The position numbers were made by a program, and so were the translations under genes. Below the pieces are notes generated by a model. That model did not search any database. It was given only the letters and a program-made list of their open reading frames with translations, and had not been told where the DNA came from. Shown here piece after piece: positions 1-64,000 of a stretch of DNA of 64,000 bases. The stretch is taken from positions 434,001 through 498,000 of the forward strand of contig DATMBG010000051.1 of assembly GCA_035559535.1 (NCBI GenBank), given 5' to 3'. Numbering within the stretch: the stretch's first letter is position 1; each line of letters opens with the position of its first letter. Source of the DNA: Candidatus Limnocylindrales bacterium (GTDB taxonomy: Bacteria > Moduliflexota > Moduliflexia > Moduliflexales > JAUQPW01).

Positions 1-845
1 GGTGGAGGCCTTAAAGATTCTACCTTTGTAACCAGATTTTGATCGATTGGGTCCAGGACAAAAATATCGAGGAAATCCTGATAGAGTTGAGCGACCTGAT
101 AAGCCGAGACTTCAAGACCCAGTCCTCGCATCAACTTATCTGCCGGACCCTTTAGGGGGGCCCCACCAACAAGGGGGCTGATAGCTGCAATCCTGGCCTG
201 AGTTTTCCGTAAAGCTTCCCGAACTCCCCTCACGGCTAAAATGGGTCCAATACTGATGATGGGATTGCTGGGACAGAGGATGATACCCTTTGCCTGCAAA
301 ATTGCTTCTAATACCCCCGGAGCCGGATCCGCATCCTCTATACCTCTAAATTGAACGCCTTTCACAGGATCTTGCATTTTGCGCTGAACCAAATATTCTT
401 GAAAATGAAGGATTCCCTGATCTGTCAAGATCAGGGTAGGAACCGGCTGATTCGTCATGGGAAGGATACGAACTTCGAGGTTAAAGGCCCGACGAATCGA
501 GTCGGTAATCTGAGAGAGACTCCATCCCTGTCTGAGTAAATGGGTTCGGTAAATGTGCGTCGCAAAGTCCCGATCTCCCAACATAAACCAGGTAGCATGA
601 CCATACTTCCCCAGCATATCCAGGCAATGAAAACTATCCCCCTGGATACCCCAACCCTTAGATTCATCTACAATTCCGGCCAGGGTATAGATAACAATAT
701 CGATATCCGGAGAGATATGTAAACCGTGGAGTTCGATATCATCTCCGGTATTAACAATGACGGTAATCTCTTGCGGAGCCACGACCTGAACCAAACCTTG
801 CAGAAATCGAGCGGCTCCCACCCCACCAGCAAGTACTGTAATCAT
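1..845 (-). CDS. cofD: 2-phospho-L-lactate transferase (F420 biosynthesis), 3' end outside window
   Basis: Absent from the ORF track. Manual translation from ATG at 845: MITVLAGGVGAARFLQGL...VNTGDDIELHGLHISPDIDIVIYTLAG...WFMLGDRDFATHIYRT, which carries the CofD motifs (GGVG, NTGDD, SPDxD, LGDRD). Confidence 0.93.
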   Translation of the reverse strand, partial: MITVLAGGVGAARFLQGLVQVVAPQEITVIVNTGDDIELHGLHISPDIDIVIYTLAGIVDESKGWGIQGDSFHCLDMLGKYGHATWFMLGDRDFATHIYRTHLLRQGWSLSQITDSIRRAFNLEVRILPMTNQPVPTLILTDQGILHFQEYLVQRKMQDPVKGVQFRGIEDADPAPGVLEAILQAKGIILCPSNPIISIGPILAVRGVREALRKTQARIAAISPLVGGAPLKGPADKLMRGLGLEVSAYQVAQLYQDFLDIFVLDPIDQNLVTKVESLRPP

Positions 846-947
846 ACAACCAGTATAGGGGCTCAGAGAATTTAAATCAAGGGAGTTATTTTTGTTATCC
901 TTGATAGGGAACTTTATTCCAGGCGATTCCTTTGGTTACGGGTACTA

Positions 948-975
948 GTACAGGTGACCGGCCGGTCACCCCTAC
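948..975. repeat. GTAG-type REP-like palindrome
   Basis: gtacaggtgaccggccggtcacccctac; same family as 1560, 3190, 6390, 20344, 23670, 54279, 55095. Confidence 0.85.
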
Positions 976-1067
976 AGTTTTCTTTAAATATTAGACTTGA
1001 CAGTTCTTGAAGTGATTCTTATGTAAGTACAAAGGGGTTGAAAGAGAAGTTCTTCAAGGAGGCAGAT

Positions 1068-1181
1068 ATGGTTTCAAAGAAGGAACTATGGGGTAGAATC
1101 CTGTTTTTGTTAGGCGTGTTGGCCTTAAGTTTCACCCTGGCTATTGCCATTTTTATCGGATTGATAAAATGGTGGACTTAG
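1068..1181 (+). CDS. 37-aa single-pass small membrane protein
   Basis: AAGGAGG RBS, then MVSKKELWGRILFLLGVLALSFTLAIAIFIGLIKWWT*; TTGACA at 997-1002; stop lies 4 nt before the atl start. Confidence 0.7.
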   Translation: MVSKKELWGRILFLLGVLALSFTLAIAIFIGLIKWWT

Positions 1182-1185
1182 AAAT

Positions 1186-1524
1186 ATGAATTTTTATCAA
1201 CAGGTCTATGAGTTGGTTTTACAGATTCCGCCTGGAAAAGTGGCTACCTATGGTCAGATTGCAACCCTTCTGGGCCGTCCCCATGCCGCCCGTGCGGTAG
1301 GTTATGCCCTCCATCTGGCTCCGGACCATTTAAAAGTTCCCTGGCAACGAGTTATTAACTCCCAAGGGAAGATAAGCCCAAGATCGTCCTTAGATATGCC
1401 CCATGAACCCCTTATTCAAAGAATGCTGTTAGAAGCCGAAGGCGTAGTTTTTGACAAAACCGGACGTGTGGATTTAGAAAAGTATTTATGGGAAGGTAAA
1501 AAGAAGATAGGACGCGGGGAATAG
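1186..1524 (+). CDS. atl: Alkyltransferase-like (ATL/MGMT family) protein
   Basis: IPPGKVATYGQIA, ARAVG and PWQRV (Trp in place of the MGMT catalytic Cys). Confidence 0.9.
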   Translation: MNFYQQVYELVLQIPPGKVATYGQIATLLGRPHAARAVGYALHLAPDHLKVPWQRVINSQGKISPRSSLDMPHEPLIQRMLLEAEGVVFDKTGRVDLEKYLWEGKKKIGRGE

Positions 1525-1559
1525 AGACGCGGGGACGCGGGGAAATGGGGACAGGGAGA

Positions 1560-1588
1560 GTATGGGCGACCGGCCGGTCGCCCCTTAC
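1560..1588. repeat. GTAG-type REP-like palindrome within 8-mer tandem repeats (gacgcggg)
   Basis: gtatgggcgaccggccggtcgccccttac between convergent genes. Confidence 0.85.
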
Positions 1589-1681
1589 AGGGATCTAAAT
1601 TAACGATTCGCCGTATGATATAAAGACACGGGAATAGAAAACCATGGTAAATGTCCCTGCGTCCCCGTGTTCCATATCCCC

Positions 1682-2629
1682 TCAATTTTCCTTATCCTCG
1701 CCGGAAGGTTCTTCCGAACCTTGAGGGGAAGAACGCTGGGAACGAGAAGAAGAGAGGGTAGCCAGTTTCTCCAGTTGGGAGGGCGTGAGGACCTCTCTGG
1801 ATTTGATGATAAAGTCTGCGCGGAGTTGGGCCTGCTCTTTCTTTGCCTGGATAAGTTCCTGGGTTATTTTTTCTACCTGCTTTTGATCTGTCGTCGGTTG
1901 GATAAAGAGATCCCTCAATTCCCCGGTCAGAGATTGAACTCTGTTATCGATTTCGCGTCGTTTTGGGATAAACTCCCTAAGAATCCCGCCCAATTTAGTC
2001 AGTTGATCGGAAGTTAAATCCAAATCCTTCCAGCGTTTTGCAAAATCGGATGCCAGAAACGGGAGCTTATCTACCTGGGCAGGGGTCAGAATTTTCTTAA
2101 TCTCTAAGAGATTTCGAAGGGCCAACTGGATCAACTGAGATTCCAGTTCCAGGATTTGATCGGTCAGTTCCCTAATTTTATCGGGATTTAATGGGGCTTT
2201 AGAGATCGTATCCCCTAAATCGGCTTTGGCAAATCGGAGTTTTTCGCGGAGTGTTGAAGTTGCAATCACAAATTCTCTTCGTTTCTGCCTGATCTGGGCT
2301 TTTTGTTCCGGAGAAAGATCTAGAGCACTCCAATCCAATCTAAATCTGAAGGGACCGGGCGCATCTTGTTGCCAGGATTTGCCCTTTTCTTGAGATGATT
2401 CCGGAAGATCTTCCTTTGGTTTCCTCTTCTGCCCGGGCTCATTTCTGGAGAGATAATTTTCGGAATCGGATGGGATTTCACCTCCTTTTTCCTTTTCTCC
2501 GGCCATGAGAAGGGGGTCTGAGGATTCCTTCACCCAGGTTGTAACAGACCGATGGCTAAAAACAGGAATACCGGCCAACACTAAAACTAGACCCACAAAC
2601 AGCCCTATACATAATTTTTTATTTTTCAT
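1682..2629 (-). CDS. Periplasmic Spy/CpxP/ZraP-like protein, two tandem domains
   Basis: N-terminal signal/TM; two LDL(S/T)x(E/D)Q...LTPxQ helical modules; downstream of the ECF sigma/anti-sigma pair. Confidence 0.75.
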   Translation of the reverse strand: MKNKKLCIGLFVGLVLVLAGIPVFSHRSVTTWVKESSDPLLMAGEKEKGGEIPSDSENYLSRNEPGQKRKPKEDLPESSQEKGKSWQQDAPGPFRFRLDWSALDLSPEQKAQIRQKRREFVIATSTLREKLRFAKADLGDTISKAPLNPDKIRELTDQILELESQLIQLALRNLLEIKKILTPAQVDKLPFLASDFAKRWKDLDLTSDQLTKLGGILREFIPKRREIDNRVQSLTGELRDLFIQPTTDQKQVEKITQELIQAKKEQAQLRADFIIKSREVLTPSQLEKLATLSSSRSQRSSPQGSEEPSGEDKEN

Positions 2630-2632
2630 AAC

Positions 2633-3160
2633 TTACCCTCCTGAGTCAGGCTCCTCGAAAAGATCATCAAAAGGAGTGGCTTCTAAGTTAAACGAAATCA
2701 GTTCCTCTCCTTGCCTAGAATGGTGGAGTGGCTCAAATAAAATATCTTCCGCATAAAGTTCCTCTAATTGGGAAGATTGAACCTGAGCCGTATTTACAAA
2801 CGGTTTCATCGGTTGATATTTTAAAAAAATAGATGTACCTCCGATAACTAAAATCAGCCAGAGGAAGGCATAAACCAGAGACTGGGGAAGTTGTTCCGAA
2901 GTCCAGACTTTGATACGATACCAGAAAGATGAGGCTTGCCGAGCCGTAGCTAATTTAGCACTTAAACGACCTCTGAAACCTAAAGCGGGTTCTTTGACTT
3001 CCAAATAACGAAATAACTCTTTGAGGCGATGAAGTTGATTAAGCTCGGCTGAACAGTTTTGACAGGTCGTCAAATGGGACTCCACCTCAACCCGTTCCTT
3101 TGGATCTACTTCTCCATCTACATAAGCTGAGAGGAGTATTTTAAAATTGTCACAATTCAT
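2633..3160 (-). CDS. Zinc-binding (ZAS/zf-HC2) anti-sigma factor
   Basis: MNC...LSAYVDGE...HLTTCQNC (HxxxCxxC) and one TM helix. Confidence 0.9.
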   Translation of the reverse strand: MNCDNFKILLSAYVDGEVDPKERVEVESHLTTCQNCSAELNQLHRLKELFRYLEVKEPALGFRGRLSAKLATARQASSFWYRIKVWTSEQLPQSLVYAFLWLILVIGGTSIFLKYQPMKPFVNTAQVQSSQLEELYAEDILFEPLHHSRQGEELISFNLEATPFDDLFEEPDSGG

Positions 3161-3189
3161 ATCTGTCTGAGAAATGAAAGATGAAAGAT

Positions 3190-3217
3190 GTAGGGACTAC
3201 CGGCCGGTCGCCCGTAC
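3190..3217. repeat. GTAG-type REP-like palindrome
   Basis: gtagggactaccggccggtcgcccgtac, preceded by (tgaaaga)n heptamers. Confidence 0.8.
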
Positions 3218-3236
3218 AACCCTTCTTCATCCTCCA

Positions 3237-3872
3237 TCATTGCAAATATTCCCTTAATTCTTCCTTTAAAAGTTCCCGAGCCCTGAATATTCTCGACTTA
3301 ACAGTTCCGACAGAGCACTTTAAAGTTTGTGCAATTTCCTCATAGGATAAACCCTGGATCTCTCTAAGCATAATGGCTACTTTATAATCCGGTGAGAGAT
3401 GATCCATTGCTTTTTGTAAAACCCTCTCCAGTTCTTTTTCTTCAAGGGATCGAATCGGATTATTTCCTGAAGAAGTTGTATACAACGCTTCGGCTTCTAT
3501 TTTTGGATTATCTTCTAAGTCGACCTCTTTAACCCGTCTCCTTTTGCGGATCTCATCATAGTAAAGATTAATAACAATGCGATGCAGCCAACTTTTAAAC
3601 TGTTTGGCTTCCTTAAGCATCGAAATGGATTTATAAACTCTTATGAAGACTTCTTGTGCTAAATCATCTACGTCTCTCCAATTAGGAGCCAAACGATAAA
3701 TAAAATTATAAACCAGCTTTTGATATCTCTGGACCAGTAAATTAAAAGCCTGATGATCGCCATCTTGACACCGTCTGATGATCGTTTCTTCGGAAATAGT
3801 ATCCGGCAGATTTTCCGACATGGAACTTATATAGTCCGGGAAACCTGTTTTCATGTGACCATAGGGCTTCAC
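3237..3872 (-). CDS. ECF RNA polymerase sigma factor (RpoE-like); true start may be a downstream Met
   Basis: DDLAQEVFIRVY, FKSWLHRI, LSYEEIAQTLKCSVGTVKSRIFRAR. Confidence 0.93.
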   Translation of the reverse strand: MKPYGHMKTGFPDYISSMSENLPDTISEETIIRRCQDGDHQAFNLLVQRYQKLVYNFIYRLAPNWRDVDDLAQEVFIRVYKSISMLKEAKQFKSWLHRIVINLYYDEIRKRRRVKEVDLEDNPKIEAEALYTTSSGNNPIRSLEEKELERVLQKAMDHLSPDYKVAIMLREIQGLSYEEIAQTLKCSVGTVKSRIFRARELLKEELREYLQ

Positions 3873-4011
3873 TCTGTGAATAAAGACGTAACTATGTTAA
3901 AAAAGTTCCTCTTTGAAATTTACCATTCCTTTTTCCCGGAAAGGTTAAAAGGCTTCTCCCGATATTTTTCACAGAGTTCCCCCGCGTCACCTTCAGGCTT
4001 CTGTATAAAGC

Positions 4012-4048
4012 TTGACAAGATACCCGGCTAAAATTAACATGTTATAAT
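4012..4048 (+). promoter_or_regulatory. sigma70-type promoter of the HD-GYP gene
   Basis: TTGACA(4012)-17 nt-TAACAT(4035); overlapping extended -10 TGTTATAAT at 4040-4048. Confidence 0.6.
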
Positions 4049-4069
4049 TAATTCAGTTTAACCGATAAT

Positions 4070-4774
4070 TTGCAGAAAATTCAAGGGGTTTATAACATGA
4101 AAGACAAAAATCCTATGGATCAGGAGACGGCGCTGTTAACTCAGTTAAAAAAAGAGAACGAAGCTTTAAAAAAAGAAATTCAGACTCTGCAAGGAGAAGT
4201 CCAGGAATATAATGACTTTATGAAAAGTTTAGTTAAGATTCTGGACGGCAAATCGGGCTTTATGCAGAGTTATGTGGACCGTACGGTTACCCAGGCCATG
4301 GAGATAGGGAAAGCCATAGGACTCTCCGAAGAAGATCTACGTATACTTAGAAAGGCTGTTTTATTTCGAGACTTGGGAAAGATAAAAATCCCGGAAGCTA
4401 TCTTGAATAAACCCGGTAAATTAACCGAAGAAGAAAGTACCATCATGAAGAAACATCCTCAATTCAGTGCAGAAATCATAGCCGAATTAAAGAGCAGGCA
4501 TAGGGATAAGCTTATCAGAGCCGTTCAGGAACATCACGAACGGGTTGATGGTAAAGGCTATCCCCAGGGTAAGAAAGGCTCAGAAATCTCTCTCCTGGCC
4601 AAAATTATAGCCATTGTTGACTTCTGGAACGCAATTGTTTCTGATAGACCCTATCGGAAGGGTCTCCCCCTTTCGGAGGCCTTAAGCCTGATAAAAGTTG
4701 CAGCCGGATCCCATTTGGATCCAGATCTGGTCAGGGTCTTCATAGAAAAAGGGATTTATTCTAGGGAGGCTTAA
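4070..4774 (+). CDS. Coiled-coil + degenerate HD-GYP domain protein (probable start ATG 4097)
   Basis: HHERVDGKGYPQG and DRPYRK present, but the HD motif reads RD (LFRDLGK). Confidence 0.88.
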   Translation: MQKIQGVYNMKDKNPMDQETALLTQLKKENEALKKEIQTLQGEVQEYNDFMKSLVKILDGKSGFMQSYVDRTVTQAMEIGKAIGLSEEDLRILRKAVLFRDLGKIKIPEAILNKPGKLTEEESTIMKKHPQFSAEIIAELKSRHRDKLIRAVQEHHERVDGKGYPQGKKGSEISLLAKIIAIVDFWNAIVSDRPYRKGLPLSEALSLIKVAAGSHLDPDLVRVFIEKGIYSREA

Positions 4775-5748
4775 TTTTCCTGCTCAACCACGTCCAGGTC
4801 TTTGACTTTTGACTCCTGTACTTCAAGCTCCGCAAAATATTTTCTGGTGATTTCTACATCCTTGCCAATTTGCCTGACGAGCTCATCGACACTTGAAAAG
4901 GCAATTTCGTCGCGAATTCGCTTGTAGAAGATAATTTTGATTCGTTCACCGTAAATGTCTTGATCAAAATCCAAAATATGAACTTCGACACTGAATTTCT
5001 CGTTAGGAAAAGTGGGGTTAAAGCCTATGTTTAAAGCTCCTTTAAACATTTTATTCCGCCATAGAACACCTACGATATAAATCCCTTCTTTGGGAATAAG
5101 TTCGTGGTGAAGTTTTAAATTGGCCGTCGGAAATCCCAATTTTTTACCTAAGGCCTTACCCTGAATAACCTCTCCATCGATGGAGTATCTTCTGTTGAGA
5201 AGCAGAGCGGCCTCTTCTACATTCCCTTCTTTTAAGAGTTTTCGAATCCGGGTACTGCTCACCGGTTTCCCTTTGATCTGAACCGGAGGGACCACTACCA
5301 CCTTAAATCCGAACTTCTCTCCCAGGTATTTTAACTCCTGGGTATCCCCCTCTCTTCCTTTTCCAAAGGTACTATCGTAGCCCACATAGACTTCCTGGAC
5401 CCCAAGCTGTTCGTGAAGAATTTCTTTAACAAATTCATAGGAACTTTTATTGGCAAACTCCCGGGTGAACCTGGCGCAAATAACCACATCGATCCCGATC
5501 TTTTCTATTATTTGAATCTTTTCTTCCAGGGTATTAAGCAAAAAAAACTCTTTTTCCGGGAATAAAACTTTTTGAGGGTGGGGATCAAAGGTCAGAACGA
5601 TGGAAGTGCCACCAACTTCCCGGGCGCGGTTCCGGACCAGCTCAAAGATCTTCTGATGGCCGAGATGTACCCCATCAAAATTTCCCATAGTTAATATGGG
5701 ACAGGTGAATCTTTCTTGAACGTTTTCCAGTCCTTTGATGATTTTCAT
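4771..5748 (-). CDS. ribF: Bifunctional riboflavin kinase/FAD synthetase
   Basis: GNFDGVHLGHQ, VSSTRIR, LGFPTAN, VEVHILDF. Confidence 0.97.
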   Translation of the reverse strand: MKIIKGLENVQERFTCPILTMGNFDGVHLGHQKIFELVRNRAREVGGTSIVLTFDPHPQKVLFPEKEFFLLNTLEEKIQIIEKIGIDVVICARFTREFANKSSYEFVKEILHEQLGVQEVYVGYDSTFGKGREGDTQELKYLGEKFGFKVVVVPPVQIKGKPVSSTRIRKLLKEGNVEEAALLLNRRYSIDGEVIQGKALGKKLGFPTANLKLHHELIPKEGIYIVGVLWRNKMFKGALNIGFNPTFPNEKFSVEVHILDFDQDIYGERIKIIFYKRIRDEIAFSSVDELVRQIGKDVEITRKYFAELEVQESKVKDLDVVEQEN

Positions 5749-5775
5749 GGGAGAAGACAGGTATCCTTTTATGGG

Positions 5776-6867
5776 CTAGGCCAGGTTTTCCGCGATCACA
5801 TCTCCCATCTCTTGGGTTCCCAAGATCCGGGTTCCTTCCTGGGCAATATCCTGGGTTCGATATCCTTTCTCCAAAGCCGTTAAGATGGCCCTTTCTATGC
5901 GAGTTGCTTCATTTTCTAAATGAAGCGAATAACGTAACATGAGGGCGGCAGAAGCAATGGCCGCAATAGGGTTTGCTTTGTTTTTCCCGGCTATATCCGG
6001 AGCACTTCCGTGGATAGGTTCATAGAAACCTATCTTACCCCCGATACTGGCAGAAGGAAGCATGCCAATGGAGCCTGTTAGCATGGCGGCTTCATCGCTG
6101 AGAATATCCCCAAACATGTTCTCAGTAACAATGACATCAAATTGTTTGGGAGATCGAATCAATTGCATGGCACAGTTATCCACGTAGAGATGCTCGACGG
6201 TCACGTCGGGATAATCCCTGGCTACTTCGGTTACGGTTCTTCTCCAGAGTTGCATTGTCTCCAAAACATTAGCTTTGTCAACAGAGGTCAAGATTTTACG
6301 GCGCTTTCTGGCTATCTCAAAGGCCAGTTTGGCAATCCGTCGTATCTCTGAAGCCGTATACACCAGGGTATTTAATCCTCGCTCTTCATGTACGGGCGAC
6401 CCACCGGTCGCCCCTACAATTTCGATTCCTCTGGGGTTTCCAAAATAAATCCCTCCGGTAAGTTCCCGCACGACCAGAATATCCACCCCTTCCACGATTT
6501 CTCGCTTTAAAGGAGAAGCATCCACCAATGCTGGGTAAACTTTAACAGGTCGGAGGTTTGCGTAAAGTCCCAGAGTCTGCCGGATATCCAGCAAGGCTTT
6601 TTCTGGACGAAGATGGTAAGCCACGTCATTCCATTTAGGGCCTCCTACAGCTCCAAATAAGATGGCATCGCTGTTCAAGCAGGTCTCTAAGGTCTCTGGG
6701 GGTAGAGGAACCCCGACCTCATCAATAGCTGCACCCCCCACCAAACACTCGGTAAATATAAACTCCTGGGACCCTTTTAACTTAAGGGCCTTTAATACTT
6801 TCACAGCTTCGGCAATAACTTCCCGCCCCACTCCATCTCCGGGTAATACGGCTATTTTGTAGGCCAT
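5776..6867 (-). CDS. leuB: 3-isopropylmalate dehydrogenase
   Basis: [41 protein letters not shown]. Confidence 0.97.
6390..6417. repeat. REP-like palindrome read in-frame inside leuB
   Basis: gtacgggcgacccaccggtcgcccctac, translated as VGATGGSPV(H). Confidence 0.85.
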
Positions 6868-9590
6868 TACTTTGTTGTCCGTTGTCCGTTGTCTATTTTC
6901 TGTTGTTCCGTACCATGAATAATGGACAACCGACGGCGGACAAGTTCCAGTTCATCTTCCTTTGTTTCTACTTTTCCATCTAACCGGGCCTCCAGTATCT
7001 CATCCAGGATTTGGTGGAAAACAGGACCCGGTTTAAGTCCCAAATTAATCAGGTCCTGGCCGGTAATTAAAGGTTTGATTCCCCGTAGTTTACTCATGTA
7101 AGCCGAGATAGCCCTCTTAATTGGATCGTTTTTTGTTTTGGCCATGATGAACAGAAGAATTTCTGTTGGGATCGGCTTAAAAATACGGTAAATCTCGCTA
7201 TTTTTTAAAGTCTCTCGGGTTTCGTCATGGAGTTGGGTTGATCCCTCTGAGAGATTTGAGAACTTCTGTTCCACAACCTGATACCAGGTCTTATAAGTTC
7301 GGAGTAACCGGACGGCTTTGGCCGGTAGAGCCAGCCGTTTTATGAGTTCTTCTATTTGGGTCGAGGATAGAGGATCCACCAATCCAAGAAAGTAAACCAG
7401 CCAGGTGTCTATTTTAGGCAGGTAAAGGAGTTCGTACCAGGCGATTGCAGCTCGAATACCCCGCAACAGGCTTTTGATTTCCTCTATGGAAGCATCCCGA
7501 CGGGAAGGATCTATCTTCAGGCCGGGATGGATCGCTTCCAGGAGATCCAGTTCTATCATTCTTTCCACAATACGAAGAACATTGACTTCCTGCAAGATCA
7601 AGAAAAGCTCTGTGAACAAACGTTTTCCGCTTAGCTTATCTATAAAATGCTTATGTACGGCATTTTTCAGGAGGTTTAGGGTAAATGGACTGATACGGAA
7701 ACCGAATCTCTGTTCAAACCGCACGGCCCTAAAGACCCGAGTCGGGTCCTCTACGAAGCTCAAACTGTGGAGAACCCGAATAACTTTATCTTTCAAATCC
7801 CGAAGGCCACCAAAGAAATCAAAAACTTTTCCGAATTCCCGCTGATTGAGCTTAATGGCCAGGGTATTGATGGTAAAATCTCGGCGGTATAAATCTAGTT
7901 TTAGAGAACTATGGGTAATGGTAGGCAAGGCAGCCGGGTATTCATAATGCTCGGTTCGTGCCGTAGCCATATCCAGTTTAAAGCCATCCGGGAATTTTAG
8001 TACAGCAGTTCCGAATTTAGGATGACTTTTGACCTGGGCCTGGTATTTTTCGGCCACCTTTTGCGCGAAAAGAATACCGTTTCCCTCCACCACGATATCT
8101 ATATCTAAATTTTCTTCAGCCCGCAGGAGTAAATCTCGAACGAATCCACCCACCACATAGGCCGAATAACCCATTTCGTCTGCAATCTGTCCGATTTCAT
8201 ATAAAAGCTGAAAAACCCTGGGAGGGAGCTGCTCCTGGAGGAGTTTCTCCAGGGATCTGCCATGGGTAACTTCTCGATCGCTGGTTGCCAGGGTTTTCTT
8301 GAGGGCACTTTCCTGAAGAACCTTGAGGATATCTGTCCGGGTTATAATACCCACAATTTTTTCGCCCTCAACAACCGGAATAATTTTTTGTGGATTCTGG
8401 CTCATAAGAAGCTCGATTTGGGAAAAGGGCGTATCGGGAGCTACAGTATAAATATCGGTGATCATATAATCCCCCACGCTTTCATTCTCCAATCCGTGAA
8501 AGATAGCCCGATAAACAATTTCACGGGTTATATATCCCAGGGGTTTTTCCTGATCCACCACAGGAAGGCTGTTAATAGAAAACCGATCCAGTAAGTCTTT
8601 GGCTTCGCTCAATCTGGCTTTCTGATCAATGGTAATGGCCGGCGTGGACATGATATACCTGGCCAGGTGAGCCGCTTGAATATGCCGACGTAAAACTGCC
8701 AGAAGCTGTTCCTCAGCTTGAGCCAGAGTCACATCCTTCAAGGTAGCCGACGCTGCCGTACGGTGGCCCCCTCCACCGAATTCCTGAGCAATTTTTCCCA
8801 CATCCACCGCTTCTATCCGACTCCGGGCGATAAGATAAACTTTCGATTCCATCATAATCAGAGCAAACACGACGTTTACCCCTTCCATATCCCGATATTT
8901 ATGAACCAGATAGGATATCTCTTCCACGTATCGGTCAAAAACCGCCTTGATGAGCACAATATCTATTCCCTCGATATGAAGGGTGGTAGAGGATTGGATG
9001 AGTTCATTTAGCAGAACAACCTGTTCTGGGGTAAGCTCCTTCTGGATATAATCGGATACCAGCGATAGGTCGGCTCCTTTAGATAAAAGATAAGCGACGG
9101 CCAGTAAATCTTTTTCTGTCGTATTGGGAAAGGTTAAACAGCCGGTATCTTCATAAATGCCCAAAGCCATCAGGGTCGCCTCTGCCGGTGTTATGGGAAG
9201 TCCTTTTTCTTTTAGAATGTGAACCAGGATCGTGGTGGTAGCTCCAACAGGTTCGATGATTTCCTTCTCTGCCTCGATATCTTTGTTTTCTATAGGATGA
9301 TGATCATAAATATGAATTTTTAAAGAAGGCTTATCCAGAATCTCCGCAAAGTCACCGATTCGTTTAGAACTGCTGGTATTGAGGATGATAAGCCGGGTTA
9401 TCTGATCCAGATCTAATTTTCGAAGCTTTTCACACTCTAAGGGAAATCCTGTTTGTTTCAAGAAATCCCGGACATTCTTCTCCTGTGAGCCTGAAAAGAC
9501 GATTTTAGCCTGTGGATAGAGCTTTTTTGCAGCGACCATGGAGGCAACGCTGTCAAAGTCAGCCGTTATGTGAGTAGTAATGACGTCCAT
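6867..9590 (-). CDS. cca: DHH-DHHA1-CBS-fused tRNA nucleotidyltransferase (CCA/A-adding type)
   Basis: YDHH, GGGGH, tandem CBS domains, [35 protein letters not shown]. Confidence 0.9.
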
Positions 9591-9696
9591 TAAATTAAAA
9601 ATATGAGCAATTTCGGATCACGTCAATAAACAATAAAATAGAAACAGGCATCACATTCCAGGTTGGAAATCTTTCTCCTGGGACTCCCTGGGGTTT

Positions 9697-11214
9697 TTAT
9701 CCTTTCTTGAACAAGAGCAGAAGGGGTAGAGAGAGCAGGGTTAAGAGGACGATAAATCGGAAGGCGTCGATAAAAGATAACATCAAGGCCTGGTTATTAA
9801 CCGTATGATCGAGAAGTTTAAGAGCACCCATTCTAGCCGATACAAAGTCCTCTCCCCGGGCCAGTAAACCTTGTTCCAGGGTATTTAATCGCTGAACTGT
9901 CAGAGGATTAAGCAGATGGACATGTTGAATCAAGTTGGCCCGATGGACTGCTTCCCCTCGGGTTAATAAAGCGACCAGGATGGCAATGCCGAAACTCCCA
10001 CCGAGCTGTCGCAGAAGATTATAAATACCCGAGGCTGCGGGAATATCCTTTTTATTCAGGGTTCGCAAGGCAATAATATTCAGGGGGACAAAGGATAGTC
10101 CCAGGCCAATTCCCCGTATAACTTGGGTCCAGAACACCTCACTATGTTCCGTCTCCAGAGTATAATGGGACATCCGATAAATAGCCAGGGCAAAGAAGCT
10201 AATCCCCAGTCCTACCATATAACGGGGAGAAATTCTGTTGACCAATCTTCCTGAAATCGGCATGATCAGGGCAATGGTAGAGGCCGCATAAAAAACGACC
10301 TTGCCGGTCTCCAGGCTACTGTAATTGAGGAGGTTTTGAAAATATACCGAAATTAAAACATTGCTCCCATATAATCCAAAACCGATAATCATACTGAAGA
10401 TAGATCCAATACAAAGGGAGCGGTTTGCCATGACCCTGAGGTTAACGATGGGATTTTCTATCCTCAACTCCCACCAGACAAACAGGGGGAGTGTCAGCCC
10501 TGCTATGATGCTGAGCCAGATGATGAAGTTAGATTCAAACCAGTCTTCTCGCTCTCCCTTTTCCAAAAGGGTTTGTAAACATCCAATACCTACGGCCAGC
10601 AAAATAAATCCAATATAATCTACCCGGGTATTTACCGGTTTTAAGTAAGGAGGATCTTCGATAAAGAAAAACACCAGAAAAAAAGCCAAAATGCCGATAG
10701 GGAGGTTAATATAGAAAATCCAGGGCCAGTCGTAGTTATCGGTAATCCATCCTCCCAGGGTCGGACCCAGGGTCGGACCTACCATCATACCCAACCCAAA
10801 AATGGATGTTGCCGTACCCTGTTCTTCCGGTGGGAACGTTTCCATGAGGATAGCCTGGGAAGTAGGAACGAGGGCACCTCCTCCGATTCCCTGAATAATT
10901 CGGGCAAAGACAAGGAAATAGAGGTTTTGAACAAAACCACAGAAAAATGAAGCTATGGTAAAGATGGCAATGGAAACGAGGAAATAGCGTTTTCGACCGA
11001 ATTGAATACTCAACCAGCCGGAAAGGGGAATAATAATCACATTGGCAACGATGTATCCGGTGACCATGAGGGTTATTTCATCCAGGGTGGCCCCTAAATT
11101 GCCCATCATATCCGGCAGAGCCACGTTAACAATACTGGCATCGATGATTTCCATCATCGTCCCTAACATGACGGCCAGGGATATAATCCATTTATGTTTT
11201 ACAGATCCGCTCAT
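9697..11214 (-). CDS. DHA2/EmrB-QacA family MFS efflux permease (paralog B)
   Basis: 14-TM pattern, DASIVNVALP, FGRKR, GPTLGG, WIFYINLPIG. Confidence 0.93.
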   Translation of the reverse strand: MSGSVKHKWIISLAVMLGTMMEIIDASIVNVALPDMMGNLGATLDEITLMVTGYIVANVIIIPLSGWLSIQFGRKRYFLVSIAIFTIASFFCGFVQNLYFLVFARIIQGIGGGALVPTSQAILMETFPPEEQGTATSIFGLGMMVGPTLGPTLGGWITDNYDWPWIFYINLPIGILAFFLVFFFIEDPPYLKPVNTRVDYIGFILLAVGIGCLQTLLEKGEREDWFESNFIIWLSIIAGLTLPLFVWWELRIENPIVNLRVMANRSLCIGSIFSMIIGFGLYGSNVLISVYFQNLLNYSSLETGKVVFYAASTIALIMPISGRLVNRISPRYMVGLGISFFALAIYRMSHYTLETEHSEVFWTQVIRGIGLGLSFVPLNIIALRTLNKKDIPAASGIYNLLRQLGGSFGIAILVALLTRGEAVHRANLIQHVHLLNPLTVQRLNTLEQGLLARGEDFVSARMGALKLLDHTVNNQALMLSFIDAFRFIVLLTLLSLPLLLLFKKG

Positions 11215-11216
11215 AC

Positions 11217-12734
11217 TTACCTTTTTTTGAATAAAAATAAAAGGGGTAAGGACAACAAGATCAGAGTGACAAGGAACTGGAAGCTGTCTACAAAAGATAA
11301 CATAAGTGCCTGGATATGAACGGTCTGATCCAGGAGTTTCAGGGCTCCCAGTTTAGCAGAGACCAAATCTTCTCCCCGGGCCAGCAACCCTTGTTCTAAG
11401 GTATCGAGTCGTTGAACGACCAGGGGATTGAGTGTATGGATATGCTGAATGAGATTTACCCGATGCATGGCCTCTCCCCGGGTAAGTAGTGCCACCAAAA
11501 TGGCGATTCCAAAACTACCCCCCAATTGACGCATCAAATTATAAATCCCTGAGGCCGATGGAATATCTTTTTTATCCAGGGTTTTCAAAGCAATGACATT
11601 CAGAGGAGCCACAGACAACCCAAGGCCGATTCCTCGAATGATCTGATTCCAGAATACTTCCTCATATCTGGTCTCCAGGGTAAAGTGGGACATACGATAA
11701 ATGGCCAGAGCAAAGAAGCCTACCCCGGTACCTACCAGATACCGGGGAGAAATCTTATTAAGCAACTTCCCAGAAATAGGCATTACGACAGCAATAGCTG
11801 CTGCCGAGTAGAAGAAAAATTTACCGGTTTCCCAACTGGTATAGTGGAGAAGATTCTGAAAATAGACAGAGATTAATACCAGGCTTCCATATAATCCAAA
11901 CCCTATGATTGTTGTAAAGATCGTTCCAACCCAAAGGGAACGGTTGGACAGTACACGCAGGTTGACAACCGGGTGATCTGTTTTAAGCTCTCGTAAAATA
12001 AATAGGGGTAAAGTTATCATTACTGCGAGGCTCAGCCAGGTAATAAGTTTAGATTCAAACCAATCGGCCCGTTCTCCTTTCTGTAAAACGGTTTGCAGAC
12101 ATCCAATTCCTATAGCCAATAAGATAAATCCCATGTAATCGATACGAGAGCCAGCAGGTTTTAAGTAAGGGGGATCTTCGATGAAGAACAAAACCAGGAA
12201 AAAGGCTAGAATTCCCAGGGGAACATTGATGTAAAAACTCCAGGACCAGTTGTAATTATCGGTTACCCAGCCGGAGATGATGGAACCCAGGGACGGGCAG
12301 ACCATCATCCCAAATCCAAAAATAGACATGGCGGTCCCCTGCTCTTCCGGGGGGAAGGTTTCCATAAGGACAGCTTGAGAGGTAGGAACCAGGGCACCTC
12401 CTCCAATTCCTTGAAGAATCCTTATTAAAATAAGGAGATAAAGATTATGGACAAAACTGCATAAAACCGACGCTATGGTAAAAAGTGAAATGGAAACCAG
12501 GAAGTAGCGCTTACGACCAAACCGCATGCTCAGCCAACCAGAAATGGGAACAATAGTTACATTGGCTACCATATAACCGGTCACCAGCCAGGTAACCTCA
12601 TCCAGATTTGCCCCCAAACTCCCCATCATGTTGGGAAGAGCAATATTGATAATACTGGAGTCAATGACTTCCATCATCGGCCCCAGCATAACGGCGAGGG
12701 AAATGACCCATTTATGTTTAATCGGCTCCTTCAA
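11217..12734 (-). CDS. DHA2/EmrB-QacA family MFS efflux permease (paralog A)
   Basis: Same length (505 aa) as its neighbour and collinear with it; DSSIINIALP, FGRKR. Confidence 0.93.
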   Translation of the reverse strand: MKEPIKHKWVISLAVMLGPMMEVIDSSIINIALPNMMGSLGANLDEVTWLVTGYMVANVTIVPISGWLSMRFGRKRYFLVSISLFTIASVLCSFVHNLYLLILIRILQGIGGGALVPTSQAVLMETFPPEEQGTAMSIFGFGMMVCPSLGSIISGWVTDNYNWSWSFYINVPLGILAFFLVLFFIEDPPYLKPAGSRIDYMGFILLAIGIGCLQTVLQKGERADWFESKLITWLSLAVMITLPLFILRELKTDHPVVNLRVLSNRSLWVGTIFTTIIGFGLYGSLVLISVYFQNLLHYTSWETGKFFFYSAAAIAVVMPISGKLLNKISPRYLVGTGVGFFALAIYRMSHFTLETRYEEVFWNQIIRGIGLGLSVAPLNVIALKTLDKKDIPSASGIYNLMRQLGGSFGIAILVALLTRGEAMHRVNLIQHIHTLNPLVVQRLDTLEQGLLARGEDLVSAKLGALKLLDQTVHIQALMLSFVDSFQFLVTLILLSLPLLFLFKKR

Positions 12735-13621
12735 TTAGCTCTGGGATGATACCGGTTATAGATCTCTCGCAATCGGTGCCCGGCAATGTGGGTATAGATT
12801 TGAGTTGTGGAAATATCCGAATGCCCCAGCATCATTTGTAGGGATCTGAGGTCTGCGCCTCGTTCCAGCAAATGAGTTGCAAAGGAGTGTCTCAGCGTAT
12901 GGGGAGAAATCGCCGGGTTTAACCTGGCTTTGCGCAGGTATTTTTTTATGATTTTCCAGAATCCCTGGCGGGTAAATTTATCTCCAAAACGGGTCAAAAA
13001 AAGATAAGGCACTGAAGGGTTTTTAACTAATTTTCCCCGGGCACGCTCCAGATACTGTCTTACAAATAAGATGGCTTCACTTCCCAAAGGAATCAGACGT
13101 TCCTTGGATCCCTTCCCAACACAAATAATATATCCCATTTCTAAATTAACCTGCTGGAGGGTCAGGGAGATCAACTCGGAAACCCGAACTCCGGTGGCAT
13201 ATAAAACCTCCAACATGGCTTTATCCCGGAGTCCACTGGTTGTAGAAACATCGGGAACTGCCATCAGCCTGTCTACTTCCTTCAAACTCATGACTTGGGG
13301 TAATTTACTTTCAGTTTTAGGAAATTCAAGATATAAGGTCGGATCCTCCTGGGTGAGTCCTTCTGAGATTAGAAAGCGGTGAAATCCTTTGACAGTACCC
13401 ATCATCCTGGCTATAGAAGTGGGGGCCAGTCCCTGGGCTTTGAGCCGGATCTTATAATTCCAGATCTCCCGTTTAGTAATCTGGGTAAGGTCCGTAATCC
13501 TTGAAGTTTCCAAAAATTTTAGATATTTTGTTAGATCCCGTCGATAAGACTCCAGCGAATTCTGAGCCAATCCTTTTTCCACTGTAAGATAATTTAAGTA
13601 AAGCTCCACAAGATGGTCCAT
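12731..13621 (-). CDS. xerD: Tyrosine recombinase XerD
   Basis: YATGVRVSEL, GKGSKER, TRQGFW, SPHTLRHSFATHLL, LGHSDISTTQIYTH. Confidence 0.95.
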   Translation of the reverse strand: MDHLVELYLNYLTVEKGLAQNSLESYRRDLTKYLKFLETSRITDLTQITKREIWNYKIRLKAQGLAPTSIARMMGTVKGFHRFLISEGLTQEDPTLYLEFPKTESKLPQVMSLKEVDRLMAVPDVSTTSGLRDKAMLEVLYATGVRVSELISLTLQQVNLEMGYIICVGKGSKERLIPLGSEAILFVRQYLERARGKLVKNPSVPYLFLTRFGDKFTRQGFWKIIKKYLRKARLNPAISPHTLRHSFATHLLERGADLRSLQMMLGHSDISTTQIYTHIAGHRLREIYNRYHPRAN

Positions 13622-13694
13622 AGATCCATATTTACAATAATTTAACGGCTAAGTCAATGGAAAATCAGGGTCATTATTCACCTGGATGATTTTT

Positions 13695-13840
13695 GTATCC
13701 GTATCCATTTAGTAGGTGGAAAAAGAAGTACCCTCTGCCCCTCCAGGGGGGATTCAGCAGCAGCAACCCTATGTCAGTCCCTCCTGGAGGGGGGGGTGTT
13801 CAGACAGAAAAAGTGACACCTACTAAATTGGTATAGTTAC
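13695..13840. mobile_element. MITE with ~24-bp TIRs and a 9-bp target-site duplication
   Basis: TIRs gtatccgtatccatttagtaggtg / cacctactaaattggtatagttac; atgattttt on both flanks (13686-13694, 13841-13849). Confidence 0.85.
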
Positions 13841-13859
13841 ATGATTTTTCTGTTGCCCG

Positions 13860-14340
13860 TTGAAGATAACCGTATTAAAGTTAAATATGCAAAACGGTCT
13901 CCAGTTGATACAGAGGAGTAGGATTGGAATAGGCATATCTATTTATCCAGCTTATGGTTTAAAATCCGGAAATATCGAAACTCCACTGCCTGCATATAAC
14001 GCTCCTTTCGACCTTTCCTCAGAGGCTGAGGGAGACTTCTATAGAGCCAGATTCTCCTTCATAAGCTTACTTCCTACCGGAAGAGGTTTTGATAAGCAGG
14101 GTAACTTCTTCAGGGCCTGCTGGAGTACCAACGGAGTTATTAAAGTAACTTCAGATAAAAAAGTTCTTATTTTTGCAAAAAACCTTAAAACTTCCCCAGG
14201 CCTTACTTTTGATAAGGAAAGAAACTCGCCGGTCACCCGTTTGAAGGGAAGTGAAGTTGTCAGAATAACTCCCACAGGTAAATGGATTCCTTTGTGAAAG
14301 GGATTATAGGGTCTAAAGGAGTTGGGTCGGGTAAAGCTGG
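13860..14340 (+). pseudogene. Degenerate NHL/SMP-30-like beta-propeller fragment
   Basis: Eroded PxG(L)xFDxxGN blades (PTGRGFDKQGNF, SPGLTFDKERN, VVRITPTGK); homology appears to continue past a frameshift; directly downstream of the MITE. Confidence 0.45.
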
Positions 14341-14477
14341 AAAATACTAATCCGTTTAAAGGCCGTGGAGTAAAAGCTTTAAATAAATTTGAATTTACTT
14401 GCAAATTGATCTACCAGAAGGCTTTAGAAAAACTTTAAACTCAGAGGCGAAAGCCGAACAGGACAAGGAGGGATCCT

Positions 14478-15731
14478 ATGCAAGTACAAGCCGAACTTGT
14501 TGCTATCGGTACGGAGCTTTTATTAGGACAAATCGTTGATACCAATGCAACCTATATTGCGCAGCAACTTAACGCCATTGGGTTGAACCTTTTTTACAAA
14601 ACAACGGTTGGGGATAATGCCGGTCGCATAAAAGAAGTTTTGGAGCGGGCTCATAACCGGTCTCAAGTGGTAATTACAACGGGAGGGATAGGACCTACCG
14701 AAGATGATTTAACCCGGGAGATGGTAGCCGAAGCAACGGGACGTAAGCTAGTTTTTCAGCAACATTTGATGGATCAAATTGAAGCAATATTTAGAAGTCG
14801 GGGTTTTACCAGTATCAGTCCGAATAACCGAAAACAGGCATTTATCCCGGAAGGGGCCATCCCCATTGAAAATCCCGTAGGAACAGCCCCTGGGTTTATC
14901 GTGGATGATGAAAAGGGGGTTATTATCAGTATCCCGGGAGTTCCATCGGAAATGAAGTATCTGATGGAGAAGACCGTTATTCCTTTCTTAAAAAAGAGAT
15001 TTGGATTGAAGGGGCTTATTAAATCAAAGGTTTTAAAGAACAGTGGTATCGGAGAAAGCAGGATAGACCATATAATCGGAGATCTTATTGTCAACAGTTC
15101 CAATCCTACTGTAGGACTGTTGGCCCATGTAGGCCAGGTAGATATTCGGATTACTGCAAAGGCAGAGGATGAAGCTACGGCAGATCGACTTATTGCAGAG
15201 ATGGAAGCAAAAATCCGGGAACGACTCCCTAACCAGATCTTTGGAACCGATCAAGATACTTTGGAAGGGGTTGTGGCAGAAACCCTCAAAAGGCAAAATA
15301 AGACCCTGGCCGTGGCGGAATCTAACACGGGTGGACTTATTGCTTCCAAGCTATCGACTACCCCGGAAGCCCTCTCTATCCTTAGAGGTTGTGTGACTAC
15401 CTTGACAGAAGAGGCAGTCGTAAGCCTGTTGGGAGTTCCTCGGGAGTTGATCCAGGAACAGGGTCTGGCCAGTGCCCGGGTAGCCGAGGAGATGGCTTCT
15501 AGAATTCGATCCCTCACCGGTGCTAGCTTGGGGTTGGGGGTTGCGGGAATCCTCAACTGGAATGAGAAACAACCCCCGGAGACCCCTCCCACGACCTTTA
15601 TCTCTATTGCAGGGTTGGGTCCGCAACCTGTTACAGAAAAATATGGAATGGGAGGGCCTGCAAGTTTCGTGCAGACCCGAATTGCCATGATGAGCCTGGA
15701 AATTCTCAGAAGAAAATTGATTAACGCCTAA
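14478..15731 (+). CDS. cinA: CinA-family protein (MoCF-like pyrophosphatase + PncC-like domain)
   Basis: GTELLLGQIVDTN, GGIGPTEDDLT, PGVPSEM, AESNTGG. Confidence 0.93.
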   Translation: MQVQAELVAIGTELLLGQIVDTNATYIAQQLNAIGLNLFYKTTVGDNAGRIKEVLERAHNRSQVVITTGGIGPTEDDLTREMVAEATGRKLVFQQHLMDQIEAIFRSRGFTSISPNNRKQAFIPEGAIPIENPVGTAPGFIVDDEKGVIISIPGVPSEMKYLMEKTVIPFLKKRFGLKGLIKSKVLKNSGIGESRIDHIIGDLIVNSSNPTVGLLAHVGQVDIRITAKAEDEATADRLIAEMEAKIRERLPNQIFGTDQDTLEGVVAETLKRQNKTLAVAESNTGGLIASKLSTTPEALSILRGCVTTLTEEAVVSLLGVPRELIQEQGLASARVAEEMASRIRSLTGASLGLGVAGILNWNEKQPPETPPTTFISIAGLGPQPVTEKYGMGGPASFVQTRIAMMSLEILRRKLINA

Positions 15732-15835
15732 AGTGTTTTGGGTTTTTAAGTGCCCTAAAGAACCTAAAAGGAATTAAAATTAAAAGATCCTTCGGGCACT
15801 GAAGTTAATTCAGACACTTTAGCCCACTGAAGTTA

Positions 15836-16927
15836 ATGAAGTTAGGTATTATCGGTCTTCCAAACAGTGGAAAGACAACGTTGTTTAATGTACTTACGGG
15901 GCGCCAGGTACAGACGGGTACCTTTACGCCCGCCGATGCGGAACCCAACATCGGTATTGTAAAAGTACCCGATGAACGACTGGATAGGCTGGCCGAAATG
16001 TTCCGACCAAAAAAAGTGACGCCGGCTACTGTGGAGTATATCGATATAGCCGGATTGAGACGAGAGGGGGGTGTGAAGGGGGAATTAGGTAAGGAACTTC
16101 TGTTTCACATCCGAAATGTGGATGCACTGATTCATGTCGTAAGAACCTTTAAGAATGATAAGGTTCCTCCCGCCGGCGGAGACATTAATCCGGAACGAGA
16201 TATTTCCACCGTCAATCTGGAACTGACTCTGTCGGATCTGGATATTGTGGAAAAACGGATGGAACGGGTTGAAATCAATATCAAGAAGAAAGGAGAAAAG
16301 GAGGGAGTCGCAGAACTTCAACTTCTAACCAAATTGAAACAAAATTTGGAAGCCGGCATTCCCATTCGGCAGTTGGAGTTATCGGAAGATGAAAAAAAAC
16401 TCATCAAAGGTTTCCAATTTTTAACGGCCAAGCCCATGCTGATCGTTTTAAATATCGGTGAGGAAGAACTCAAATTCCCGGAGCGTTATCGGGATTTAAA
16501 AGAAAAATACCAAAGCCTGGGTATCCCTGTCATCGAGCTTTGTGCAGAAATAGAAAGCCAGATTTCTCAATTAGGGGATAAGGAAACCGAAAAGGCTTTT
16601 ATGGAAGACCTGGGGATCAAGGAATCCGGATTAACCCGGCTGATCCGGGTTTCCTATGAGCTTTTAGGACTCATCTCTTTTCTGACTGCAGGTAAGGAAG
16701 AAGTACGGGCCTGGACGATTCGAAAAGGAACCAAAGCTCAACAAGCCGCGGGAGTTATCCATTCAGATATGGAGAAGGGATTTATCCGGGCTGAAGTGGT
16801 TAGCTATGAAGACCTTATTAAAAGTGGGTCTCTGGCAGCTGCCAGAAATAAAGGGCTTCTTCGACTGGAAGGAAAAGACTACATAGTCCAGGATGGAGAT
16901 GTGATGGAGATACGGTTTAACGTTTAA
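15836..16927 (+). CDS. ychF: Ribosome-binding ATPase YchF
   Basis: GLPNSGKTT, DIAGL, AAGVIHSD, GFIRAEV, EGKDYIVQDGD. Confidence 0.96.
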   Translation: MKLGIIGLPNSGKTTLFNVLTGRQVQTGTFTPADAEPNIGIVKVPDERLDRLAEMFRPKKVTPATVEYIDIAGLRREGGVKGELGKELLFHIRNVDALIHVVRTFKNDKVPPAGGDINPERDISTVNLELTLSDLDIVEKRMERVEINIKKKGEKEGVAELQLLTKLKQNLEAGIPIRQLELSEDEKKLIKGFQFLTAKPMLIVLNIGEEELKFPERYRDLKEKYQSLGIPVIELCAEIESQISQLGDKETEKAFMEDLGIKESGLTRLIRVSYELLGLISFLTAGKEEVRAWTIRKGTKAQQAAGVIHSDMEKGFIRAEVVSYEDLIKSGSLAAARNKGLLRLEGKDYIVQDGDVMEIRFNV

Positions 16928-17028
16928 AATATCTGTAACATTTTAAGTTCTCAAGCGCTCTGAAGGGCCTAAAGTGAGTCAAAGTTAATTTTATGCTTTA
17001 GGTACTTTAGACTCCTTAGCTCAATGCA

Positions 17029-17442
17029 ATGACCTTTGAGGAAATCCGAGCCAGTGCAGACAGATGTTTTGGATGTGGACAGGATAACCAGGTAGGGCTT
17101 AAACTTCAATTTCATGAAGTAGAAAAAGGGGTTGTTCGTGCAAAAACCATCCTCTCGACCCCTTACCAGGGTTATAACGGTATTGCCCATGGAGGAATCA
17201 TATGTACGCTTTTAGATGAAGCCATGGCCTATGCCGCTCTTTATGCCAGCCGGCCCGGTAGGGTTTCAACTGCTCGCATGGAGACCCGATTTTCAAAACC
17301 CGTTCCCATTGGAAAAGAGATTTACATCATGGGATGGGTAGCCGGCAGGAAAAGAAATATTCTCGAAACCGAAGGTAAAATTCAGTCCCCAGACGGGGAT
17401 ATCTTGGCTTCAGCCACGGGGAAATACGTCTGGGTGGGATAA
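17029..17442 (+). CDS. PaaI-family hotdog thioesterase
   Basis: CFGCGQDNQVGL, HGGIICTLLDEAM. Confidence 0.9.
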   Translation: MTFEEIRASADRCFGCGQDNQVGLKLQFHEVEKGVVRAKTILSTPYQGYNGIAHGGIICTLLDEAMAYAALYASRPGRVSTARMETRFSKPVPIGKEIYIMGWVAGRKRNILETEGKIQSPDGDILASATGKYVWVG

Positions 17443-17507
17443 CTCCTTACAGGAATCACACCTAGAGAACCTTCCAGACAGGACCCGAGACCCCAGAAAA
17501 AATCTAC

Positions 17508-17575
17508 TAGGAATTGGGAATTAGGGATTAGGAATTGGAGATTTAATTCCCCCAATTCCCAATCCCTAATTCCTA
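17508..17575. repeat. Inverted heptamer tandem repeat (STRR-like hairpin)
   Basis: (ggaattg/ggaatta/gggatta)n followed by (cccaatt/cccaatc/cctaatt)n. Confidence 0.8.
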
Positions 17576-17799
17576 AATAATAGAGAGATTGCAGTCAGTC
17601 CCTTGATACCGTTTTGGGCATGGGGTCTCCCCTATCAAAATTCCCCTTTGGGGTTTAACTTCCCTAAAGAAGGAATCCGGATTCCTGCAAGTCCTATTGG
17701 GAAATACACGACCTTAAGCCCTCCTCAGATCTTCCTTTCCTTCTGTGATTTGATTAAAAGAGAAAAAACTTTTAAAAATCTCTTGATTTTTGCCTCTCT

Positions 17800-18192
17800 T
17801 TGGTTGGAAAATCGCTTATACTTTTTACCGGAAATTGCAAAGGGCAAAAGGTAAAAATAACTAGGCTCATTGTTGTCTTTTGCCCTTTGTCTTTTGTTTT
17901 AATGTTTTCAAAATTGGGTGTTGACTCGGTGATTTACTTTGTTTTATCGATTATTTTGATCTTTTTATTAAAGGGATTACTTTCTAAAGAAACGGGAATT
18001 TTTAAAGTTCACGAGGTGATGCGAATCAAGGCAAGATTGATAGAAGAAATCCACCAGCTCGAAGAAGAAAATAAAAATCTGGCAGATGAAATCCTATCCC
18101 TACGTAAGGATCCTTTCTGGACCGAAAAGATTGCCCGGGAAGAGTTGGACATGGTTAAACCCGAAGAAATTGTCATCAAGGTTCGCGAATGA
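17800..18192 (+). CDS. ftsB: FtsB/DivIC septum formation initiator family (probable start ATG 17902)
   Basis: TM helix, coiled coil, EKIAREELDMVKPEE. Confidence 0.85.
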   Translation: MVGKSLILFTGNCKGQKVKITRLIVVFCPLSFVLMFSKLGVDSVIYFVLSIILIFLLKGLLSKETGIFKVHEVMRIKARLIEEIHQLEEENKNLADEILSLRKDPFWTEKIAREELDMVKPEEIVIKVRE

Positions 18193-18240
18193 AATGATTC
18201 GGGGGTTATTTCATTTTATTCGCCTTTCAGATCAGGAGTC

Positions 18241-19032
18241 ATGGGAGTCCGCTTAAAGAAAGCAGGAATTTATGCAGGTTTTCTCTTCTTAGGAACCTTT
18301 TTTCTGAATCCTCCGATCTCCGGTTATCCTAAAGGTCCGGTTCAGTATGTAACCAACGCGGGACCTTTTTGTGCCTCCTGTCATTCCGTTGCAGATCCAG
18401 AGTATCTAAGAGATCTTCCTCCAGAGAAGATTCCAGAGCAATTGATCGAATATAAGCATTATAAAGCTATCCGGGATGGAAAAGGGCCCTACGAGCAGGT
18501 CAGTCCCGAGGATCGGGCTCGATTACTGGAAGATGTCAGAATGGTAGATATAAATGCCAAAGTTTCCCTCCAGGCCCCCCCATCTGCCAAACCGGGAGAG
18601 ACGATTAAGGTCATGGTTACCACCCAGGGAGGAGCAGGCCCGGTGATAGGAATTATGCTCGTCGATATTAATCTACGAGATCAGGCAAGTCCTGTGTCTG
18701 CAACTGGCTGGGAAATCCTGGAAGCTCCTCAGGTTATTGGACCCGATGGAAAATCTCAAACTTGGTGGTTGGAGAAGCGTCTTCCGGAACTTAAGAGGAA
18801 TATCAACTTTATTTTGGTTAACGGAATCAAATCCGACCTTGCTGAGAAAAAATTTCCGGAGGCAAGGGTTATTTACACCTTGAAAGCTCCTCAAACCCCT
18901 GGAGAATATACCCTTACCGCAGCTTTCTTGTACGGAACCGAAAAAGCTTCCCAGATAGGGCTCAAGGGAGGGATCCTGGGACCTTCGGGGCGTATTCTCT
19001 TTTCAGAGGTTATAAAGGTCAGGGTAGAATAG
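18241..19032 (+). CDS. Exported monoheme c-type cytochrome with a C-terminal beta-rich domain, function unknown
   Basis: Signal peptide, single CASCH, Ig-like C-terminal pattern. Confidence 0.7.
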   Translation: MGVRLKKAGIYAGFLFLGTFFLNPPISGYPKGPVQYVTNAGPFCASCHSVADPEYLRDLPPEKIPEQLIEYKHYKAIRDGKGPYEQVSPEDRARLLEDVRMVDINAKVSLQAPPSAKPGETIKVMVTTQGGAGPVIGIMLVDINLRDQASPVSATGWEILEAPQVIGPDGKSQTWWLEKRLPELKRNINFILVNGIKSDLAEKKFPEARVIYTLKAPQTPGEYTLTAAFLYGTEKASQIGLKGGILGPSGRILFSEVIKVRVE

Positions 19033-19162
19033 GGTAAAACTCAAGAACCCATTTCAAAAGGGCTGAACAAAAGCCGGAATGGAGGGTTACATGTCCCTGC
19101 CGTAAGGCAAAATGTCACCCTTCTTTTTGGTCGGATTCAAGAAAGGAGGTTAGAGATAATTT

Positions 19163-19846
19163 CTAGGACCTGAACAACCGCGTATACAAGAATTCGTGTT
19201 GCATTCCCCGGATATCCAGGGCCGGGGTAAATGGAGCTAGATCTTCCTTTTTACCTGTAAGGACCCGATGGACTACCTCCCATATGATAGGATGAAGATC
19301 CCGGATAAGCTTCTGTCCCTCTACCTGTCCTAAAGCAAAGAGGCGAATGGCCGCCGAGATCATGGAAAGTGTCCAGGAGGAAAGGTAGGTCTGTAGGGCT
19401 TCTTCCCTATGAATTTTCAAAATGAAGCATCCGGCTCCATAGGCTATGGCATAATGTCCCTGCATTTTTCCCTGGGTGATAGCCTGGAGGAGTTGGCTCA
19501 GAAGAGGGTCCGGATAGACCTCTTGAAGGGTTTTTAAAAATCGGATCCCCATTCGAATACTGGACTCACGGAAAGCTTTTACCGGTTTAAGGGCTGTCAA
19601 TAACCCATCCAGCTCCAAAACCTCTTTCAGGTTCTGCTTCTCGAGTGCTTCCAGGGTTAACTTTAAAGCCAGGGCATCCCCTTTTCCTTTTCCCTGTCGG
19701 AGAGCGGTCGTTAATAACTTTAGCAGATTTTCCTTAGAAAGGCTATGGGATTGAGCATAGGCTTCTAGCCCTTCCGAGAAAGAGTAGGCTCCAATAGGGA
19801 AGAGAGAATCGGCTATTTGGAGAAGTCGAAGATGTCGAAGGCCCAT
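19163..19846 (-). CDS. ureF: Urease accessory protein UreF
   Basis: DSLFPIGAYSFSEGLE, GQVEGQ, HEFLYTRLFRS. Confidence 0.95.
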   Translation of the reverse strand: MGLRHLRLLQIADSLFPIGAYSFSEGLEAYAQSHSLSKENLLKLLTTALRQGKGKGDALALKLTLEALEKQNLKEVLELDGLLTALKPVKAFRESSIRMGIRFLKTLQEVYPDPLLSQLLQAITQGKMQGHYAIAYGAGCFILKIHREEALQTYLSSWTLSMISAAIRLFALGQVEGQKLIRDLHPIIWEVVHRVLTGKKEDLAPFTPALDIRGMQHEFLYTRLFRS

Positions 19847-19875
19847 ATTTTAGGAAAAATTAAATTCTTTTTTTG

Positions 19876-20304
19876 TCATGGGGAATGACTTTGAAAGTGT
19901 GGCTTAAAGGGACGAAGCTCTCGCCGGAAGGTAACTTTTATTTTTTTTAAAAAAACTTCCAGAGGAAGATCATAGAGAACGAGAATACCGTCCGGCTCGA
20001 TGGCAATGGTTTTATGTTGATTGCCTATGTGATGAGCTACCAGGGCGGCTTCTCTCCAATCGTCGGGTTTAATCACCAGCACATCTTCCTCACGGGCAGC
20101 CACGATAAAAGCAAGATTTCCTTCGACGTGAAGGACGTCCCCGGGCTGTAAAAGGGTTCCCGTGGGTAAAGTCAGACCTAATTCCAGTCCGCTTTTTGTT
20201 TTAATTCGCTGCCGGGTCCTCTGCCGGTCTTCCCAGGTCATGGGAATATATTCAATTTCTTTTCCGGTCAGATCCCATCGCTTGAGTTCTTGAACCAGGA
20301 TCAT
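19876..20304 (-). CDS. ureE: Urease accessory protein UreE
   Basis: WEDRQRTRQR, LQPGDVL, AHHIGNQH. Confidence 0.92.
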   Translation of the reverse strand: MILVQELKRWDLTGKEIEYIPMTWEDRQRTRQRIKTKSGLELGLTLPTGTLLQPGDVLHVEGNLAFIVAAREEDVLVIKPDDWREAALVAHHIGNQHKTIAIEPDGILVLYDLPLEVFLKKIKVTFRRELRPFKPHFQSHSP

Positions 20305-20343
20305 ATAAAAGGTAAAGACCCAGGGCTATGCCTATAACTCAGA

Positions 20344-20371
20344 GTACGGGCGGACGGCCGTCCGCCCGTAC
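20344..20371. repeat. REP-like perfect 28-bp palindrome
   Basis: gtacgggcggacggccgtccgcccgtac. Confidence 0.9.
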
Positions 20372-20524
20372 TTTTTCTTGTGATCCAATCTTAATCGAGA
20401 ATAAGGTCTAGAGGTCCTGCCGCAGTGCAAGGAGAGTTTGCAGCAGAACCTCAGGGGTATTTCGAGAGAGGAGTCCAGAAACAAGATACGGACAAAAATG
20501 TCCTACTTTTCATCCCCCCCGTCT

Positions 20525-22234
20525 TTAAAAGAGAAAGTATCGCTGAGCCATGGGGAGTACTGAAGCCGGTTCGCATTTCAAGAGTATCCCGTCTGCCCGA
20601 ACTTCGTAGGTTTCCGGATCAACCTCCATTTTCGGAAGATAGGCATTGAGTTTCATATCTTTTTTTCCGATATTACGGCAATTTTTAACCGGTAGAAGGG
20701 GACGTTCGTGTTTAAACGAGATTCCCTTCTTCAGAGATATTTCCGATACGAAGCTATAAGCCGTACTTGCCGGAGCCTTTCCGAAGGAGCCAAACATGGG
20801 GCGATAGATAACCGGTTGGGGAGTTGGTATGGAAGCGTTGGGATCACCCATGGCATTGGCTGCGATGAATCCCCCTTTGAGGATAATTTCCGGTTTTACT
20901 CCGAAGAACGCCGGTTTCCAAAGTACCAAATCGGCTATTTTCCCTATTTCGATAGAACCCACATAACTGGAAATACCGTGGGTAATAGCCGGATTAATGG
21001 TGTATTTAGCTATGTATCGTTTCACTCTGAAGTTATCATTATCTCCTGTTTCCTCGGGGAGACGTCCTCGCTGTCGTTTCATCTTATCGGCCGTCTGCCA
21101 GGTTCGAATAATAACTTCTCCTACTCGACCCATAGCCTGGGAATCTGAACTCATCATGCTAAAGGCCCCCAGGTCGTGAAGAATATCTTCGGCAGCAATG
21201 GTTTCTGCCCGAATCCGGGATTCGGCAAACGCCACATCTTCAGGAATTTTAGGATCTAGATGATGACACACCATCATCATATCCAGATGTTCTTCTACAG
21301 TGTTAACCGTAAAAGGACGGGTGGGATTGGTTGAAGAGGGAAGGACGTTGGCTTCCCCGCAAACTTTGATGATATCCGGTGCGTGCCCCCCGCCTGCCCC
21401 TTCCGTATGATAGGTATGGATCGTCCGACCTTTAAAAGCGGCAATGGAATCTTCAACAAATCCCGATTCGTTCAGGGTGTCGGTGTGAATGGCAATTTGT
21501 ACATCGTAATCCTCTGCCACCGAGAGGGCACAATCAATGGTAGCCGGGGTGGTCCCCCAGTCCTCATGAAGTTTCAATCCAATAGCTCCTGCTTCAATCT
21601 GTTCAATAAGAGGTTTGGGAAGGGCCGAATTCCCTTTTCCTAAGAACCCAAAGTTCATGGGAAAACCTTCTACAGCTTCCAACATCCGGTGAATATTCCA
21701 GGCTCCGGGGGAACAGGTGGTTGCGTTGGTTCCCGTAGCAGGCCCCGTACCGCCTCCGACCATGGTTGTAATACCGGCATATAAGGCTTCCCAGATCTGC
21801 TGCGGACAGATAAAATGGATATGGGAATCAATACCCCCCGGGGTAACGATCAAGCCTTCCCCGGCGATCACCTCGGTAGAAGGCCCTACCACCATGGAAG
21901 GATCCACCCCGTTCATGACCCCCGGATTCCCTCCTTTGCCAATACCCCAAATACGACCATCTCGAATTCCAATATCTGCCTTTACAATTCCCCAGTAATC
22001 CAGGATGATGGCATTGGTAATAATCAAATCTAAGGCCCCGTCGGCCCGTGTATGCTGTGCCGACTGGCCCAGATTATCCCGAAGGACTTTACCACCCCCA
22101 AAGACACATTCGTCTCCATAATGGGTATAATCCTTTTCAATCTCAATGATCAATTCGGTATCGGCCAGTCGAACTTTATCTCCTGTGGTAGGACCAAACA
22201 AATTCGCATAGGTTCTTCTAGGTATTCTTAACAT
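20525..22234 (-). CDS. ureC: Urease alpha subunit
   Basis: [28 protein letters not shown]. Confidence 0.99.
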
Positions 22235-22601
22235 AGGATTCTCCCCTTTTTAGAGCTATGGCCTTCTTCTCCTCTAAATTGCCTCCAACTAAACCGTTCA
22301 ACCCATAGATAGTGCGGCTTCCTCCAATTTCTACCAGCTCGACCCTTTTCTGATCTCCGGGCTCAAATCTAACCGCCGTACCTGCGGGGATATTCAACCG
22401 CATACCATAAGCTTTCTCTCGATCAAATTGTAAAAACCGGTTCACTTCAAAGAAGTGATAATGAGAACCTACCTGAATAGGCCGATCTCCGGTGTTGGTA
22501 ACAACCAGCTCGATGACCTTCCGACTGACATTTGCAAGAATATCTTCTTCTTTGAGAATATATTCACCTGGAATCATCTGATTCGAAGCGTGAAAACTCA
22601 A
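22218..22601 (-). CDS. ureB: Urease beta subunit
   Basis: [31 protein letters not shown]. Confidence 0.98.
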
Positions 22602-22662
22602 AGATACAGGAACTTTCTGCCCTCGTATCTTCCTGCCTCCACACTTCCGGGTTTTTGTCCTT

Positions 22663-22968
22663 CTAGGATCTTATCGGGTCGTGGATCGTAACCAACTTCG
22701 TCCCATCGGGAAACGTCCCTTCTACTTGAATTTCTGTAATCATCTCCGGAACTCCCTCCATTACATCGTTCCGGGTGAGGATAGTCGCCCCGTAAGCCAT
22801 AAGCTCGGTAACGGATTTTCCGTCCCGAATACCCTCCAGGATCTCAGAGGTAATCAAAGCAACGGCTTCCGGGTAATTAAGCTTGAGTCCTCGTGCTCGC
22901 CGCTTTCTGGCCAACTCACCGGCCAGAAATATCAAGAGTTTTTCTTGCTCTCGTTCGGTTAAATACAT
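22663..22968 (-). CDS. ureA: Urease gamma subunit
   Basis: [24 protein letters not shown]. Confidence 0.98.
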
Positions 22969-23206
22969 GTCTTTTCCTTCATTGAGAAACCTCTGTTCCC
23001 ATGGAAAACGGGGTTCCTCAACTTTCCAAATCCAAAAATGTATCTGCCCGGCCCAGGATTACTCCTTCTTCTCCCTACGATAAAAGGGAGAAAAGGGAAT
23101 TTTACTCGAACCTTCCAGGCCGCGGCTTTACCTTTTCCGTTCTATCAGAGCGGTTGAAACCCGATAGATAATGCTTGAAAACAGCTTACCAGCAAATCCC
23201 TAAAAG

Positions 23207-23222
23207 TGCAACCTAAATGCCA
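23207..23222 (-). promoter_or_regulatory. sigma54 -24/-12 promoter of the ure operon
   Basis: TGGCATTTAGGTTGCA (GG-N10-GC); candidate enhancer boxes tgccta-N11 at 23366-23382 and 23388-23404. Confidence 0.75.
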
Positions 23223-23669
23223 TTGTCTGGTTAAAATTTAATTACGACGGAGTAGTGGGTTGATAAAAATTTTGATGATTTTTTAATCACCTTCTTCTAG
23301 ATCTGCTGGGAAATAAAAGCTAAGAGGATAAGGTAAAATATAGAAAGAGAAAGTATTACACAAACTGCCTATAACTTAGTAAATAGATGCCTAAACTTTA
23401 ATCAGATCTGACATTTGGATATGAGCCCCCCCATCCTAATTTTCCCTCCACCTATTTCCCTTGAGCTTGGGACAGGCCATGGCATGGGGTAAACGGCATA
23501 CCTATCAAGCTAAGAAGGGGAAAAGCCTTATTTTTGGTCTGAACACCCCCCCTCGAGGGGGAAGGGGGGGTGTTTCCCCACACGCGCCAGGATAAGGCTT
23601 AGCTGAACCTCCTGCGTGTCCCTGGTTGCAGAAAAGATGTTTGTCGAAACTAGAGGTTAACCCAGAAGA

Positions 23670-23697
23670 GTAGGGGCGTACGGCCGTACGCCCCTAC
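23670..23697. repeat. GTAG REP-like perfect palindrome
   Basis: gtaggggcgtacggccgtacgcccctac. Confidence 0.9.
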
Positions 23698-23916
23698 TTT
23701 TTACTTATAAAACTTGCCAAAAAATAAAGTTGCTTTATACTTTATAACTTATAAAGGAAAGAGATGTATCCAAATTTCTTTTAGTACATCCTGATCGTGA
23801 TCTTTTATAACCTGTTATAAGTTGAATGTATGATAATTAAATGTTGACAAATTAAAACGCGGAGGAAAAATTGAGGAAAACTTGATCCTGACGGTTTATC
23901 CACATAAGTCATACCC

Positions 23917-25206
23917 ATGATACAAAAGCTCTTTCTCATCATTCTTCTACTTATCCCGGGTGGAGTTTTAAGTGCCTCAGAGGAAGGCCCGGGCAGTCGA
24001 ACCGAACAGCTAGAACAACAGCGTCTTCAAAAGCTTCAAAAAATCGAGCCTTATCGTCAGACAGGATTGGAAAGGGATTTCCTTTGGGTAGAACAAAATC
24101 TCGACAAACTCTTACATCTTAACTACAAAGGATTCTACCCTCAAGCCGGAAGTATTAGTACAGGATCTGGTATCTCCCTGGGGGTTCGTTATTGGAAACC
24201 CGATTTGGGCGATTCATCCCTTGACCTTCAACTCTCGGCAGCTGGCTCATTGCATGGTTATCAAGAATATGCCTTTCAATTTGGAAAGATTCCACAAGCG
24301 GAGCCCGGACTTCTTTTGGAGTCTATTCGCTCCGAGCGTATCTACCAATTGGGAGATATTCCGATAAAACAACGAGGTTCCTTTTATTACGTGGACCTTC
24401 GTTATCGGGATTTTCCCCAAGAGGACTTTTTCGGTATTGGGCCCCAATCCAGAGAAGAAGATCGGTCGAATTTCAGGCTCAAGAACACTTCCTATGATGC
24501 CGTTATAGGATATAGATTTTCTCGATGGCTTCGAGTAGGGACCCGGTTAGGGTTTCAACAATTCGATATCGGTGGCGGGACCGATGATCGTTTTCCGGAT
24601 ACCCAGGCTTTATTCAACGAGACTTCGGCGCCGGGATTGACAGAGCAACCAGATTTTTTTCTCTTGAGACCCTTTGTACTCTTTGATTACCGGGATGTAT
24701 CCGGGAATCCTCATAAAGGGGGTTTGGTAGGTTTTTCATTTACTCGATTTGATGATGTGGATAAAAGTCAATTTGACTTTAACCGTTTTATCTTCGAAAC
24801 CCGGCAATTCCTGCCATTATTTTCAAGATCCCAGATACTGGCTTTACGTTTCTTCACGTCCTTGAGCGATGCGGACAAGGGGAGCCAGGTTCCCTTCTAT
24901 CTTCAAGAAACGCTCGGTGGAGGTGATACGCTTCGGGGTTTTGCTACCTTCCGATTTCAAGATAACGACCTGTTGTACCTTTCGGCAGAATATCGCTTTG
25001 AGGCTGCCTCAGCTTTAGAACTTGCCCTCTTTTATGATACGGGAAAAGTCTTTCCCGACCGTTCAGATTTTAATTTCAAGGACTTAGAGAACAGCTACGG
25101 TTTTGGAATCAGAATTAAGGCCCCTTCGGCAGTCATCTTCAGATTTGATGTAGGTCATAGCGGCGAGGGCACTGAGTTTCATTTTAAATTCGGATCGTCG
25201 TTCTAA
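23917..25206 (+). CDS. Omp85/BamA-TamA superfamily outer-membrane beta-barrel lacking POTRA domains (copy 1)
   Basis: Signal peptide, LGGGDTLRGF lid motif, FYDTG, C-terminal FKFGSSF. Confidence 0.85.
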   Translation: MIQKLFLIILLLIPGGVLSASEEGPGSRTEQLEQQRLQKLQKIEPYRQTGLERDFLWVEQNLDKLLHLNYKGFYPQAGSISTGSGISLGVRYWKPDLGDSSLDLQLSAAGSLHGYQEYAFQFGKIPQAEPGLLLESIRSERIYQLGDIPIKQRGSFYYVDLRYRDFPQEDFFGIGPQSREEDRSNFRLKNTSYDAVIGYRFSRWLRVGTRLGFQQFDIGGGTDDRFPDTQALFNETSAPGLTEQPDFFLLRPFVLFDYRDVSGNPHKGGLVGFSFTRFDDVDKSQFDFNRFIFETRQFLPLFSRSQILALRFFTSLSDADKGSQVPFYLQETLGGGDTLRGFATFRFQDNDLLYLSAEYRFEAASALELALFYDTGKVFPDRSDFNFKDLENSYGFGIRIKAPSAVIFRFDVGHSGEGTEFHFKFGSSF

Positions 25207-25275
25207 ACTCTTAGAATGTTTTAGATCACCTCACAAAGGAAAATGAGGTGACTTCAGACTTTTGTATGGATAACC

Positions 25276-27012
25276 ATGGTAAAGAATACAAAGAATAAAA
25301 AATGGTTCGAACGACCTTTCAAGGTCATCAGTTTGATATTATTGTTGGGTACCATGGGCCATCCGTGGGCCATCGCTAAAAGTCAGAACCAACCGGCCAC
25401 ATATCTTTCCCCTCAGCTCAAGGGAGACAGGCAACCTTCAACAACCGATAAAGGCCCAAAATTCTTACCGGATGATCCCATCTGGGTAGATCCCGATCGA
25501 TTTTCCATCCCTAAGCCCCGGCAAATTGAGTTAAGCCAGGTCTATGACTTCCTGGAGAACACCTTTGCAGACCCAGGGGGTAGCTTTAACCGGCGGGCTC
25601 AAAATATTAATACCTTGGGAGAGGTCCCTGATTCCAGTTGGTTTACCAACCGAATTGGACTTCATCCCATGACCGTGGAGCAATTGGTTCGGGGTCCCAA
25701 CCGGGGGGATGGACCTGACAGGTCGCAACCCTGGACGATTATTAAAGCTAAATCCGAAGGAATTACACCCGGGTTTGTAATCCGAGATGGACGAGGAGAT
25801 ATCTACTTTATCAAGTTCGATCCTTTACAATATCCCCAGATGGCAACCTCTACCGAGGTAATCAGCACCAAGTTTTTCTATGCCTTTGGATATAACGTGC
25901 CCGAAAACTATCTGGCCTTTCTGCAACCAGATCAACTTCAAATCGATCCCGAAGCCGTGGTTACCGGGGAAGATGGCAAGAAAAGAAAGATGACCCTGGA
26001 GGATGTCGTAGAGCTTCTCAAGAAGGTTCCTAAACGTCCAGATGGAACCATTCAAGTTGTTGCAAGCCTTAAACTTCCTGGAGAGCCGTTAGGGCCTTTT
26101 AAATATTATGGAACACGAAGTGATGACCCCAACGATATTTTCCCCCATGAAGATCGGCGCGAGTTACGGGGACTACGCGTCTTTGCTGCCTGGTTGAATC
26201 ACAACGACTCCCGCAGTATTAACTCTCTGGATATGTACGTCACCGAGGAAGGACGGAGTTATGTTAAACATTACCTCATCGATTTTGGCGCCACGCTGGG
26301 TAGTGCCTCTGTAAAACCCAATGCACGTCGTGAAGGTTTTGCCTATCTCCTGGAATGGGACCCTATATGGAAGTCTGCTTTGACGTTAGGATTTAAAGGT
26401 CGTCCCTGGCAGCATATCAAATATCCCAATTATCCCGAGATAGGAAGATTCGAATCTTCCTTCTTCAGACCGGAGAGTTGGAAACCCAACTATCCCAATC
26501 CTGCATTCATTCGGATGCAGAACGAAGATGCCTTTTGGGCAACCCGTACCGTCATGCATTTCAATGATGAAGCCATCCGGGCCATTGTGAAAACCGGACA
26601 AATCTCCAATCCAGAAGCCGAGAACTACCTGATTGAAACCCTCCTTCGAAGAAGAGATAAGATTATTCAGTACTACTTGAGTCAGATTAATCCCCTGGAT
26701 GATTTTCAACTAAACGACGAGACCCGAACTTTAAACTTCAAAAACCTGGGAGTAGAGGCTAAGCTGGCTCCGGTGGAAGCTTATGAGTATCAATGGTTCC
26801 GATTCGATAATCAACGAGGCTCATCGGAACCCTTAGGTCCCCCTCAATCGCTATCTTCTCCTTCTTTACCTCTTCCACAGGATGGTTCTCCCTATTGGAT
26901 GGTAAGGATACGAACGATAAGTAAAAACCAGGTAAACTGGAAGAAGAAGGTAGAAGTGTTTATACGAAACGGTTCACATAGAACCGTTGTAGGCATTGAG
27001 AGAGAGAATTAA
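25276..27012 (+). CDS. Exported protein with atypical (HipA/PI3K-like) kinase motifs (copy 1)
   Basis: Signal peptide (AIA), EGITPG, YFIKFD, STEV, NHNDSRSIN, IDFG. Confidence 0.65.
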   Translation: MVKNTKNKKWFERPFKVISLILLLGTMGHPWAIAKSQNQPATYLSPQLKGDRQPSTTDKGPKFLPDDPIWVDPDRFSIPKPRQIELSQVYDFLENTFADPGGSFNRRAQNINTLGEVPDSSWFTNRIGLHPMTVEQLVRGPNRGDGPDRSQPWTIIKAKSEGITPGFVIRDGRGDIYFIKFDPLQYPQMATSTEVISTKFFYAFGYNVPENYLAFLQPDQLQIDPEAVVTGEDGKKRKMTLEDVVELLKKVPKRPDGTIQVVASLKLPGEPLGPFKYYGTRSDDPNDIFPHEDRRELRGLRVFAAWLNHNDSRSINSLDMYVTEEGRSYVKHYLIDFGATLGSASVKPNARREGFAYLLEWDPIWKSALTLGFKGRPWQHIKYPNYPEIGRFESSFFRPESWKPNYPNPAFIRMQNEDAFWATRTVMHFNDEAIRAIVKTGQISNPEAENYLIETLLRRRDKIIQYYLSQINPLDDFQLNDETRTLNFKNLGVEAKLAPVEAYEYQWFRFDNQRGSSEPLGPPQSLSSPSLPLPQDGSPYWMVRIRTISKNQVNWKKKVEVFIRNGSHRTVVGIEREN

Positions 27013-27129
27013 AGTAGGAAAACGGAGACTGCCCTGGATTTAACCAAAAGTCAGAGGAGAAACCCGTCTTCATTGATCCGATGTAAGGCCTATCCGGATC
27101 AAAGAAAACGGATTTCCGGGTAGGAGTTT

Positions 27130-28482
27130 ATGAGGACTGTAGAAGTCAGATCCAGAAAGAGCGTGCTAGAGCAGTTCCTTGGGCTCTTCACCGAAGTTCG
27201 AGCCGGGGAAGGACCGACCGTCCTTCTATTGACCATAAACCTGTTTCTTATTCTGACTGCTTATTACGTCCTTAAACCTGTACGTGAAGCCCTGATCCTT
27301 GCGGGAGGAGGTGCCGAGATAAAAAGCTATGCGGCGGCGGGGCAGGCTCTCTTACTTCTCGGTGCAGTACCCCTCTATTCTGCACTGGCAAGCCGTTTCA
27401 CAAGACGCCGACTTATCAATACTGTTACGGTTTTCTTCACTGCTTGTCTGGTATTTTTCTACCTTCTCGCCCATCTTAATGTCCCCCTGGGAGTTGTGTT
27501 TTATTTGTGGATGGGAATCTTTAACCTGATGGTTATAGCTCAAATCTGGTCCTTTGCCAACGACCTTTATACTCCAGAAGAAGGAAAACGTCTCTTCCCT
27601 ATTGTAGCCTTTGGGGCTTCCTCAGGAGCTGTATTTGGAAGTTTTATTACCAGCCATCTTATCGGCCTGCTCGGAGTGTATCAACTTCTTTTGGTCGGTG
27701 CAGCTATTTTGATTCTAAGCCTTCTCATTACAAATTTCATCGATCAGCGAGAACAATACCAAGTTAAAATAAAGGCGGGACCGAAACCTGCCTTGTCACC
27801 AGGAGAAGCGCCCATTGGCAAAGGAGGCGGCTTTCAACTGGTTATTAAGAGTAAGTACCTGCTTTTAATCGCCTGCCTTATGTTATTTTTGAACTGGGTA
27901 AATACCAACGGAGAATATATCCTGGGAAAAACGGTATCAAAGGCGGCCATTGAGGCAGTAGCTTCAGGAAACTCGGGAGGGCTCTCCGAAAAAGAATTTA
28001 TAGGAAAGTTTTACTCGGACTTTTTTACCTGGGTAAACATGTTGGGACTCCTGGCCCAGCTTTTCCTGGTTTCTCGTATCCTCAAATACCTGGGCATACA
28101 GATTGCGATCCTTATTCTACCAATAATTGCCCTGAGTGGTTATGCCTTACTTGCCTTCTATCCCATCTTGGGTGTAGTCCGTTGGGTAAAGATTGCAGAG
28201 AATGCAACCGACTATAGTCTACAAAATACCGTTCGCAACGCTTTGTTTTTACCCACTACACGAGAAGAAAAATACAAAGCTAAACAGGCTGTTGACACCT
28301 TCTTTGTGCGGGCCGGAGATGTTCTCTCCGCAGGATTGGTCTATGTCGGGGTCAATAAGCTGGCCTTCAACACCAAAAATTTTGCCCTGGTAAACCTTGG
28401 GCTTGTGGTCATCTGGTTCATCCTTGCAATTTTTATCGGCAAAAAGAACCAACAATTAACGACTCCTGCCTCTCAAAGCTAA
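27130..28482 (+). CDS. NTT/TLC (ATP:ADP antiporter family) nucleotide transporter-like protein
   Basis: AYYVLKPVREAL, WSFANDLY...KRLFP, DYSL, EKYKAK..DTFFVRAGD; about 12 TM. Confidence 0.85.
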   Translation: MRTVEVRSRKSVLEQFLGLFTEVRAGEGPTVLLLTINLFLILTAYYVLKPVREALILAGGGAEIKSYAAAGQALLLLGAVPLYSALASRFTRRRLINTVTVFFTACLVFFYLLAHLNVPLGVVFYLWMGIFNLMVIAQIWSFANDLYTPEEGKRLFPIVAFGASSGAVFGSFITSHLIGLLGVYQLLLVGAAILILSLLITNFIDQREQYQVKIKAGPKPALSPGEAPIGKGGGFQLVIKSKYLLLIACLMLFLNWVNTNGEYILGKTVSKAAIEAVASGNSGGLSEKEFIGKFYSDFFTWVNMLGLLAQLFLVSRILKYLGIQIAILILPIIALSGYALLAFYPILGVVRWVKIAENATDYSLQNTVRNALFLPTTREEKYKAKQAVDTFFVRAGDVLSAGLVYVGVNKLAFNTKNFALVNLGLVVIWFILAIFIGKKNQQLTTPASQS

Positions 28483-28858
28483 ATTCGCTTTTTATACGGT
28501 TTTTAAAGAAGTCAGTGCTTTTAAGAAACTTCTAAAGACTTTGATTCAGTACCCCGGGGTTAAACTGATACAAGTCTGTTAAGGTCAGTTTCTCTTATTT
28601 CCTTTTTTACCGGATCTTCTTGAAAGCCTCCTGTCCCCTTTCAGGAATAGGTTTTTCCTCGCCTAACCCTTTTTGTGTCAGGAAAGGAGAATTTGGAGAG
28701 GGCTTGGGGACCTCACTCTCTCTTTTTTTGGGAGGGAAGGAAAGTTGGAAGAGTCAGGTCCAATATTTTTTTTGTTTCTCCCGGGCGTATCTAAAGACTC
28801 CGTACGAATTTATCTCTCTACTTTACCCTGACGGCATCCTTTACTTTTTCGATGGGGT

Positions 28859-28897
28859 TTAACAGAAATTTAACGAATCATTCATAATGGCATAATG
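28859..28897 (+). promoter_or_regulatory. Pho-box-like 11-bp periodic direct repeats
   Basis: ttaaca-gaaat-ttaacg-aatca-ttcata-atggc-ataatg, same architecture as upstream of pstS. Confidence 0.5.
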
Positions 28898-28972
28898 GTC
28901 GGTTGCTATTAACAATATAGAACTTATGCCCCTGCCTATCAGATTCAAATTCTCGGAGCTATCGGCCAGATT

Positions 28973-29287
28973 ATGAGCAAGTTATATACATCAGAAGAAT
29001 TTCACTTGAAATTAGAGGGACTTCATGTGAAGTGTCCTTATTGTAGTTCAGATGCAATTTATCGATATGGAAAGGCACGAACAGGAAAACAGCGCTTCCT
29101 ATGCCTCTTATGTGGAAAGCAATTTACCTTTGGAGCCAAAAAATCTGAGGTAAGGAATAGACCTACCTGTCCTACCTGTGGAAAGTTCATGCATCTCTAT
29201 AAGAGGGAAGAAAAAACCCTTCGATTCAGGTGTTCAAATTATCCAGAGTGCAGAACGTACCTGAAAACCCTAATGAAGGAGGGATAA
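28973..29287 (+). CDS. Double zinc-ribbon protein (InsA-like ribbon + topoisomerase-type C4 ribbon)
   Basis: CPYC..IYRYGK...QRFLCLLCGKQF and CPTCGKFM...FRCSNYPECR; next ATG 1 nt after its stop. Confidence 0.75.
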   Translation: MSKLYTSEEFHLKLEGLHVKCPYCSSDAIYRYGKARTGKQRFLCLLCGKQFTFGAKKSEVRNRPTCPTCGKFMHLYKREEKTLRFRCSNYPECRTYLKTLMKEG

Positions 29288-29288
29288 A

Positions 29289-29660
29289 ATGAGCTATTAT
29301 ATTCATAACATTCCAGGAAGACTACGCATCAAGACTCCTGTTGCTAAAAGCAGCTCTCAGCAGGCTAAAGCCATCCAAAGAATTCTTCACTCGATACCTG
29401 GCATTCTTTCAACCCTTGTAAACCCTCTTACAGGGAGTATTGTTATTCACTATGATCCTGAGGTAGTGAACTCGGAAGAAATCTTGAATACCCTGAATCA
29501 GCAAGATTATTTTGACTGGTCCCGGGCGGTAACAAATGATCAATATATACGGGATATAGTCGCAAAAATAGGTAAGGTAATTTGGAAAGCTTTTTTTGGA
29601 ACCTTGGTAGAAGAAGCCTTAGAAGGCTCTTCTCTCTCCTTCATAAAGGTTCTTATATAA
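29289..29660 (+). CDS. HMA2-like (FezC-like) domain protein
   Basis: YIHNIPGRLRIK...GI...NPLTGSIVIHYD; no CxxC. Confidence 0.8.
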   Translation: MSYYIHNIPGRLRIKTPVAKSSSQQAKAIQRILHSIPGILSTLVNPLTGSIVIHYDPEVVNSEEILNTLNQQDYFDWSRAVTNDQYIRDIVAKIGKVIWKAFFGTLVEEALEGSSLSFIKVLI

Positions 29661-29815
29661 CAGGGTGCTTCCCTTCATCACTTTATCTTTTGGTACCAAA
29701 TTTTCAAGGGTGAAATAAACTTACCCTTTTATTCCCATTTTTTAACCAAGGTCGGTAAGGCAGTTCTGGCCCTTATCAAACCCAACAAGTTATCCCGGAA
29801 CTGGACCGTGGAGGG

Positions 29816-31009
29816 TTATGATCCGGATAGAACCTGAACCTTATCGGTAACTTCCCAGGGAAGTCCCAAATCCATCCTGCCAACATGGCCATAGGCAGCC
29901 AGTTTTCTATAGAAACCTCCCTTAACGGTAGCAGGAAGAAATCTCAGGTTAAATTGTTTAATGATCCCCGCAAGGCGAAAATCGAAATGTTTCTGAATGC
30001 GCGTCATGATTTCTTCATCGGGGATTTTACCTGTGCCAAAGGTTTCTACCTGAACACTTACGGGTCGTGAAAGGCCGATGGAATAACTTAACTGAACCTC
30101 GCATTCAGAGGCAAGGCCGGCGGCAACCACATTTTTAGCAGCATATCGGGCTACATAGGCACCGATCCGATCTATTCGCATAGGATCCTTTCCGCTCAGA
30201 GCAGCACCACTATGTCGAGAATATTCTCCATAGGTATCTATGGCCGTTTTTCTTCCGGTAAGGCCAGAGTGGCTGGAGGGACCGCCTATAATGAGTGGGC
30301 CATCTGGGTTGATGAATATTCGGGTTTTTTCGTCGGGCTGAATTTCTTCATCTTGAAATACCGGACCAATAATAACCTCCCGGAGATCTTCTCTCAGCTT
30401 CGCTAAATCGGGATCTTTGGGTTTATTTTGACTGGCTATAACTGTGATACTATGAATCCGATAGGGCTTACGATTTCTATATTCGACGCCTACCTGGGTC
30501 TTGCCATCGGGAGTGAGATAGGGGAGTATTTTTTGGAATCTTACGGAGGTAATCCGCCTTGCAAGCTTATGGGCAAGCCAGATTGGAAGAGGCATCAGGG
30601 CGGGAGTTTGGTCACATGCAAAGCCAAAAACCGTAACCTGGTTTTTTACAGGAATCTGGTCTATTTCCTCCTCTGACAGCTTTTTTTCGTCAAAATACAT
30701 TTGCTCTTCTAGGGGTGACTCCTTAAGACTGGTTACAATACTGCAAGTCTTACTGTTAAAATCCGGGTATTCATAACCGACTTGACTGATGACCTGTCTT
30801 GCAGTATTTGGAATATCCACGCTGGCGGTAGATGCAAATCGGGCCGCTATGAAGAGGATAGCCGTAGATACTGCACATTCCGCAATAATACTGGAATAAG
30901 GATCCTGTTGAAGGAATCTATCGATGATGGCATCACTGATTTGATCACAAAGCTTATCAGGATGCCCTTCCGTGACAGATTCCGATGTAAACATGAAATC
31001 TTTTTTCAT
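29816..31009 (-). CDS. metK: Divergent methionine adenosyltransferase (MetK) paralog
   Basis: FTSESVTEGHPDK, PDGK, GLTGRK, SGKD, AAYGH retained; GAGDQG signature replaced by PVKNQV. Confidence 0.9.
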   Translation of the reverse strand: MKKDFMFTSESVTEGHPDKLCDQISDAIIDRFLQQDPYSSIIAECAVSTAILFIAARFASTASVDIPNTARQVISQVGYEYPDFNSKTCSIVTSLKESPLEEQMYFDEKKLSEEEIDQIPVKNQVTVFGFACDQTPALMPLPIWLAHKLARRITSVRFQKILPYLTPDGKTQVGVEYRNRKPYRIHSITVIASQNKPKDPDLAKLREDLREVIIGPVFQDEEIQPDEKTRIFINPDGPLIIGGPSSHSGLTGRKTAIDTYGEYSRHSGAALSGKDPMRIDRIGAYVARYAAKNVVAAGLASECEVQLSYSIGLSRPVSVQVETFGTGKIPDEEIMTRIQKHFDFRLAGIIKQFNLRFLPATVKGGFYRKLAAYGHVGRMDLGLPWEVTDKVQVLSGS

Positions 31010-31115
31010 AAATGCCTACCCTTAATTAGGAGTAAATTTAGGGGATAATCTCGGTTGGAAGTAGCTTTCTTCACCAACCCAGGATCATTTTCACATGGCT
31101 TCTATCAAACGATTC

Positions 31116-34100
31116 TTAGAATATCTTTTTATTTTTCGTTATTTCATTTAATATAAGCGGAACCAGGGCACTACTCCCTACGACCAGGCTATCAGTCAGA
31201 CTTATAGGGGTAATGCCGAGGAGATTCCGGATTCCTGGAATCAGGAGAGCGACGATTTGTAATGCAAAGGAGCCTCCTAAAGCCATCGTAAGATAAGTGT
31301 TAGACGGAAGTTTCCCTTTATCCCATAAACCGTATTTCTCAGAGCGGCAACTCATAGCATGAAGAAGCTGACTTGAGGTTAATCCCATAAAGGCCAGAGT
31401 ACTTGCCTGGGGCCCCCGACCATATTTTAGAATCCCGTAACCATAAGCTCCCAAGGCACCACCGGCTATTGTTCCCGCTTCGAAGATTATTCTTTTAAAA
31501 TCGGATGTTTTAAGGATAGGTTCCTCGGGGTCTCGGGGAGGTCGGCTAAGGATATCAGGTTCTGGAGATTCCAGAGCAAGAGCAAGACCTGGAAAGATAT
31601 CCGAAATTAAGTTAATCCACAGGAGTTGCATGGCGTTCAAAGGATGACCCAGACCTGCCGTAAGGGCCACAAACATCACCATGATTTCACTCAGGTTAGT
31701 AGCCAAGAGGAAATGAACCGATTTCCGTATGTTATTATAAATAGTCCGTCCCTGGCTTAGGGCAACAATCATAGTTTCGAGGTTATCGTCTTCAAGTATA
31801 ATATCGGCTACTTCTCGAGCCACATCGGTCCCTGTCTTTCCCATGGCAATTCCGATATTTGCTGCCTTTAAAGCCGGTCCATCATTAATTCCATCGCCTG
31901 TCATGGCAACGACTTTTCCGGCCCTCTGGAGAGCTTGAACAATCCGCAGCTTATGGGCAGGGCTGACCCTTGCGAAAACGTGTACCCGTTCGGCTAATCC
32001 CTTTAAAATCTCCGGGTCCATTTCGGTAAGATGGGTTGAATCCAGAATTTCCAGTTGCTTATCCTGACTTAGATGGAGTTCCTTTCCTATGGCGTAAGCC
32101 GTCGGGCTTTGATCTCCTGTTATCATGACCGTATTGATTCCGGCTTGGTGAAGAACTCCAAGAACTTCCTTGACCCCTTTTCTTATGGGATCTATCATCC
32201 CGATAAGACCGAGCCATATCAACCCTTTCTGGACGTTAAGATTTTCCTCTCCCTCATCGAAGTAAGTATGGGCAACCCCCAGAACCCGAAGGGCCTCTCC
32301 GGCCATGAATTCATTCTCCATTTCTATGCGTAGTCGATCCTCTTCCGTAAGTGGGATCTTTATTCCATCTTTGATCTGCCAATCACAAAGGGATAAAACC
32401 TCTGTAGGACTCCCTTTTAAGGCCAGAAGCAGAGAAGACTTACCGGATTCCCCTATATCATGAGTCCTATGAAGGGTGCTCATAAAGTTACGATTTTCGG
32501 AACGGTGACTGATCTTCACTATGGGATGTACTTTCCGAAGTTCTATCACATCAACCCCCGCACTGATCCCCATGTGAATCAGCGCATTTTCAGTAGGAGA
32601 ACCTTTAAGAATATACTCATTGTCTGTTCTAATGATTTCAGTTTCATTACAGAGAACTGAGATATGAATCAACCTCAATAATTCTTCACAGGTGAAAGGG
32701 TTAATCGACTCCTTTCCCGTCATGAATTTGCCCTCGGATACTCTCAAGGATTTCATTCCCGTATGGATAGCAACCACAGCCATTTTATTCAAAGTAATGG
32801 TTCCTGTCTTATCCAAACAAAGGGTTTGAACAGAACCCAGAGTCTCTACAGCATCGAGATGGCGGATAAGAACTTTCTGTTTCCGCATATTCCGAATACC
32901 CAGGGCCAGGGTGGTGGTTGCAACGGTTGGAAGTCCTTCAGGAACAGCAGCTACGGCCAGAGAGATAGAGGTGGTCAGCATTTGAGTGAAACCATATCCC
33001 CGCAGGAGTCCAATTACGAAAACCAAACCACAAATCGTACCACCTATCAGAACCAGCTGACGTCCCATTCTGTTTAACTGCCTTTCCATGGGAGTTTCAG
33101 GGGTTTCCGCCTCTCCAACAAGGGTTTGAATCTGGCCCATCTCCGTAAACTTACCAGTAGCCACAACAACGGCAAGTCCCTGTCCCCCGGTAACCAAAGT
33201 TCCCATATAAACCATATTTACTCTATCGGCCAAAGGGACAGCTTTTGAAGAGAGAATAGGTTGAGAGGTTTTAAGAACCGGCACACTTTCCCCGGTTAGA
33301 GCAGATTCATCTATACTAAGATGATGGCTCTCAATGAGTCGACCATCAGCAACCACGTAGCTTCCGGGTCTAAGGACCAGCACATCTCCTGGAACGACTT
33401 CCTCTGCCCTTATTTCCTGGAGGTAACCCTGCCGGATTACCAAAGCGGAAGGTCTGATTAAGCTCTTGAGAGCATGAATGGTTTTCTCCGATTGGGTTTC
33501 TGTTATATAACCAATCGTTGCGTTGATGGCAACAACCCCCATAATAACCACTGCATCTGCAAGTCCACCGGTAAAAAGGGAAATACCCGCCGCTACAGTT
33601 AAAAGAGCTACAGGAAGAGAGTTTAGTTGATCAAAAAAGATACTAAGCCCGGAGCGAGGAGCCGATTCAGGTAAGACATTGGGCCCATATGTCTTCAAAC
33701 GTTCCCTGGCAACCTCACCGGATAAACCGGATTCCCCTGAGCTATTAAAGGCAGTTATAACCTCCTCGGTATCCACCAGATACCAGGGTTTGAGAACCTG
33801 CTCTTCCTCTTGAGTAATCAGCTTTCTTAAGGTTCTTCTGATAGCAGGCAGGGAAGAAGCATCCAAATCCGCCGGTTTTTCTTCTTTTCTATAAGATAGG
33901 GGGAAAGCTGAGGTTATTAATCTCTCAGAAGGGGGATTTAAAGGCTTTGGTAAGTTCTCTTTGGAAAAAGAAAAGGATAAATTTTCTTGCCGGGTTGATC
34001 CTCCTGGAAGAAAAGAAGGACCGAGGTTTTCGGATCGCCCAGTTTCCTGGTTTTCATATTTAAGCGCAATATCCTCAATAAGGGCCGCTATTTCTGATAC

Positions 34101-34292
34101 CGTGTTATCTGAGTTAAAAACAACCAGAACATTTCCGGTCAATACGTTGGCAGAGACCTGATAGATTCCTTCCTTATTTAGGAGCCTGAACTCAAGTTCT
34201 TTTTTAAAGGAGTTTGAACGATAAAGCAAAGATACTTTGTATCGGGCTCTTCCCTTTACTGCGGTGTGGATCGCCTGGATTAACACCTTCAC
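31116..34292 (-). CDS. P2A (Ca2+-type) P-type ATPase with an N-terminal HMA2-like domain
   Basis: TGES, AVPEGLP, DKTGT, GDGIND, TNLSE, WINLISD; N-terminus IHTAVKGRARYK...NVLTGNVLV. Confidence 0.9.
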   Translation of the reverse strand: MKVLIQAIHTAVKGRARYKVSLLYRSNSFKKELEFRLLNKEGIYQVSANVLTGNVLVVFNSDNTVSEIAALIEDIALKYENQETGRSENLGPSFLPGGSTRQENLSFSFSKENLPKPLNPPSERLITSAFPLSYRKEEKPADLDASSLPAIRRTLRKLITQEEEQVLKPWYLVDTEEVITAFNSSGESGLSGEVARERLKTYGPNVLPESAPRSGLSIFFDQLNSLPVALLTVAAGISLFTGGLADAVVIMGVVAINATIGYITETQSEKTIHALKSLIRPSALVIRQGYLQEIRAEEVVPGDVLVLRPGSYVVADGRLIESHHLSIDESALTGESVPVLKTSQPILSSKAVPLADRVNMVYMGTLVTGGQGLAVVVATGKFTEMGQIQTLVGEAETPETPMERQLNRMGRQLVLIGGTICGLVFVIGLLRGYGFTQMLTTSISLAVAAVPEGLPTVATTTLALGIRNMRKQKVLIRHLDAVETLGSVQTLCLDKTGTITLNKMAVVAIHTGMKSLRVSEGKFMTGKESINPFTCEELLRLIHISVLCNETEIIRTDNEYILKGSPTENALIHMGISAGVDVIELRKVHPIVKISHRSENRNFMSTLHRTHDIGESGKSSLLLALKGSPTEVLSLCDWQIKDGIKIPLTEEDRLRIEMENEFMAGEALRVLGVAHTYFDEGEENLNVQKGLIWLGLIGMIDPIRKGVKEVLGVLHQAGINTVMITGDQSPTAYAIGKELHLSQDKQLEILDSTHLTEMDPEILKGLAERVHVFARVSPAHKLRIVQALQRAGKVVAMTGDGINDGPALKAANIGIAMGKTGTDVAREVADIILEDDNLETMIVALSQGRTIYNNIRKSVHFLLATNLSEIMVMFVALTAGLGHPLNAMQLLWINLISDIFPGLALALESPEPDILSRPPRDPEEPILKTSDFKRIIFEAGTIAGGALGAYGYGILKYGRGPQASTLAFMGLTSSQLLHAMSCRSEKYGLWDKGKLPSNTYLTMALGGSFALQIVALLIPGIRNLLGITPISLTDSLVVGSSALVPLILNEITKNKKIF

Positions 34293-34360
34293 ACTTGAGA
34301 CTTCCGATTTCAGACCATGGATTTTAAGCTGAAACCTGAAATCTGTAATAAGAGATCGAT

Positions 34361-35071
34361 TTATTCCTGTTTTCTTCCCTTTGTCCTTGTCGTAATCTCC
34401 GGCTTTTCAGGAGCTTCTTGAGGAGTTTCCTTAGAAAGTTTCTTCTCTTCTAAACTTGAAGAAGTTGGAGAAGGTTTAGGTAGTGCAGCTCCTACAACTT
34501 CCTTCGCCCCCTCCGCAACTCCAACGAGCATATCCTTAACAGCTTTGACTGCCGTGTTTCCAATGGTACTGGCTGCTTCAATGGCACCGAGAACAACTTC
34601 TCTCGCAACAGCTTCTACATTCCCACCCATTTCTCGAGTTGCTTCGATAATCCCATCTACCGAGCGCCTTGTTACAAGACCGATATCTGCTCCAATTTCA
34701 GCAGCACCTTTGAACGTCCCTTTAACGGTTTGAACTGCGACGGTAACCACATCCCCTCCCACATCGCTAACTCCCATGATAACCCCCTTGGCGACATTTT
34801 TGGCGCTCAAGATTAATCCTGTTCCTACCTCTTCGGTAGCCTGAATGGCTCCATTTATAATCTCCTTGGTGATATGGATACTTTCTGTAGCTGTTGATCC
34901 TGTAGTTCGCAGGGTGTGCGAAACAGTATTCCTGACCAGCGTAGTAATCTCGGCCTCGATTTCGTTGATCCCTCTCAAACTCCCTATAATCCCTTCCTTA
35001 ACCGTTTTCCCAGCTTTCCCTAATTCCCCTCCCAGAGTGGCATTTGATGTGTTGTCCTTATGATCATTCAT
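34361..35071 (-). CDS. Gly/Ala/Val/Thr-rich protein with tandem 22-aa amphipathic repeats
   Basis: GGAGG RBS; about 8 gapless 22-mers, with Gly at positions 6 and 15 in the five central units. Confidence 0.8.
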   Translation of the reverse strand: MNDHKDNTSNATLGGELGKAGKTVKEGIIGSLRGINEIEAEITTLVRNTVSHTLRTTGSTATESIHITKEIINGAIQATEEVGTGLILSAKNVAKGVIMGVSDVGGDVVTVAVQTVKGTFKGAAEIGADIGLVTRRSVDGIIEATREMGGNVEAVAREVVLGAIEAASTIGNTAVKAVKDMLVGVAEGAKEVVGAALPKPSPTSSSLEEKKLSKETPQEAPEKPEITTRTKGRKQE

Positions 35072-35115
35072 ATAAACCTCCTTTAAAATCCCCCAAAAGC
35101 TTTTCTATTGGCTTT

Positions 35116-35619
35116 TCACGGGTCCTTTCTGTTCTTATCTGACTTAAACTTAAAAAACTCATAAACACTGAATCCGTACCAAAAAGCCGTATACCAGGGA
35201 ATAGGTGCGAGATTTCCCCTGAGAATTTGAAAAAGACCTGCGCTCACCAGACCTAAAAACACCAGGCCTGGAAAATCCAGAGTACCCCGGGTAAACTCCT
35301 TCATTCGATTCTCTAACTCTTGAAGTTGTCTGGATATCGTCCAGGATAAGTTCTCTGACTGAGGGTTCAGATCTCCAAGTTGAAAAAGATTATTTTTTTG
35401 AGCATATGCTGCAAGGGCTTTCCAGTCCCGAGTGTCCCCCGTATGAACAAAAAGTATGCTTCCCGTTAAGGGGTTTACTTCTAGCTTTTTAATTCCCGGA
35501 TAGGTAGAAAACAGAGTCTTCAGAGATGAAAAATAAACTTCATCTCCTCTTTTCGAGGGAATTTTTATACGTAGCCTTTCGGTTGTAGAATGAACGATAT
35601 AAGCATCGGGAAGCATCAA
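35116..35619 (-). CDS. HMA2-like domain + C-terminal membrane segment (FezC-like)
   Basis: IVHSTTERLRIK...NPLTGSIL, then GLVFLGLVSAG...PWYTAFWYG. Confidence 0.8.
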   Translation of the reverse strand: MMLPDAYIVHSTTERLRIKIPSKRGDEVYFSSLKTLFSTYPGIKKLEVNPLTGSILFVHTGDTRDWKALAAYAQKNNLFQLGDLNPQSENLSWTISRQLQELENRMKEFTRGTLDFPGLVFLGLVSAGLFQILRGNLAPIPWYTAFWYGFSVYEFFKFKSDKNRKDP

Positions 35620-35915
35620 TGGATGGGTTCTCCTTTAGCGTTAACAATAGGGGACGTTTTTTGGGATGTTTCTGAGAGTTCCGCCTTTGCCTCCGCGATT
35701 ATATCTTCAACCATCTCTCCAGCTTCAGCAACTAGTTCTCTACCCTTTTCATAGATAAGGATCCCACTTTTTATAGCGGCTTTGGCTAAAGGTTTAACTA
35801 CATTGGCTGCAATGGGAATTACAACCGGCGAGAGGATCGTTGCTCCTACGCCTATTGCAAGTCCGGTTGCAATACTACCTCCTAAACCATCCCTAAGATC
35901 ATCTAAAAGAGCCAT
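35616..35915 (-). CDS. DUF5132-like small GxxxG membrane protein (FezA/PacL-like)
   Basis: GLAIGVG, KPLAKAAIKSGILIYEKG, EAGEMVEDIIAEAKAE; GGAGG RBS. Confidence 0.8.
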   Translation of the reverse strand: MALLDDLRDGLGGSIATGLAIGVGATILSPVVIPIAANVVKPLAKAAIKSGILIYEKGRELVAEAGEMVEDIIAEAKAELSETSQKTSPIVNAKGEPIH

Positions 35916-36284
35916 AATAAACCTCCTTTTTTTATCTTTGTTTGTGTACCAGTTATTATAAAAATCTCAAAAGATTAACCCCACAGGGAGTTAACATCAT
36001 AAAAATAGTTCCTTGCCCTACAGGTGGTTAGCAATTTTTATAATTTTTTCATTACTTACCTACTCATAGAAATGACCTCCTTTACCCGTCCTTTATCCCA
36101 ATTCTGATTAAGTAGGTCGCACCCTAGGCACTCCCCCTGAAAAGGTTACATCCTGAGGAGGGACGGCTGTACAGGGCCCTTAGGCAGGTAATCCTTCCCT
36201 CCCCGCATGGAGAGAGAGTTAAAGTAGGACCCTATCCACTTTACATCCCATTTCCTTACTGACCTGGTATCAGTTTTATTTCCT

Positions 36285-36393
36285 TTAATAAAATCTTAAC
36301 AGAAACGTCACGGAACTATAACACGGCAGGAGTGAAGTTATAAAAGATTCGGATTTAATACAATTTTAATACCGTCATCATACAAACATAATA
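36285..36393 (+). promoter_or_regulatory. Two arrays of Pho-box-like 11-bp repeats upstream of pstS
   Basis: ttaata/ttaaca/gtcacg/ataaca at 36285, 36296, 36307, 36318; ttaata/ttaata/atcata/ataata at 36355, 36366, 36377, 36388. Confidence 0.7.
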
Positions 36394-36516
36394 ATCAGGC
36401 GGCTTATTAAGAGTGACTTCTTTAGGATAAAGAATCGGATTAACCCAATTCTCATCAGATGGTCCTTTACAGACCATGGTATTGTTTACCCACTAAAGAT
36501 AAAGGAGGTTAAATTT

Positions 36517-37527
36517 ATGAGAAACCAAAACTTTTGGATCCGTTATCTATTCATTCCAGTTGGGATACTTTTACTGGTCGGATATACCCTTGCCCAGGAG
36601 ACCTCTGTTAAAGTAGATCCCGCCATTCCCGATTATAAGCCGACCAAAGGTATTTCAGGAAATCTTAAGAGTGTCGGTTCGGATACCATGAATAACTTGA
36701 TGACCCTATGGGCAGAAGGCTTTAATAAGTTTTATCCTGGGGTTAAAATTGAAATTGAAGGAAAAGGTTCCAGTACGGCTCCACCTGCATTGACTGCCGG
36801 AACCGCCCATTTTGGTCCTATGTCTCGAGAGATGAAGGCTCAAGAGATCGATGAGTTTGAGAAAAAGTATGGTTACAAACCCACAGAAGTGAAAACCTCT
36901 CTGGATGTTCTGGCGGTTTATGTTCACAAAGATAATCCTATCCAATGCCTGAGTCTTCCGCAGATCGATGCGATCTTTTCCAAAACCCGACGGGGAGGTT
37001 ATGAAAAGGATATACGAACCTGGGGAGATCTGGGTTTAACAGGGGAATGGGCTGATAAACCTATCAGTCTGTATGGGCGTAATAGCGCTTCCGGTACTTA
37101 TGGATACTTCAAGGAGCATGCCTTATTTAAGGGTGATTACAAGGATGAAGTCAAAGAACAACCCGGAAGCTCATCAGTTGTGCAGGGCGTTGCTTCAGAT
37201 AAATTCGGAATCGGCTACAGTGGAATTGGTTACAAGACGGCAGATGTACGGGCTGTACCCCTTGCAGCCAAGGAAGGGGCTACCTGCTATGAGGCTAATA
37301 TGGAAAATGCTTACAGCGGCGAATATCCCATTGCCCGATTCTTATATATCTATGTCAATAAAGCCCCGGGTAAGAGCCTCGATCCACTGCGACGAGAATT
37401 TCTGAGTTTCGTTTTAAGCAAACAAGGTCAGGAAGTTGTCGTGAAGGATGGATTTATTCCTTTACCCGCCAGTTTGATTCAGGAAGAAAGAAGCAAACTA
37501 GGCCTCATGGAGAATAATAAAGGTTAA
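36517..37527 (+). CDS. pstS: Phosphate ABC transporter substrate-binding protein
   Basis: [22 protein letters not shown]. Confidence 0.95.
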
Positions 37528-37632
37528 GACCGTAACCTGAATCTATTGTTCGTTGTCCGCCGGGTCCCGTTGTCAGGGATAACGGTAGCGGACAACGGGC
37601 AATGGGTGAAGGAATAGAATAAATAAAGGAAC

Positions 37633-40302
37633 ATGGAGGACGGACAACGAACTACAGATCATAGGCTGCCGGTCAGATCGAAACGCCCAAGAAAAACCAA
37701 AAGAAGCGTTATCTTCATTGATAAGTTTTCTACAACTATTATCAGTCTTGGGGGTATTCTGGTAATCATAGCCGTACTGGGAATCTTGATATTTCTAATA
37801 ACGGTCGTAGTTCCTCTCTTCCGGGGTGCCAGGGTAATTTCTTTTACCTCTTATAACCTTCCTCTCACAGATCGGGAGTTACTCTTTGCGGAGATGGACG
37901 ATTATTTATCGTTAGGGATGGCTTTATCCAGAGATGGCTTTCTGACTACCTTCCAGGCTTCGACAGGAAAGAAGATGTTTGAAGAGAGAATAGTCCCTTC
38001 CGACGCCGAGATAACTGCCTTCTCCAGGACCTTACGCAGAGGTTATGTGGCTCTAGGGTTGTCCAATGGAGAGGTTTCTCTGGGAAACCTCTCGTTTAAG
38101 ATTTCCTTTCCTACGGAAGAAGAGGTTCCGGAAGAATTTAAGAATTTGAGTCCTGGAGCCTCAGTGGTATTTGGAAAAGGGATCTTAGAGAGAGCCCCGG
38201 AAGGTCAATTCCGAAAGATTGAAGAACAGATAGAATTTGCTCCACCTGTAAAAGTAGGAACAAGTCAAGCTTCGGTAGTTTTGATAGATTACAGGCCCCT
38301 GGAAGGCCAGATAGAGGAATTAGTTACCCTCCAGGCAGATGGTCGGTTGTTCTTGAGCAGGGTGACCAGGAAGAAGAATCTCCTGACCGGTAAAGTAACC
38401 ACCAGTTTAGACAGGAGGGAAATACCCTACTCAGAGTCTGAGAACCAAAAGTCGAAAACCGGGGAGTTAGAACCAGGCCTGCCCATAAAACTTTTGGTAA
38501 GTGGGCAGGGAGATCAGCTTTACCTGGCCTGGAAGGATGGAACACTCCATCGATACGACCTTCGGAATCCGGAAAAAGCCGTTGTTGTCGAGAAAACTAA
38601 TCTGATTCAATGGAATACAACGAATACTCAACAACGAATCCTTACCCAATTAAAGTTCATGATCGGAGATCAATCCCTTATCTCTACAGATTCTGCGGGA
38701 AACGTTATCGCCTGGTTTCGGGTAGAAAAAGGACCCCAGGCCCGGGGAAGCGACGGCTATGAACTTGTTCCGGCCCATATACTGGAAAAGCATCATGGCC
38801 CGGTATCGGCTTTGGCCGTGTCGCCCCGGGATAAAAGCCTGGTTACGGCAACTTCCGATGGGGAAGTTTTCCTCCGGCATATGACTTCAGAACAGGTTCT
38901 TGCCCGGTTGTCCCTTCCTTCCAAAGAAGAGATCCTTACCATCCAATTAACTCCTAAATTGGATGGTATCTTTGCCGTCGATAAATCGCTAACGGCTTAT
39001 CTCTGGAAAATCCATAATCCGCATCCAGAAACAACCTGGAAGTCTATCTTTGGTAAAGTCTGGTATGAGGGATATCCGAAACCTACTTATACCTGGCAAT
39101 CCTCCAGTGGAACCGACGATTTTGAGCCAAAACTCAGTCTGGTCCCCTTAATCTTCGGTACCCTGAAGGCAACGTTTTACTCTCTCCTGTTTGCGGTACC
39201 GGTGGCTCTTCTGGCTGCAATTTATACTTCTGAGTTCCTGGATAAAAAACTTAAATCTATTCTAAAACCCGGTATAGAGACGATGGCTTCCCTACCCAGT
39301 GTAGTTTTAGGTTTTATTGCGGCCTTGGTGTTGGCTCCTTTCGTGGAGAACTGGGTCCTGTCCATCTTGTTTGCCTTTGGGATGCTACCTTTGATTCTTC
39401 TCTTCTGGGGCTATATCTGGCAGCTTTTACCCCCCCAAATTACCATCCGACTCTCAGGAGCCCTTCAATTTATCATTATCCTGGCCGTGATGATAATCGG
39501 TTTTAATTTGGCCGAGAATTTAGGCGTGAGGGTAGAAAAGCTGATTTTCCATGGAGATTTTAAAGCCTGGCTGGATGGGCGCATTGGAACGGGTACCCCT
39601 CTCTGGTTTATCCTGTTTTTCCCCTTTTCAATCCTCCTGGTTTCTCTATTTAAAAAAAGGTTCCTAAACAGGATAATCTGGGAAAGGATCTCTTATAAAA
39701 ATCACCTGAGAGCAGGGTTAATAGAATTTATGGGGGCCCTCTCCGTCTTTATAGTATCCGTTTTTCTAAGTTATGGAACAGGCCTATTACTGACAACCCT
39801 GGGATGGGATGCGCGGGGCGAGTTGGTTGGAACTTATGTACAAAGAAATACTCTGATCGTCGGGTTTGCCATGGGATTTGCGGTTATTCCCATTATCTAT
39901 ACCATCACCGAAGATGCTCTGGCTGCGGTTCCTGAATCTCTTCGTGCAGCCTCCTTAGCCTGTGGAGCGACACGATGGCAGACGGCCATTCGAATTGTTC
40001 TTCCCACGGCGGCCAGTGGGATCTTTTCGGCTGTTATGGTCGGCCTGGGGAGAGCCGTTGGGGAAACCATGATTGTGGTCATGGCAGCCGGAAATACACC
40101 GGTTCTGGATCTAAATATTTTCAACGGACTTCGTGCCTTATCTGCCAACATCGCCGTGGAATTACCGGAAGCAGTTAAAGACAGTACCCTGTATCGGATG
40201 CTTTTCCTGGCAGCGCTACTGCTCTTTGTAATGACTTTTATCGTTAATACCTTAGCTGAAATTATTCGACTCAGATTTAGAAAGAAGGCCTATCAACTCT
40301 AA
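37633..40302 (+). CDS. pstC: Phosphate ABC permease PstC with a large periplasmic propeller-like insert
   Basis: LPSVVLG, GRAVGETM, EAA loop; operon position. Confidence 0.92.
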   Translation: MEDGQRTTDHRLPVRSKRPRKTKRSVIFIDKFSTTIISLGGILVIIAVLGILIFLITVVVPLFRGARVISFTSYNLPLTDRELLFAEMDDYLSLGMALSRDGFLTTFQASTGKKMFEERIVPSDAEITAFSRTLRRGYVALGLSNGEVSLGNLSFKISFPTEEEVPEEFKNLSPGASVVFGKGILERAPEGQFRKIEEQIEFAPPVKVGTSQASVVLIDYRPLEGQIEELVTLQADGRLFLSRVTRKKNLLTGKVTTSLDRREIPYSESENQKSKTGELEPGLPIKLLVSGQGDQLYLAWKDGTLHRYDLRNPEKAVVVEKTNLIQWNTTNTQQRILTQLKFMIGDQSLISTDSAGNVIAWFRVEKGPQARGSDGYELVPAHILEKHHGPVSALAVSPRDKSLVTATSDGEVFLRHMTSEQVLARLSLPSKEEILTIQLTPKLDGIFAVDKSLTAYLWKIHNPHPETTWKSIFGKVWYEGYPKPTYTWQSSSGTDDFEPKLSLVPLIFGTLKATFYSLLFAVPVALLAAIYTSEFLDKKLKSILKPGIETMASLPSVVLGFIAALVLAPFVENWVLSILFAFGMLPLILLFWGYIWQLLPPQITIRLSGALQFIIILAVMIIGFNLAENLGVRVEKLIFHGDFKAWLDGRIGTGTPLWFILFFPFSILLVSLFKKRFLNRIIWERISYKNHLRAGLIEFMGALSVFIVSVFLSYGTGLLLTTLGWDARGELVGTYVQRNTLIVGFAMGFAVIPIIYTITEDALAAVPESLRAASLACGATRWQTAIRIVLPTAASGIFSAVMVGLGRAVGETMIVVMAAGNTPVLDLNIFNGLRALSANIAVELPEAVKDSTLYRMLFLAALLLFVMTFIVNTLAEIIRLRFRKKAYQL

Positions 40303-40315
40303 CAGGAAGAAGAAA

Positions 40316-42082
40316 ATGAGAAAAATCGATAGAACCCGCTTGAAAGAAGAACCGAACTTGCAGAAGCCAGCCGGCCCGGAAAAATTTCAGAAAAAAAAGC
40401 ACGCTTCCCGTCCTACCCTGCAAGGGGAGCCTCTGGTCTGGCTGACCGGTGGAGGTCTGGCTCTTGCCACTTTGATGGTCACCGGATTGCTCTTTTTGGT
40501 TTTTTATCAAGGTATCTTGACTTTTTGGCCTGAACCCCTCGTCAAAGTAGTAGATCGACAAGGAAGAGTCTATCTGGGGGAAATTACCCGTAAAGAAAGC
40601 TATCATCCCGGTCAGGAGGTTCTAAAACAACTCCCGGAACCCCAAGATCCCAGGGCTAAAAGTCTCCTGAAGAGGGGAATTGCCGAGAGAATCTTGATAA
40701 GAACGGGAAATTACGATCTCTACGGAGATGATTTTAAATGGATCTCGCTTTTCGAGATTCAGGAAAAAGAGTACCCTCCGGAGGCTATTACTGTGGAACG
40801 TTTAGAGTGGGGACCTTTCTATGGATTTATGGAAGAGTTTCGAATCGATGGCAATCCTATAGCCCAGGGACCTACAGAAACCTGGAAAAAATTCCAAGAA
40901 TTCCATGATCAGGCCAGGGAACGTTATCTAAAAATCAAACAGATGGAGAAAAAGGATCTGGATGGGGTTAATACGCAAATTGAGGAATCTAGATTAAAGC
41001 TCAGAAAAGCCGAGTTAATTTATGGAAAGAACTCGGATCGTTATAAGAAAATACGGGCTCAGATCGAAAAGGAAGAAAACGCTTTAACCATACACTATCA
41101 TCAAATAAGTGAACAAATAACCCGACTCCAGGAAGAAAACAATCGTTATAAAATTTTGCTGAAAGAAGTGGGTGGGACTCCTAAAGAAATCGGTTTATTT
41201 GAAGTGGTTCGCGCCTATCGGGCCAATGAGTTGAACTTTTGGGAGAGATTAAAAATCTACCTCTCCCGTTGGTGGGAGTTTCTAAGCAGTGAGCCCCGGG
41301 AAGCCAATACGGAAGGAGGGGTTTTTCCGGCTATTTTTGGGACTTTTGTAATGACCGTTATCATGTCCCTGGCTGTAGCTCCCTTTGGGGTTATTGCTGC
41401 CTTATATTTAAGGGAATATGCCAAACAGGGACCTTTGGTATCCGGGGTACGGATTGCGGTCAATAATTTAGCCGGGGTACCCAGTATTGTTTTTGGTGTT
41501 TTCGGTCTTGGCTTTTTCTGCTATATAGTAGGTGGAACGATCGATTCGATATTTTTCCCTGAAAAGCTTCCGGTACCCACCTTCGGTACAGGTGGAATCC
41601 TTTGGGCTTCGCTGACCCTGGCTTTATTGACGGTTCCTGTGGTTATTGTCGCTACGGAAGAAGCCCTGGCCGCCGTCCCCAGAAGTATGCGAGAAGGTTC
41701 CTATGCCTGTGGTGCCAGCAAGTGGCAAACCATTCGAAGGGTCGTACTTCCTCAAGCAACCCCTGGCATTATGACGGGATTAATTCTGGCCATGGCGCGG
41801 GGAGCCGGAGAAGTCGCCCCCCTGATGATTACCGGGGTCGTTAAACTGGCTCCCCAACTACCCCTGGATGATCGCTTCCCCTATTTCCACCTGGAGCGAA
41901 GTTTTATGCATCTGGGATTTCACATTTATGATGTCGGATTTCAATCTCGAAATTCAGAAGCCGGAAAACCTATGGTATTCACGACAACGCTTCTCCTCAT
42001 TCTTTTGATCGTAACCTTGAATGCAACGGCCATTTACTTGCGCAATAAACTCAAAAGAAAATATAAGGTAGGACATTTCTAA
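40316..42082 (+). CDS. pstA: Phosphate ABC permease PstA (long form)
   Basis: EGGVFPAIFGT, LAGVPSIVFG, ARGAGEVAP. Confidence 0.94.
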   Translation: MRKIDRTRLKEEPNLQKPAGPEKFQKKKHASRPTLQGEPLVWLTGGGLALATLMVTGLLFLVFYQGILTFWPEPLVKVVDRQGRVYLGEITRKESYHPGQEVLKQLPEPQDPRAKSLLKRGIAERILIRTGNYDLYGDDFKWISLFEIQEKEYPPEAITVERLEWGPFYGFMEEFRIDGNPIAQGPTETWKKFQEFHDQARERYLKIKQMEKKDLDGVNTQIEESRLKLRKAELIYGKNSDRYKKIRAQIEKEENALTIHYHQISEQITRLQEENNRYKILLKEVGGTPKEIGLFEVVRAYRANELNFWERLKIYLSRWWEFLSSEPREANTEGGVFPAIFGTFVMTVIMSLAVAPFGVIAALYLREYAKQGPLVSGVRIAVNNLAGVPSIVFGVFGLGFFCYIVGGTIDSIFFPEKLPVPTFGTGGILWASLTLALLTVPVVIVATEEALAAVPRSMREGSYACGASKWQTIRRVVLPQATPGIMTGLILAMARGAGEVAPLMITGVVKLAPQLPLDDRFPYFHLERSFMHLGFHIYDVGFQSRNSEAGKPMVFTTTLLLILLIVTLNATAIYLRNKLKRKYKVGHF

Positions 42083-42242
42083 GTTGCCCGAGAATAGAAT
42101 ATGGAGGTTAATCCCCTATACCTTAAGCTAATGCTTCCTCCCCGACCTTTCCCCGCTTTGCAGGGAAAGAAATTTGCGCCAAAGTTTCTTTCTCTGTAAA
42201 ACAGGGAAGGAATAGGGCGAAGATACCCTTTAGCAGGGCTTT

Positions 42243-43106
42243 ATGAAGACCATGAAAAATTCTACTCATTGGATCAGGTCTAAGTCTGTAGAAGAGAAGT
42301 TAGAAGAATTTGCAGAACTGGAGTCGACCATTCATCCAGAACTGGACACCGAAAATGCTATTATCGAAATAAAGGACTTTAATCTCTGGTACGGGTCTCA
42401 ACAGGCACTCTATAATATCAACATGCGTATTCCTTATGGGAAAGTGACGGCCCTTATGGGACCCTCGGGTTGTGGAAAGTCTACATTGATCCGCTGTATC
42501 AACCGATTGAACGATTTAATAGATAACGTTCGTATCAAAGGGGAAATGTATCTCAATAAAGATCCCATTTATGCTCCAGATGTGGATGTGATCGAACTCC
42601 GAAAACGGATTGGTATGGTTTTTCAAAAATCCAACCCCTTCCCCATGAGCATTTACGAAAACGTAGTTTATCCACTTCGAATCGATGGAGAAAATCGCAA
42701 AGCTGTTTTGGATGAGGTTGTGGAGCGAAGCTTAAAAAGTGCTGCGCTGTGGGAGGAAGTCAAAGACCGACTTCACCATTCGGCGCTGGAACTTTCCGGT
42801 GGTCAACAACAACGTCTCTGCATCGCCCGGGCTATTGCCCAGGAACCGGAAGTGCTACTCATGGATGAACCTTGCTCGGCCCTGGATCCCATCGCAACGG
42901 GAAAAATCGAGGATCTTATCCACGCCCTCAAAGGGGAGTATACCGTGGTGATCGTAACCCATAACCTACAGCAAGCGGCCCGAATCTCAGACTATACGGC
43001 TTTCATGTACCTTGGAAAGCTTATTGAATTCGGACCCACGGCAGTTATTTACCAAAATCCTATAAGGCCTCAAACCGAGGCCTATATCACAGGTCGATTT
43101 GGATAA
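42243..43106 (+). CDS. pstB: Phosphate ABC ATP-binding protein
   Basis: [28 protein letters not shown]. Confidence 0.97.
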
Positions 43107-43308
43107 TAGGAAATCAGGAGCCGGGGATCAGGGACCGGAAGGAAAGAAGGAATACCAAATCTCTATTGAAATACGCCACAGGCTGGATGACCTCTCCCCG
43201 TTCGGACTTTGATAAATTCAGGACGAACGGTATACGGCTGCCGGCTCATTTCAATCAGAAATAGGTATGACGCCGGTCCCTGATTCCTGAATTCTGACTC
43301 CTGGAGAT

Positions 43309-43983
43309 ATGAGAGAACACCTTGTCCGAGAACTTATGGGACTAAAAGCAAAATGGATCGATCTGAGTCGGCATGTCATTACCCAGTTGGATGATGCGAT
43401 TTCTTCTTTATTAACCGATAACTATGAACTGGCTCAAAAAGTCATCGAAGAGGACTCAGATATAGACCATCAGGAAGTCTTGATCGAAGAAGAGTGCCTG
43501 AAGATTATAGCCCTCTATCAGCCGGTATCCCGGGACTTACGTCTGATTGCAGCCATCTTAAAAGCCAACAACGACTTAGAACGAATCGGAGATCATGCTG
43601 TTAATATCGCCCAAATGACTTTAAGCCTTCGGGATAACCCCATTAAAAATTTCCCTCCCCATCTGGGAGAGATGACCCAAAAGGTCACCGATATTTGCCA
43701 ACGGGGATTCCAGGCATTTATAGATGGGGATCTGGAAATGGCCCGGGTAATTTGTAGAGAAGATCGGACCGTGGACGAACTGGAAGAGTATATTTACGCT
43801 GAAACAAAAAAAGCCCGTGAGGCAGGAATTTTAAATTTTGACCATGCGCTTTATTTGCATAGATTTGCCAGGGAATTGGAGCGGGTTTCCGATCTTATCA
43901 CCAATATTGCCGAAGACACCATTTATCTGATCACAGGTAAAATCGTCCGACATAACCCGGACATAAAGGGTTATATCACCTGA
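43309..43983 (+). CDS. phoU: Phosphate signalling protein PhoU
   Basis: QPVSRDLR, DLERIGDHAVNIA, ELERVSD. Confidence 0.95.
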   Translation: MREHLVRELMGLKAKWIDLSRHVITQLDDAISSLLTDNYELAQKVIEEDSDIDHQEVLIEEECLKIIALYQPVSRDLRLIAAILKANNDLERIGDHAVNIAQMTLSLRDNPIKNFPPHLGEMTQKVTDICQRGFQAFIDGDLEMARVICREDRTVDELEEYIYAETKKAREAGILNFDHALYLHRFARELERVSDLITNIAEDTIYLITGKIVRHNPDIKGYIT

Positions 43984-44006
43984 GGGGGTTTGAGAATCAA
44001 AATGTA

Positions 44007-44702
44007 TTATACCGTTAAGTGCCTGCGGACAATCTCTTCTCCAATTTCCTGCCTTGTTCCCTGGGCAACAATAGTACCTTTGTCCATGATATAATAAGTA
44101 TCGGCCAGACGTTCAGCGAACTCGATGTACTGCTCGACCAACAAAATTGTAATTTTGCCTTCGGCTTTAAGGTGGGCAATAACTTCCTCGATTTCGAGAA
44201 TAATGGACGGTTGAATACCTTCTGTGGGCTCATCCAGTAATAAGAGTTGGGGTTCTCCTACCAGGGCCCGGGCAATGGCCAGTTGTTGTTGTTGACCTCC
44301 GCTCAATACCCCACCCTGACGCTGAAGCATGGTCTTGAGAACCGGGAACAAGCGAAATACCTCCTCCGGGAGGGTCTGTTGCTTATCTTTTCGGGCTTCT
44401 AATCCCAGTCGTAAATTTTCACCTACACTGAGTTGGGGAAAGATTTCTCGTCCCTGGGGTACATAGCCAATCCCCATGCGGACCCGTTCATGGGTACTAC
44501 GTCGGGTAATGTCTTTCCCTTGAAAGATGACCCGACCGCTACGGACCGGGAGGAGACCCATGATTCCTTTAAGCAAGGTAGTCTTGCCGGCCCCATTACG
44601 TCCCATCAGACAGACTATCTGCCCGGCCGGTACCTGCAGGCTTACCTGCCTCAAAATATGACTCTGACCGTAATAAACATTCAGATTCTCAACACTCAAC
44701 AT
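44007..44702 (-). CDS. urtE: Urea ABC ATP-binding protein UrtE
   Basis: YGQSHIL, GRNGAGKT, DEPTEGIQPSII. Confidence 0.93.
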   Translation of the reverse strand: MLSVENLNVYYGQSHILRQVSLQVPAGQIVCLMGRNGAGKTTLLKGIMGLLPVRSGRVIFQGKDITRRSTHERVRMGIGYVPQGREIFPQLSVGENLRLGLEARKDKQQTLPEEVFRLFPVLKTMLQRQGGVLSGGQQQQLAIARALVGEPQLLLLDEPTEGIQPSIILEIEEVIAHLKAEGKITILLVEQYIEFAERLADTYYIMDKGTIVAQGTRQEIGEEIVRRHLTV

Positions 44703-44720
44703 AACCGTGGTTTTTAACTT

Positions 44721-45491
44721 TTACCTCCCCGTTGAATTGTCGTTACGTTTCCTTCCCAGATAGATCTCCACAACCCGTGGATCGTTTTGGACCACTTCTA
44801 CCGGGCCCTCACACAAAACCTGCCCCTCGTGAAGAACCGTAATTTTCCGTGCAATCTGACGTACAAAGGCCATATCATGTTCAATAACCAACACAGAATG
44901 ATCCTCTGCAATTCTTTCCAATAGCTTGGCCGTGTGGGCCGTTTCTTGATCGGTCATACCGGCAACCGGTTCATCAATGAGCAAAAGTTTAGGTTCCTGT
45001 AACAAAACCATGCCGATCTCTAACCACTGTTTTTCACCATGGGCCAGGACTCCTGCCGGCACATGGGCTTTGGATGCCAATCCGGTGATATCCAATACCG
45101 TCTCGATACTTTGTAATTGCCTGGATGAAAGAGGGGACAGCAGGGTTGCAAACACACCTCGCTTGGGTTGGTAAAGGGAAAGCTCTAGATTTTCAAAAAC
45201 GGTCAGGTGATTGAATACCGAAGGAGTTTGAAATTTACGACCTACGCCCAGCCGAACGATTTCATGTTCACGGAGTCGGGTGATATCGGTATTCATTCCG
45301 AAAATCACCCGACCCTCTGCAGGTCTGACCCGCCCTGAAATCACATCCAGCAAGGTGGTTTTACCTGCTCCATTGGGACCGATAACCACTCGCAGCTCGG
45401 GATAATCCATATAAAAGTTTAACCTCTGCAGAGCCTTGAAACCGTCAAAGCTTACCGTTACGTCTTCTAGATAGATAATGGATCCTTGCAT
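44721..45491 (-). CDS. urtD: Urea ABC ATP-binding protein UrtD
   Basis: SFDGFKAL, GRKFQTP, HGEKQWLEIGM. Confidence 0.93.
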   Translation of the reverse strand: MQGSIIYLEDVTVSFDGFKALQRLNFYMDYPELRVVIGPNGAGKTTLLDVISGRVRPAEGRVIFGMNTDITRLREHEIVRLGVGRKFQTPSVFNHLTVFENLELSLYQPKRGVFATLLSPLSSRQLQSIETVLDITGLASKAHVPAGVLAHGEKQWLEIGMVLLQEPKLLLIDEPVAGMTDQETAHTAKLLERIAEDHSVLVIEHDMAFVRQIARKITVLHEGQVLCEGPVEVVQNDPRVVEIYLGRKRNDNSTGR

Positions 45492-45535
45492 TTTAAATTA
45501 ACTTCCCCCATTAACCCTTAACATGATTCCAGAGA

Positions 45536-46672
45536 TTAAGGATTAACGGCCAGTGCAGCCTGTTTTCTTTTAAAGAATGAGCGTTCTCGTAAATAATTGC
45601 GATGGAGTTGTCGTAACGATCCTATAATCCCATCTGGAAACAACAGAACGACGGCAATGAATAAGCCTCCCAGGAAATATAGCCAGAAATCGGGATAATG
45701 GGTGGTCAGGAAACTCCGCATCCAGTTAACCACGACAGCGCCTAAAGCAGCTCCCACGAGAGTACCACGCCCGCCGACTGCCACCCAGACTACCATTTCA
45801 ATGGAAGGAAGCACCCCAATAGCACCCGGTGTAATAATCCCTACCTGTGGAACATACAGGGCTCCAGCCAGACCTGCCAAACCTGCCGATAGAACAAATA
45901 CAAACAACTTAAATTCAGCCGGAGAGTAGCCTAAAAAACGGACTCGATTCTCACCATCCCGGATGGCTATCAACATGCGACCCAGGCGCGAACGTACTAT
46001 CCAACGACAGAGCAGATAAGCTCCCAACAAGCAGATGGCCGTTATTATATATAACCCCCGTTTGGTACCCGGATTCTGCAAAGGAAAACCGAGCAGGGTT
46101 TTAAAATCTGTTAATCCGTTGGTTCCTCCCAGGTTCAGGGAATTACGGTTAAAGGTTAGCCAGGCAGACAGCGCAAGGGCCTGGGTAATAATGGAAAAAT
46201 AGACCCCCCGGATGCGGCTGCGAAATGCAAAGAAACCGAATATGGTAGCAAACAACATGGGCACCAGGAATACAGCCAGTAGAGTAAATCCAAAACTATA
46301 AAAAGGCTTCCAGAAGAGAGGTAGTTCGGTGACCCGGTTCCAAACCATAAAATCGGGTAAGTTACTCCGATATACCCCTTCGGTACCTATGGATAAAGCC
46401 AGATGCATGCCCATGCAATAAGCCCCCAGGCCAAAGAAGACCCCATGACCCAGACTCAGAATCCCGGTATAACCCCAGATCAGGTCGAGCCCCAGGGCGA
46501 GAATAGCATAGGCGAGGAACTTGCCAAACAGATTTAAAGAAAAATTCGATACCCGATACCAGGCCCCTTCGTCGGGAAGTACATTGAGAAGAGGCAGGAT
46601 GACCACTAAAAATAGGGCTACGATCATAAAAGGCAGCCATGTTCTGAATAATGAAGCAGATACTTTACCCAT
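45536..46672 (-). CDS. urtC: Urea ABC permease UrtC
   Basis: WGYTGILSLGHG, LPDFMVW, RGVYFSIITQA. Confidence 0.93.
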   Translation of the reverse strand: MGKVSASLFRTWLPFMIVALFLVVILPLLNVLPDEGAWYRVSNFSLNLFGKFLAYAILALGLDLIWGYTGILSLGHGVFFGLGAYCMGMHLALSIGTEGVYRSNLPDFMVWNRVTELPLFWKPFYSFGFTLLAVFLVPMLFATIFGFFAFRSRIRGVYFSIITQALALSAWLTFNRNSLNLGGTNGLTDFKTLLGFPLQNPGTKRGLYIITAICLLGAYLLCRWIVRSRLGRMLIAIRDGENRVRFLGYSPAEFKLFVFVLSAGLAGLAGALYVPQVGIITPGAIGVLPSIEMVVWVAVGGRGTLVGAALGAVVVNWMRSFLTTHYPDFWLYFLGGLFIAVVLLFPDGIIGSLRQLHRNYLRERSFFKRKQAALAVNP

Positions 46673-46717
46673 AACCGATCCCCCGGTAATTAATACCTAG
46701 CAATTCCTTGATAATTG

Positions 46718-48592
46718 TTAATTTTCAATGCTTCGTCCTTTAAGTGCAAAAAGCCCTGAAGGCTTCGCCTGAAGGAGTAGGATAACCAGGATAAGAATTG
46801 CAACTTTACTAAAAACCGAACCCAGACTGGGTTCGAAGATTTTATTGAGACTTCCAATCCCAAGAGCGGCTAAAATAGAACCTGCCAATTTACCTACACC
46901 CCCGGTAACTACAACCATAAAAGAATCCACCACATAGGTTTGACCTAAATCGGGTCCCACATTACCGATCTGGCTTAAGGCGCATCCCGCCAGCCCGGCC
47001 ATACCTGCTCCAAATCCAAACGTCCAGGCATCTATTTTACGGGTTGCAATTCCAAGACAGGAGCTCATAGAGCGATTTTGTGTGACGGCCCGAATTTTCA
47101 ATCCTATATTCGAACGAAAAAGCACAGCGTAAGTGATTATAACGCATACCACCGCCAATCCGATAATGAAAAGTCGATTGTAGGGAAGATAAACCCCCAC
47201 CAGAATCTGGATACCGCCACTGAGCCAATTTGGAGAAACTACCGAGACGTTTGCTGCACCAAAGATCTGTCGTACCGCCTGTTGCAGAATCAAGCTAACA
47301 CCCCAGGTAGCCAGTAAAGTTTCCAGGGGTCGCCCGTAAAGGAAACGAATCAGACACCGCTCCAAAAGTAAACCCATCCCACTGGCCACTACAAAGGAGA
47401 AGGGAAGAGCCAGTAAAAAGTAGTAATTAAAAAGACTAGCAGGTAAAGAGTTCACAAACCATTGTTGCATCACATAGGTGGCATAGGCTCCCAACATCAT
47501 AAGTTCACCGTGGGCCATATTAATGACACCCATTAAACCGAAGACGATGGCCAGCCCTAAAGCCATCAAGAGCAAAATAGAACTGAGACTAATCCCTCGA
47601 AACAGGGTCTCCACGACCCGGGTAAAGATTGCCCAATTTTCTATCTTCTTAATTGCCTGTCCGGCAGCTTCACGCACAGTTGGATCCGGGTCCCCTCCAG
47701 AGCCATCGGGAGTTGTATCCTGTAATTTTTGAAGGCCGGGAATCGCCTCTTCAACACCTAACTCTCCAAGCCGTCGGGCCGCAGTACGTCGTACAGTAGG
47801 ATCTGCGTCTGTTAATTTGATGAGTTGAATCGCGGCCTCAATAGCGTAACGGTTCCATCGATCCGATTCGGCGGCCAAAGCCTCTGTCAACAAGGGTATA
47901 GAAGCCGGATCTCCCATCTGACCCAGCTTAATAGCAGACGCCCGACGGGTACTGCTATCCGGGCTGAAGAGGCTGAGCCGGTTGGTAAGATCATCAATAA
48001 AAGGCTTAATTATTTTGCGTAAATTTCGATTCGCTTGAATTTCCTTAAGTTCTGTGAGTGGAACCTGGAGGATTTGACCCTTGGCATCCAACAAGGGTTG
48101 TTTACCATATGCACTGAACAGAGGTACAATTTTGGTCTCCCCCTGGGTCAGGATTTCCCCTCCGATGACTATCTGGGATCCTCCGTCGGCAGACTTCCAT
48201 ACATAAAGCCCCCCTTCTCGAAGAGCAATAAAAAGCGGAAGTAATTGAAGATCATTCCGTTTACCCAAGGCCAGGACCGCTGCTTCAAGGGTCGCAGCAT
48301 CCTGACTGGCCAGGGCGGCTATCTCTTGGGAGATCTCGGCTCCGGGAGCCGACCCACCGGTAGCCATCTTTGAGGTTAACTCACCTTCCGCGCCTTCCAC
48401 CCTCTGGAGCCATCCCCCTAACCCATTCGGGATTAAAATCAATAATAACCCTAAACCCCAGATAAATGCCCAACGACACGCAATCCCATGTTTCTGTTTT
48501 TTCTTTCTACCGGCTGGTATTGTAGCCATGAACCTTTGTCTCCCATTTACCGTGAAAATGTTGCCTGAAGGTAAGGACAACCTGACTTTCAA
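46718..48592 (-). CDS. urtB: Urea ABC permease UrtB with periplasmic HEAT-like repeats (start probably downstream)
   Basis: GVINMAHGE, RPLETLLATWG, DSFMVVV; D.D..VR..AA repeats. Confidence 0.92.
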   Translation of the reverse strand: MKVRLSLPSGNIFTVNGRQRFMATIPAGRKKKQKHGIACRWAFIWGLGLLLILIPNGLGGWLQRVEGAEGELTSKMATGGSAPGAEISQEIAALASQDAATLEAAVLALGKRNDLQLLPLFIALREGGLYVWKSADGGSQIVIGGEILTQGETKIVPLFSAYGKQPLLDAKGQILQVPLTELKEIQANRNLRKIIKPFIDDLTNRLSLFSPDSSTRRASAIKLGQMGDPASIPLLTEALAAESDRWNRYAIEAAIQLIKLTDADPTVRRTAARRLGELGVEEAIPGLQKLQDTTPDGSGGDPDPTVREAAGQAIKKIENWAIFTRVVETLFRGISLSSILLLMALGLAIVFGLMGVINMAHGELMMLGAYATYVMQQWFVNSLPASLFNYYFLLALPFSFVVASGMGLLLERCLIRFLYGRPLETLLATWGVSLILQQAVRQIFGAANVSVVSPNWLSGGIQILVGVYLPYNRLFIIGLAVVCVIITYAVLFRSNIGLKIRAVTQNRSMSSCLGIATRKIDAWTFGFGAGMAGLAGCALSQIGNVGPDLGQTYVVDSFMVVVTGGVGKLAGSILAALGIGSLNKIFEPSLGSVFSKVAILILVILLLQAKPSGLFALKGRSIEN

Positions 48593-48664
48593 GGGCTGAT
48601 AGACAGACCCCCTTCCCTACTCTTTCCCCTTCCATGGCAAGGAAGAGTTAGAATAGGAGCCTGT

Positions 48665-48850
48665 CCCCATCCGCTACCTGTAAAGAGCGACCCATCGGGT
48701 AACCCTTTAACGGGATTCCCTTCGTAACTCGCTGCTCACCCTTCGCTCCCTGTAGGGCAGGTTTGAAACCTGCCCTACAGGGTTTCCCTTCGTAATTCAC
48801 CACGCGCCCTTCGCTACGTGTAAGGGTAATTAGAGAAAACTGCCTTACCG
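48665..48850. repeat. BIME-like array of three REP-like hairpins with repeated linkers
   Basis: Central gtagggcaggtttgaaacctgccctac; linker gg(a/t)ttcccttcgtaa...cccttcgct occurs twice. Confidence 0.65.
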
Positions 48851-48904
48851 GCTAACACGGAAATGGTTTAGACCTTGTGGAAGTTATCCAATAAAAATTT
48901 CCTC

Positions 48905-50326
48905 CTAACCTTTGGTATAAGTCCCCTTGTGATTAACCCAATCACAACCTTTATCCGGACTGGTATATTGGCTCCAGGGCTCGGCACGGACTAACCCCTC
49001 GGATTGCCAAACAATTCGAAATTGCCCATCCTTCTGAATTTCTCCAATGAGAACCGGCTTATAGGTGTGATGATTGTTCTCATCCATTTTTTTCTTTCCA
49101 CCGGGTGCCATAAACTCCAGTCCGTAAACGGCCTGGCGGACAGCATCCACGTCGGTAGTACCGGCTTTTTCAACGGCCATCCTCCAGACATAGACTCCGT
49201 AATAAGCAGCCTCGATGGGATCGTCGGTAACCCGAGATTCTCCACCCGGTAAATTATTTTTCTTACAATAGGCTTTAAAATTAGCTACAAACTTCTTGTT
49301 CTCCGGGGTATCAATGGATTGAAAATAGTTCCAGGTAGCCAAATGACCTACCAAGGCAGAGGTATCCATACCTCGCAATTCATCCTCGGCTACACTGAAG
49401 GCCATGATCGGCACTTGCTCCGACGTAATCCCTTGATTAACAAATTCCTTGTAGAAAGGCACATTACTATCTCCATTAATCGTGCTGAGGACTGCGGCAT
49501 CCCCCCCGCTGGCAAATTTCTTAATTTTTCCTACAATGGTTTGATAATCTTGATGATGGAAAGGCGTGTACTCTTCCATAATATTTTCTTCAGGAATACC
49601 CTTAGCTAACAGCATAGCCCGCAGGATTTTATTAGCCGTACGGGGGAACACATAATCCGTTCCTAACAGATAGAATTTTTTATACCCTCCTCCCTCTTTG
49701 CTCATCAAATACTCGGCAGCCGGAATCAATTGTTGATTGGGGGTTGCGCCTGTATAGAAAACATTACGGGAACATTCCTCACCCTCATATTGGACCGGAT
49801 AGAAAAGCAATCCATTGTTCTGCTCAAAAACAGGCAATACAGACTTACGACTTACCGAGGTCCAGCACCCGAAAACAACGGCTACCTTCTCCTGCAACAG
49901 GAGTTGTTTGGCTTTCTCTGCAAAGAGGTCCCAATCCGATGCAGGATCCACCACTACAGGTTGAATCGGTTGACCGAGTACACCTCCACTGGCGTTAATT
50001 TCTTCAACGGCCATCAGAACCACATCCCGTAAAGACACCTCACTGATGGCCATCGTCCCACTTAATGAATGAAGCACGCCTATTTTAATTCCCTTACCCT
50101 GGGCTCTGGCCAGTCGTGGCAGCGGCGTACCCCCTATAAAGCTGCCGGCGGCAAGACCCAGTCCGGCTGCAGCCGTCTGTTTTAAAAACTCCCTACGACC
50201 CGGATTTTGAAGCCCCTTAGGACCCTTTGTATCCGACATCTTCATCCTCTTCTTCTTTCTCTTCATAGACCTTCGAAGGAACAAATGAACTCCCCAATCT
50301 TTTTTAGAAAAAAGTGGGGAGTTCAC
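48905..50326 (-). CDS. urtA: Urea ABC substrate-binding protein UrtA, Tat-exported (start probably near 50238)
   Basis: RREFLK Tat motif, HSLSGTMAISE, GCWTSVSRKSVLP, YPVQYEG. Confidence 0.95.
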   Translation of the reverse strand: MNSPLFSKKDWGVHLFLRRSMKRKKKRMKMSDTKGPKGLQNPGRREFLKQTAAAGLGLAAGSFIGGTPLPRLARAQGKGIKIGVLHSLSGTMAISEVSLRDVVLMAVEEINASGGVLGQPIQPVVVDPASDWDLFAEKAKQLLLQEKVAVVFGCWTSVSRKSVLPVFEQNNGLLFYPVQYEGEECSRNVFYTGATPNQQLIPAAEYLMSKEGGGYKKFYLLGTDYVFPRTANKILRAMLLAKGIPEENIMEEYTPFHHQDYQTIVGKIKKFASGGDAAVLSTINGDSNVPFYKEFVNQGITSEQVPIMAFSVAEDELRGMDTSALVGHLATWNYFQSIDTPENKKFVANFKAYCKKNNLPGGESRVTDDPIEAAYYGVYVWRMAVEKAGTTDVDAVRQAVYGLEFMAPGGKKKMDENNHHTYKPVLIGEIQKDGQFRIVWQSEGLVRAEPWSQYTSPDKGCDWVNHKGTYTKG

Positions 50327-50387
50327 CGGTACTTTCAGAAGGAGTGTTAAAACCTAGATTAAGCTTGCTTGGTTGATAGATCTGAAG

Positions 50388-50404
50388 AGCAACTCAAATG
50401 CCAA
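50388..50404 (-). promoter_or_regulatory. sigma54 promoter of the urt operon
   Basis: TTGGCATTTGAGTTGCT; near-palindromic enhancer candidate tgcctaatacttgggca at 50464-50480. Confidence 0.78.
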
Positions 50405-51060
50405 TTCAGTCAAAAACTAACTTATGTAATCTCAACAACTTAAAAAAACCCGTCTGGAAAAAATGCCTAATACTTGGGCAGGTAGGGAGGGGATCTGTCT
50501 AAAAAAGAGGCTAAAGGAACTGACCCTAAGTCCTTGCAGTAAATTTTTAAACGTCTGAAAGCCCGAAGATTTCACGAAAACAACCCTGGAAATCTTATGC
50601 TGACCCTGACTAAAGAGGTGGCTCCTGGGGAGGGGCGACTCTGCGGAGCTTTTATGTAGGCCATCCTGCCCTTCCTTTCTCACAGGCAGGGAGGGTCAGG
50701 GTGGGGTGGTTCCCATGTGCATCAAGTTAAGGATTAAGTAGGGCGTCTGGACACCCTCCTGACTCCCTTTCCGGGGTAGATGTTTCTAACCTGACCCTCT
50801 AACCCCCTTCCTGATGCGGGAAGGGGGAACTCGGAGATGGTTTGGATCCTAACTCTTCCCTTTCCTGTAGCCTGGATTAGTACCCTTTCTTGAGGATTAA
50901 TAAGGCTTCCTACGCTAAGGTTACTTAAAGAAACCTACCCTTAAAAGCATGCTCCCACCTTATCGGCTACACGCTCAGTTAGAAAAATCTCCCCTTTCTT
51001 CGCCTCTAGCTTCTCCTCATTCCCCCACTTAGGGCATCTCGATTACTTCACGAAACAATA

Positions 51061-51248
51061 TAATGCCGGTAGTTGAGCGACTTGAACTACACTCCCTTCA
51101 TTAAGGGGAAAACTTATGCTGACGTCGCTTGGGGTATGTAGATGCTAGGAGGTTGTGGCAAAGCCGGCTTTCCAAGCTGATGTTTGACGATGGCCTCTTA
51201 AACCGAGACAACACTAAAATAAACCTTATGAGCTGGATCACGAATCAT
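51061..51248 (-). pseudogene. VapC/PIN toxin remnant
   Basis: IRDPAHKVYFSVVSV*EAIVKHQLGK...PLNEGSVVQVAQLP with a stop and frameshifts. Confidence 0.7.
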
Positions 51249-51269
51249 GTGCTGTTCCCGTGACACCAT

Positions 51270-51341
51270 ATCCAATGACCTCCGCTTTACCTGTGCTGCG
51301 AAGTACAGCGGAGCAGGGTTAGGTGCAAGCGCGTGTTGGAC
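51270..51341 (-). other. Integron attC site
   Basis: GTCCAAC acgcgcttgcacctaaccctgctccgctgtacttcgcagcacaggtaaagcggaggtc ATTGGAT: RYYYAAC inverse core, imperfect dyad, eroded GTTRRRY core. Confidence 0.8.
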
Positions 51342-51924
51342 GGCTTATAACTTCGACAATACCTGTATTCAAATCGTAGTATGCTCCCAGGACATTCACA
51401 TCCTTGGATATAGGCATTATGAGGTTCTCTATCCGAGCAAGGGTCATTTTTACATGGGTTTTGACAATACTATTTAACAAATCGTCCTCATTCTTGTATT
51501 GTGGTATATTCCCGTGCTGTTCTATTGCCAGCGCGATTTGTTCTGTTATGCAAGATGCATCATCAGCGTTTCCTAATTGTTGCCTCTTTTGGATTACAAG
51601 TGATACTGCACCACAACGTGCATGCCCAAGCACTACTATCAGAGGAATATAAAGCGATTTGATGCCAAATAGAATGCTCTCCATCACAACTTTGTCAATG
51701 GTATGCCCGGCTGTTCGTATCACGAACAAATCACCCAGCCCACAATCGAAAACTATTTCAGGAGGGACACGAGAATCTGAACATCCCAGAATCATGGCAA
51801 ATGGCTGTTGAGAAACGCTGAGTTGATAACGACGGGCAATACTTATGTCAGAACGCAGTGCCTCGCCGAGAGAAAATCGGCGATTTCCCTGCAAGAGTCG
51901 TTCTATTATGTCATTCACAAGCAA
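51319..51924 (-). CDS. Beta-class carbonic anhydrase (integron cassette)
   Basis: CSDSRVPPE, GDLFVIR, GHARCGAV; GGAGG RBS; stop lies inside the attC. Confidence 0.93.
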   Translation of the reverse strand: MLVNDIIERLLQGNRRFSLGEALRSDISIARRYQLSVSQQPFAMILGCSDSRVPPEIVFDCGLGDLFVIRTAGHTIDKVVMESILFGIKSLYIPLIVVLGHARCGAVSLVIQKRQQLGNADDASCITEQIALAIEQHGNIPQYKNEDDLLNSIVKTHVKMTLARIENLIMPISKDVNVLGAYYDLNTGIVEVISRPTRACT

Positions 51925-52005
51925 TTTAATGGCCTCCTTCCTTGAGACTGTGGTTGGAGAGAACAGGTGGATCCATCCACATGAATTATCATGAATTATA
52001 AAGTT

Positions 52006-52032
52006 ACCTAACGACCGGGCTAAGCTGCGGGA
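52006..52032 (-). other. 3' half of an attC site (5' half replaced by a dispersed repeat)
   Basis: cccgcagcttagcccggtcGTTAGGT; adjacent 52035-52079 resembles 23486-23530. Confidence 0.6.
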
Positions 52033-52141
52033 AGGGGGTAAGGGGCATATACATCAAGCTAAGAAAGGAAAAAGCCTTAAATCCTTAGAACTGCGTACTT
52101 TGGAACGGTATTGTAACTGCAAATTTTCGGTTCTGATGACT

Positions 52142-52393
52142 GTGGTAGACGAGGAGTTGCGAACGCCCTCGGAAGAGGTCTGCCAGCGAGGCGTTCCCCT
52201 TGTCGGTCTCAAACCGATACGCCTTATCGATCTGAACCCACGGCAGCTCCTGTCGCCGCCGTGCCAGTTCGTCGCTGTGCTACGTGAGTTTCTTCTCCGC
52301 CCCGAGCCGCTCGAGCCGCGCTGCAAGCCACTGTTTACGTGTTCCGGCCGCATGGTGAGTCCTCGTCTTCTCTCCTTTCGTGGGGTCGGTCAT
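52142..52393 (-). pseudogene. DUF899 (thioredoxin-like) pseudogene, truncated
   Basis: WLAARLERL/fs/AEKKLT*HSDELARRRQELPWVQIDKAYRFETDKGNASLADLFRGRSQLLVYH. Confidence 0.8.
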
Positions 52394-52598
52394 AGTATTC
52401 TCTCCTTATCGTCTATGTCCGCTCGTGCACCTTCTGGTTTTAGCACGCACAGGATGTGCAGGGAGAGATGCTTGCAGGACGCGTGTTTGGTTAAGGGACG
52501 AACTTATGAATTAACTCCTAGCCTTTGTTAAGGCAGGATACTTTGTGCAGGCCGTAAAGAATAACTCCTCGCATGATTTGACTTCTGGTCGCCGATAC

Positions 52599-52844
52599 TT
52601 ACGGTCGTGACAATTCCGATAGATCGTAGCCCGGTCTCTTGTAAAGCTGCTTCGGTTTGTTGACAATGTCAGGCTTATACACCTTCTCTGCCCAGTCCTG
52701 GGGCTCGACCTCTTCTATCGAGACCGAGACGGATTCCTCTCCGCAGCCCAGGATGCTCATGACATCCTTGGTGATAGCTTCTGCGAGCCGGGCCTTCTGT
52801 TGCTCGGACCTGCCAGGCCAGAGCTTCAAGATTACATGAGGCAT
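52599..52844 (-). CDS. 4-oxalocrotonate tautomerase family (PptA-like)
   Basis: (M)[33 protein letters not shown]-terminal Pro. Confidence 0.9.
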
Positions 52845-52886
52845 GTTAAAGACCCTCCGATTCTTTCAAACTGATCGCCGCTCGAT

Positions 52887-53245
52887 CTACTCGCGGTACT
52901 GCTGGTCGCTAATCTGCTCCATCCAGTCCACCGCTTTGTTGTCGAGCTTCTCTTGGATAGCGATGTGCATTATTACCGTTGTCGGGGTCACTCCGTGCCA
53001 GTGCTTCTCGCCCAATCAGATTTCCTCGACCGGTCCGCTCCCGCGTTACGCCCAACTGCAGCCGGTCGTCACGATCAAGATCCGACCCGGCGGGTGCGTA
53101 TGCCATGCAGTTCAGGCATCTGGCTTAAAGTGCTGGCGATAGAGACACACTCCAGATCGAATGACTCGAACAGTGAGCCGACTCGAACCATACCGGTAAA
53201 CCAATCTGATAGACCTTTACCAGACGGTTAAGAACCACTCCGTTT
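52887..53245 (-). pseudogene. Cupin-domain pseudogene
   Basis: KGLSDWFTG...TAWHTHPPG...GEKHWHG...[21 protein letters not shown] with stops, a frameshift and a deletion. Confidence 0.85.
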
Positions 53246-53517
53246 ACAGTAATCAGCGTACCACTTTCAAGCACGGGCTCGTACTGACGTAATATCTGTA
53301 CCAACCGACTTCCCAAACCCTGAGGCAGAATATCTTGCGTGCGAACCTGAATCACACTCCCAACTCTTAAGTTAGACGTCAACACTCCGTGTAACAGATA
53401 CAGGAAAGTAAAGGCTACAATGATCAGCATTACTCCGAAAATGGCAAAACGAAGCACAACACCCGGAGCATCAATACCATAGTCAGCGTGCCTTGTTGCA
53501 GTAGATTGTTGGTTCAT
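53246..53517 (-). pseudogene. Fused remnants: methyltransferase-like N-terminus + DUF5615 PIN-like C-terminus
   Basis: DYGIDAPGVV...TM segment joined to SVIQVRTQDILP...LESGTLITV. Confidence 0.55.
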
Positions 53518-53547
53518 TCTTGATATTTAACCTACGCTTCACAAAGC

Positions 53548-53580
53548 ATCCAACAAGTTATTGTACAGTTTCTGGATAAC
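53548..53580 (-). other. Putative attI site
   Basis: gttatccagaaactgtacaataacttGTTGGAT, about 30 nt before the first cassette ATG, between the cassettes and the divergent intI. Confidence 0.55.
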
Positions 53581-53760
53581 TCCACCACAACATCAAATAA
53601 GACGTTTAACCTACTTGGAAGGTTCCACGCGCCTCTAAGCGGCAACAAACTCCCTGACCCGGAGTCACTCGCCGGTGCTATGACCTTCTACATCGTTTTT
53701 TGCTATATTGAATATATTATGCTCCATACATAGATCCTTGACAAGTTTTTTCTGCTATTT

Positions 53761-53920
53761 GTAACTGTAACAGCTTAGTAGGTGTCACTTTTCTGCCTGA
53801 ACACCCCCCCCTTAACCCCCCTCCAGGGGGATTCAGCAGCGGCAATCCCACGTCAGTTCCCCCTGGAGGGGGGTTAAGGGGGGGTGTTTCTTTTTCCACC
53901 TACTAAATTGATACAGGTAC
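53761..53920. mobile_element. MITE (same family as 13695-13840) with a 9-bp target duplication
   Basis: TIRs gtaactgtaacagcttagtaggtg / cacctactaaattgatacaggtac; ctgctattt at 53752-53760 and 53921-53929. Confidence 0.88.
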
Positions 53921-54050
53921 CTGCTATTTTAGCTTCTTCTCTCTGGATATCCTGTCAGGAGAAAACTATCTGGAAATCTATTCTACTTCAGGAAAACACC
54001 CTAGGCTCAATATTCCTCCCCGTCCACGGGGAGGGATGGAGTGGGGGTCT

Positions 54051-54710
54051 CCAGCCTTACGGACACAATTTGAAACGGGCTTACGGAACATGGCAATTCC
54101 GAAACATGCCCAGACTGCTTATACAAAATGGCTGCGCCAGGATCTGGATTTTTGCCAGAAGTACCATTTCCCCCACACGTAGAGAGAGTCTTCCTCACTT
54201 TCTCCACAAATTACAGGAAAAGAAGCAAACCCAGGCGCAATAACAGCCGGCGTCCCATGCCATCTTGCTGGATTACGAGTGGGGGCACACGGCCGTGTGC
54301 CCCTACCGAGGAATCATCCCTTCGACCAGTTCAGGACCCCGCTCCTAAGGCTTTCTCTTCCTCCCACATCGCAAAAACATCCCTTCCACCCTTCCATAAG
54401 CCCCAGACCCTGCAAGCCCAGGACCCCGCAACGGGAGTTTCCTGGAAAACGGGTACACTTGGTTAGTCAACGAAATCTAGGTTGGGCATTATTCCCCGAA
54501 AACCTTAGAAACCTATACCCGATGGGTACGACACTTTCAAATTTTTACTCGAGGCAAGGATCTGCAATGGCTCTTTTCTACCGACAAACGAGGCGTTGGA
54601 CCTACCCTTGTCAGGGAATTCTTGAAGTTTTTGGCGGTGACCCGAAAGGTGTCGGCCTCAACCCAGAACCAGGCCTTTAAGGCAGTGTTATTTTTTATAA
54701 ACCTGTTCGG
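54051..54710 (+). pseudogene. intI: Integron integrase pseudogene (N-terminal part only)
   Basis: AYTKWLRQDLDFCQKYHF...LQEKKQT; then NEI*VGHYSPKTLETYTRWVRHF...EFLKFLAVTRKVSASTQNQAF; stops, a frameshift and REP insertions; catalytic domain absent. Confidence 0.85.
54279..54306. repeat. REP-like palindrome inside the intI pseudogene
   Basis: gtgggggcacacggccgtgtgcccctac. Confidence 0.85.
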
Positions 54711-54752
54711 AATAAGGGGTTTGGGATAGTCAGCCAGAACCGTTTACTTACT

Positions 54753-55046
54753 TTATCCCAGGGGTGAAGTCGTTAAGAGGGTATTGAGGGTTTTAAAATA
54801 AACTTGCGATTTTCTGGCGTGGATCACCGGAATCCCTCGTCTTCTGGCTTCTGATTTAAGGCGATAGACCAGGGTGTGATTAACAAAATCACAAAGAAGA
54901 ATAATGACTTCAATTCCATCTGGAATTTTTTTTCGAACCTCCTCATGGCTCCGTCCCTTCCAATGAAGGATCTGCTTAATCCCTAAGTCCTGGAGATTCC
55001 TTGTAAGCGATCCCAGATGATCTGCTCCTACAACTAAAACCTTCAT
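54753..55046 (-). CDS. DUF2325-like protein
   Basis: VLVVGADHLG, HWKGR, DFVNH, IPVIHA. Confidence 0.8.
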   Translation of the reverse strand: MKVLVVGADHLGSLTRNLQDLGIKQILHWKGRSHEEVRKKIPDGIEVIILLCDFVNHTLVYRLKSEARRRGIPVIHARKSQVYFKTLNTLLTTSPLG

Positions 55047-55075
55047 GTTGTTTCCTTTTCCGAAAACCTATCCCT

Positions 55076-55492
55076 CTACCTGTAAACCCAAAACGTAGGG
55101 GCGGACGGCCGTCCGCCCGTACATCGGATGGCTGCAAGGACTTGCTCCAACATAGATCTTTCTAAGGGTTTATCCAGGCAATCAAAGACTCCACAAACCT
55201 GGGCTTTAATAAATACCTCTGCCCCTACCTGTGGGGTGATGAGTACTACTTTGGCTTGAGATTCAAAACGTCGAACAAGATCTAAAATTTTCATTCCCTC
55301 AAACTCCGGAAATCCAAGCTCGCTGATAATTAAAGAGAAAGCCTCCTCCCTGAAAAGTTGTGCGGCTTCATACGCCCGCGCCACTCCTTTAACCTGATAG
55401 CCATGCTCATTCAGCATTTCTTCTAAAAATTTTCGATCGTCGGGATCGGAATTTATAACCAGGGCCTTACTTAACCCATTTGTTGGTTCCAT
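55076..55492 (-). CDS. Single-domain pseudo-receiver (CheY-like)
   Basis: LVINSD, IISELGFP (Glu at the phospho-Asp position), LDKP; C-terminus encoded by a REP at 55095-55122. Confidence 0.8.
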   Translation of the reverse strand: MEPTNGLSKALVINSDPDDRKFLEEMLNEHGYQVKGVARAYEAAQLFREEAFSLIISELGFPEFEGMKILDLVRRFESQAKVVLITPQVGAEVFIKAQVCGVFDCLDKPLERSMLEQVLAAIRCTGGRPSAPTFWVYR

Positions 55493-55558
55493 GATGTACC
55501 TCCCTACCTGATAAGGACAAGGGGTTTAAAGATATCCAAGATCGTTACCTCCAGAATA

Positions 55559-55574
55559 CGCAAAGGTGGTACCA
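55559..55574 (-). promoter_or_regulatory. sigma54-type promoter of the receiver/DUF2325 pair
   Basis: TGGTACCACCTTTGCG; tgcctaaaat-like boxes at 55663-55679 and 55694-55710. Confidence 0.55.
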
Positions 55575-55887
55575 TCCAGACCAAAGGAAAGGTTTTAAGG
55601 GATATTCTCTTTAAAAACAGATACTTAGAATGAAGATGCTCCTTCTAAGCAGTCTTCAAATACGAGTAGATTTTAGGCAAATCCCGGAAAAGGTGATTAA
55701 AATCCATACAATTGGATTAGTTTTTATGTAAAATATCCCTATTCAAAAACAAAACCCCCATAGACAAAAAACTTCTTTGTCTTTATTCTTTAAATAATGA
55801 AAAAGTAAACGGTCGTGTAAAACCTCTCCCTTTTAAGAGATGGGTTACTGTGTAGTCAGAGGAACCCGAAACAACAGAAAATGAAAT

Positions 55888-57195
55888 ATGAACCCAATAA
55901 CAAAAAGGATTGTTTTCCTCCTCTTTTTTGTAAATCTATTTTTTGTCCAAAACGAAGTTTTCAGCGCCTCCGAAGAAAGTTCCGAGCTGCAAACCGAAGC
56001 GGAGCGACAACGTCTTCAAAAGCTTCAAAACATCCAGCCTCCCAACCAGAGTGGCGTGGAACGAGGGCTTGTCTGGTTAGAAGGCTATTTTCTTGAAGGC
56101 ATACTTCCCAATTATAAAGGATTTACCCCTCAAGTAGGAACCATTACATCGGGTTCCAGCATCGCTTTTGGAGGACTTTACTGGAAGCCCAATATCGGCG
56201 GCTCGATCATTGACCTTCAAGTTTCTGGTGGCTATTCAATCTTGGGCTATCAGGAATACGAGTTGCAAATCGGAAGGGTTACCCAAAAACCGACCCTCTT
56301 TTTAGAATTCCCTCATTTTATCGGGGATATCTTCCAATTTGGTGATATTCGACAGGAGGATCGGGATTTTTTCCTTTACGCGGATCTGGATTATCGCAAT
56401 TTTCCTCAGCAAGATTTTTTTGGTATTGGTCCGAACTCCCTGGAAGACAATCGAACTGATTATAAACTGGAAGGAGCTACCTATGATGCCGTCGTAGGGT
56501 ATCAGTTTAACCGTTGGCTTCGTACCGGCCTCCGGGTGGGGTTTATACAGGTAAATATCGATCGGGGTACCGATGAGAGCATTCCAGCCACACAAGACGT
56601 ATTCAATGATATTTCAGCCCCGGGATTGGCCAAACAACCGGACTTTTTTCGCCTGAGTAGCTCTCTAATCTTTAACTATCGGGATGTACCGGGAAATCCT
56701 CACCGGGGTGGAGTCTTAGGGTTTATGTTTACCCGATATCAGGATCTTGATGAGGATCAATTCAGCTTCAATCGTTTCGCCTTTGATGCTCGACATTACT
56801 TACCTTTAGGGTCACCTGCCCGGGTTCTTGCTGTTCGATTCTTTACTTCCCTGGATGACACCGATGAAGGAAATCGGGTTCCTTTTTACCTCCAGGAAAC
56901 TTTAGGAGGAAGTAATACGCTGCAAGGCTTTCGTTCCTTTCGTTTTCAGGATACAAACTTGCTATACCTCGCCGCCGAATATCGATGGGAAGCCTTAGAT
57001 TATCTGGAATTTGCCCTTTTTTATGATACAGGTAAGGTTTTTGCCGACCGGTCTGATTTTAATCTTACCGATTTAGAAGATAGTTACGGCTTTGGAGTCC
57101 GATTTAAAGCACCGAGTTCGGTCATCTTCCGGTTTGATATAGGTCACAGCGTCGAAGGTACTCAACTTTATTTTGCCTTTGGATCCACGTTTTAA
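55888..57195 (+). CDS. POTRA-less Omp85-family beta-barrel (copy 2)
   Basis: Collinear paralog of 23917-25206; LGGSNTLQGF, FYDTG, C-terminal FAFGSTF. Confidence 0.85.
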   Translation: MNPITKRIVFLLFFVNLFFVQNEVFSASEESSELQTEAERQRLQKLQNIQPPNQSGVERGLVWLEGYFLEGILPNYKGFTPQVGTITSGSSIAFGGLYWKPNIGGSIIDLQVSGGYSILGYQEYELQIGRVTQKPTLFLEFPHFIGDIFQFGDIRQEDRDFFLYADLDYRNFPQQDFFGIGPNSLEDNRTDYKLEGATYDAVVGYQFNRWLRTGLRVGFIQVNIDRGTDESIPATQDVFNDISAPGLAKQPDFFRLSSSLIFNYRDVPGNPHRGGVLGFMFTRYQDLDEDQFSFNRFAFDARHYLPLGSPARVLAVRFFTSLDDTDEGNRVPFYLQETLGGSNTLQGFRSFRFQDTNLLYLAAEYRWEALDYLEFALFYDTGKVFADRSDFNLTDLEDSYGFGVRFKAPSSVIFRFDIGHSVEGTQLYFAFGSTF

Positions 57196-57212
57196 ATCCT
57201 GCTTAAGGCCGG

Positions 57213-59018
57213 TTGTCATTTGCAAGATCTCATGTACAACCGATACTAGGTAAAAATATGAAAGATTTACTAAAGCAACTTTCCAAAATACTCTGGCTTG
57301 GACTCTTGTTATCCGTAATCAACCTTTCGGGAGCAATTGCCTGGGACAACCAACAACAATCCAACGATCCTTCAACCCGACCTGAGACAAGGAACGTAGA
57401 ACCGGTCGCGGATCAAAAACCCAAATTCTTTCCCTATGATCCTGTATGGGTAGATCGAGACCAGATTTCCATTCCCAAGCCAAAACCTATTGAGTTGAGT
57501 AAGATATATGATTTTGCAGAGAACACCTTTAGTAAGCCTGGAGATCCAACGATTCGGCGGGCTCAGAACATCAACACCCTGGGAGAAGTTCCCGATTCCA
57601 GTTGGTTTACCAACCGAATTGGACTCCACCCCATGACTTTAGAACAACTCGCTCGGGGCCCCAATCGAAGCGATGGACCGGATATGTCCGGCCCCTGGAC
57701 CATCATCTCAGCCAAAACTCAGGGCGTTACCCCGGGATTCGTCATGAAGGATAGCCGAGGAGATACTTATTTTATCAAGTTAGATCCCAAGAAATACCCC
57801 CAAATGGCAACCTCAGCCGAGGTCATAAGCACGAAGTTTTTCTACGCCTTTGGATATAATGTTCCGGAGAACTATCTCGCCTTCTTCCGACCGGAGCAAC
57901 TTAAAATTGGACCGGAAGCTAAAGTTCCCGGTAGGGATGGTAAAAAACGACCGATGACCAAAGCCGATATCGATGCGATCCTGTGTAAAGTGCCGAAGCG
58001 TTCCGATGGAACCATTCAGGCTCTTGCCAGTCTCAAGCTTCCAGGAGAACCCCTGGGTCCTTTTAAATATTATGGAACCCGAAGTGACGACCCCAACGAT
58101 ATATTTCCCCATGAGAACCGTCGTGAGTTACGAGGATTGCAAGTTTTTTTCTCCTGGTTGAACGATAATGATTCCGATGCGACCAATACTTTAGATATGT
58201 ATGTAACGGAAGCAGGTCGTAGCTACGTTAAGCATTACCTCATCGATTTTGGAACCACCCTGGGGAGTGCGGCCATTGCTCCCCATGGTCCCCGGGAAGG
58301 GAATGCCTACTACTTTGAAGGGAAGCCCACTCTGAAATCGGCCCTTACTTTAGGCCTCTGGGACCCCCCTTGGAGACACATCCAATATCAAGAATATCCG
58401 GAAATCGGACGGTTTGAAGCTTCTTATTTCCGACCCGAACACTGGAAACCAGATTATCCCAATCCTGCCGGCATTCGGATGCAGAATGAAGATGCCTTCT
58501 GGGCTACCCGGACGGTAATGCGTTTTACCGATGAGATGGTCCGGGCCATTGTAAAAACCGGTCAAATTTCTAACCCGGAAGCCGAGAATTTTCTCGTAAA
58601 AACTCTCCTTCAAAGACGAGATAAGATCCTTCATTATTATCTAAACCAGATTAACCCCTTAGATGATTTTCGGTTAGTCATCCCAGAAACAACTCCCCAA
58701 ACTACTCCGGAACAGCCTGAGGAAGCTACTCCTTTCCTGAATTTCAAAAATCTAGGAGTAGAAGCCAGAATTTCTACGGCTAATTCATACGAGTATCAAT
58801 GGTTCCGATTTAATAACCAAGACGGTTCAACAGAACCTTTGACCGAGATTCAATCCTCTGCCTCTCCCTCAATCCCTGTACCCCAGGATGCTTCTCCTTA
58901 TCTCATGGTAAGAATCCGAACCCTCAGTCCGAATCAGGAAAACTGGAAGAAAAAAGTAGAAGTTTTTATCCGTAACATTCCGGAAAAATCCGTCGTAGGA
59001 ATTGAAAGGGAAAACTAA
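57213..59018 (+). CDS. Exported atypical kinase-like protein (copy 2; probable start ATG 57258)
   Basis: Paralog of 25276-27012; QGVTPG, YFIKLD, SAEV, NDNDSDATN, IDFG. Confidence 0.65.
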   Translation: MSFARSHVQPILGKNMKDLLKQLSKILWLGLLLSVINLSGAIAWDNQQQSNDPSTRPETRNVEPVADQKPKFFPYDPVWVDRDQISIPKPKPIELSKIYDFAENTFSKPGDPTIRRAQNINTLGEVPDSSWFTNRIGLHPMTLEQLARGPNRSDGPDMSGPWTIISAKTQGVTPGFVMKDSRGDTYFIKLDPKKYPQMATSAEVISTKFFYAFGYNVPENYLAFFRPEQLKIGPEAKVPGRDGKKRPMTKADIDAILCKVPKRSDGTIQALASLKLPGEPLGPFKYYGTRSDDPNDIFPHENRRELRGLQVFFSWLNDNDSDATNTLDMYVTEAGRSYVKHYLIDFGTTLGSAAIAPHGPREGNAYYFEGKPTLKSALTLGLWDPPWRHIQYQEYPEIGRFEASYFRPEHWKPDYPNPAGIRMQNEDAFWATRTVMRFTDEMVRAIVKTGQISNPEAENFLVKTLLQRRDKILHYYLNQINPLDDFRLVIPETTPQTTPEQPEEATPFLNFKNLGVEARISTANSYEYQWFRFNNQDGSTEPLTEIQSSASPSIPVPQDASPYLMVRIRTLSPNQENWKKKVEVFIRNIPEKSVVGIEREN

Positions 59019-59047
59019 AATTTATTTTGGTCAAGCCGATGAAATTT

Positions 59048-59818
59048 TTAGCTGCAGGATTCATCTCCTTGAAGTAAACGTGCGGCGGCGTGATCGACCA
59101 GCCAGAGTAACTCTCCGGGGTCTGGACGAATCAACTGGGCAGGGAGTTGTTGGGGTTCATATCTTCCTTCAAGGACTGCCTTCAAAGGCAGGGCTTTTTC
59201 ATCTCCACTCACCAGGAAGATCACACAGGCTGCACGGTTCAAGACGGGTACCGTCAAGGTTACCCGATTGGTATACAACTTTCCGACCCAGTTGGAGACG
59301 ACCAGTCGTTTTTGTTCCTGTAATGCTCTTGTACAGGGAAAAAGTGAAGCGGTATGGGCATCGGACCCAAGACCCAGGAACACCAGATCGAAACGTGGAA
59401 GTTGTTCGGCCGACAATTGAAAGAAATCTCGTAATACCTGCTCATATTCCTCGGCTGCTTTCCCGGCATCCGGATTCTCACCTCTGATCCGATGGATATG
59501 GGTTGGTGGAACGGGTACTTTGGATAACATTACCTCGTTGGCCATGCGATAGTTACTCTCTATATGATCAGGTGGAACGGGACGTTCATCCCCCCAGAAG
59601 AAGTAAATCCGGTCCCAAGGTATCTGGTTTCGAAAGGTTGCATCATCGACCAACAATGAGTAAAATCCCTTGGGCGTTGAACCACCGGACAGTACCACCG
59701 TAAAGGAACCTTTTGCTTCTACCGCTTCTCTGGCCCGGCGCATAAACTCTGTAGCTGCTGCACGATATAAGGCCTCGGCATCGGTTACAATCTGAATTTT
59801 GGGTTTCATAGAGACCAT
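59048..59818 (-). CDS. pgl: 6-phosphogluconolactonase
   Basis: LSGGSTP, WGDERPVP, LGLGSDAHTASLFP, RVTLT. Confidence 0.93.
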   Translation of the reverse strand: MVSMKPKIQIVTDAEALYRAAATEFMRRAREAVEAKGSFTVVLSGGSTPKGFYSLLVDDATFRNQIPWDRIYFFWGDERPVPPDHIESNYRMANEVMLSKVPVPPTHIHRIRGENPDAGKAAEEYEQVLRDFFQLSAEQLPRFDLVFLGLGSDAHTASLFPCTRALQEQKRLVVSNWVGKLYTNRVTLTVPVLNRAACVIFLVSGDEKALPLKAVLEGRYEPQQLPAQLIRPDPGELLWLVDHAAARLLQGDESCS

Positions 59819-59887
59819 ACTTCTCCTTTATTCCCTAATAATCTTCCTCTTTCCCTCCTCTTTTGGAGTGCTTATAGATTTTTTCCT

Positions 59888-60559
59888 TCATGCCAATAGA
59901 ACGGCAATGATCCCCGTGAGGAATATCCCATCGAATCGGCCTGCACCCCCAATGGAAGCGATGGGGGCCCCTAAACGGGGAATAACATGTAGATTAAGCA
60001 AATCGGCACCAATCAAACTACCCAGACTTCCAGCAATATAGGCTATCGGCGGTGCATTTTGCGGGGCAAGGAGATAGGCCAGGAATGCAGCTAAAAGAGG
60101 GGGAAGAAACATGGGTACGGCTATCCCTACACCCGGTACCGGCCGGGCTATCCAATGGACTACCATCGTCATAATTAAAACGGCGATACCGCTCTGGAGC
60201 AACAGATGCAGATTTTTAATTAAAAGGTAGAGTGAAATCAGAATGGGAACCACAGCTCCTCCTACATTGATGGCAATAACCGTCCTTCCCGTGCTTACAA
60301 GGGTAGGAATAACATATCGCATACCGAAGAAATTAACCACCTTGTTTTCGATAAATCGTTCCCCGGGAATTTCCATGATGGGGATGTTGATGTAACTCCC
60401 TATCAAGGATAAAAACAGTAAAATCAGAATATACCTGGAATTAACGCCGGCCTTCTCATAGGCATAGCTGATGATTCCTATTTCGATCATAACTACAAGA
60501 ACGGCCAAAACCAGAAAGAACAACAGGATAAAGGGAATGGTAAGGGGGAAGAAATACAT
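59888..60559 (-). CDS. DUF1614 family membrane protein (start placed at the RBS-preceded ATG 60559)
   Basis: GSYINIP, AINVGGA, LIGADLLNL, SIGGAG.FDGIFLTGI. Confidence 0.85.
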   Translation of the reverse strand: MYFFPLTIPFILLFFLVLAVLVVMIEIGIISYAYEKAGVNSRYILILLFLSLIGSYINIPIMEIPGERFIENKVVNFFGMRYVIPTLVSTGRTVIAINVGGAVVPILISLYLLIKNLHLLLQSGIAVLIMTMVVHWIARPVPGVGIAVPMFLPPLLAAFLAYLLAPQNAPPIAYIAGSLGSLIGADLLNLHVIPRLGAPIASIGGAGRFDGIFLTGIIAVLLA

Positions 60560-60924
60560 ACCGATGCCTCCTTTTAGAAGAGTTATCACGGTACCGGGTA
60601 CCTTTGAAGGGTCAAGTACCTTAGCCTGGATTAACTCGGTTAAATAAGTCAATGAAATGATGGGTAACCGATGGGGATATTTCTCCATCTACGGTCACTC
60701 TACGGTCACTTAAAATTTACTCCTTCTCACCTGTTTACCTCAAGCCTAAGACCTATAAAATCTACCTTTGCTCTTTTTATACCTCTTCACCGCACAACGG
60801 ATAGGGTAGGAAGAAGTAACGGTAACCCTTTAACCGGTGTCATTTTTTCTGTCTAAACATCCCCCATCCATACGCGCCGGGTTAAGCTGAAAAGCCCCGT
60901 TAAGGGCGAACCGTGGCTGGCACA

Positions 60925-61017
60925 TATACCCTCAAGGGGGGACTGATGCGGGATTGTTCCTATTGAAGTCCCCCCTCCAGGCGGACCCGGCAGGTGATTC
61001 TTCTTCCATCTACTAAA
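60925..61017. mobile_element. Degenerate partial MITE copy
   Basis: Reverse-complement core gactgatgcgggattg and end ttcttcttccatctactaaa. Confidence 0.55.
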
Positions 61018-61250
61018 CGGTCCTGGCCCGTTGGGTCACCACAATGCATGAAAATAGCTCAGATTGATTAAACTGCCTCAGGTACCAGAGTCTTCACGGC
61101 TATTTTCACATGAAATCGATACAGACCCTATTAAGAAACCCTACCTTGACCTCCTCTAAGCAGAAGAATAAGTTATTAAAGTAAAAGAAGATTTTCTCCT
61201 AAAGTAAAAGAAGATTTTCTCCTATAACAAGGGTAGGTCCCTGTCTCCGG

Positions 61251-62927
61251 TTGATGATTTCGAATTTTTTCTCCATGATTACAAGAAAACTGGCCATAAA
61301 GTGGAGTTTCATCCTGGCTATCTTTCTCATTGTAAGTCTCATAACGCTTTTTATATTCACTTCGACCTTCATCTGGCAAACGGCGACAGAAAGAACCCAA
61401 GAAAAGTTTGAAAAAGGATTTATACGACTGGAAGCTATGTTTGAAAGAATCCTCCAGGAAAATCTGGAGCGGGCCTTATTTCTCAGCCAGGATGAGGAAA
61501 AACTCCTTCAACCTTTACAACAAAAAAATTACCTACAACTTCAAAGGAATCTGGAAACCGAACTGAAAAAGCGGGTAGCAATTAATCTTATGCTCATAAC
61601 AGATAACGAGGGTCATCTGGTTACCCAGGTACCTGGAGACTCGATTTTCGGATTATCGGAACCTTTCAAGGATACCGACCTGATGGAATTTATAGAACAA
61701 GCCTTAAAAGGAGAGGCAGCTCGTCGGATCCTGATCTCACCGTCTGATTTTGTATTGGCCGTAGCTGTCCCGATTAAAATTGGTAATCAGATCATAGGAA
61801 CCTGTTTGATAGGAAGTCGGATTACCCCCCAGGTTATAGAAAGCTATAGTCGTATCATTGGATTAGGAATTGGCATCTACTTCCGGGGTTCCAAGGTGCT
61901 AGGTTCTTATAAAGGCCTTGCCAGTCTACCGGATTCCCTTACCTTTGATACTTTTCAAACCTTCCTTATCGATCAGGAAAAATTCGATGTGGCGTTTAAA
62001 CAGGCAATGCGTTATTCTCAGCCAGGTTCCTGGATTCTGGCAGGAATTCTTCCCTATCACGAGCGAGAAGCCATGGTGAGGAATGAACAGAAAGTACTCT
62101 TGATGCTGATAGTGGGGATCCATTTGATCCTCATAGGATTAATTTTCTTTGGTTTTCGAAGTCTGGTTCGACCTATCCTCCGCTTAACAGAGGCTTCTCG
62201 GGAGATAGCTCGGGGGAAATGGCAGGGGAGAGTACCTGAAACTTCTCGAAGGGATGAAATCGGAGAACTGGCCCGTTCTTTTGAACAAATGATCCTTCAA
62301 CGAAAACAGGTTGAAGACAGCTTGATAGAACAAACCCGGGAAATGCACCATCGGATCAAAAACAATCTTCAGATGATTAGCAGTTTATTACAACTTCAGC
62401 TACGACGTAAAAACATCCAGGATCCCGAAGCCCTTATCCGATCCACCTTGGAACGTATTCAAAATATTGCCTTAACCCATGAGTTCCTCTCCTGTAGGGA
62501 AAAGGATTCCATCCATGCCCTGGATTTGCTTGGTCGAATTGGAGAAGCCTGCCTTAAGACCCTGGTCCAATCCAATCAAACGATCGAAATCTCCGTAACA
62601 GGTCAAGACATCTTGATGAATTCGACGACCGCTCTCCCCCTGGCTTTTATCACCCATGAGTTGGTGGTTAATGCGATTAAGCATGGATTTAAAAATCGGG
62701 ATAAGGGTTTGATTCAAATACACTTGATCCCAGAAGGTAGCCGGGTTATTTTACGAATCCAGGATGATGGACAGGGTCTTCCCGAAGAAAGTCCCGCCTC
62801 CCAGGATTTCTATAACCTGGGACTACAATTGGTCCAACGATTTGTGAGCCGGGATCTAAAAGGGACTTTTCATTTAAGTAAAAACCTTTCCCAAGGAACC
62901 ACGGCGCAAATCGTATTCGAACCTTAA
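61251..62927 (+). CDS. Membrane sensor histidine kinase (Cache-like, HAMP, HisKA_2, HATPase)
   Basis: Two TMs, DEIGELARSF, EMHHRIKNNLQ, ELVVNAIKHG, DDGQG. Confidence 0.92.
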   Translation: MMISNFFSMITRKLAIKWSFILAIFLIVSLITLFIFTSTFIWQTATERTQEKFEKGFIRLEAMFERILQENLERALFLSQDEEKLLQPLQQKNYLQLQRNLETELKKRVAINLMLITDNEGHLVTQVPGDSIFGLSEPFKDTDLMEFIEQALKGEAARRILISPSDFVLAVAVPIKIGNQIIGTCLIGSRITPQVIESYSRIIGLGIGIYFRGSKVLGSYKGLASLPDSLTFDTFQTFLIDQEKFDVAFKQAMRYSQPGSWILAGILPYHEREAMVRNEQKVLLMLIVGIHLILIGLIFFGFRSLVRPILRLTEASREIARGKWQGRVPETSRRDEIGELARSFEQMILQRKQVEDSLIEQTREMHHRIKNNLQMISSLLQLQLRRKNIQDPEALIRSTLERIQNIALTHEFLSCREKDSIHALDLLGRIGEACLKTLVQSNQTIEISVTGQDILMNSTTALPLAFITHELVVNAIKHGFKNRDKGLIQIHLIPEGSRVILRIQDDGQGLPEESPASQDFYNLGLQLVQRFVSRDLKGTFHLSKNLSQGTTAQIVFEP

Positions 62928-62938
62928 GTTTATTTTCT

Positions 62939-63541
62939 ATGGCCAGAAAGGAAAATATGCCTGAACCATTACGGGTTTTGATTGCAGAAGATGATACGGT
63001 GATTGCTATGGATCTCCGAGAAGCCCTGGAATCCCTGGGGCATCGGGTAATCGGAGAGGCTTCAACGGGAGTGGAAGCCCTTCGACTGGCTCGAGAACTG
63101 AAACCGGATCTCCTTCTGTTGGATATTAAGATGCCGGAACTGGATGGAATAGAAGCTGCTACCAGAATTCTGGCAGAATATCCCCTTGCCATTATCATGC
63201 TTACGGCCTATACCGATGAGGTTTTGATCCAACGGGCAGAAAAAGCCGGGGCTTTAGCGTACTTGGTTAAACCTATCCAGGAGGAAGCTCTAAAACCAGC
63301 TATTCGCGTAGCCATGGCTCGATTCAGAGAACTTCAGGCACTCCGTACCGAGGTCAGTAACTTGAAGGAAGCCCTTGAAGCCAGAAAACTCATCGAACGC
63401 GCCAAAGGAATTTTGATGGAAAAGTTGGGTATATCCGAAGCTGAGGCTATGAAGCGGCTGCAAGAGCAGAGCCGTAACCATCGTAAGAAACTGGTCGAAA
63501 TAGCTAAGGCCATCCTCATGGCTCAAGATCTATTGGCTTAA
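62939..63541 (+). CDS. REC-ANTAR response regulator (EutV/PdtaR-like)
   Basis: AEDD, LDIKMP, KP; ARKLIERAKGILM...EAEAMKRLQ. Confidence 0.93.
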   Translation: MARKENMPEPLRVLIAEDDTVIAMDLREALESLGHRVIGEASTGVEALRLARELKPDLLLLDIKMPELDGIEAATRILAEYPLAIIMLTAYTDEVLIQRAEKAGALAYLVKPIQEEALKPAIRVAMARFRELQALRTEVSNLKEALEARKLIERAKGILMEKLGISEAEAMKRLQEQSRNHRKKLVEIAKAILMAQDLLA

Positions 63542-63837
63542 AAGGTAGAAATCCAAAAAACGAAATTCCTCAAGACCCCAATAAAAATAGAGAATTTCCC
63601 ATGATAGCGTTCTCTCCCCATTTTTCGTCTTCAAGGCGATGGCCATGGACCTTACAGGGGCAAAATTTTTAATAACAGGAAAAAGCCCAGGATAAGAGAA
63701 GAAGGAGTTTATATGCGAGAGGTAACTCTGGATGAAGAATTGACAAAGATTCTGGAATGACTATTTTATAATAACAGGAATAAAAAATTACCAGAGTATC
63801 ACAAACCCACGGTTGCTTTGTGATACCCGGCTATGGG

Positions 63838-63882
63838 AGCCTTTTGGGAGAAGTATTCTTTTCTCCAAAAGGCTTTTTTTTT
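63838..63882 (+). terminator. Intrinsic terminator in the leader of the next gene
   Basis: agccttttgggagaa...ttctccaaaaggct followed by a T-tract. Confidence 0.8.
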
Positions 63883-63946
63883 GGAACCGAGCCTGAGGTA
63901 AGAAAAATTCTTGTGCCCAGGATTTTAAGGGGGAGGGACAGAAACC

Positions 63947-64000
63947 ATGAATTCTAAAACAGTCAGGATGGTAGCAGAGAGTTTAGGAGGAATTGTTCTC
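63947..64000 (+). CDS. 5' end of an unidentified gene (MNSKTVRMVAESLGGIVL...)
   Basis: GGAGG RBS and ATG; frame open to the window edge. Confidence 0.55.
   Translation, partial: MNSKTVRMVAESLGGIVL

Follow-up and report, generated by a model that had tools for sequence, protein, structure and literature searches.

A five-gene operon encoding a DUF5132 protein, a CoBaHMA protein with a transmembrane hairpin (CoBaHMA-TM), a 22-mer repeat protein, a P2A-type pump with its own CoBaHMA domain and a divergent MetK paralogue, together with a zinc-ribbon/CoBaHMA gene pair, makes up a cluster within the window, the 64,000-nucleotide stretch of DNA analysed here (Table 1). The cluster is widespread in bacteria and conserved across phyla, and no paper describing a gene cluster with the MetK paralogue was found among the searchable papers. 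The preferred reading, a tentative one, is that it may be a module, linked to phosphate starvation, for sequestering calcium together with phosphate.

Table 1. Genes and upstream DNA features of the cluster and its neighbour operon, in window coordinates
Feature	Position	Strand	Basis or remark
DUF5132 protein, 99 aa	35616-35915	-	operon gene 1; Pfam DUF5132 52 bits vs cut-off 25
CoBaHMA (Pfam HMA_2) + C-terminal TM hairpin, 167 aa	35116-35619	-	HMA_2 45 bits
Amphipathic helical-repeat protein, 236 aa, ~eight 22-residue repeats	34361-35071	-	periodicity
P2A-type P-type ATPase, 1058 aa, N-terminal CoBaHMA	31116-34292	-	Pfam/NCBIfam and solved relatives
Divergent MetK paralogue, 397 aa	29816-31009	-	TIGR01034 388 bits
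Double zinc-ribbon protein, 104 aa	28973-29287	+	Pfam and NCBIfam zinc-ribbon matches
Soluble CoBaHMA (HMA_2) protein, 123 aa	29289-29660	+	HMA_2 46.9 bits
Conserved upstream element TAGGTAAGTAATGAAA	36047..36062	-	found in 39/53 upstream regions
10-nt direct repeat, 11-bp spacing	36078..36098	.	direct-repeat family D1
Candidate Pho box TTAACA-N5-GTCACG-N5-ATAACA	36296..36323	+	read from the sequence
pstS, pstC, pstA, pstB, phoU (divergent neighbour operon, context only)	36517-43983	+	Pfam

The ORF check and the Pfam/NCBIfam searches returned the seven reading frames with the coordinates and domains that the preliminary description had given them. A genome-wide profile search found three HMA_2 matches and one DUF5132 match in total, all inside the cluster. 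As every such match of the genome sits at this locus, the pump is a dedicated one; two further P2/P3-type pumps are encoded elsewhere. Nor is the cluster a chance grouping, since these sole matches coincide with a gene order that recurs in dozens of genomes. Co-conservation, on which the interpretation in the preliminary description hung, is strong across a set of 80 related loci that covers at least five phyla, is phylogenetically non-independent and consists mostly of Nitrospirota. In 53/56 non-cyanobacterial and 11/15 cyanobacterial loci, the next gene downstream of the pump encodes the divergent MetK. The DUF5132 and CoBaHMA-TM gene pair lies upstream of the pump in 48/52 non-cyanobacterial loci, and in 44/52 the 22-mer-repeat gene is there as well. 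Cyanobacterial copies consist mainly of the pump and MetK pair, with the DUF5132/CoBaHMA-TM pair only scattered and the repeat protein in 0/12 loci. The invariant core across loci is the pump with the MetK paralogue and, because cyanobacterial loci lack the repeat protein and hold few small proteins, this core function does not need the putative coat. The cluster is probably horizontally mobile.

The pump begins with a CoBaHMA domain (residues ~8-65; its HMA_2 score, 29.6 bits, narrowly misses the cut-off of 30), followed by a linker of ~100 residues. In NCBIfam it matches the PMR1-type (629 bits) and SERCA-type (542 bits) families best, and it scores below the equivalog cut-offs for the PMR1, SERCA and PMCA types alike. 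Among solved structures its best relatives are the Ca2+/Mn2+ pumps human SPCA1 (8iwp) and Listeria LMCA1 (6zhf), which align over their full length at E ~1e-146, ahead of SERCA at E ~1e-117; all three share its catalytic motifs and its TM4 and TM6 ligands. These matches settle a question raised beforehand: the pump is P2A-like and not P1B. The SERCA-like ligands claimed for it can be read in PEGLP in TM4, TNLSE in TM5, NLISD in TM6 and SSQLLHAM in TM8. The cation ligands E452, N866, E869, N894 and D898 are invariant in 80/80 orthologues, as are the catalytic motifs; position 897 holds S or T, and the Gln of Q975 is kept in 70/80. This TM8 Gln aligns opposite an Asp of human SPCA1, which is also without the TM5 N and E kept here; SERCA carries a Glu at the same TM8 position. 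A CoBaHMA head of ~175 residues sets the pump apart from solved P2A pumps, and within it H9 is conserved in 78/80 and G14, R15 and R17 in 80/80 orthologues. The pump thus has a complete catalytic core and an invariant, calcium-pump-like set of cation ligands. Its substrate would be Ca2+ or a look-alike; the sequence does not separate Ca2+ from Mn2+.

Could this simply be an ordinary efflux pump for Ca2+ (or Mn2+), working in the cell membrane with its own regulatory subunits and no compartment? Such a reading stands close to the preferred one and is itself somewhat unlikely. The DUF5132 and CoBaHMA-TM proteins would then resemble the small single-pass regulators of other P-type pumps, and the CoBaHMA head would be autoinhibitory or lipid-sensing. 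A complete P2A-type ATPase with invariant ligands, whose closest solved bacterial relative, LMCA1, is an exporter, is what efflux would call for, and cyanobacterial copies do without the repeat protein and often without the small proteins. Fusions of CoBaHMA with further membrane enzymes exist as well, PAP2 in match P0085 being one. However, efflux offers no role for the 236-aa repeat protein, whose gene is kept in 47/52 non-cyanobacterial loci, nor for the three or four CoBaHMA copies per cluster.

The accessory proteins have distinct architectures. The one membrane helix predicted in the DUF5132 protein spans residues 14-41 and includes GxxxGxG; a charged helix comes after it. The gene for this protein overlaps the CoBaHMA-TM gene downstream by 4 bases. 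The HMA_2 match of the CoBaHMA-TM protein spans 10-153 of the 154 model positions, that is, the domain plus a transmembrane hairpin, with a hydrophobic segment at residues 114-134; the 123-aa CoBaHMA protein has no predicted membrane segment. All three HMA_2 domains (pump head, CoBaHMA-TM and 123-aa protein) contain zero cysteines, which bears out the initial view of CxxC-less HMA2-like proteins with the same domain on the ATPase N-terminus. The 22-mer amphipathic repeat seen at first reading was likewise verified: BLOSUM autocorrelation peaks at lags 22 and 44, and the hydrophobic moment at 98 degrees is 0.39 against 0.18 +/- 0.025 in shuffles (~8 sd above), indicating strongly amphipathic helices. 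The AF2 model of the repeat protein consists of four helices of 40-47 residues (mean pLDDT 64), and no Pfam family matched it above cut-off. It probably binds a membrane or inclusion surface.

This combination recalls the ferrosome clusters of Grant et al. (10.1101/2020.01.10.902569). In the accessible text of that work, FezB is a P1B-6 pump defined by D[YF]SCA and HNxxT, and fez genes cluster with R-rich and GxxxG proteins and neighbour feo/Fur. Common to both systems, as far as that text goes, are a pump whose N-terminus carries a basic RxR(xR) domain, a protein joining that domain to two membrane helices (the CoBaHMA-TM protein here has a FezC-like architecture), soluble copies of the domain, small GxxxG proteins, a place beside nutrient-uptake genes (feo/Fur there, pst/phoU here) and an occurrence mostly in anaerobes. 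The likeness extends to the domain itself: in four Desulfobacterota clusters whose pump carries DYSCA and HNxxT, there is an HMA_2 protein at 47 bits, an HMA_2-like pump N-terminus at 25.7 bits and small GxxxG proteins alongside. DUF5132 and DUF6110 matches of the small proteins in these four clusters fall below Pfam cut-offs, and their FezC-like proteins had no Pfam match. The FezB-defining motifs are absent from the pump here, a P2A enzyme with PEGLP, NxxE and NxxSD, and the accessible ferrosome text names no counterpart of the MetK paralogue, the 22-mer repeat protein or the zinc-ribbon protein. The ferrosome is an organelle, whereas the cluster here is known from its genes alone. The ferrosome-like cluster proposed in the preliminary description is thus upheld for the CoBaHMA/HMA_2 and GxxxG proteins, which do occur in FezB-motif clusters, but not for a DUF5132 likeness; a suggested likeness to PacL also finds no support, the Pfam scan of the DUF5132 protein having given only DUF5132 and a weak DUF1622. 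What also survives of that interpretation is co-conservation, the P2A pump with its invariant cation ligands, the altered MetK and the recurrent pst neighbourhood.

A second relative is found near calcyanin, and it suggests that the cluster might load Ca2+ into inclusions of intracellular amorphous calcium carbonate (iACC), as proposed for transporter genes beside the cyanobacterial calcyanin gene, ccyA. This is very improbable. The available text of Bruley et al. (10.1101/2024.07.07.602159) describes DUF5132, CoBaHMA-TM and stand-alone CoBaHMA genes flanking a Ca2+/H+ exchanger gene (cax) and ccyA in Microcystis (M. aeruginosa PCC 7806; a candidate iACC gene set), several of them co-expressed with ccyA. 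Cation ATPases also lie near ccyA on a Fischerella megaplasmid (PMC8890360, in part), and intracellular carbonates are reported in some magnetotactic Nitrospirota (PMC12710302, in part). As that neighbourhood is described, however, its calcium transporter is an exchanger and not an ATPase, neither a MetK paralogue nor a repeat protein is mentioned, and its calcyanin was not found at the cluster here. No glycine-rich, calcyanin-like ORF is visible in 15 cyanobacterial loci, and the source genome has zero Gly-zipper_OmpA matches, a rough proxy for calcyanin only. Neither carbonic anhydrase nor a bicarbonate transporter is among the recurrent neighbours, and the recurrent context is phosphate, not carbon. 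The domain itself fits the CoBaHMA family as outlined by Benzerara et al. 2022 (PMC8890360, in the text available): a cysteine-free HMA-like fold with a conserved His and basic residues on strands beta0 to beta1. Against the efflux reading, then, these accessory families are shared with two systems in which mineral inclusions form inside the cell. A further CoBaHMA family paper, by Gaschignard et al. in 2024, may already list the P-type ATPase fusion.

Given little weight in the preliminary description, the MetK paralogue is, of all partners, the one linked most tightly to the pump and the best conserved. The source genome has it as a second copy, as do 4/5 other carriers, and it scores 388 bits for TIGR01034, above cut-off, while the housekeeping copy, on contig C40, reaches 603 bits. 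It shares with MetK the three-domain fold family, the GHPDK catalytic motif and the phosphate-binding motifs, and retains PDGK, GRK and SGKDP and the triphosphate, Mg and K site motifs. The methionine-binding residues of MetK are E55, Q98 and D238 (PMC1282579). Across 65 paralogues E55 is replaced by R and D238 by H, Q98 is not conserved, GAGDQG has become xVxNQV and there is a C-terminal insertion; the GGGAF motif differs too, as does the location beside a pump gene. The altered MetK first noticed at this locus is therefore a paralogue in which three methionine-binding residues are replaced or lost. Paralogue sequences from five phyla share 68-80% identity, a range that drops to 55-65% when the housekeeping MetKs of those genomes are compared. 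Mean column identity is also higher for the paralogue than for the pump (77% vs 60%), which efflux leaves unexplained. A further, improbable reading starts from the invariant core: a small molecule or lipid would be the joint target of pump and paralogue, and cation storage would not be the main job. The paralogue might, for example, adenosylate a non-methionine substrate for membrane remodelling under phosphate limitation, with the pump providing ionic conditions or acting as a moonlighting partner. Retention of the GHPDK catalytic His while the amino-acid pocket turns basic is consistent with this, and an OlsB-type N-acyltransferase is encoded directly 3' of the paralogue in at least 11 loci. 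However, the invariant cation ligands fit a true ion pump, only some of the loci have the acyltransferase, which is absent from the window, and the reading comes without a candidate substrate.

The evidence for phosphate control comes from neighbouring genes and upstream DNA. The adjacent pst operon was confirmed: pstSCAB-phoU (Pfam PBP_like_2, BPD_transp_1 twice, ABC_tran and PhoU) directly adjoins the cluster. Genes for pst/phoU lie within 10 kb in 21/80 loci, and in 16 of the 41 loci of at least 20 kb; in the other 25 of these long loci pst genes are not nearby. Related neighbourhoods also hold GT21 genes, which together with the OlsB-type gene are typical of phosphorus-free lipid remodelling. 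The TAGGTAAGTAATGAAA element is operon-specific: the 5.6-Mb genome contains it once in exact form, and matches with two mismatches are at control level only. In relatives it abuts a -35-like T(A/G)GACA hexamer. The 10-nt direct repeat sits just upstream of it, where relatives carry GTTACA/GTGACA arrays. Among GT[TG]A[CA]A hexamers upstream of the operons, 62 are in sense and 14 in antisense orientation, and their spacings peak at 11, 22 and 33 bp; 12/53 loci have a direct pair at 11-bp spacing, where shuffles predict 0.08. An exact pair is missing upstream of the operon in the window, and the case for Pho control at this locus is therefore one of adjacency and of the relatives; the candidate Pho box, three hexamers in 11-bp phase, lies towards pstS in the intergenic region that the two operons share. 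Efflux would also accommodate the pst/phoU, OlsB-type and GT21 neighbours: polyphosphate breakdown and loss of anionic phospholipids would free bound divalent cations, so the pump would be induced in phosphate starvation.

A model in which calcium is stored with phosphate could combine these observations as follows. Phosphate limitation would switch the operon on, through a PhoB-type regulator on the phased direct repeats and the operon-specific element beside the -35 hexamer. The pump would export Ca2+, or a look-alike (Sr2+, Ba2+, Mn2+), from the cytosol across a specialised membrane that the GxxxG protein and the CoBaHMA hairpin protein may shape or mark, as modelled on the use of FezA/FezC-like proteins in ferrosome clusters, and that the amphipathic repeat protein may coat. 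The basic CoBaHMA heads could attach to something anionic, whether lipid or a phosphate polymer. The MetK paralogue would have given up normal SAM synthesis; with the triphosphate site that it retains and a pocket turned basic, it might bind or hydrolyse a phosphate-rich ligand, or report that ligand to the pump. Taken together, these steps would give the cell a store or sink, induced by starvation, that takes up calcium along with phosphate. Ferrosomes hold iron phosphate, according to the available part of one source (10.64898/2026.06.16.732667); they are also tied to iron acquisition and to Fur, the iron regulator. The calcium-phosphate store here is a proposal by that parallel. Phosphate storage amid phosphate starvation is not self-evident and counts against such a store, and the operon itself encodes no phosphate or carbonate transporter.

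The 104-aa protein carries two zinc ribbons, one InsA/IS1-type and one Top1-type. Its homologues occur in 31/80 loci, nearly always adjoining a gene for a 123-aa CoBaHMA protein, and it could be a nucleic-acid-binding regulator.

All seven open reading frames named in the preliminary description were recovered at the positions it gave them, and the five on the minus strand, between 29816 and 35915, can be read as a single operon.

Genes of the CoBaHMA-headed pump cluster, with window positions
Gene product	Length	Position	Strand	Remarks
Double zinc-ribbon protein		28973-29287	plus	Converges on the minus-strand operon
CoBaHMA protein	123 aa	29289-29660	plus	HMA_2 46.9 bits; converges on the minus-strand operon
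MetK paralogue	397 aa	29816-31009	minus	
P-type ATPase with HMA_2-like head	1058 aa	31116-34292	minus	
22-mer repeat protein	236 aa	34361-35071	minus	No Pfam family above cut-off
CoBaHMA-TM	167 aa	35116-35619	minus	HMA_2 45 bits across the entire 154-position model (domain and membrane hairpin); 4-base overlap with the DUF5132 gene
DUF5132 protein	99 aa	35616-35915	minus	Pfam PF17195 52.2 bits against a cut-off of 25; single membrane helix with GxxxGxG

The glycine motif of the DUF5132 protein reads GLAIGVG and sits inside the predicted membrane helix. The three HMA_2 copies of the cluster contain no cysteines, hence no CxxC, and begin with basic, R-rich N-termini of the RxR type (GRARYK, GRLRIK and ERLRIK). 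CoBaHMA, the domain that Pfam calls HMA_2, is characterized in the available text of two sources as an HMA relative that lacks cysteines and carries conserved basic residues (PMC8890360; bioRxiv 10.1101/2024.07.07.602159). The 5.6-Mb genome holds three HMA_2 matches and one DUF5132 match, every one of them inside the cluster. An Rfam scan of 28500-36600 gave just three matches, which is chance level, and no riboswitch ahead of the operon.

How widely this arrangement is shared was followed through relatives of the pump, searched for in one genome per species: 293 stretches were found and the best 80 taken, their open reading frames called and then searched with profiles built from the window's proteins. 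These best 80 loci come from Nitrospirota/Thermodesulfovibrionales, Desulfobacterota-type deltaproteobacteria including Geobacter, anammox Planctomycetota, Binatia, and filamentous cyanobacteria (Nostoc, Fischerella, Calothrix and others, with cultured Nostoc and Fischerella strains among the carriers). Outside the cyanobacteria the MetK paralogue lies 3' of the pump in 53 of the 56 loci having sufficient downstream DNA, and 44 of the 52 having sufficient upstream DNA show, reading towards the pump, DUF5132, then CoBaHMA-TM, then the repeat protein; the gene set first proposed is indeed co-conserved. Cyanobacterial loci keep the pump and MetK paralogue as a pair in 11 of 15 cases, the upstream trio in none of 12, and a DUF5132/CoBaHMA-TM pair nearby in four. 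Because the pair is kept across loci and the trio is missing from the cyanobacterial ones, the CoBaHMA-headed pump and the MetK paralogue are the invariant core. The pump stop codon and the paralogue start overlap in 38 of 70 ORF calls, possibly an overcount because the caller takes the most upstream start codon. The zinc-ribbon gene is present in 31/80 loci, nearly always adjoining the 123-aa CoBaHMA gene. Three genes at 23917-28482 (Omp85-like, 578-aa and TLC-like) were considered as cluster members and rejected, since they have no homologue in the 80 loci and therefore fall outside the system. At 19163-22234 stand ureF and the gene of the urease alpha subunit, which bear no relation to the cluster.

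Profile searches place the MetK paralogue in 43 of 301 sampled Nitrospirota-phylum genomes and in 16 of 301 sampled cyanobacterial ones, where a score of at least 700 bits was required because many matches near 500-520 bits come from housekeeping enzymes in small genomes. ORFs of 1010-1176 aa with an HMA_2 head occur in 13 of 151 sampled Desulfobacterota genomes, and the cluster is frequent enough for study. Among nine species genomes of the window's own phylum (G000, that of the window, against G006-G013), only G000 has the paralogue; a genome of the same genus has the housekeeping MetK only, so that the cluster was probably acquired by horizontal transfer. When the same-genus genome G006 was compared for an empty site, the matching contig ended within the flank, and the pst match was just 66% identical. 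In one locus, L138 (G058:C8:143000-158000), a P2A-type copy of the cluster and a CPC-type P1B ATPase stand back to back, and the latter too has an HMA_2-like head (PGRVRVK).

The pump matches the Pfam domains E1-E2_ATPase, Cation_ATPase_N, Cation_ATPase_C and Hydrolase and has the ten-helix P2 architecture. NCBIfam ranks it as PMR1-type (629 bits, cut-off 798) ahead of SERCA-type (542, cut-off 703) and PMCA-type (422, cut-off 507), with P1B models no higher than 253 bits; no equivalog cut-off is reached, and the pump is a distinct subfamily within P2. Among solved structures, human SPCA1 and Listeria LMCA1 match it best (E about 1e-146). In an alignment of the orthologues (the best 80 of 293 relatives) the catalytic motifs DKTGT, TGES, TGD and GDGxND are invariant in 80/80, as are the cation ligands E452 (PEGLP, TM4), N866 and E869 (TM5), and N894 and D898 (TM6), with S or T at position 897 (TM6) in all 80. 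P2A Ca2+ pumps of the SERCA, PMR1 and LMCA1 types use an acidic residue as the TM8 cation ligand; for SERCA we take this to be Glu, and the SERCA residue numbering is likewise assumed. The corresponding TM8 position, which stands opposite an Asp of SPCA1 in the alignment, is Gln in 70 orthologues, Gly in 7 and Glu in 3. The residues had therefore been described correctly from the start, with the TM4, TM5 and TM6 ligands present and Gln in TM8. The CoBaHMA head, which matches HMA_2 at 29.6 bits against a cut-off of 30, keeps H9 in 78/80 orthologues and G14, R15 and R17 in all of them. Two more P2/P3-type pumps are encoded in the same genome, neither with a CoBaHMA head, which makes the cluster pump an additional, specialised one.

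The MetK paralogue matches all three Pfam MetK domains, and scores 388.5 bits with TIGR01034 (cut-off 309.4) against 603 for the housekeeping MetK on another contig. Of five other carriers, four have a housekeeping copy alongside the cluster copy, and one, a 2.9-Mb MAG, has the cluster copy only. An alignment was made of 65 cluster copies and five housekeeping enzymes, and E. coli residue numbers were mapped by motif position. Retained are GHPDK with the catalytic His14, the K+-site Glu, PDGK (D163, K165), GRK (R244, K245), and SGKDP with the next Asp. Several other sites are altered: Arg replaces E55, His replaces D238 (the latter in no fewer than 90% of copies), neither Q98 nor its loop is conserved among the copies, GAGDQG has become xVxNQV, where Asn mostly takes the place of D118, R229 has given way to Pro, F230 is kept in part (Leu in the window copy), DTYGG has become DTYGEY, and there is a seven-residue insertion near the C-terminus. 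MetK binds methionine through Q98, D238 and E55 and adenosine through D163, R229, F230 and S99, according to the available part of PMC1282579. With E55, D238 and Q98 changed or unconserved, the three methionine ligands have all been lost from the cluster copy, and two of these three positions are now basic. The paralogue might still bind a triphosphate-type ligand, and either take an anionic ligand in place of methionine or work as a sensor or a subunit.

Column identity averages 77% in the paralogue against 60% in the pump, and across five phyla the paralogues are 68-80% identical against 55-65% for the housekeeping MetKs of the same genomes. The protein is under strong constraint. Whatever the function of the cluster, the paralogue is a plain example of how an essential, near-universal enzyme was recruited to a new role; it is more conserved than its parent and is always found beside one pump. 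A predicted complex between the pump head (residues 1-175) and the paralogue scored 0.00, from alignments of 40 rows each, and is uninformative. Three singletons (P0122, P0123 and P0153, of 947, 790 and 1090 aa) join pump and MetK in a single chain from which parts of each protein are absent; each is shorter than both proteins summed, and they are weak evidence of contact, being probably deletions or assembly errors and not true fusions.

Amphipathic repetition is a feature of the 236-aa protein upstream of the pump. Its BLOSUM autocorrelation peaks at lags 22 and 44, and its mean hydrophobic moment reaches 0.39 at 98 degrees against 0.18 +/- 0.025 in shuffles. Such amphipathic repeats are typical of proteins on lipid surfaces. 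An AF2 model, at a modest mean pLDDT of 64, has four long helices of 40 to 47 residues; Foldseek returned no match to this fold in the PDB at E <= 0.001, and an Atlas search with the protein returned unnamed clusters only.

The preliminary description likened the cluster to ferrosome (fez) and mycobacterial PacL/Ctp clusters. In the available text of the Grant preprint (bioRxiv 10.1101/2020.01.10.902569), the ferrosome pump FezB is defined by two membrane-domain motifs, D[Y/F]SCA and HNxxT, an N-terminal RxR(xR) is found on the pump and accessory proteins, FezC combines an HMA-like head with two membrane helices, and the clusters contain small GxxxG proteins and have feo/Fur neighbours. Set beside that text, the window cluster also has R-rich N-termini on its pump and accessory proteins, one of them with a two-helix hairpin, and its DUF5132 protein has GxxxG as the small hydrophobic ferrosome proteins do, whereas its pump has PEGLP and NLISD in place of the FezB motifs. 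Homology was assessed on HMA_2-matching ORFs of about 700-800 aa from sampled Desulfobacterota, from which seven regions were fetched, four of them with a pump carrying both DYSCA and HNxxT. Small HMA_2 proteins stand beside these pumps (47 bits for the copy in one fetched locus, L132, and two more above the HMA_2 cut-off), so the CoBaHMA domain is common to ferrosome-type and window clusters. Other matches are fainter. The N-termini of two pumps from the DYSCA/HNxxT regions reach 25.7 and 25.6 bits with HMA_2, under the cut-off of 30; two GxxxG proteins adjoining DYSCA pumps match DUF6110 at 25 bits, just below its cut-off; one GxxxG protein by a DYSCA pump and one by an HNxxT-only pump match DUF5132 at a sub-cut-off 18-19.5 bits; and the FezC-like proteins of these regions have no Pfam match and weak matches to a custom profile.

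The likeness to ferrosomes thus holds for the CoBaHMA domain, is only suggestive for the small membrane proteins, whose matches are sub-cut-off, and breaks down at the pump, whose class differs. For this reason the window cluster is not fez, and iron is unlikely as its cargo, although by analogy the cluster may work like a fez cluster. The likeness to PacL/Ctp did not hold: a Pfam scan of the small proteins (E up to 0.01) returned DUF5132 and a weak DUF1622 only, PacL being, as we assume, DUF1490, and the pump is not P1B.

In Microcystis the accessory trio adjoins a Ca2+/H+ exchanger and a calcyanin gene, according to the available text of 10.1101/2024.07.07.602159. Could the window cluster have a carbonate (iACC) role? 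Gly-zipper_OmpA, a rough proxy for calcyanin, has no match in the window's genome, the 15 cyanobacterial loci contain no glycine-rich calcyanin candidate, and we consider such a role very improbable. An accessory set common to two inclusion-forming systems, the retention of the amphipathic repeat protein, and the several CoBaHMA copies per cluster all argue for a compartment or coated membrane domain. Counting against it, no transporter for anions is encoded in the operon, and in cyanobacteria the pump-MetK core is all that is kept. On balance a putative compartment or sequestration role can be held tentatively, as the reading of most weight and yet one that falls short of being probable.

The surroundings of the operon bring in phosphate. 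A pstS-pstC-pstA-pstB-phoU operon begins 600 bp from the cluster operon on the opposite strand. Elsewhere pst or phoU lies no more than 10 kb away in 21/80 loci, and in 16 of the 41 loci of at least 20 kb. Many Nitrospirota loci run from phoU-pstBACS through a small CoBaHMA gene to the divergent operon; the window's 600-bp intergenic region holds no remnant of that small gene. An OlsB-type N-acyltransferase (PF13444) is a neighbour in 13 loci and lies directly 3' of the MetK paralogue in at least 11 (for example L012:14696-15559, L018:14493-15287 and L022:14353-15246). A GT21 glycosyltransferase and DUF3562 recur in 12 loci each, and a PHP domain protein and GH1 in 10 each, all counts from mutually related loci and hence not of independent events. 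The OlsB-type gene and the GT21/PHP/GH1 trio suggest a phosphate-starvation or lipid-remodelling island. The window itself contains no OlsB-type, GT21, PHP or GH1 gene. A small-molecule or lipid role for the pump-MetK pair seems to us quite improbable.

Ferrosomes contain an iron-phosphate mineral, as reported in the available text of 10.64898/2026.06.16.732667, which makes it attractive to see pst/phoU as standing to this operon as feo/Fur stands to fez. Carried to its full extent, the parallel would have the cluster encode an organelle, induced by phosphate starvation, in which phosphate is stored as a calcium (poly)phosphate mineral. Such an organelle would be for calcium what the iron-phosphate ferrosome is for iron, and a relative of acidocalcisomes in bacteria with a defined genetic basis. 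The P2A pump would deliver the cation, the CoBaHMA domains would grip a phosphate polymer or anionic membrane, the 22-mer repeat protein would coat the vesicle, and the MetK-derived protein would have switched from SAM synthesis to tri- or polyphosphate handling. In this elaborated form the proposal is doubtful. A regulated cell-membrane exporter, induced in phosphate stress, is a simpler account of the pump and its context, but one that gives no role to the repeat protein or to the highly constrained MetK paralogue; we regard it as only a little less likely than a compartment or sequestration role.

If the cluster does build or load a compartment, the ferrosome principle of a P-type pump with CoBaHMA and GxxxG helpers would be widened from iron to calcium and phosphate. 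For anaerobic Nitrospirota, Desulfobacterota, anammox bacteria and filamentous cyanobacteria, groups that are important in phosphorus and carbonate cycling, it would also be the first set of genes behind stores of this kind. The literature searched describes the CoBaHMA domain and the Microcystis neighbourhood, and neither this operon nor the MetK paralogue is described in it; the fusion of CoBaHMA to a pump may, on its own, already be on record. The cluster is akin to the clusters of P-type pump and CoBaHMA typified by fez, and the recruited MetK is its one truly unusual part.

Ahead of the first gene the hexamer GT[TG]A[CA]A is found 62 times in sense against 14 times in antisense orientation, and its copies are preferentially spaced by 11 bp (12 pairs), by 22 bp (3) and by 33 bp (4). 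A pair at 11 or 22 bp is found in 12 of 53 upstream regions against 0.08 expected in shuffles, and these arrays have the look of an OmpR/PhoB-type regulator pattern, one that does not single out PhoB itself. The window's own operon has no exact pair upstream; the operon side carries a 10-nt repeat with 11-bp spacing (36078-36098) and the pstS side three phased hexamers (36296-36323). None of 14 cyanobacterial pump genes has upstream the strict cyanobacterial Pho-box pattern, in the form that we presume it to take; a looser TTAA pair at 11 bp is present in 4 of these 14 regions against 0.4 in shuffles. An 11-bp direct repeat, TTAAGACTAG(G) twice, lies about 80-143 nt 5' of the pump gene in four of 14 cyanobacterial loci (L054, L060, L073 and L050), where shuffles would give 0.4.

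A second, operon-specific element (TAGGTAAGTAATGAAA, GTAGGYAAGTAATGAAAG or TAGGYAAGTAATGAAA; window 36047-36062, minus strand) occurs in 39 of 53 upstream regions, across phyla, and GTAGGYAAGTAATGAAAG has a single exact copy in the window's genome. It stands immediately 5' of a -35-like T(A/G)GACA hexamer, with TAnAnT about 17 nt further on. It looks like a binding site of an operon-specific factor, the reading that we prefer. A short leader peptide is possible and less likely: the pattern M-K-[DE]-x-[ILMV]-D fits 26 of the 39 copies, but the leader ORFs vary in length between 1 and 48 codons, and the best-conserved part is the DNA just before the ATG. The element is weakly associated with the zinc-ribbon gene (2x2 counts of 19, 6, 5 and 4 among loci with enough flank). 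On the pst side, PstC (889 aa, 37633-40302) and PstA (588 aa, 40316-42082) are much longer than usual, the PstC extension having a weak WD40-like Pfam match, and contig C33 of the genome bears another PhoU locus.

Follow-up and report, generated by a model that had tools for sequence, protein, structure and literature searches.

A MetK-like paralog with a changed methionine site is the obligate genetic partner of a CoBaHMA-tagged P2A ATPase

MetKL, a MetK-like paralog with the methionine adenosyltransferase (MAT) fold, is the obligate genetic partner of a P2A-type P-type ATPase that carries a CoBaHMA domain. The gene is located at positions 29816..31009 (minus strand) of the window, which is the whole stretch of 64,000 nucleotides that was analyzed, and encodes a protein of 397 amino acids (P0001). 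Judging from its amino acid sequence, there is a probability of roughly one half that MetKL is a neofunctionalized MAT-fold enzyme that cleaves a metal-bound triphosphate, has a basic second half-site, and works with the pump instead of synthesizing SAM. A search of the literature found no paper on this protein.

The metKL coding region is one intact open reading frame with zero internal stops, and its product matches all three MetK Pfam domains, PF00438, PF02772 and PF02773 (E = 4.7e-33, 4.6e-37 and 4.3e-56, respectively). An AF2 model of the protein had a pLDDT of 95.1, and Foldseek aligned it to solved MetK chains with TM scores of 0.87-0.91. Canonical bacterial MetK (EC 2.5.1.6; E. coli 1FUG/7LL3, L. 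plantarum 7R3B) and MetKL share 40-43% identity, the same three-domain fold (TM ~0.9) and the same set of His, Asp, Glu, Lys and Arg residues for Mg2+, K+ and triphosphate. MetKL differs in the replacement of E56, Q99, D239 and K270, in the degeneration of the GAGDQG and GGGAFSGKD-type motifs, in two insertions (an acidic one of 10 residues in the gating-loop region and one of 7 residues close to the C-terminus), as well as in its coexistence with a true metK and its constant location next to a P-type ATPase. The metK equivalog model TIGR01034 gave MetKL 388.5 bits, above the cut-off of 309.4, and gave the canonical metK of the same genome 602.9 bits, about 215 more. This cut-off fails to separate the MetKL family from true MetK. 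Among the best 120 relatives of MetKL, every one that has a source name is called methionine adenosyltransferase.

The MAT active site is among the most conserved known, and the GAGDQG hexapeptide and the GGGAFSGKD-type motif are the MetK signatures (PROSITE). The sequence-only reading had described the window protein as a MetK paralog that lost all canonical methionine ligands, and an alignment to the E. coli MetK of the RefSeq record (numbering counts Met1) bore this out at E56, Q99, D239 and K270. In MetKL, GGEI is replaced by AARF, so that E56 becomes R57; GAGDQG is replaced by PVKNQV, so that G118 and D119 become K122 and N123; GDCGLTGRK is replaced by SHSGLTGRK, so that D239 becomes H247; and K270 becomes R278. 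While the loss of Q99 was seen in every alignment, the residue that takes its place varied with the alignment, being E by eye, S in the MAFFT alignment and a deletion in that of phmmer. The replacement of the adenine-contacting RF by PL (R230 to P238, F231 to L239) is correct for the window protein but not for the family, in which position 231 is F in 75, L in 5 and V in 1 of the 81 members. Only the MetKL of the window and a few relatives lack the adenine-stacking Phe. The triphosphate and metal ligands H15, D17, E43, D164, K166, R245, K246 and K266 were all found in place, as had been claimed, and K18 and D272 are likewise retained.

The same pattern extends across the family. At the methionine-ligand positions 56, 99, 239 and 270 the family members have R, S or L (or a deletion), H and R, respectively, and all four positions are changed in 81/81. 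The residues R56, H239, R270, L263 and S259 are fixed in all 81 members, N119 is present in 78, and G118, D119, G121, G259 and F263 are altered across the family; in the window protein the signature motifs read PVKNQV and HSGAALSGKD. On the triphosphate side, H15, D17, K18, E43, D164, R245, K246, K266 and D272 are found in 81/81 members and K166 in 79/81. The metal-triphosphate apparatus of MAT is thereby retained in full, with its catalytic His, two Mg ligands, K+ ligand and Lys/Arg cluster. Canonical MetK proteins served as controls. D239 and K270 were kept in 69/69 proteins from a metagenome scan and in 69/69 representatives; Q99 and D119 were each kept in 69/69 of the metagenome set, and in 66/69 and 68/69 of the representatives, respectively. 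The MetKL substitutions are far from chance.

In canonical MetK the amino group of methionine is bound by E55 and D238, its carboxylate by Q98 and K269, and the ribose hydroxyls by D163 and D238, the adenine stacks against F230, and the role of catalytic acid falls to H14 (mature numbering), as described in PMC3853416 and PMC1282579. The acid-to-base swaps noted earlier are real in the alignment, in which E56R, D239H and G118K/R are accompanied by K270R, a change that stays basic. Taken together, E56R, D239H, D119N and G118K amount to a charge shift of about five units per site, and the pocket beside the triphosphate, acidic in MetK, is basic in MetKL. Across the family as a whole the adenosine half-site has not been lost, as D164 is present in 81/81 and F231 in 75/81 members, and ATP or another nucleotide is therefore still a possible ligand of MetKL.

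A canonical metK was looked for elsewhere in the genome. It was found in the genome of the window and in 5/5 other carriers tested (6/6 in total), which makes MetKL a paralog and not the housekeeping enzyme. The substitutions define a clade: in a quick IQ-TREE analysis (LG+G4, 109 rows, with 61 of the 81 family rows omitted by subsampling) the H239/R270 rows fell on one side of a branch with 97% SH-aLRT support, and the window MetKL grouped with 19 sampled family rows at 99%. These changes are conserved and do not represent decay, with R56, H239 and R270 fixed in the whole family and the genes under purifying selection (median dN/dS 0.077, range 0.02-0.16, calculated from those 320 of the 3240 pairs whose dS was usable). 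The reading frame, taken to the first stop, is intact in 81/81 members.

MetKL proteins from several phyla are 73-83% identical to that of the window. Across phyla the identity is 71-76% for MetKL versus 52-55% for MetK, while within the cyanobacteria it is 80-84% for MetKL versus 89% for MetK. A slower clock, i.e., a stronger constraint on MetKL, was considered and rejected, because within the cyanobacteria MetKL is less conserved than MetK. The identity across phyla thus reflects lateral transfer rather than constraint, and the MetKL-ATPase pair has been transferred between phyla. MetKL was not found in G006, a genome of the same genus whose contigs break at the equivalent of about position 26712 of the window. 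The single metagenome scan recovered none of the deep H239/R270 branches (P0132, P0133, P0134, P0136 and similar proteins).

The partner ATPase (P0002, 1058 amino acids; 31116..34292, minus strand) is encoded by the gene that immediately precedes MetKL; both genes are on the same strand and 106 nt apart. Its N-terminus carries the CoBaHMA domain (Pfam HMA_2), which scored 29.6 bits, just below the 30-bit cut-off; the signature residues H9, G14, R15 and R17 of this domain are invariant in the 36/36 ATPases aligned. The nearest solved structures are the Ca2+-ATPases SPCA1 (human, 8IWP) and LMCA1 (Listeria, 6ZHF), to which the pump aligns over ~870 residues with 492.8 and 489.6 bits, respectively. 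The PEGL motif and, in M6, the Asn/Asp of Ca2+ site II are conserved in the pump, which differs from both structures in having an additional CoBaHMA domain at the N-terminus and a MAT-fold neighbor dedicated to it. The protein falls below every NCBIfam equivalog cut-off. Homology points to a pump of the Ca2+ type (SPCA/LMCA1-like), and the transported ion is inferred by homology only.

The suggestion that the clade is linked to the adjacent cation pump was confirmed in both directions in genome loci, metagenome loci and Nitrospirota genomes. The ATPase gene lies directly upstream of MetKL in 73/80 genome loci, the other 7 having less than 1.5 kb of upstream DNA, and an ORF of the ATPase cluster is present in 87/90 MetKL loci. 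The metagenome scan yielded 11 non-canonical loci, with products 52-78% identical to the window MetKL, and 69 canonical loci; the ATPase was directly upstream in 9/10 testable non-canonical loci versus 0/69 canonical ones. Among 201 sampled Nitrospirota genomes MetKL was found in 32, and the ATPase (at least 58% identity) was found in the same 32, the two genes being adjacent on one strand in 30/32. One cyanobacterium has a second MetKL copy, which has its own ATPase. Three of 139 long matches (P0273, P0274 and P0304) join ATPase and MetKL sequence and were considered as Rosetta-stone fusions. In these, a truncated ATPase is in frame with a MetKL that lacks ~8, 130 or 175 N-terminal residues, and they are best explained as deletions across adjacent genes or assembly artifacts, not as designed fusions; no true fusion of the two proteins was present among the 139. 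A complex prediction with two MetKL copies and only residues 1-90 of the ATPase (the CoBaHMA domain) scored 0.00, which is no evidence either way. The literature search found no described precedent for a soluble protein that is strictly co-inherited with a P2A ATPase as its partner.

The MetKL-ATPase pair is accompanied by small proteins of the CoBaHMA, DUF5132 and repeat types. The minus-strand run that ends at MetKL starts with a gene for a DUF5132 protein of 99 amino acids with one hydrophobic segment and a helix (35616..35915). It is followed by genes for a CoBaHMA (HMA_2) protein of 167 amino acids with a C-terminal hydrophobic segment (35116..35619) and for a Gly/Ala/Val/Thr/Glu-rich amphipathic-repeat protein of 236 amino acids (34361..35071). 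The repeat protein is without a transmembrane segment, matches none of the Pfam or NCBIfam families significantly, and is conserved in the non-cyanobacterial MetKL loci. On the plus strand, a gene for a zinc-ribbon protein of 104 amino acids (28973..29287) is paired with a downstream gene for a CoBaHMA (HMA_2) protein of 123 amino acids (29289..29660) that is convergent with MetKL; this pair recurs in 23/80 genome loci. Bruley et al. (bioRxiv 10.1101/2024.07.07.602159) describe the neighborhood of ccyA (calcyanin) in Microcystis aeruginosa PCC 7806 as a set of candidate genes for amorphous CaCO3 inside the cell. What the two neighborhoods share are accessory parts: DUF5132 proteins, stand-alone CoBaHMA proteins, another CoBaHMA protein that ends in a C-terminal helical hairpin, and a transporter for Ca2+. 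They differ in that the ccyA neighborhood has a Ca2+/H+ exchanger and the calcyanin marker, and the MetKL locus has a P2A ATPase, the Gly/Ala-rich repeat protein and MetKL. Bruley et al. mention no MetK-like gene there, and the term "adenosylmethionine" occurs 0 times.

The MetKL-ATPase pair is often sited among phosphate-limitation genes. In the window, a pstS-pstC-pstA-pstB-phoU phosphate-uptake operon (36517..43983, plus strand) is divergent from the DUF5132-to-MetKL run and starts 601 nt from the start of the latter. Four KTNAY-like units in an 11-bp phase, resembling a Pho box, precede pstS in the shared intergenic region (36285..36322, plus strand), and three to four such units, also in an 11-bp phase, are located ~90 nt upstream of the zinc-ribbon/CoBaHMA pair (28859..28896, plus strand). 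The motif does not come from a curated model for this organism. Its threefold pattern is weakly enriched in the window (3 matches versus 0.44 expected; 2/100 shuffles reach 3), and one of the three matches precedes an unrelated histidine kinase. Scans for sigma-70 promoters and terminators stayed at the shuffle level (16 versus 10.8 and 9 versus 8.0, respectively). Among 90 MetKL loci, PstS was found in 16, an OlsB-like GNAT in 10 and a PlsC-type acyltransferase in 14; some Nitrospirota loci have pstS nearby and the OlsB-like and PlsC-type acyltransferase pair downstream of MetKL. Ahead of the DUF5132 gene, the minus strand (35916-36516), which is the operon's own strand, showed no Pho-box-like array, and the cyanobacterial MetKL loci are without pst and Ols neighbors. 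Both observations speak against the reading favored here, as do the weak enrichment of the KTNAY pattern and the lack of a true MetKL-ATPase fusion.

In that reading, MetKL would still bind a Mg/K-triphosphate and would cleave a ligand that bears a triphosphate and, as its other half, either an anionic group or nothing, acting in the cytosol with, or on behalf of, the pump under phosphate scarcity. The favored ligand would be inorganic tripolyphosphate or a short polyphosphate, and a nucleoside triphosphate would be the second choice. In the second step of the MAT reaction PPPi is converted to PPi and Pi (the tripolyphosphatase half-reaction; PMC3853416), and all residues surrounding the triphosphate are retained in MetKL. 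While in MAT this cleavage follows adenosyl transfer within SAM synthesis, in MetKL it would be the main or only chemistry. Conservation of the triphosphate and metal ligands, including K166 in 79/81 members, argues against a pseudoenzyme, which would be expected to lose them. A polyphosphatase, an NTPase and a transferase to another acceptor, as proposed before, would all be compatible with the sequence and are inseparable by it. MATX, a divergent eukaryotic MAT paralog described in PMC3923989, resembles MetKL in being a divergent, laterally spreading paralog; however, MATX replaces MAT and is treated there as a working MAT, while MetKL exists alongside MetK and no longer has the methionine site.

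Four other explanations were weighed against this one. MetKL could be an ATP-dependent adenosyl or nucleosidyl transferase, or an NTP triphosphohydrolase, that cleaves the C5'-O bond as MAT does and passes the nucleoside to an anionic, amine-less acceptor or to water, the tripolyphosphate being released and then hydrolyzed. The catalytic-acid His (H15), which serves C5'-O5' cleavage, is kept in 81/81 family members and in 14/14 members of the wider clade, and with the ribose ligand D164 and the adenine-stacking F231 mostly kept as well, a ligand that contains adenosine fits at least as well as bare tripolyphosphate, if not better. Of the residues that contact methionine, those for the amino group were replaced by R (E56) and H (D239), while the carboxylate ligand K270 became R and is still basic, so an acceptor with extra negative charge and without an amine fits too. 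However, D239 is also a ligand of the ribose hydroxyls in the account of PMC3853416 and is H in 81/81, F231 is L in the window and variable in the wider H239/R270 clade, the conserved neighbor genes suggest no candidate acceptor, and a metabolic transferase would have no need of strict adjacency to a pump. We consider this explanation rather unlikely. The obligate two-way co-occurrence and adjacency are what a non-catalytic or slowly cycling sensor would show, that is, a regulatory subunit that binds ATP, PPPi/polyP or Mg2+/K+ and gates or localizes the CoBaHMA-ATPase. The invariant His and basic residues of the N-terminal domain of the pump (H9, R15 and R17; 36/36) agree with such a role, as does the proposal, made in two preprints, that CoBaHMA is regulatory and binds anionic partners (10.1101/2024.07.07.602159; 10.64898/2025.12.07.689555). 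A sensor is nonetheless unlikely, as the full catalytic set of the triphosphatase half-reaction is conserved, beyond what binding alone requires.

A second, stress-specific SAM synthetase that binds methionine differently would account for a score above the equivalog cut-off (388.5 versus 309.4 bits) and for the names of the relatives, and archaeal MATs do hold the carboxylate by other residues (PMC3853416). Against it, the four methionine ligands are changed in every member, two of them to residues that would repel an alpha-amino group; even the archaeal MAT keeps the Asp equivalent to D239, according to PMC3853416; D239, K270, Q99 and D119 are kept in 69/69 canonical metagenome MetKs; and a canonical metK coexists in 6/6 genomes tested. 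An isozyme is thus highly improbable. A decaying, functionless duplicate of metK would explain the low score on the metK model and the degeneration of both signature motifs, but it has practically no probability left and is refuted by conservation: the frames are intact in 81/81, proteins in several phyla are 73-83% identical, the median dN/dS is 0.077, and the substitutions are fixed, not scattered.

The favored enzyme could be part of something larger, although this extension is speculative and we hold it to be possible but doubtful. MetKL would be a dedicated cytosolic subunit of a new P-type ATPase machine, in which it would link Ca2+-type transport to tripolyphosphate, polyphosphate or a nucleotide that it cleaves or senses. 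The CoBaHMA, DUF5132 and repeat proteins would join it in a laterally mobile module for cation-polyphosphate or carbonate stores when phosphate is short. If true, MetKL would be the first MAT-fold protein acting as an obligate ion-pump partner.

MetKL is labeled methionine adenosyltransferase in public databases and passes the NCBI equivalog cut-off, and a second, probably false SAM synthetase may therefore be counted when the metabolism of Nitrospirota, Desulfobacterota, Binatia and many Nostocales is reconstructed. For enzymology, the family is a natural experiment in which the MAT active site is split, the triphosphate half being frozen and the methionine half rebuilt. Through the CoBaHMA and DUF5132 parts, MetKL is linked to the question of how inclusions of calcium carbonate or phosphate form inside bacterial cells, and through the pst and ornithine-lipid-type neighbors to phosphate starvation. 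Direct testing is possible, since some carriers can be cultivated, among them Chlorogloeopsis fritschii PCC 6912 and a number of Nostoc strains. MetKL probably has an undescribed job with the pump.

The MetK-like paralog (MetKL) is encoded by an intact open reading frame on the minus strand (window 29816..31009, 397 amino acids). Pfam identifies three S-adenosylmethionine synthetase domains in the protein, which also passes the NCBI metK equivalog model (388.5 bits against a cut-off of 309.4). Its AlphaFold2 model, obtained from a 59-row alignment, has a mean pLDDT of 95.1 and a pTM of 0.93 and matches solved MetK chains structurally at TM scores of 0.87-0.91 and 37-43% identity; the closest solved structure by sequence is that of L. 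plantarum MetK (E 5.6e-101). A second metK match in the genome (5.6 Mb, 58 contigs), on a different contig, reaches 602.9 bits and contains all the canonical motifs. Therefore, the gene in the window is a paralog rather than the sole metK, as the sequence-only reading had proposed.

The protein and 80 relatives were aligned with the RefSeq record of E. coli MetK and 96 representatives. Residues are numbered as in E. coli MetK with Met1 counted, and the published mature numbers are one lower. According to excerpts of published work on methionine adenosyltransferase (MAT), in mature numbering, the amino group of methionine is bound by E55 and D238 and its carboxylate by Q98 and K269, the ribose hydroxyls are bound by D163 and D238, adenine is stacked by F230, and H14 is the proposed catalytic acid (PMC3853416, PMC1282579). 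The MetKL protein of the window has A, R57 and F in place of G55, E56 and I57, K122, N123 and V in place of G118, D119 and G121, P238 and L239 in place of R230 and F231, H247 in place of D239, S in place of G259, L in place of F263 and R278 in place of K270. The changes read by eye at E56, D239, K270 and the GAGDQG motif are thus the same in the alignment. The reported loss of Q99 also stands, since no alignment places a Gln there, but the replacement varies (S with MAFFT, a deletion with phmmer, E by eye). The triphosphate and metal ligands H15, D17, E43, K166, R245, K246 and K266, already described as retained, are unchanged, as are K18, D164 and D272. Combined with the published residue roles, the alignment indicates that all methionine ligands have been lost, that the triphosphate/metal half is whole, and that the adenosine half is partly altered. 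Three acidic residues are replaced, E56 by R, D119 by N and D239 by H, and a K stands in place of G118; the charge beside the triphosphate is about 5 units more positive than in canonical MetK.

These features were followed through a family set of 81 members, the window plus 80 loci with one genome per species. R56, H239, R270, L263 and S259 are present in all 81 and N119 in 78; H15, D17, K18, E43, D164, R245, K246, K266 and D272 are likewise present in all members and K166 in 79. Position 231 is F in 75 members, L in five, including that of the window, and V in one, so the change of RF to PL noted earlier is true of the window but not family-wide. Twelve differences from the canonical consensus are fixed in the family (G55A, E56R, D119N, Q189S, H190Q, D239H, V249I, G254E, G259S, K270R, V271I and L345F), while D239 and K270 are found in 69/69 sequences of each of two canonical control sets. 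Of 3240 pairs, 320 have 0.05 < dS < 1.5, and across these the median Nei-Gojobori dN/dS is 0.077 (range 0.02-0.16). A quick maximum-likelihood tree was built from 109 rows; subsampling omitted 61 of the 81 family rows, and representatives shorter than 350 or longer than 430 amino acids or gappy at key sites were excluded. In this tree, a branch with 97% SH-aLRT support separates the rows carrying H239 and R270 from the canonical rows, and the side with these residues has 34 rows, 32 of them with both. The tight MetKL family is supported at 99% and its cyanobacterial subgroup at 97%, and the substitutions therefore mark a supported clade. H239, R270 and L263 are also common to a wider, more divergent set of proteins (P0122-P0156). 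By these counts and rates, the substitutions are conserved and not the result of decay. At the level of sequence, the comparison shows that purifying selection acts on the triphosphate/Mg/K site just as it does in a functional MAT and that the methionine site cannot function as it does in MAT.

Directly upstream of the MetKL gene, on the same strand, is the gene for a 1058-amino acid P-type ATPase (window 31116..34292). Among solved structures, this pump is closest to human SPCA1 (492.8 bits), followed by Listeria LMCA1 (489.6 bits). PEGL is retained, as are the Asn/Asp of Ca2+ site II in M6, and the pump scores below every NCBIfam equivalog cut-off. A CoBaHMA domain (matched by Pfam HMA_2 at 29.6 bits) makes up the first ~80 residues, and H9, G14, R15 and R17 are invariant in 36/36 aligned pumps, including the cyanobacterial ones. 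The proposed tie between MetKL and the adjacent cation pump was confirmed in several samples. The pump is directly upstream of MetKL in 73 of the 80 genome loci, the remaining seven having less than 1.5 kb of upstream DNA, and clustering of open reading frames placed a member of its cluster in 87/90 loci. A metagenome scan located it upstream in nine of ten testable non-canonical loci, 52-78% identical to the MetKL of the window, against 0/69 canonical metK loci; for the tenth (L100), the only match is weaker, ATPase-like and located downstream, and an eleventh (L096), without upstream DNA, was outside the testable ten. In a reverse census of 201 sampled Nitrospirota genomes, MetKL was found in 31 and as a contig-end fragment in one more (G051), and the pump, at 58% identity or above, in exactly the same 32. 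In 30 of these carriers the genes are neighbours on a single strand; in the other two (G171 and G051), contig ends separate them. Neither gene is present in 168 genomes, and the remaining one (G111) combines a pump of 47% identity with canonical MetK alone. In Chlorogloeopsis fritschii PCC 6912, MetKL occurs twice, each time behind its own pump. These results show that MetKL is inherited only together with one pump.

In one of the 32 carriers the ATPase gene is split over three frames with one stop beside an intact MetKL (G052:C3:658062-660643); either gene decay or a sequencing error may account for this. In three apparent pump-MetKL fusions from other assemblies (P0273, P0274 and P0304), one of them named "methionine adenosyltransferase domain-containing protein", a truncated CoBaHMA-ATPase runs in frame into a MetKL that lacks its N-terminal part. 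The junction differs in each, and from their sequences we regard them as deletions across neighbouring genes or assembly artefacts.

Within the phylum of the window, MetKL was found in one of the nine genomes in the collection, that of the window itself; a 97% complete genome of the same genus has the canonical metK copy only. When this genome and two Nitrospirota were each compared with three cyanobacteria, canonical MetK was 52-55% identical and MetKL 71-76%, whereas among the three cyanobacteria the values were 89% and 80-84%; by these identities MetKL does not evolve more slowly than MetK. The identities indicate a transfer of the pump-MetKL pair between phyla that postdates the divergence of those phyla.

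The minus-strand run begins with a DUF5132 gene (35616..35915), a gene for a CoBaHMA protein with a hydrophobic tail (35116..35619) and one for a 236-amino acid repeat protein rich in Gly/Ala/Val/Thr/Glu that belongs to no family (34361..35071), followed by the genes of the pump and MetKL. Convergent on this run are genes for a zinc-ribbon protein and a third CoBaHMA protein (28973..29660). Across the 80 genome loci, DUF5132 recurs in 48, the tailed CoBaHMA protein and the repeat protein in 35 each, the small CoBaHMA protein in 34 and the zinc-ribbon protein in 23. Cyanobacterial loci retain the pump and MetKL alone, often plus a DUF5132 or DUF5132-HMA_2 gene; in 22 of them the opposite strand carries a PF16242 (pyridoxamine-5'-phosphate-oxidase-like) gene upstream of the pump (e.g., L044:3688-4257, minus). 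HMA_2 is known as the CoBaHMA domain in publications on calcyanin. In the excerpted text of a preprint on the Microcystis ccyA locus, whose genes are candidates for a role in intracellular amorphous CaCO3, that locus has DUF5132 and CoBaHMA genes like the MetKL locus, but its transporter is a Ca2+/H+ exchanger instead of a P-type ATPase, and adenosylmethionine does not appear (bioRxiv 10.1101/2024.07.07.602159). Literature searches for MetK-like proteins, MAT paralogs, MAT paralogs with tripolyphosphatase, and SAM synthetase with P-type ATPase and phosphate starvation in cyanobacteria found no published description of the family; among the matches listed, the work on MAT/metK paralogs was eukaryotic or unrelated. 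The term "adenosyl" is absent from the DUF5132 and CoBaHMA papers searched, and the founding CoBaHMA paper (Proteins 2024), outside this search, might mention the pump architecture.

Divergent from the MetKL operon is pstS-pstC-pstA-pstB-phoU (36517..43983). PstC (889 amino acids, 37633-40302) and PstA (588 amino acids, 40316-42082) are 2-3 times the usual length, with C-terminal permease domains and long N-terminal extensions that match no family. Among 90 related loci, PstS occurs in 16, an OlsB-like GNAT (PF13444) in 10, a PlsC-type acyltransferase (PF01553) in 14, and CorA, CDF and a low-molecular-weight phosphatase in seven each, all in Nitrospirota or neighbours. In several Nitrospirota loci, namely L009, L064 and 8-12 others, the PF13444 and PF01553 genes lie immediately 3' of MetKL on the same strand; we take this pair to be genes for ornithine lipids, which are phosphorus-free. 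A Pho-box-like pattern of three KTNAY units at 11-bp phase has three matches in the window against 0.44 expected (2/100 shuffles reach three), located upstream of pstS, of the zinc-ribbon/CoBaHMA pair and of an unrelated histidine kinase. The scan of the window gave no match ahead of the DUF5132 gene on the strand that carries the operon, and the link to phosphate is therefore positional.

Genes for urease subunits (20525-22968) and the urea ABC transporter urtCDE (44007-46672) lie on opposite sides of the island. A 450-amino acid membrane protein (27130-28482), not among the other 80 loci, adjoins it and has weak matches at both ends to TLC ATP/ADP (NTP/NDP exchange) transporters (PF03219, E 1.7e-11; TIGR00769, E 6e-12, far under its cut-off). 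Between the urease genes and an Omp85-like gene, an intergenic dispersed repeat of ~50-130 nt (23484-23614) resembles a REP- or MITE-type element; the same-genus genome has more than 30 matches to it, 76-93% identical and spread over many contigs.

Judged from its residues, MetKL is very probably not a SAM synthetase, and we hold with the same high confidence that it is a functional partner of the pump. The protein would still bind and cleave a Mg/K-triphosphate moiety, and its rebuilt basic half-site would hold more negative charge. Our first choice of ligand would be tripolyphosphate or the end of a short polyphosphate chain. The next choice is that MetKL cleaves an NTP to a nucleoside and PPPi, or transfers to an anionic acceptor, in favor of which H15 is invariant and D164 and F231 are mostly kept; a sensor or regulatory subunit is the third option. 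For the full statement, that MetKL is a pump partner other than a SAM synthetase and would cleave triphosphate in a context of phosphate scarcity, we estimate a probability of about 0.5.
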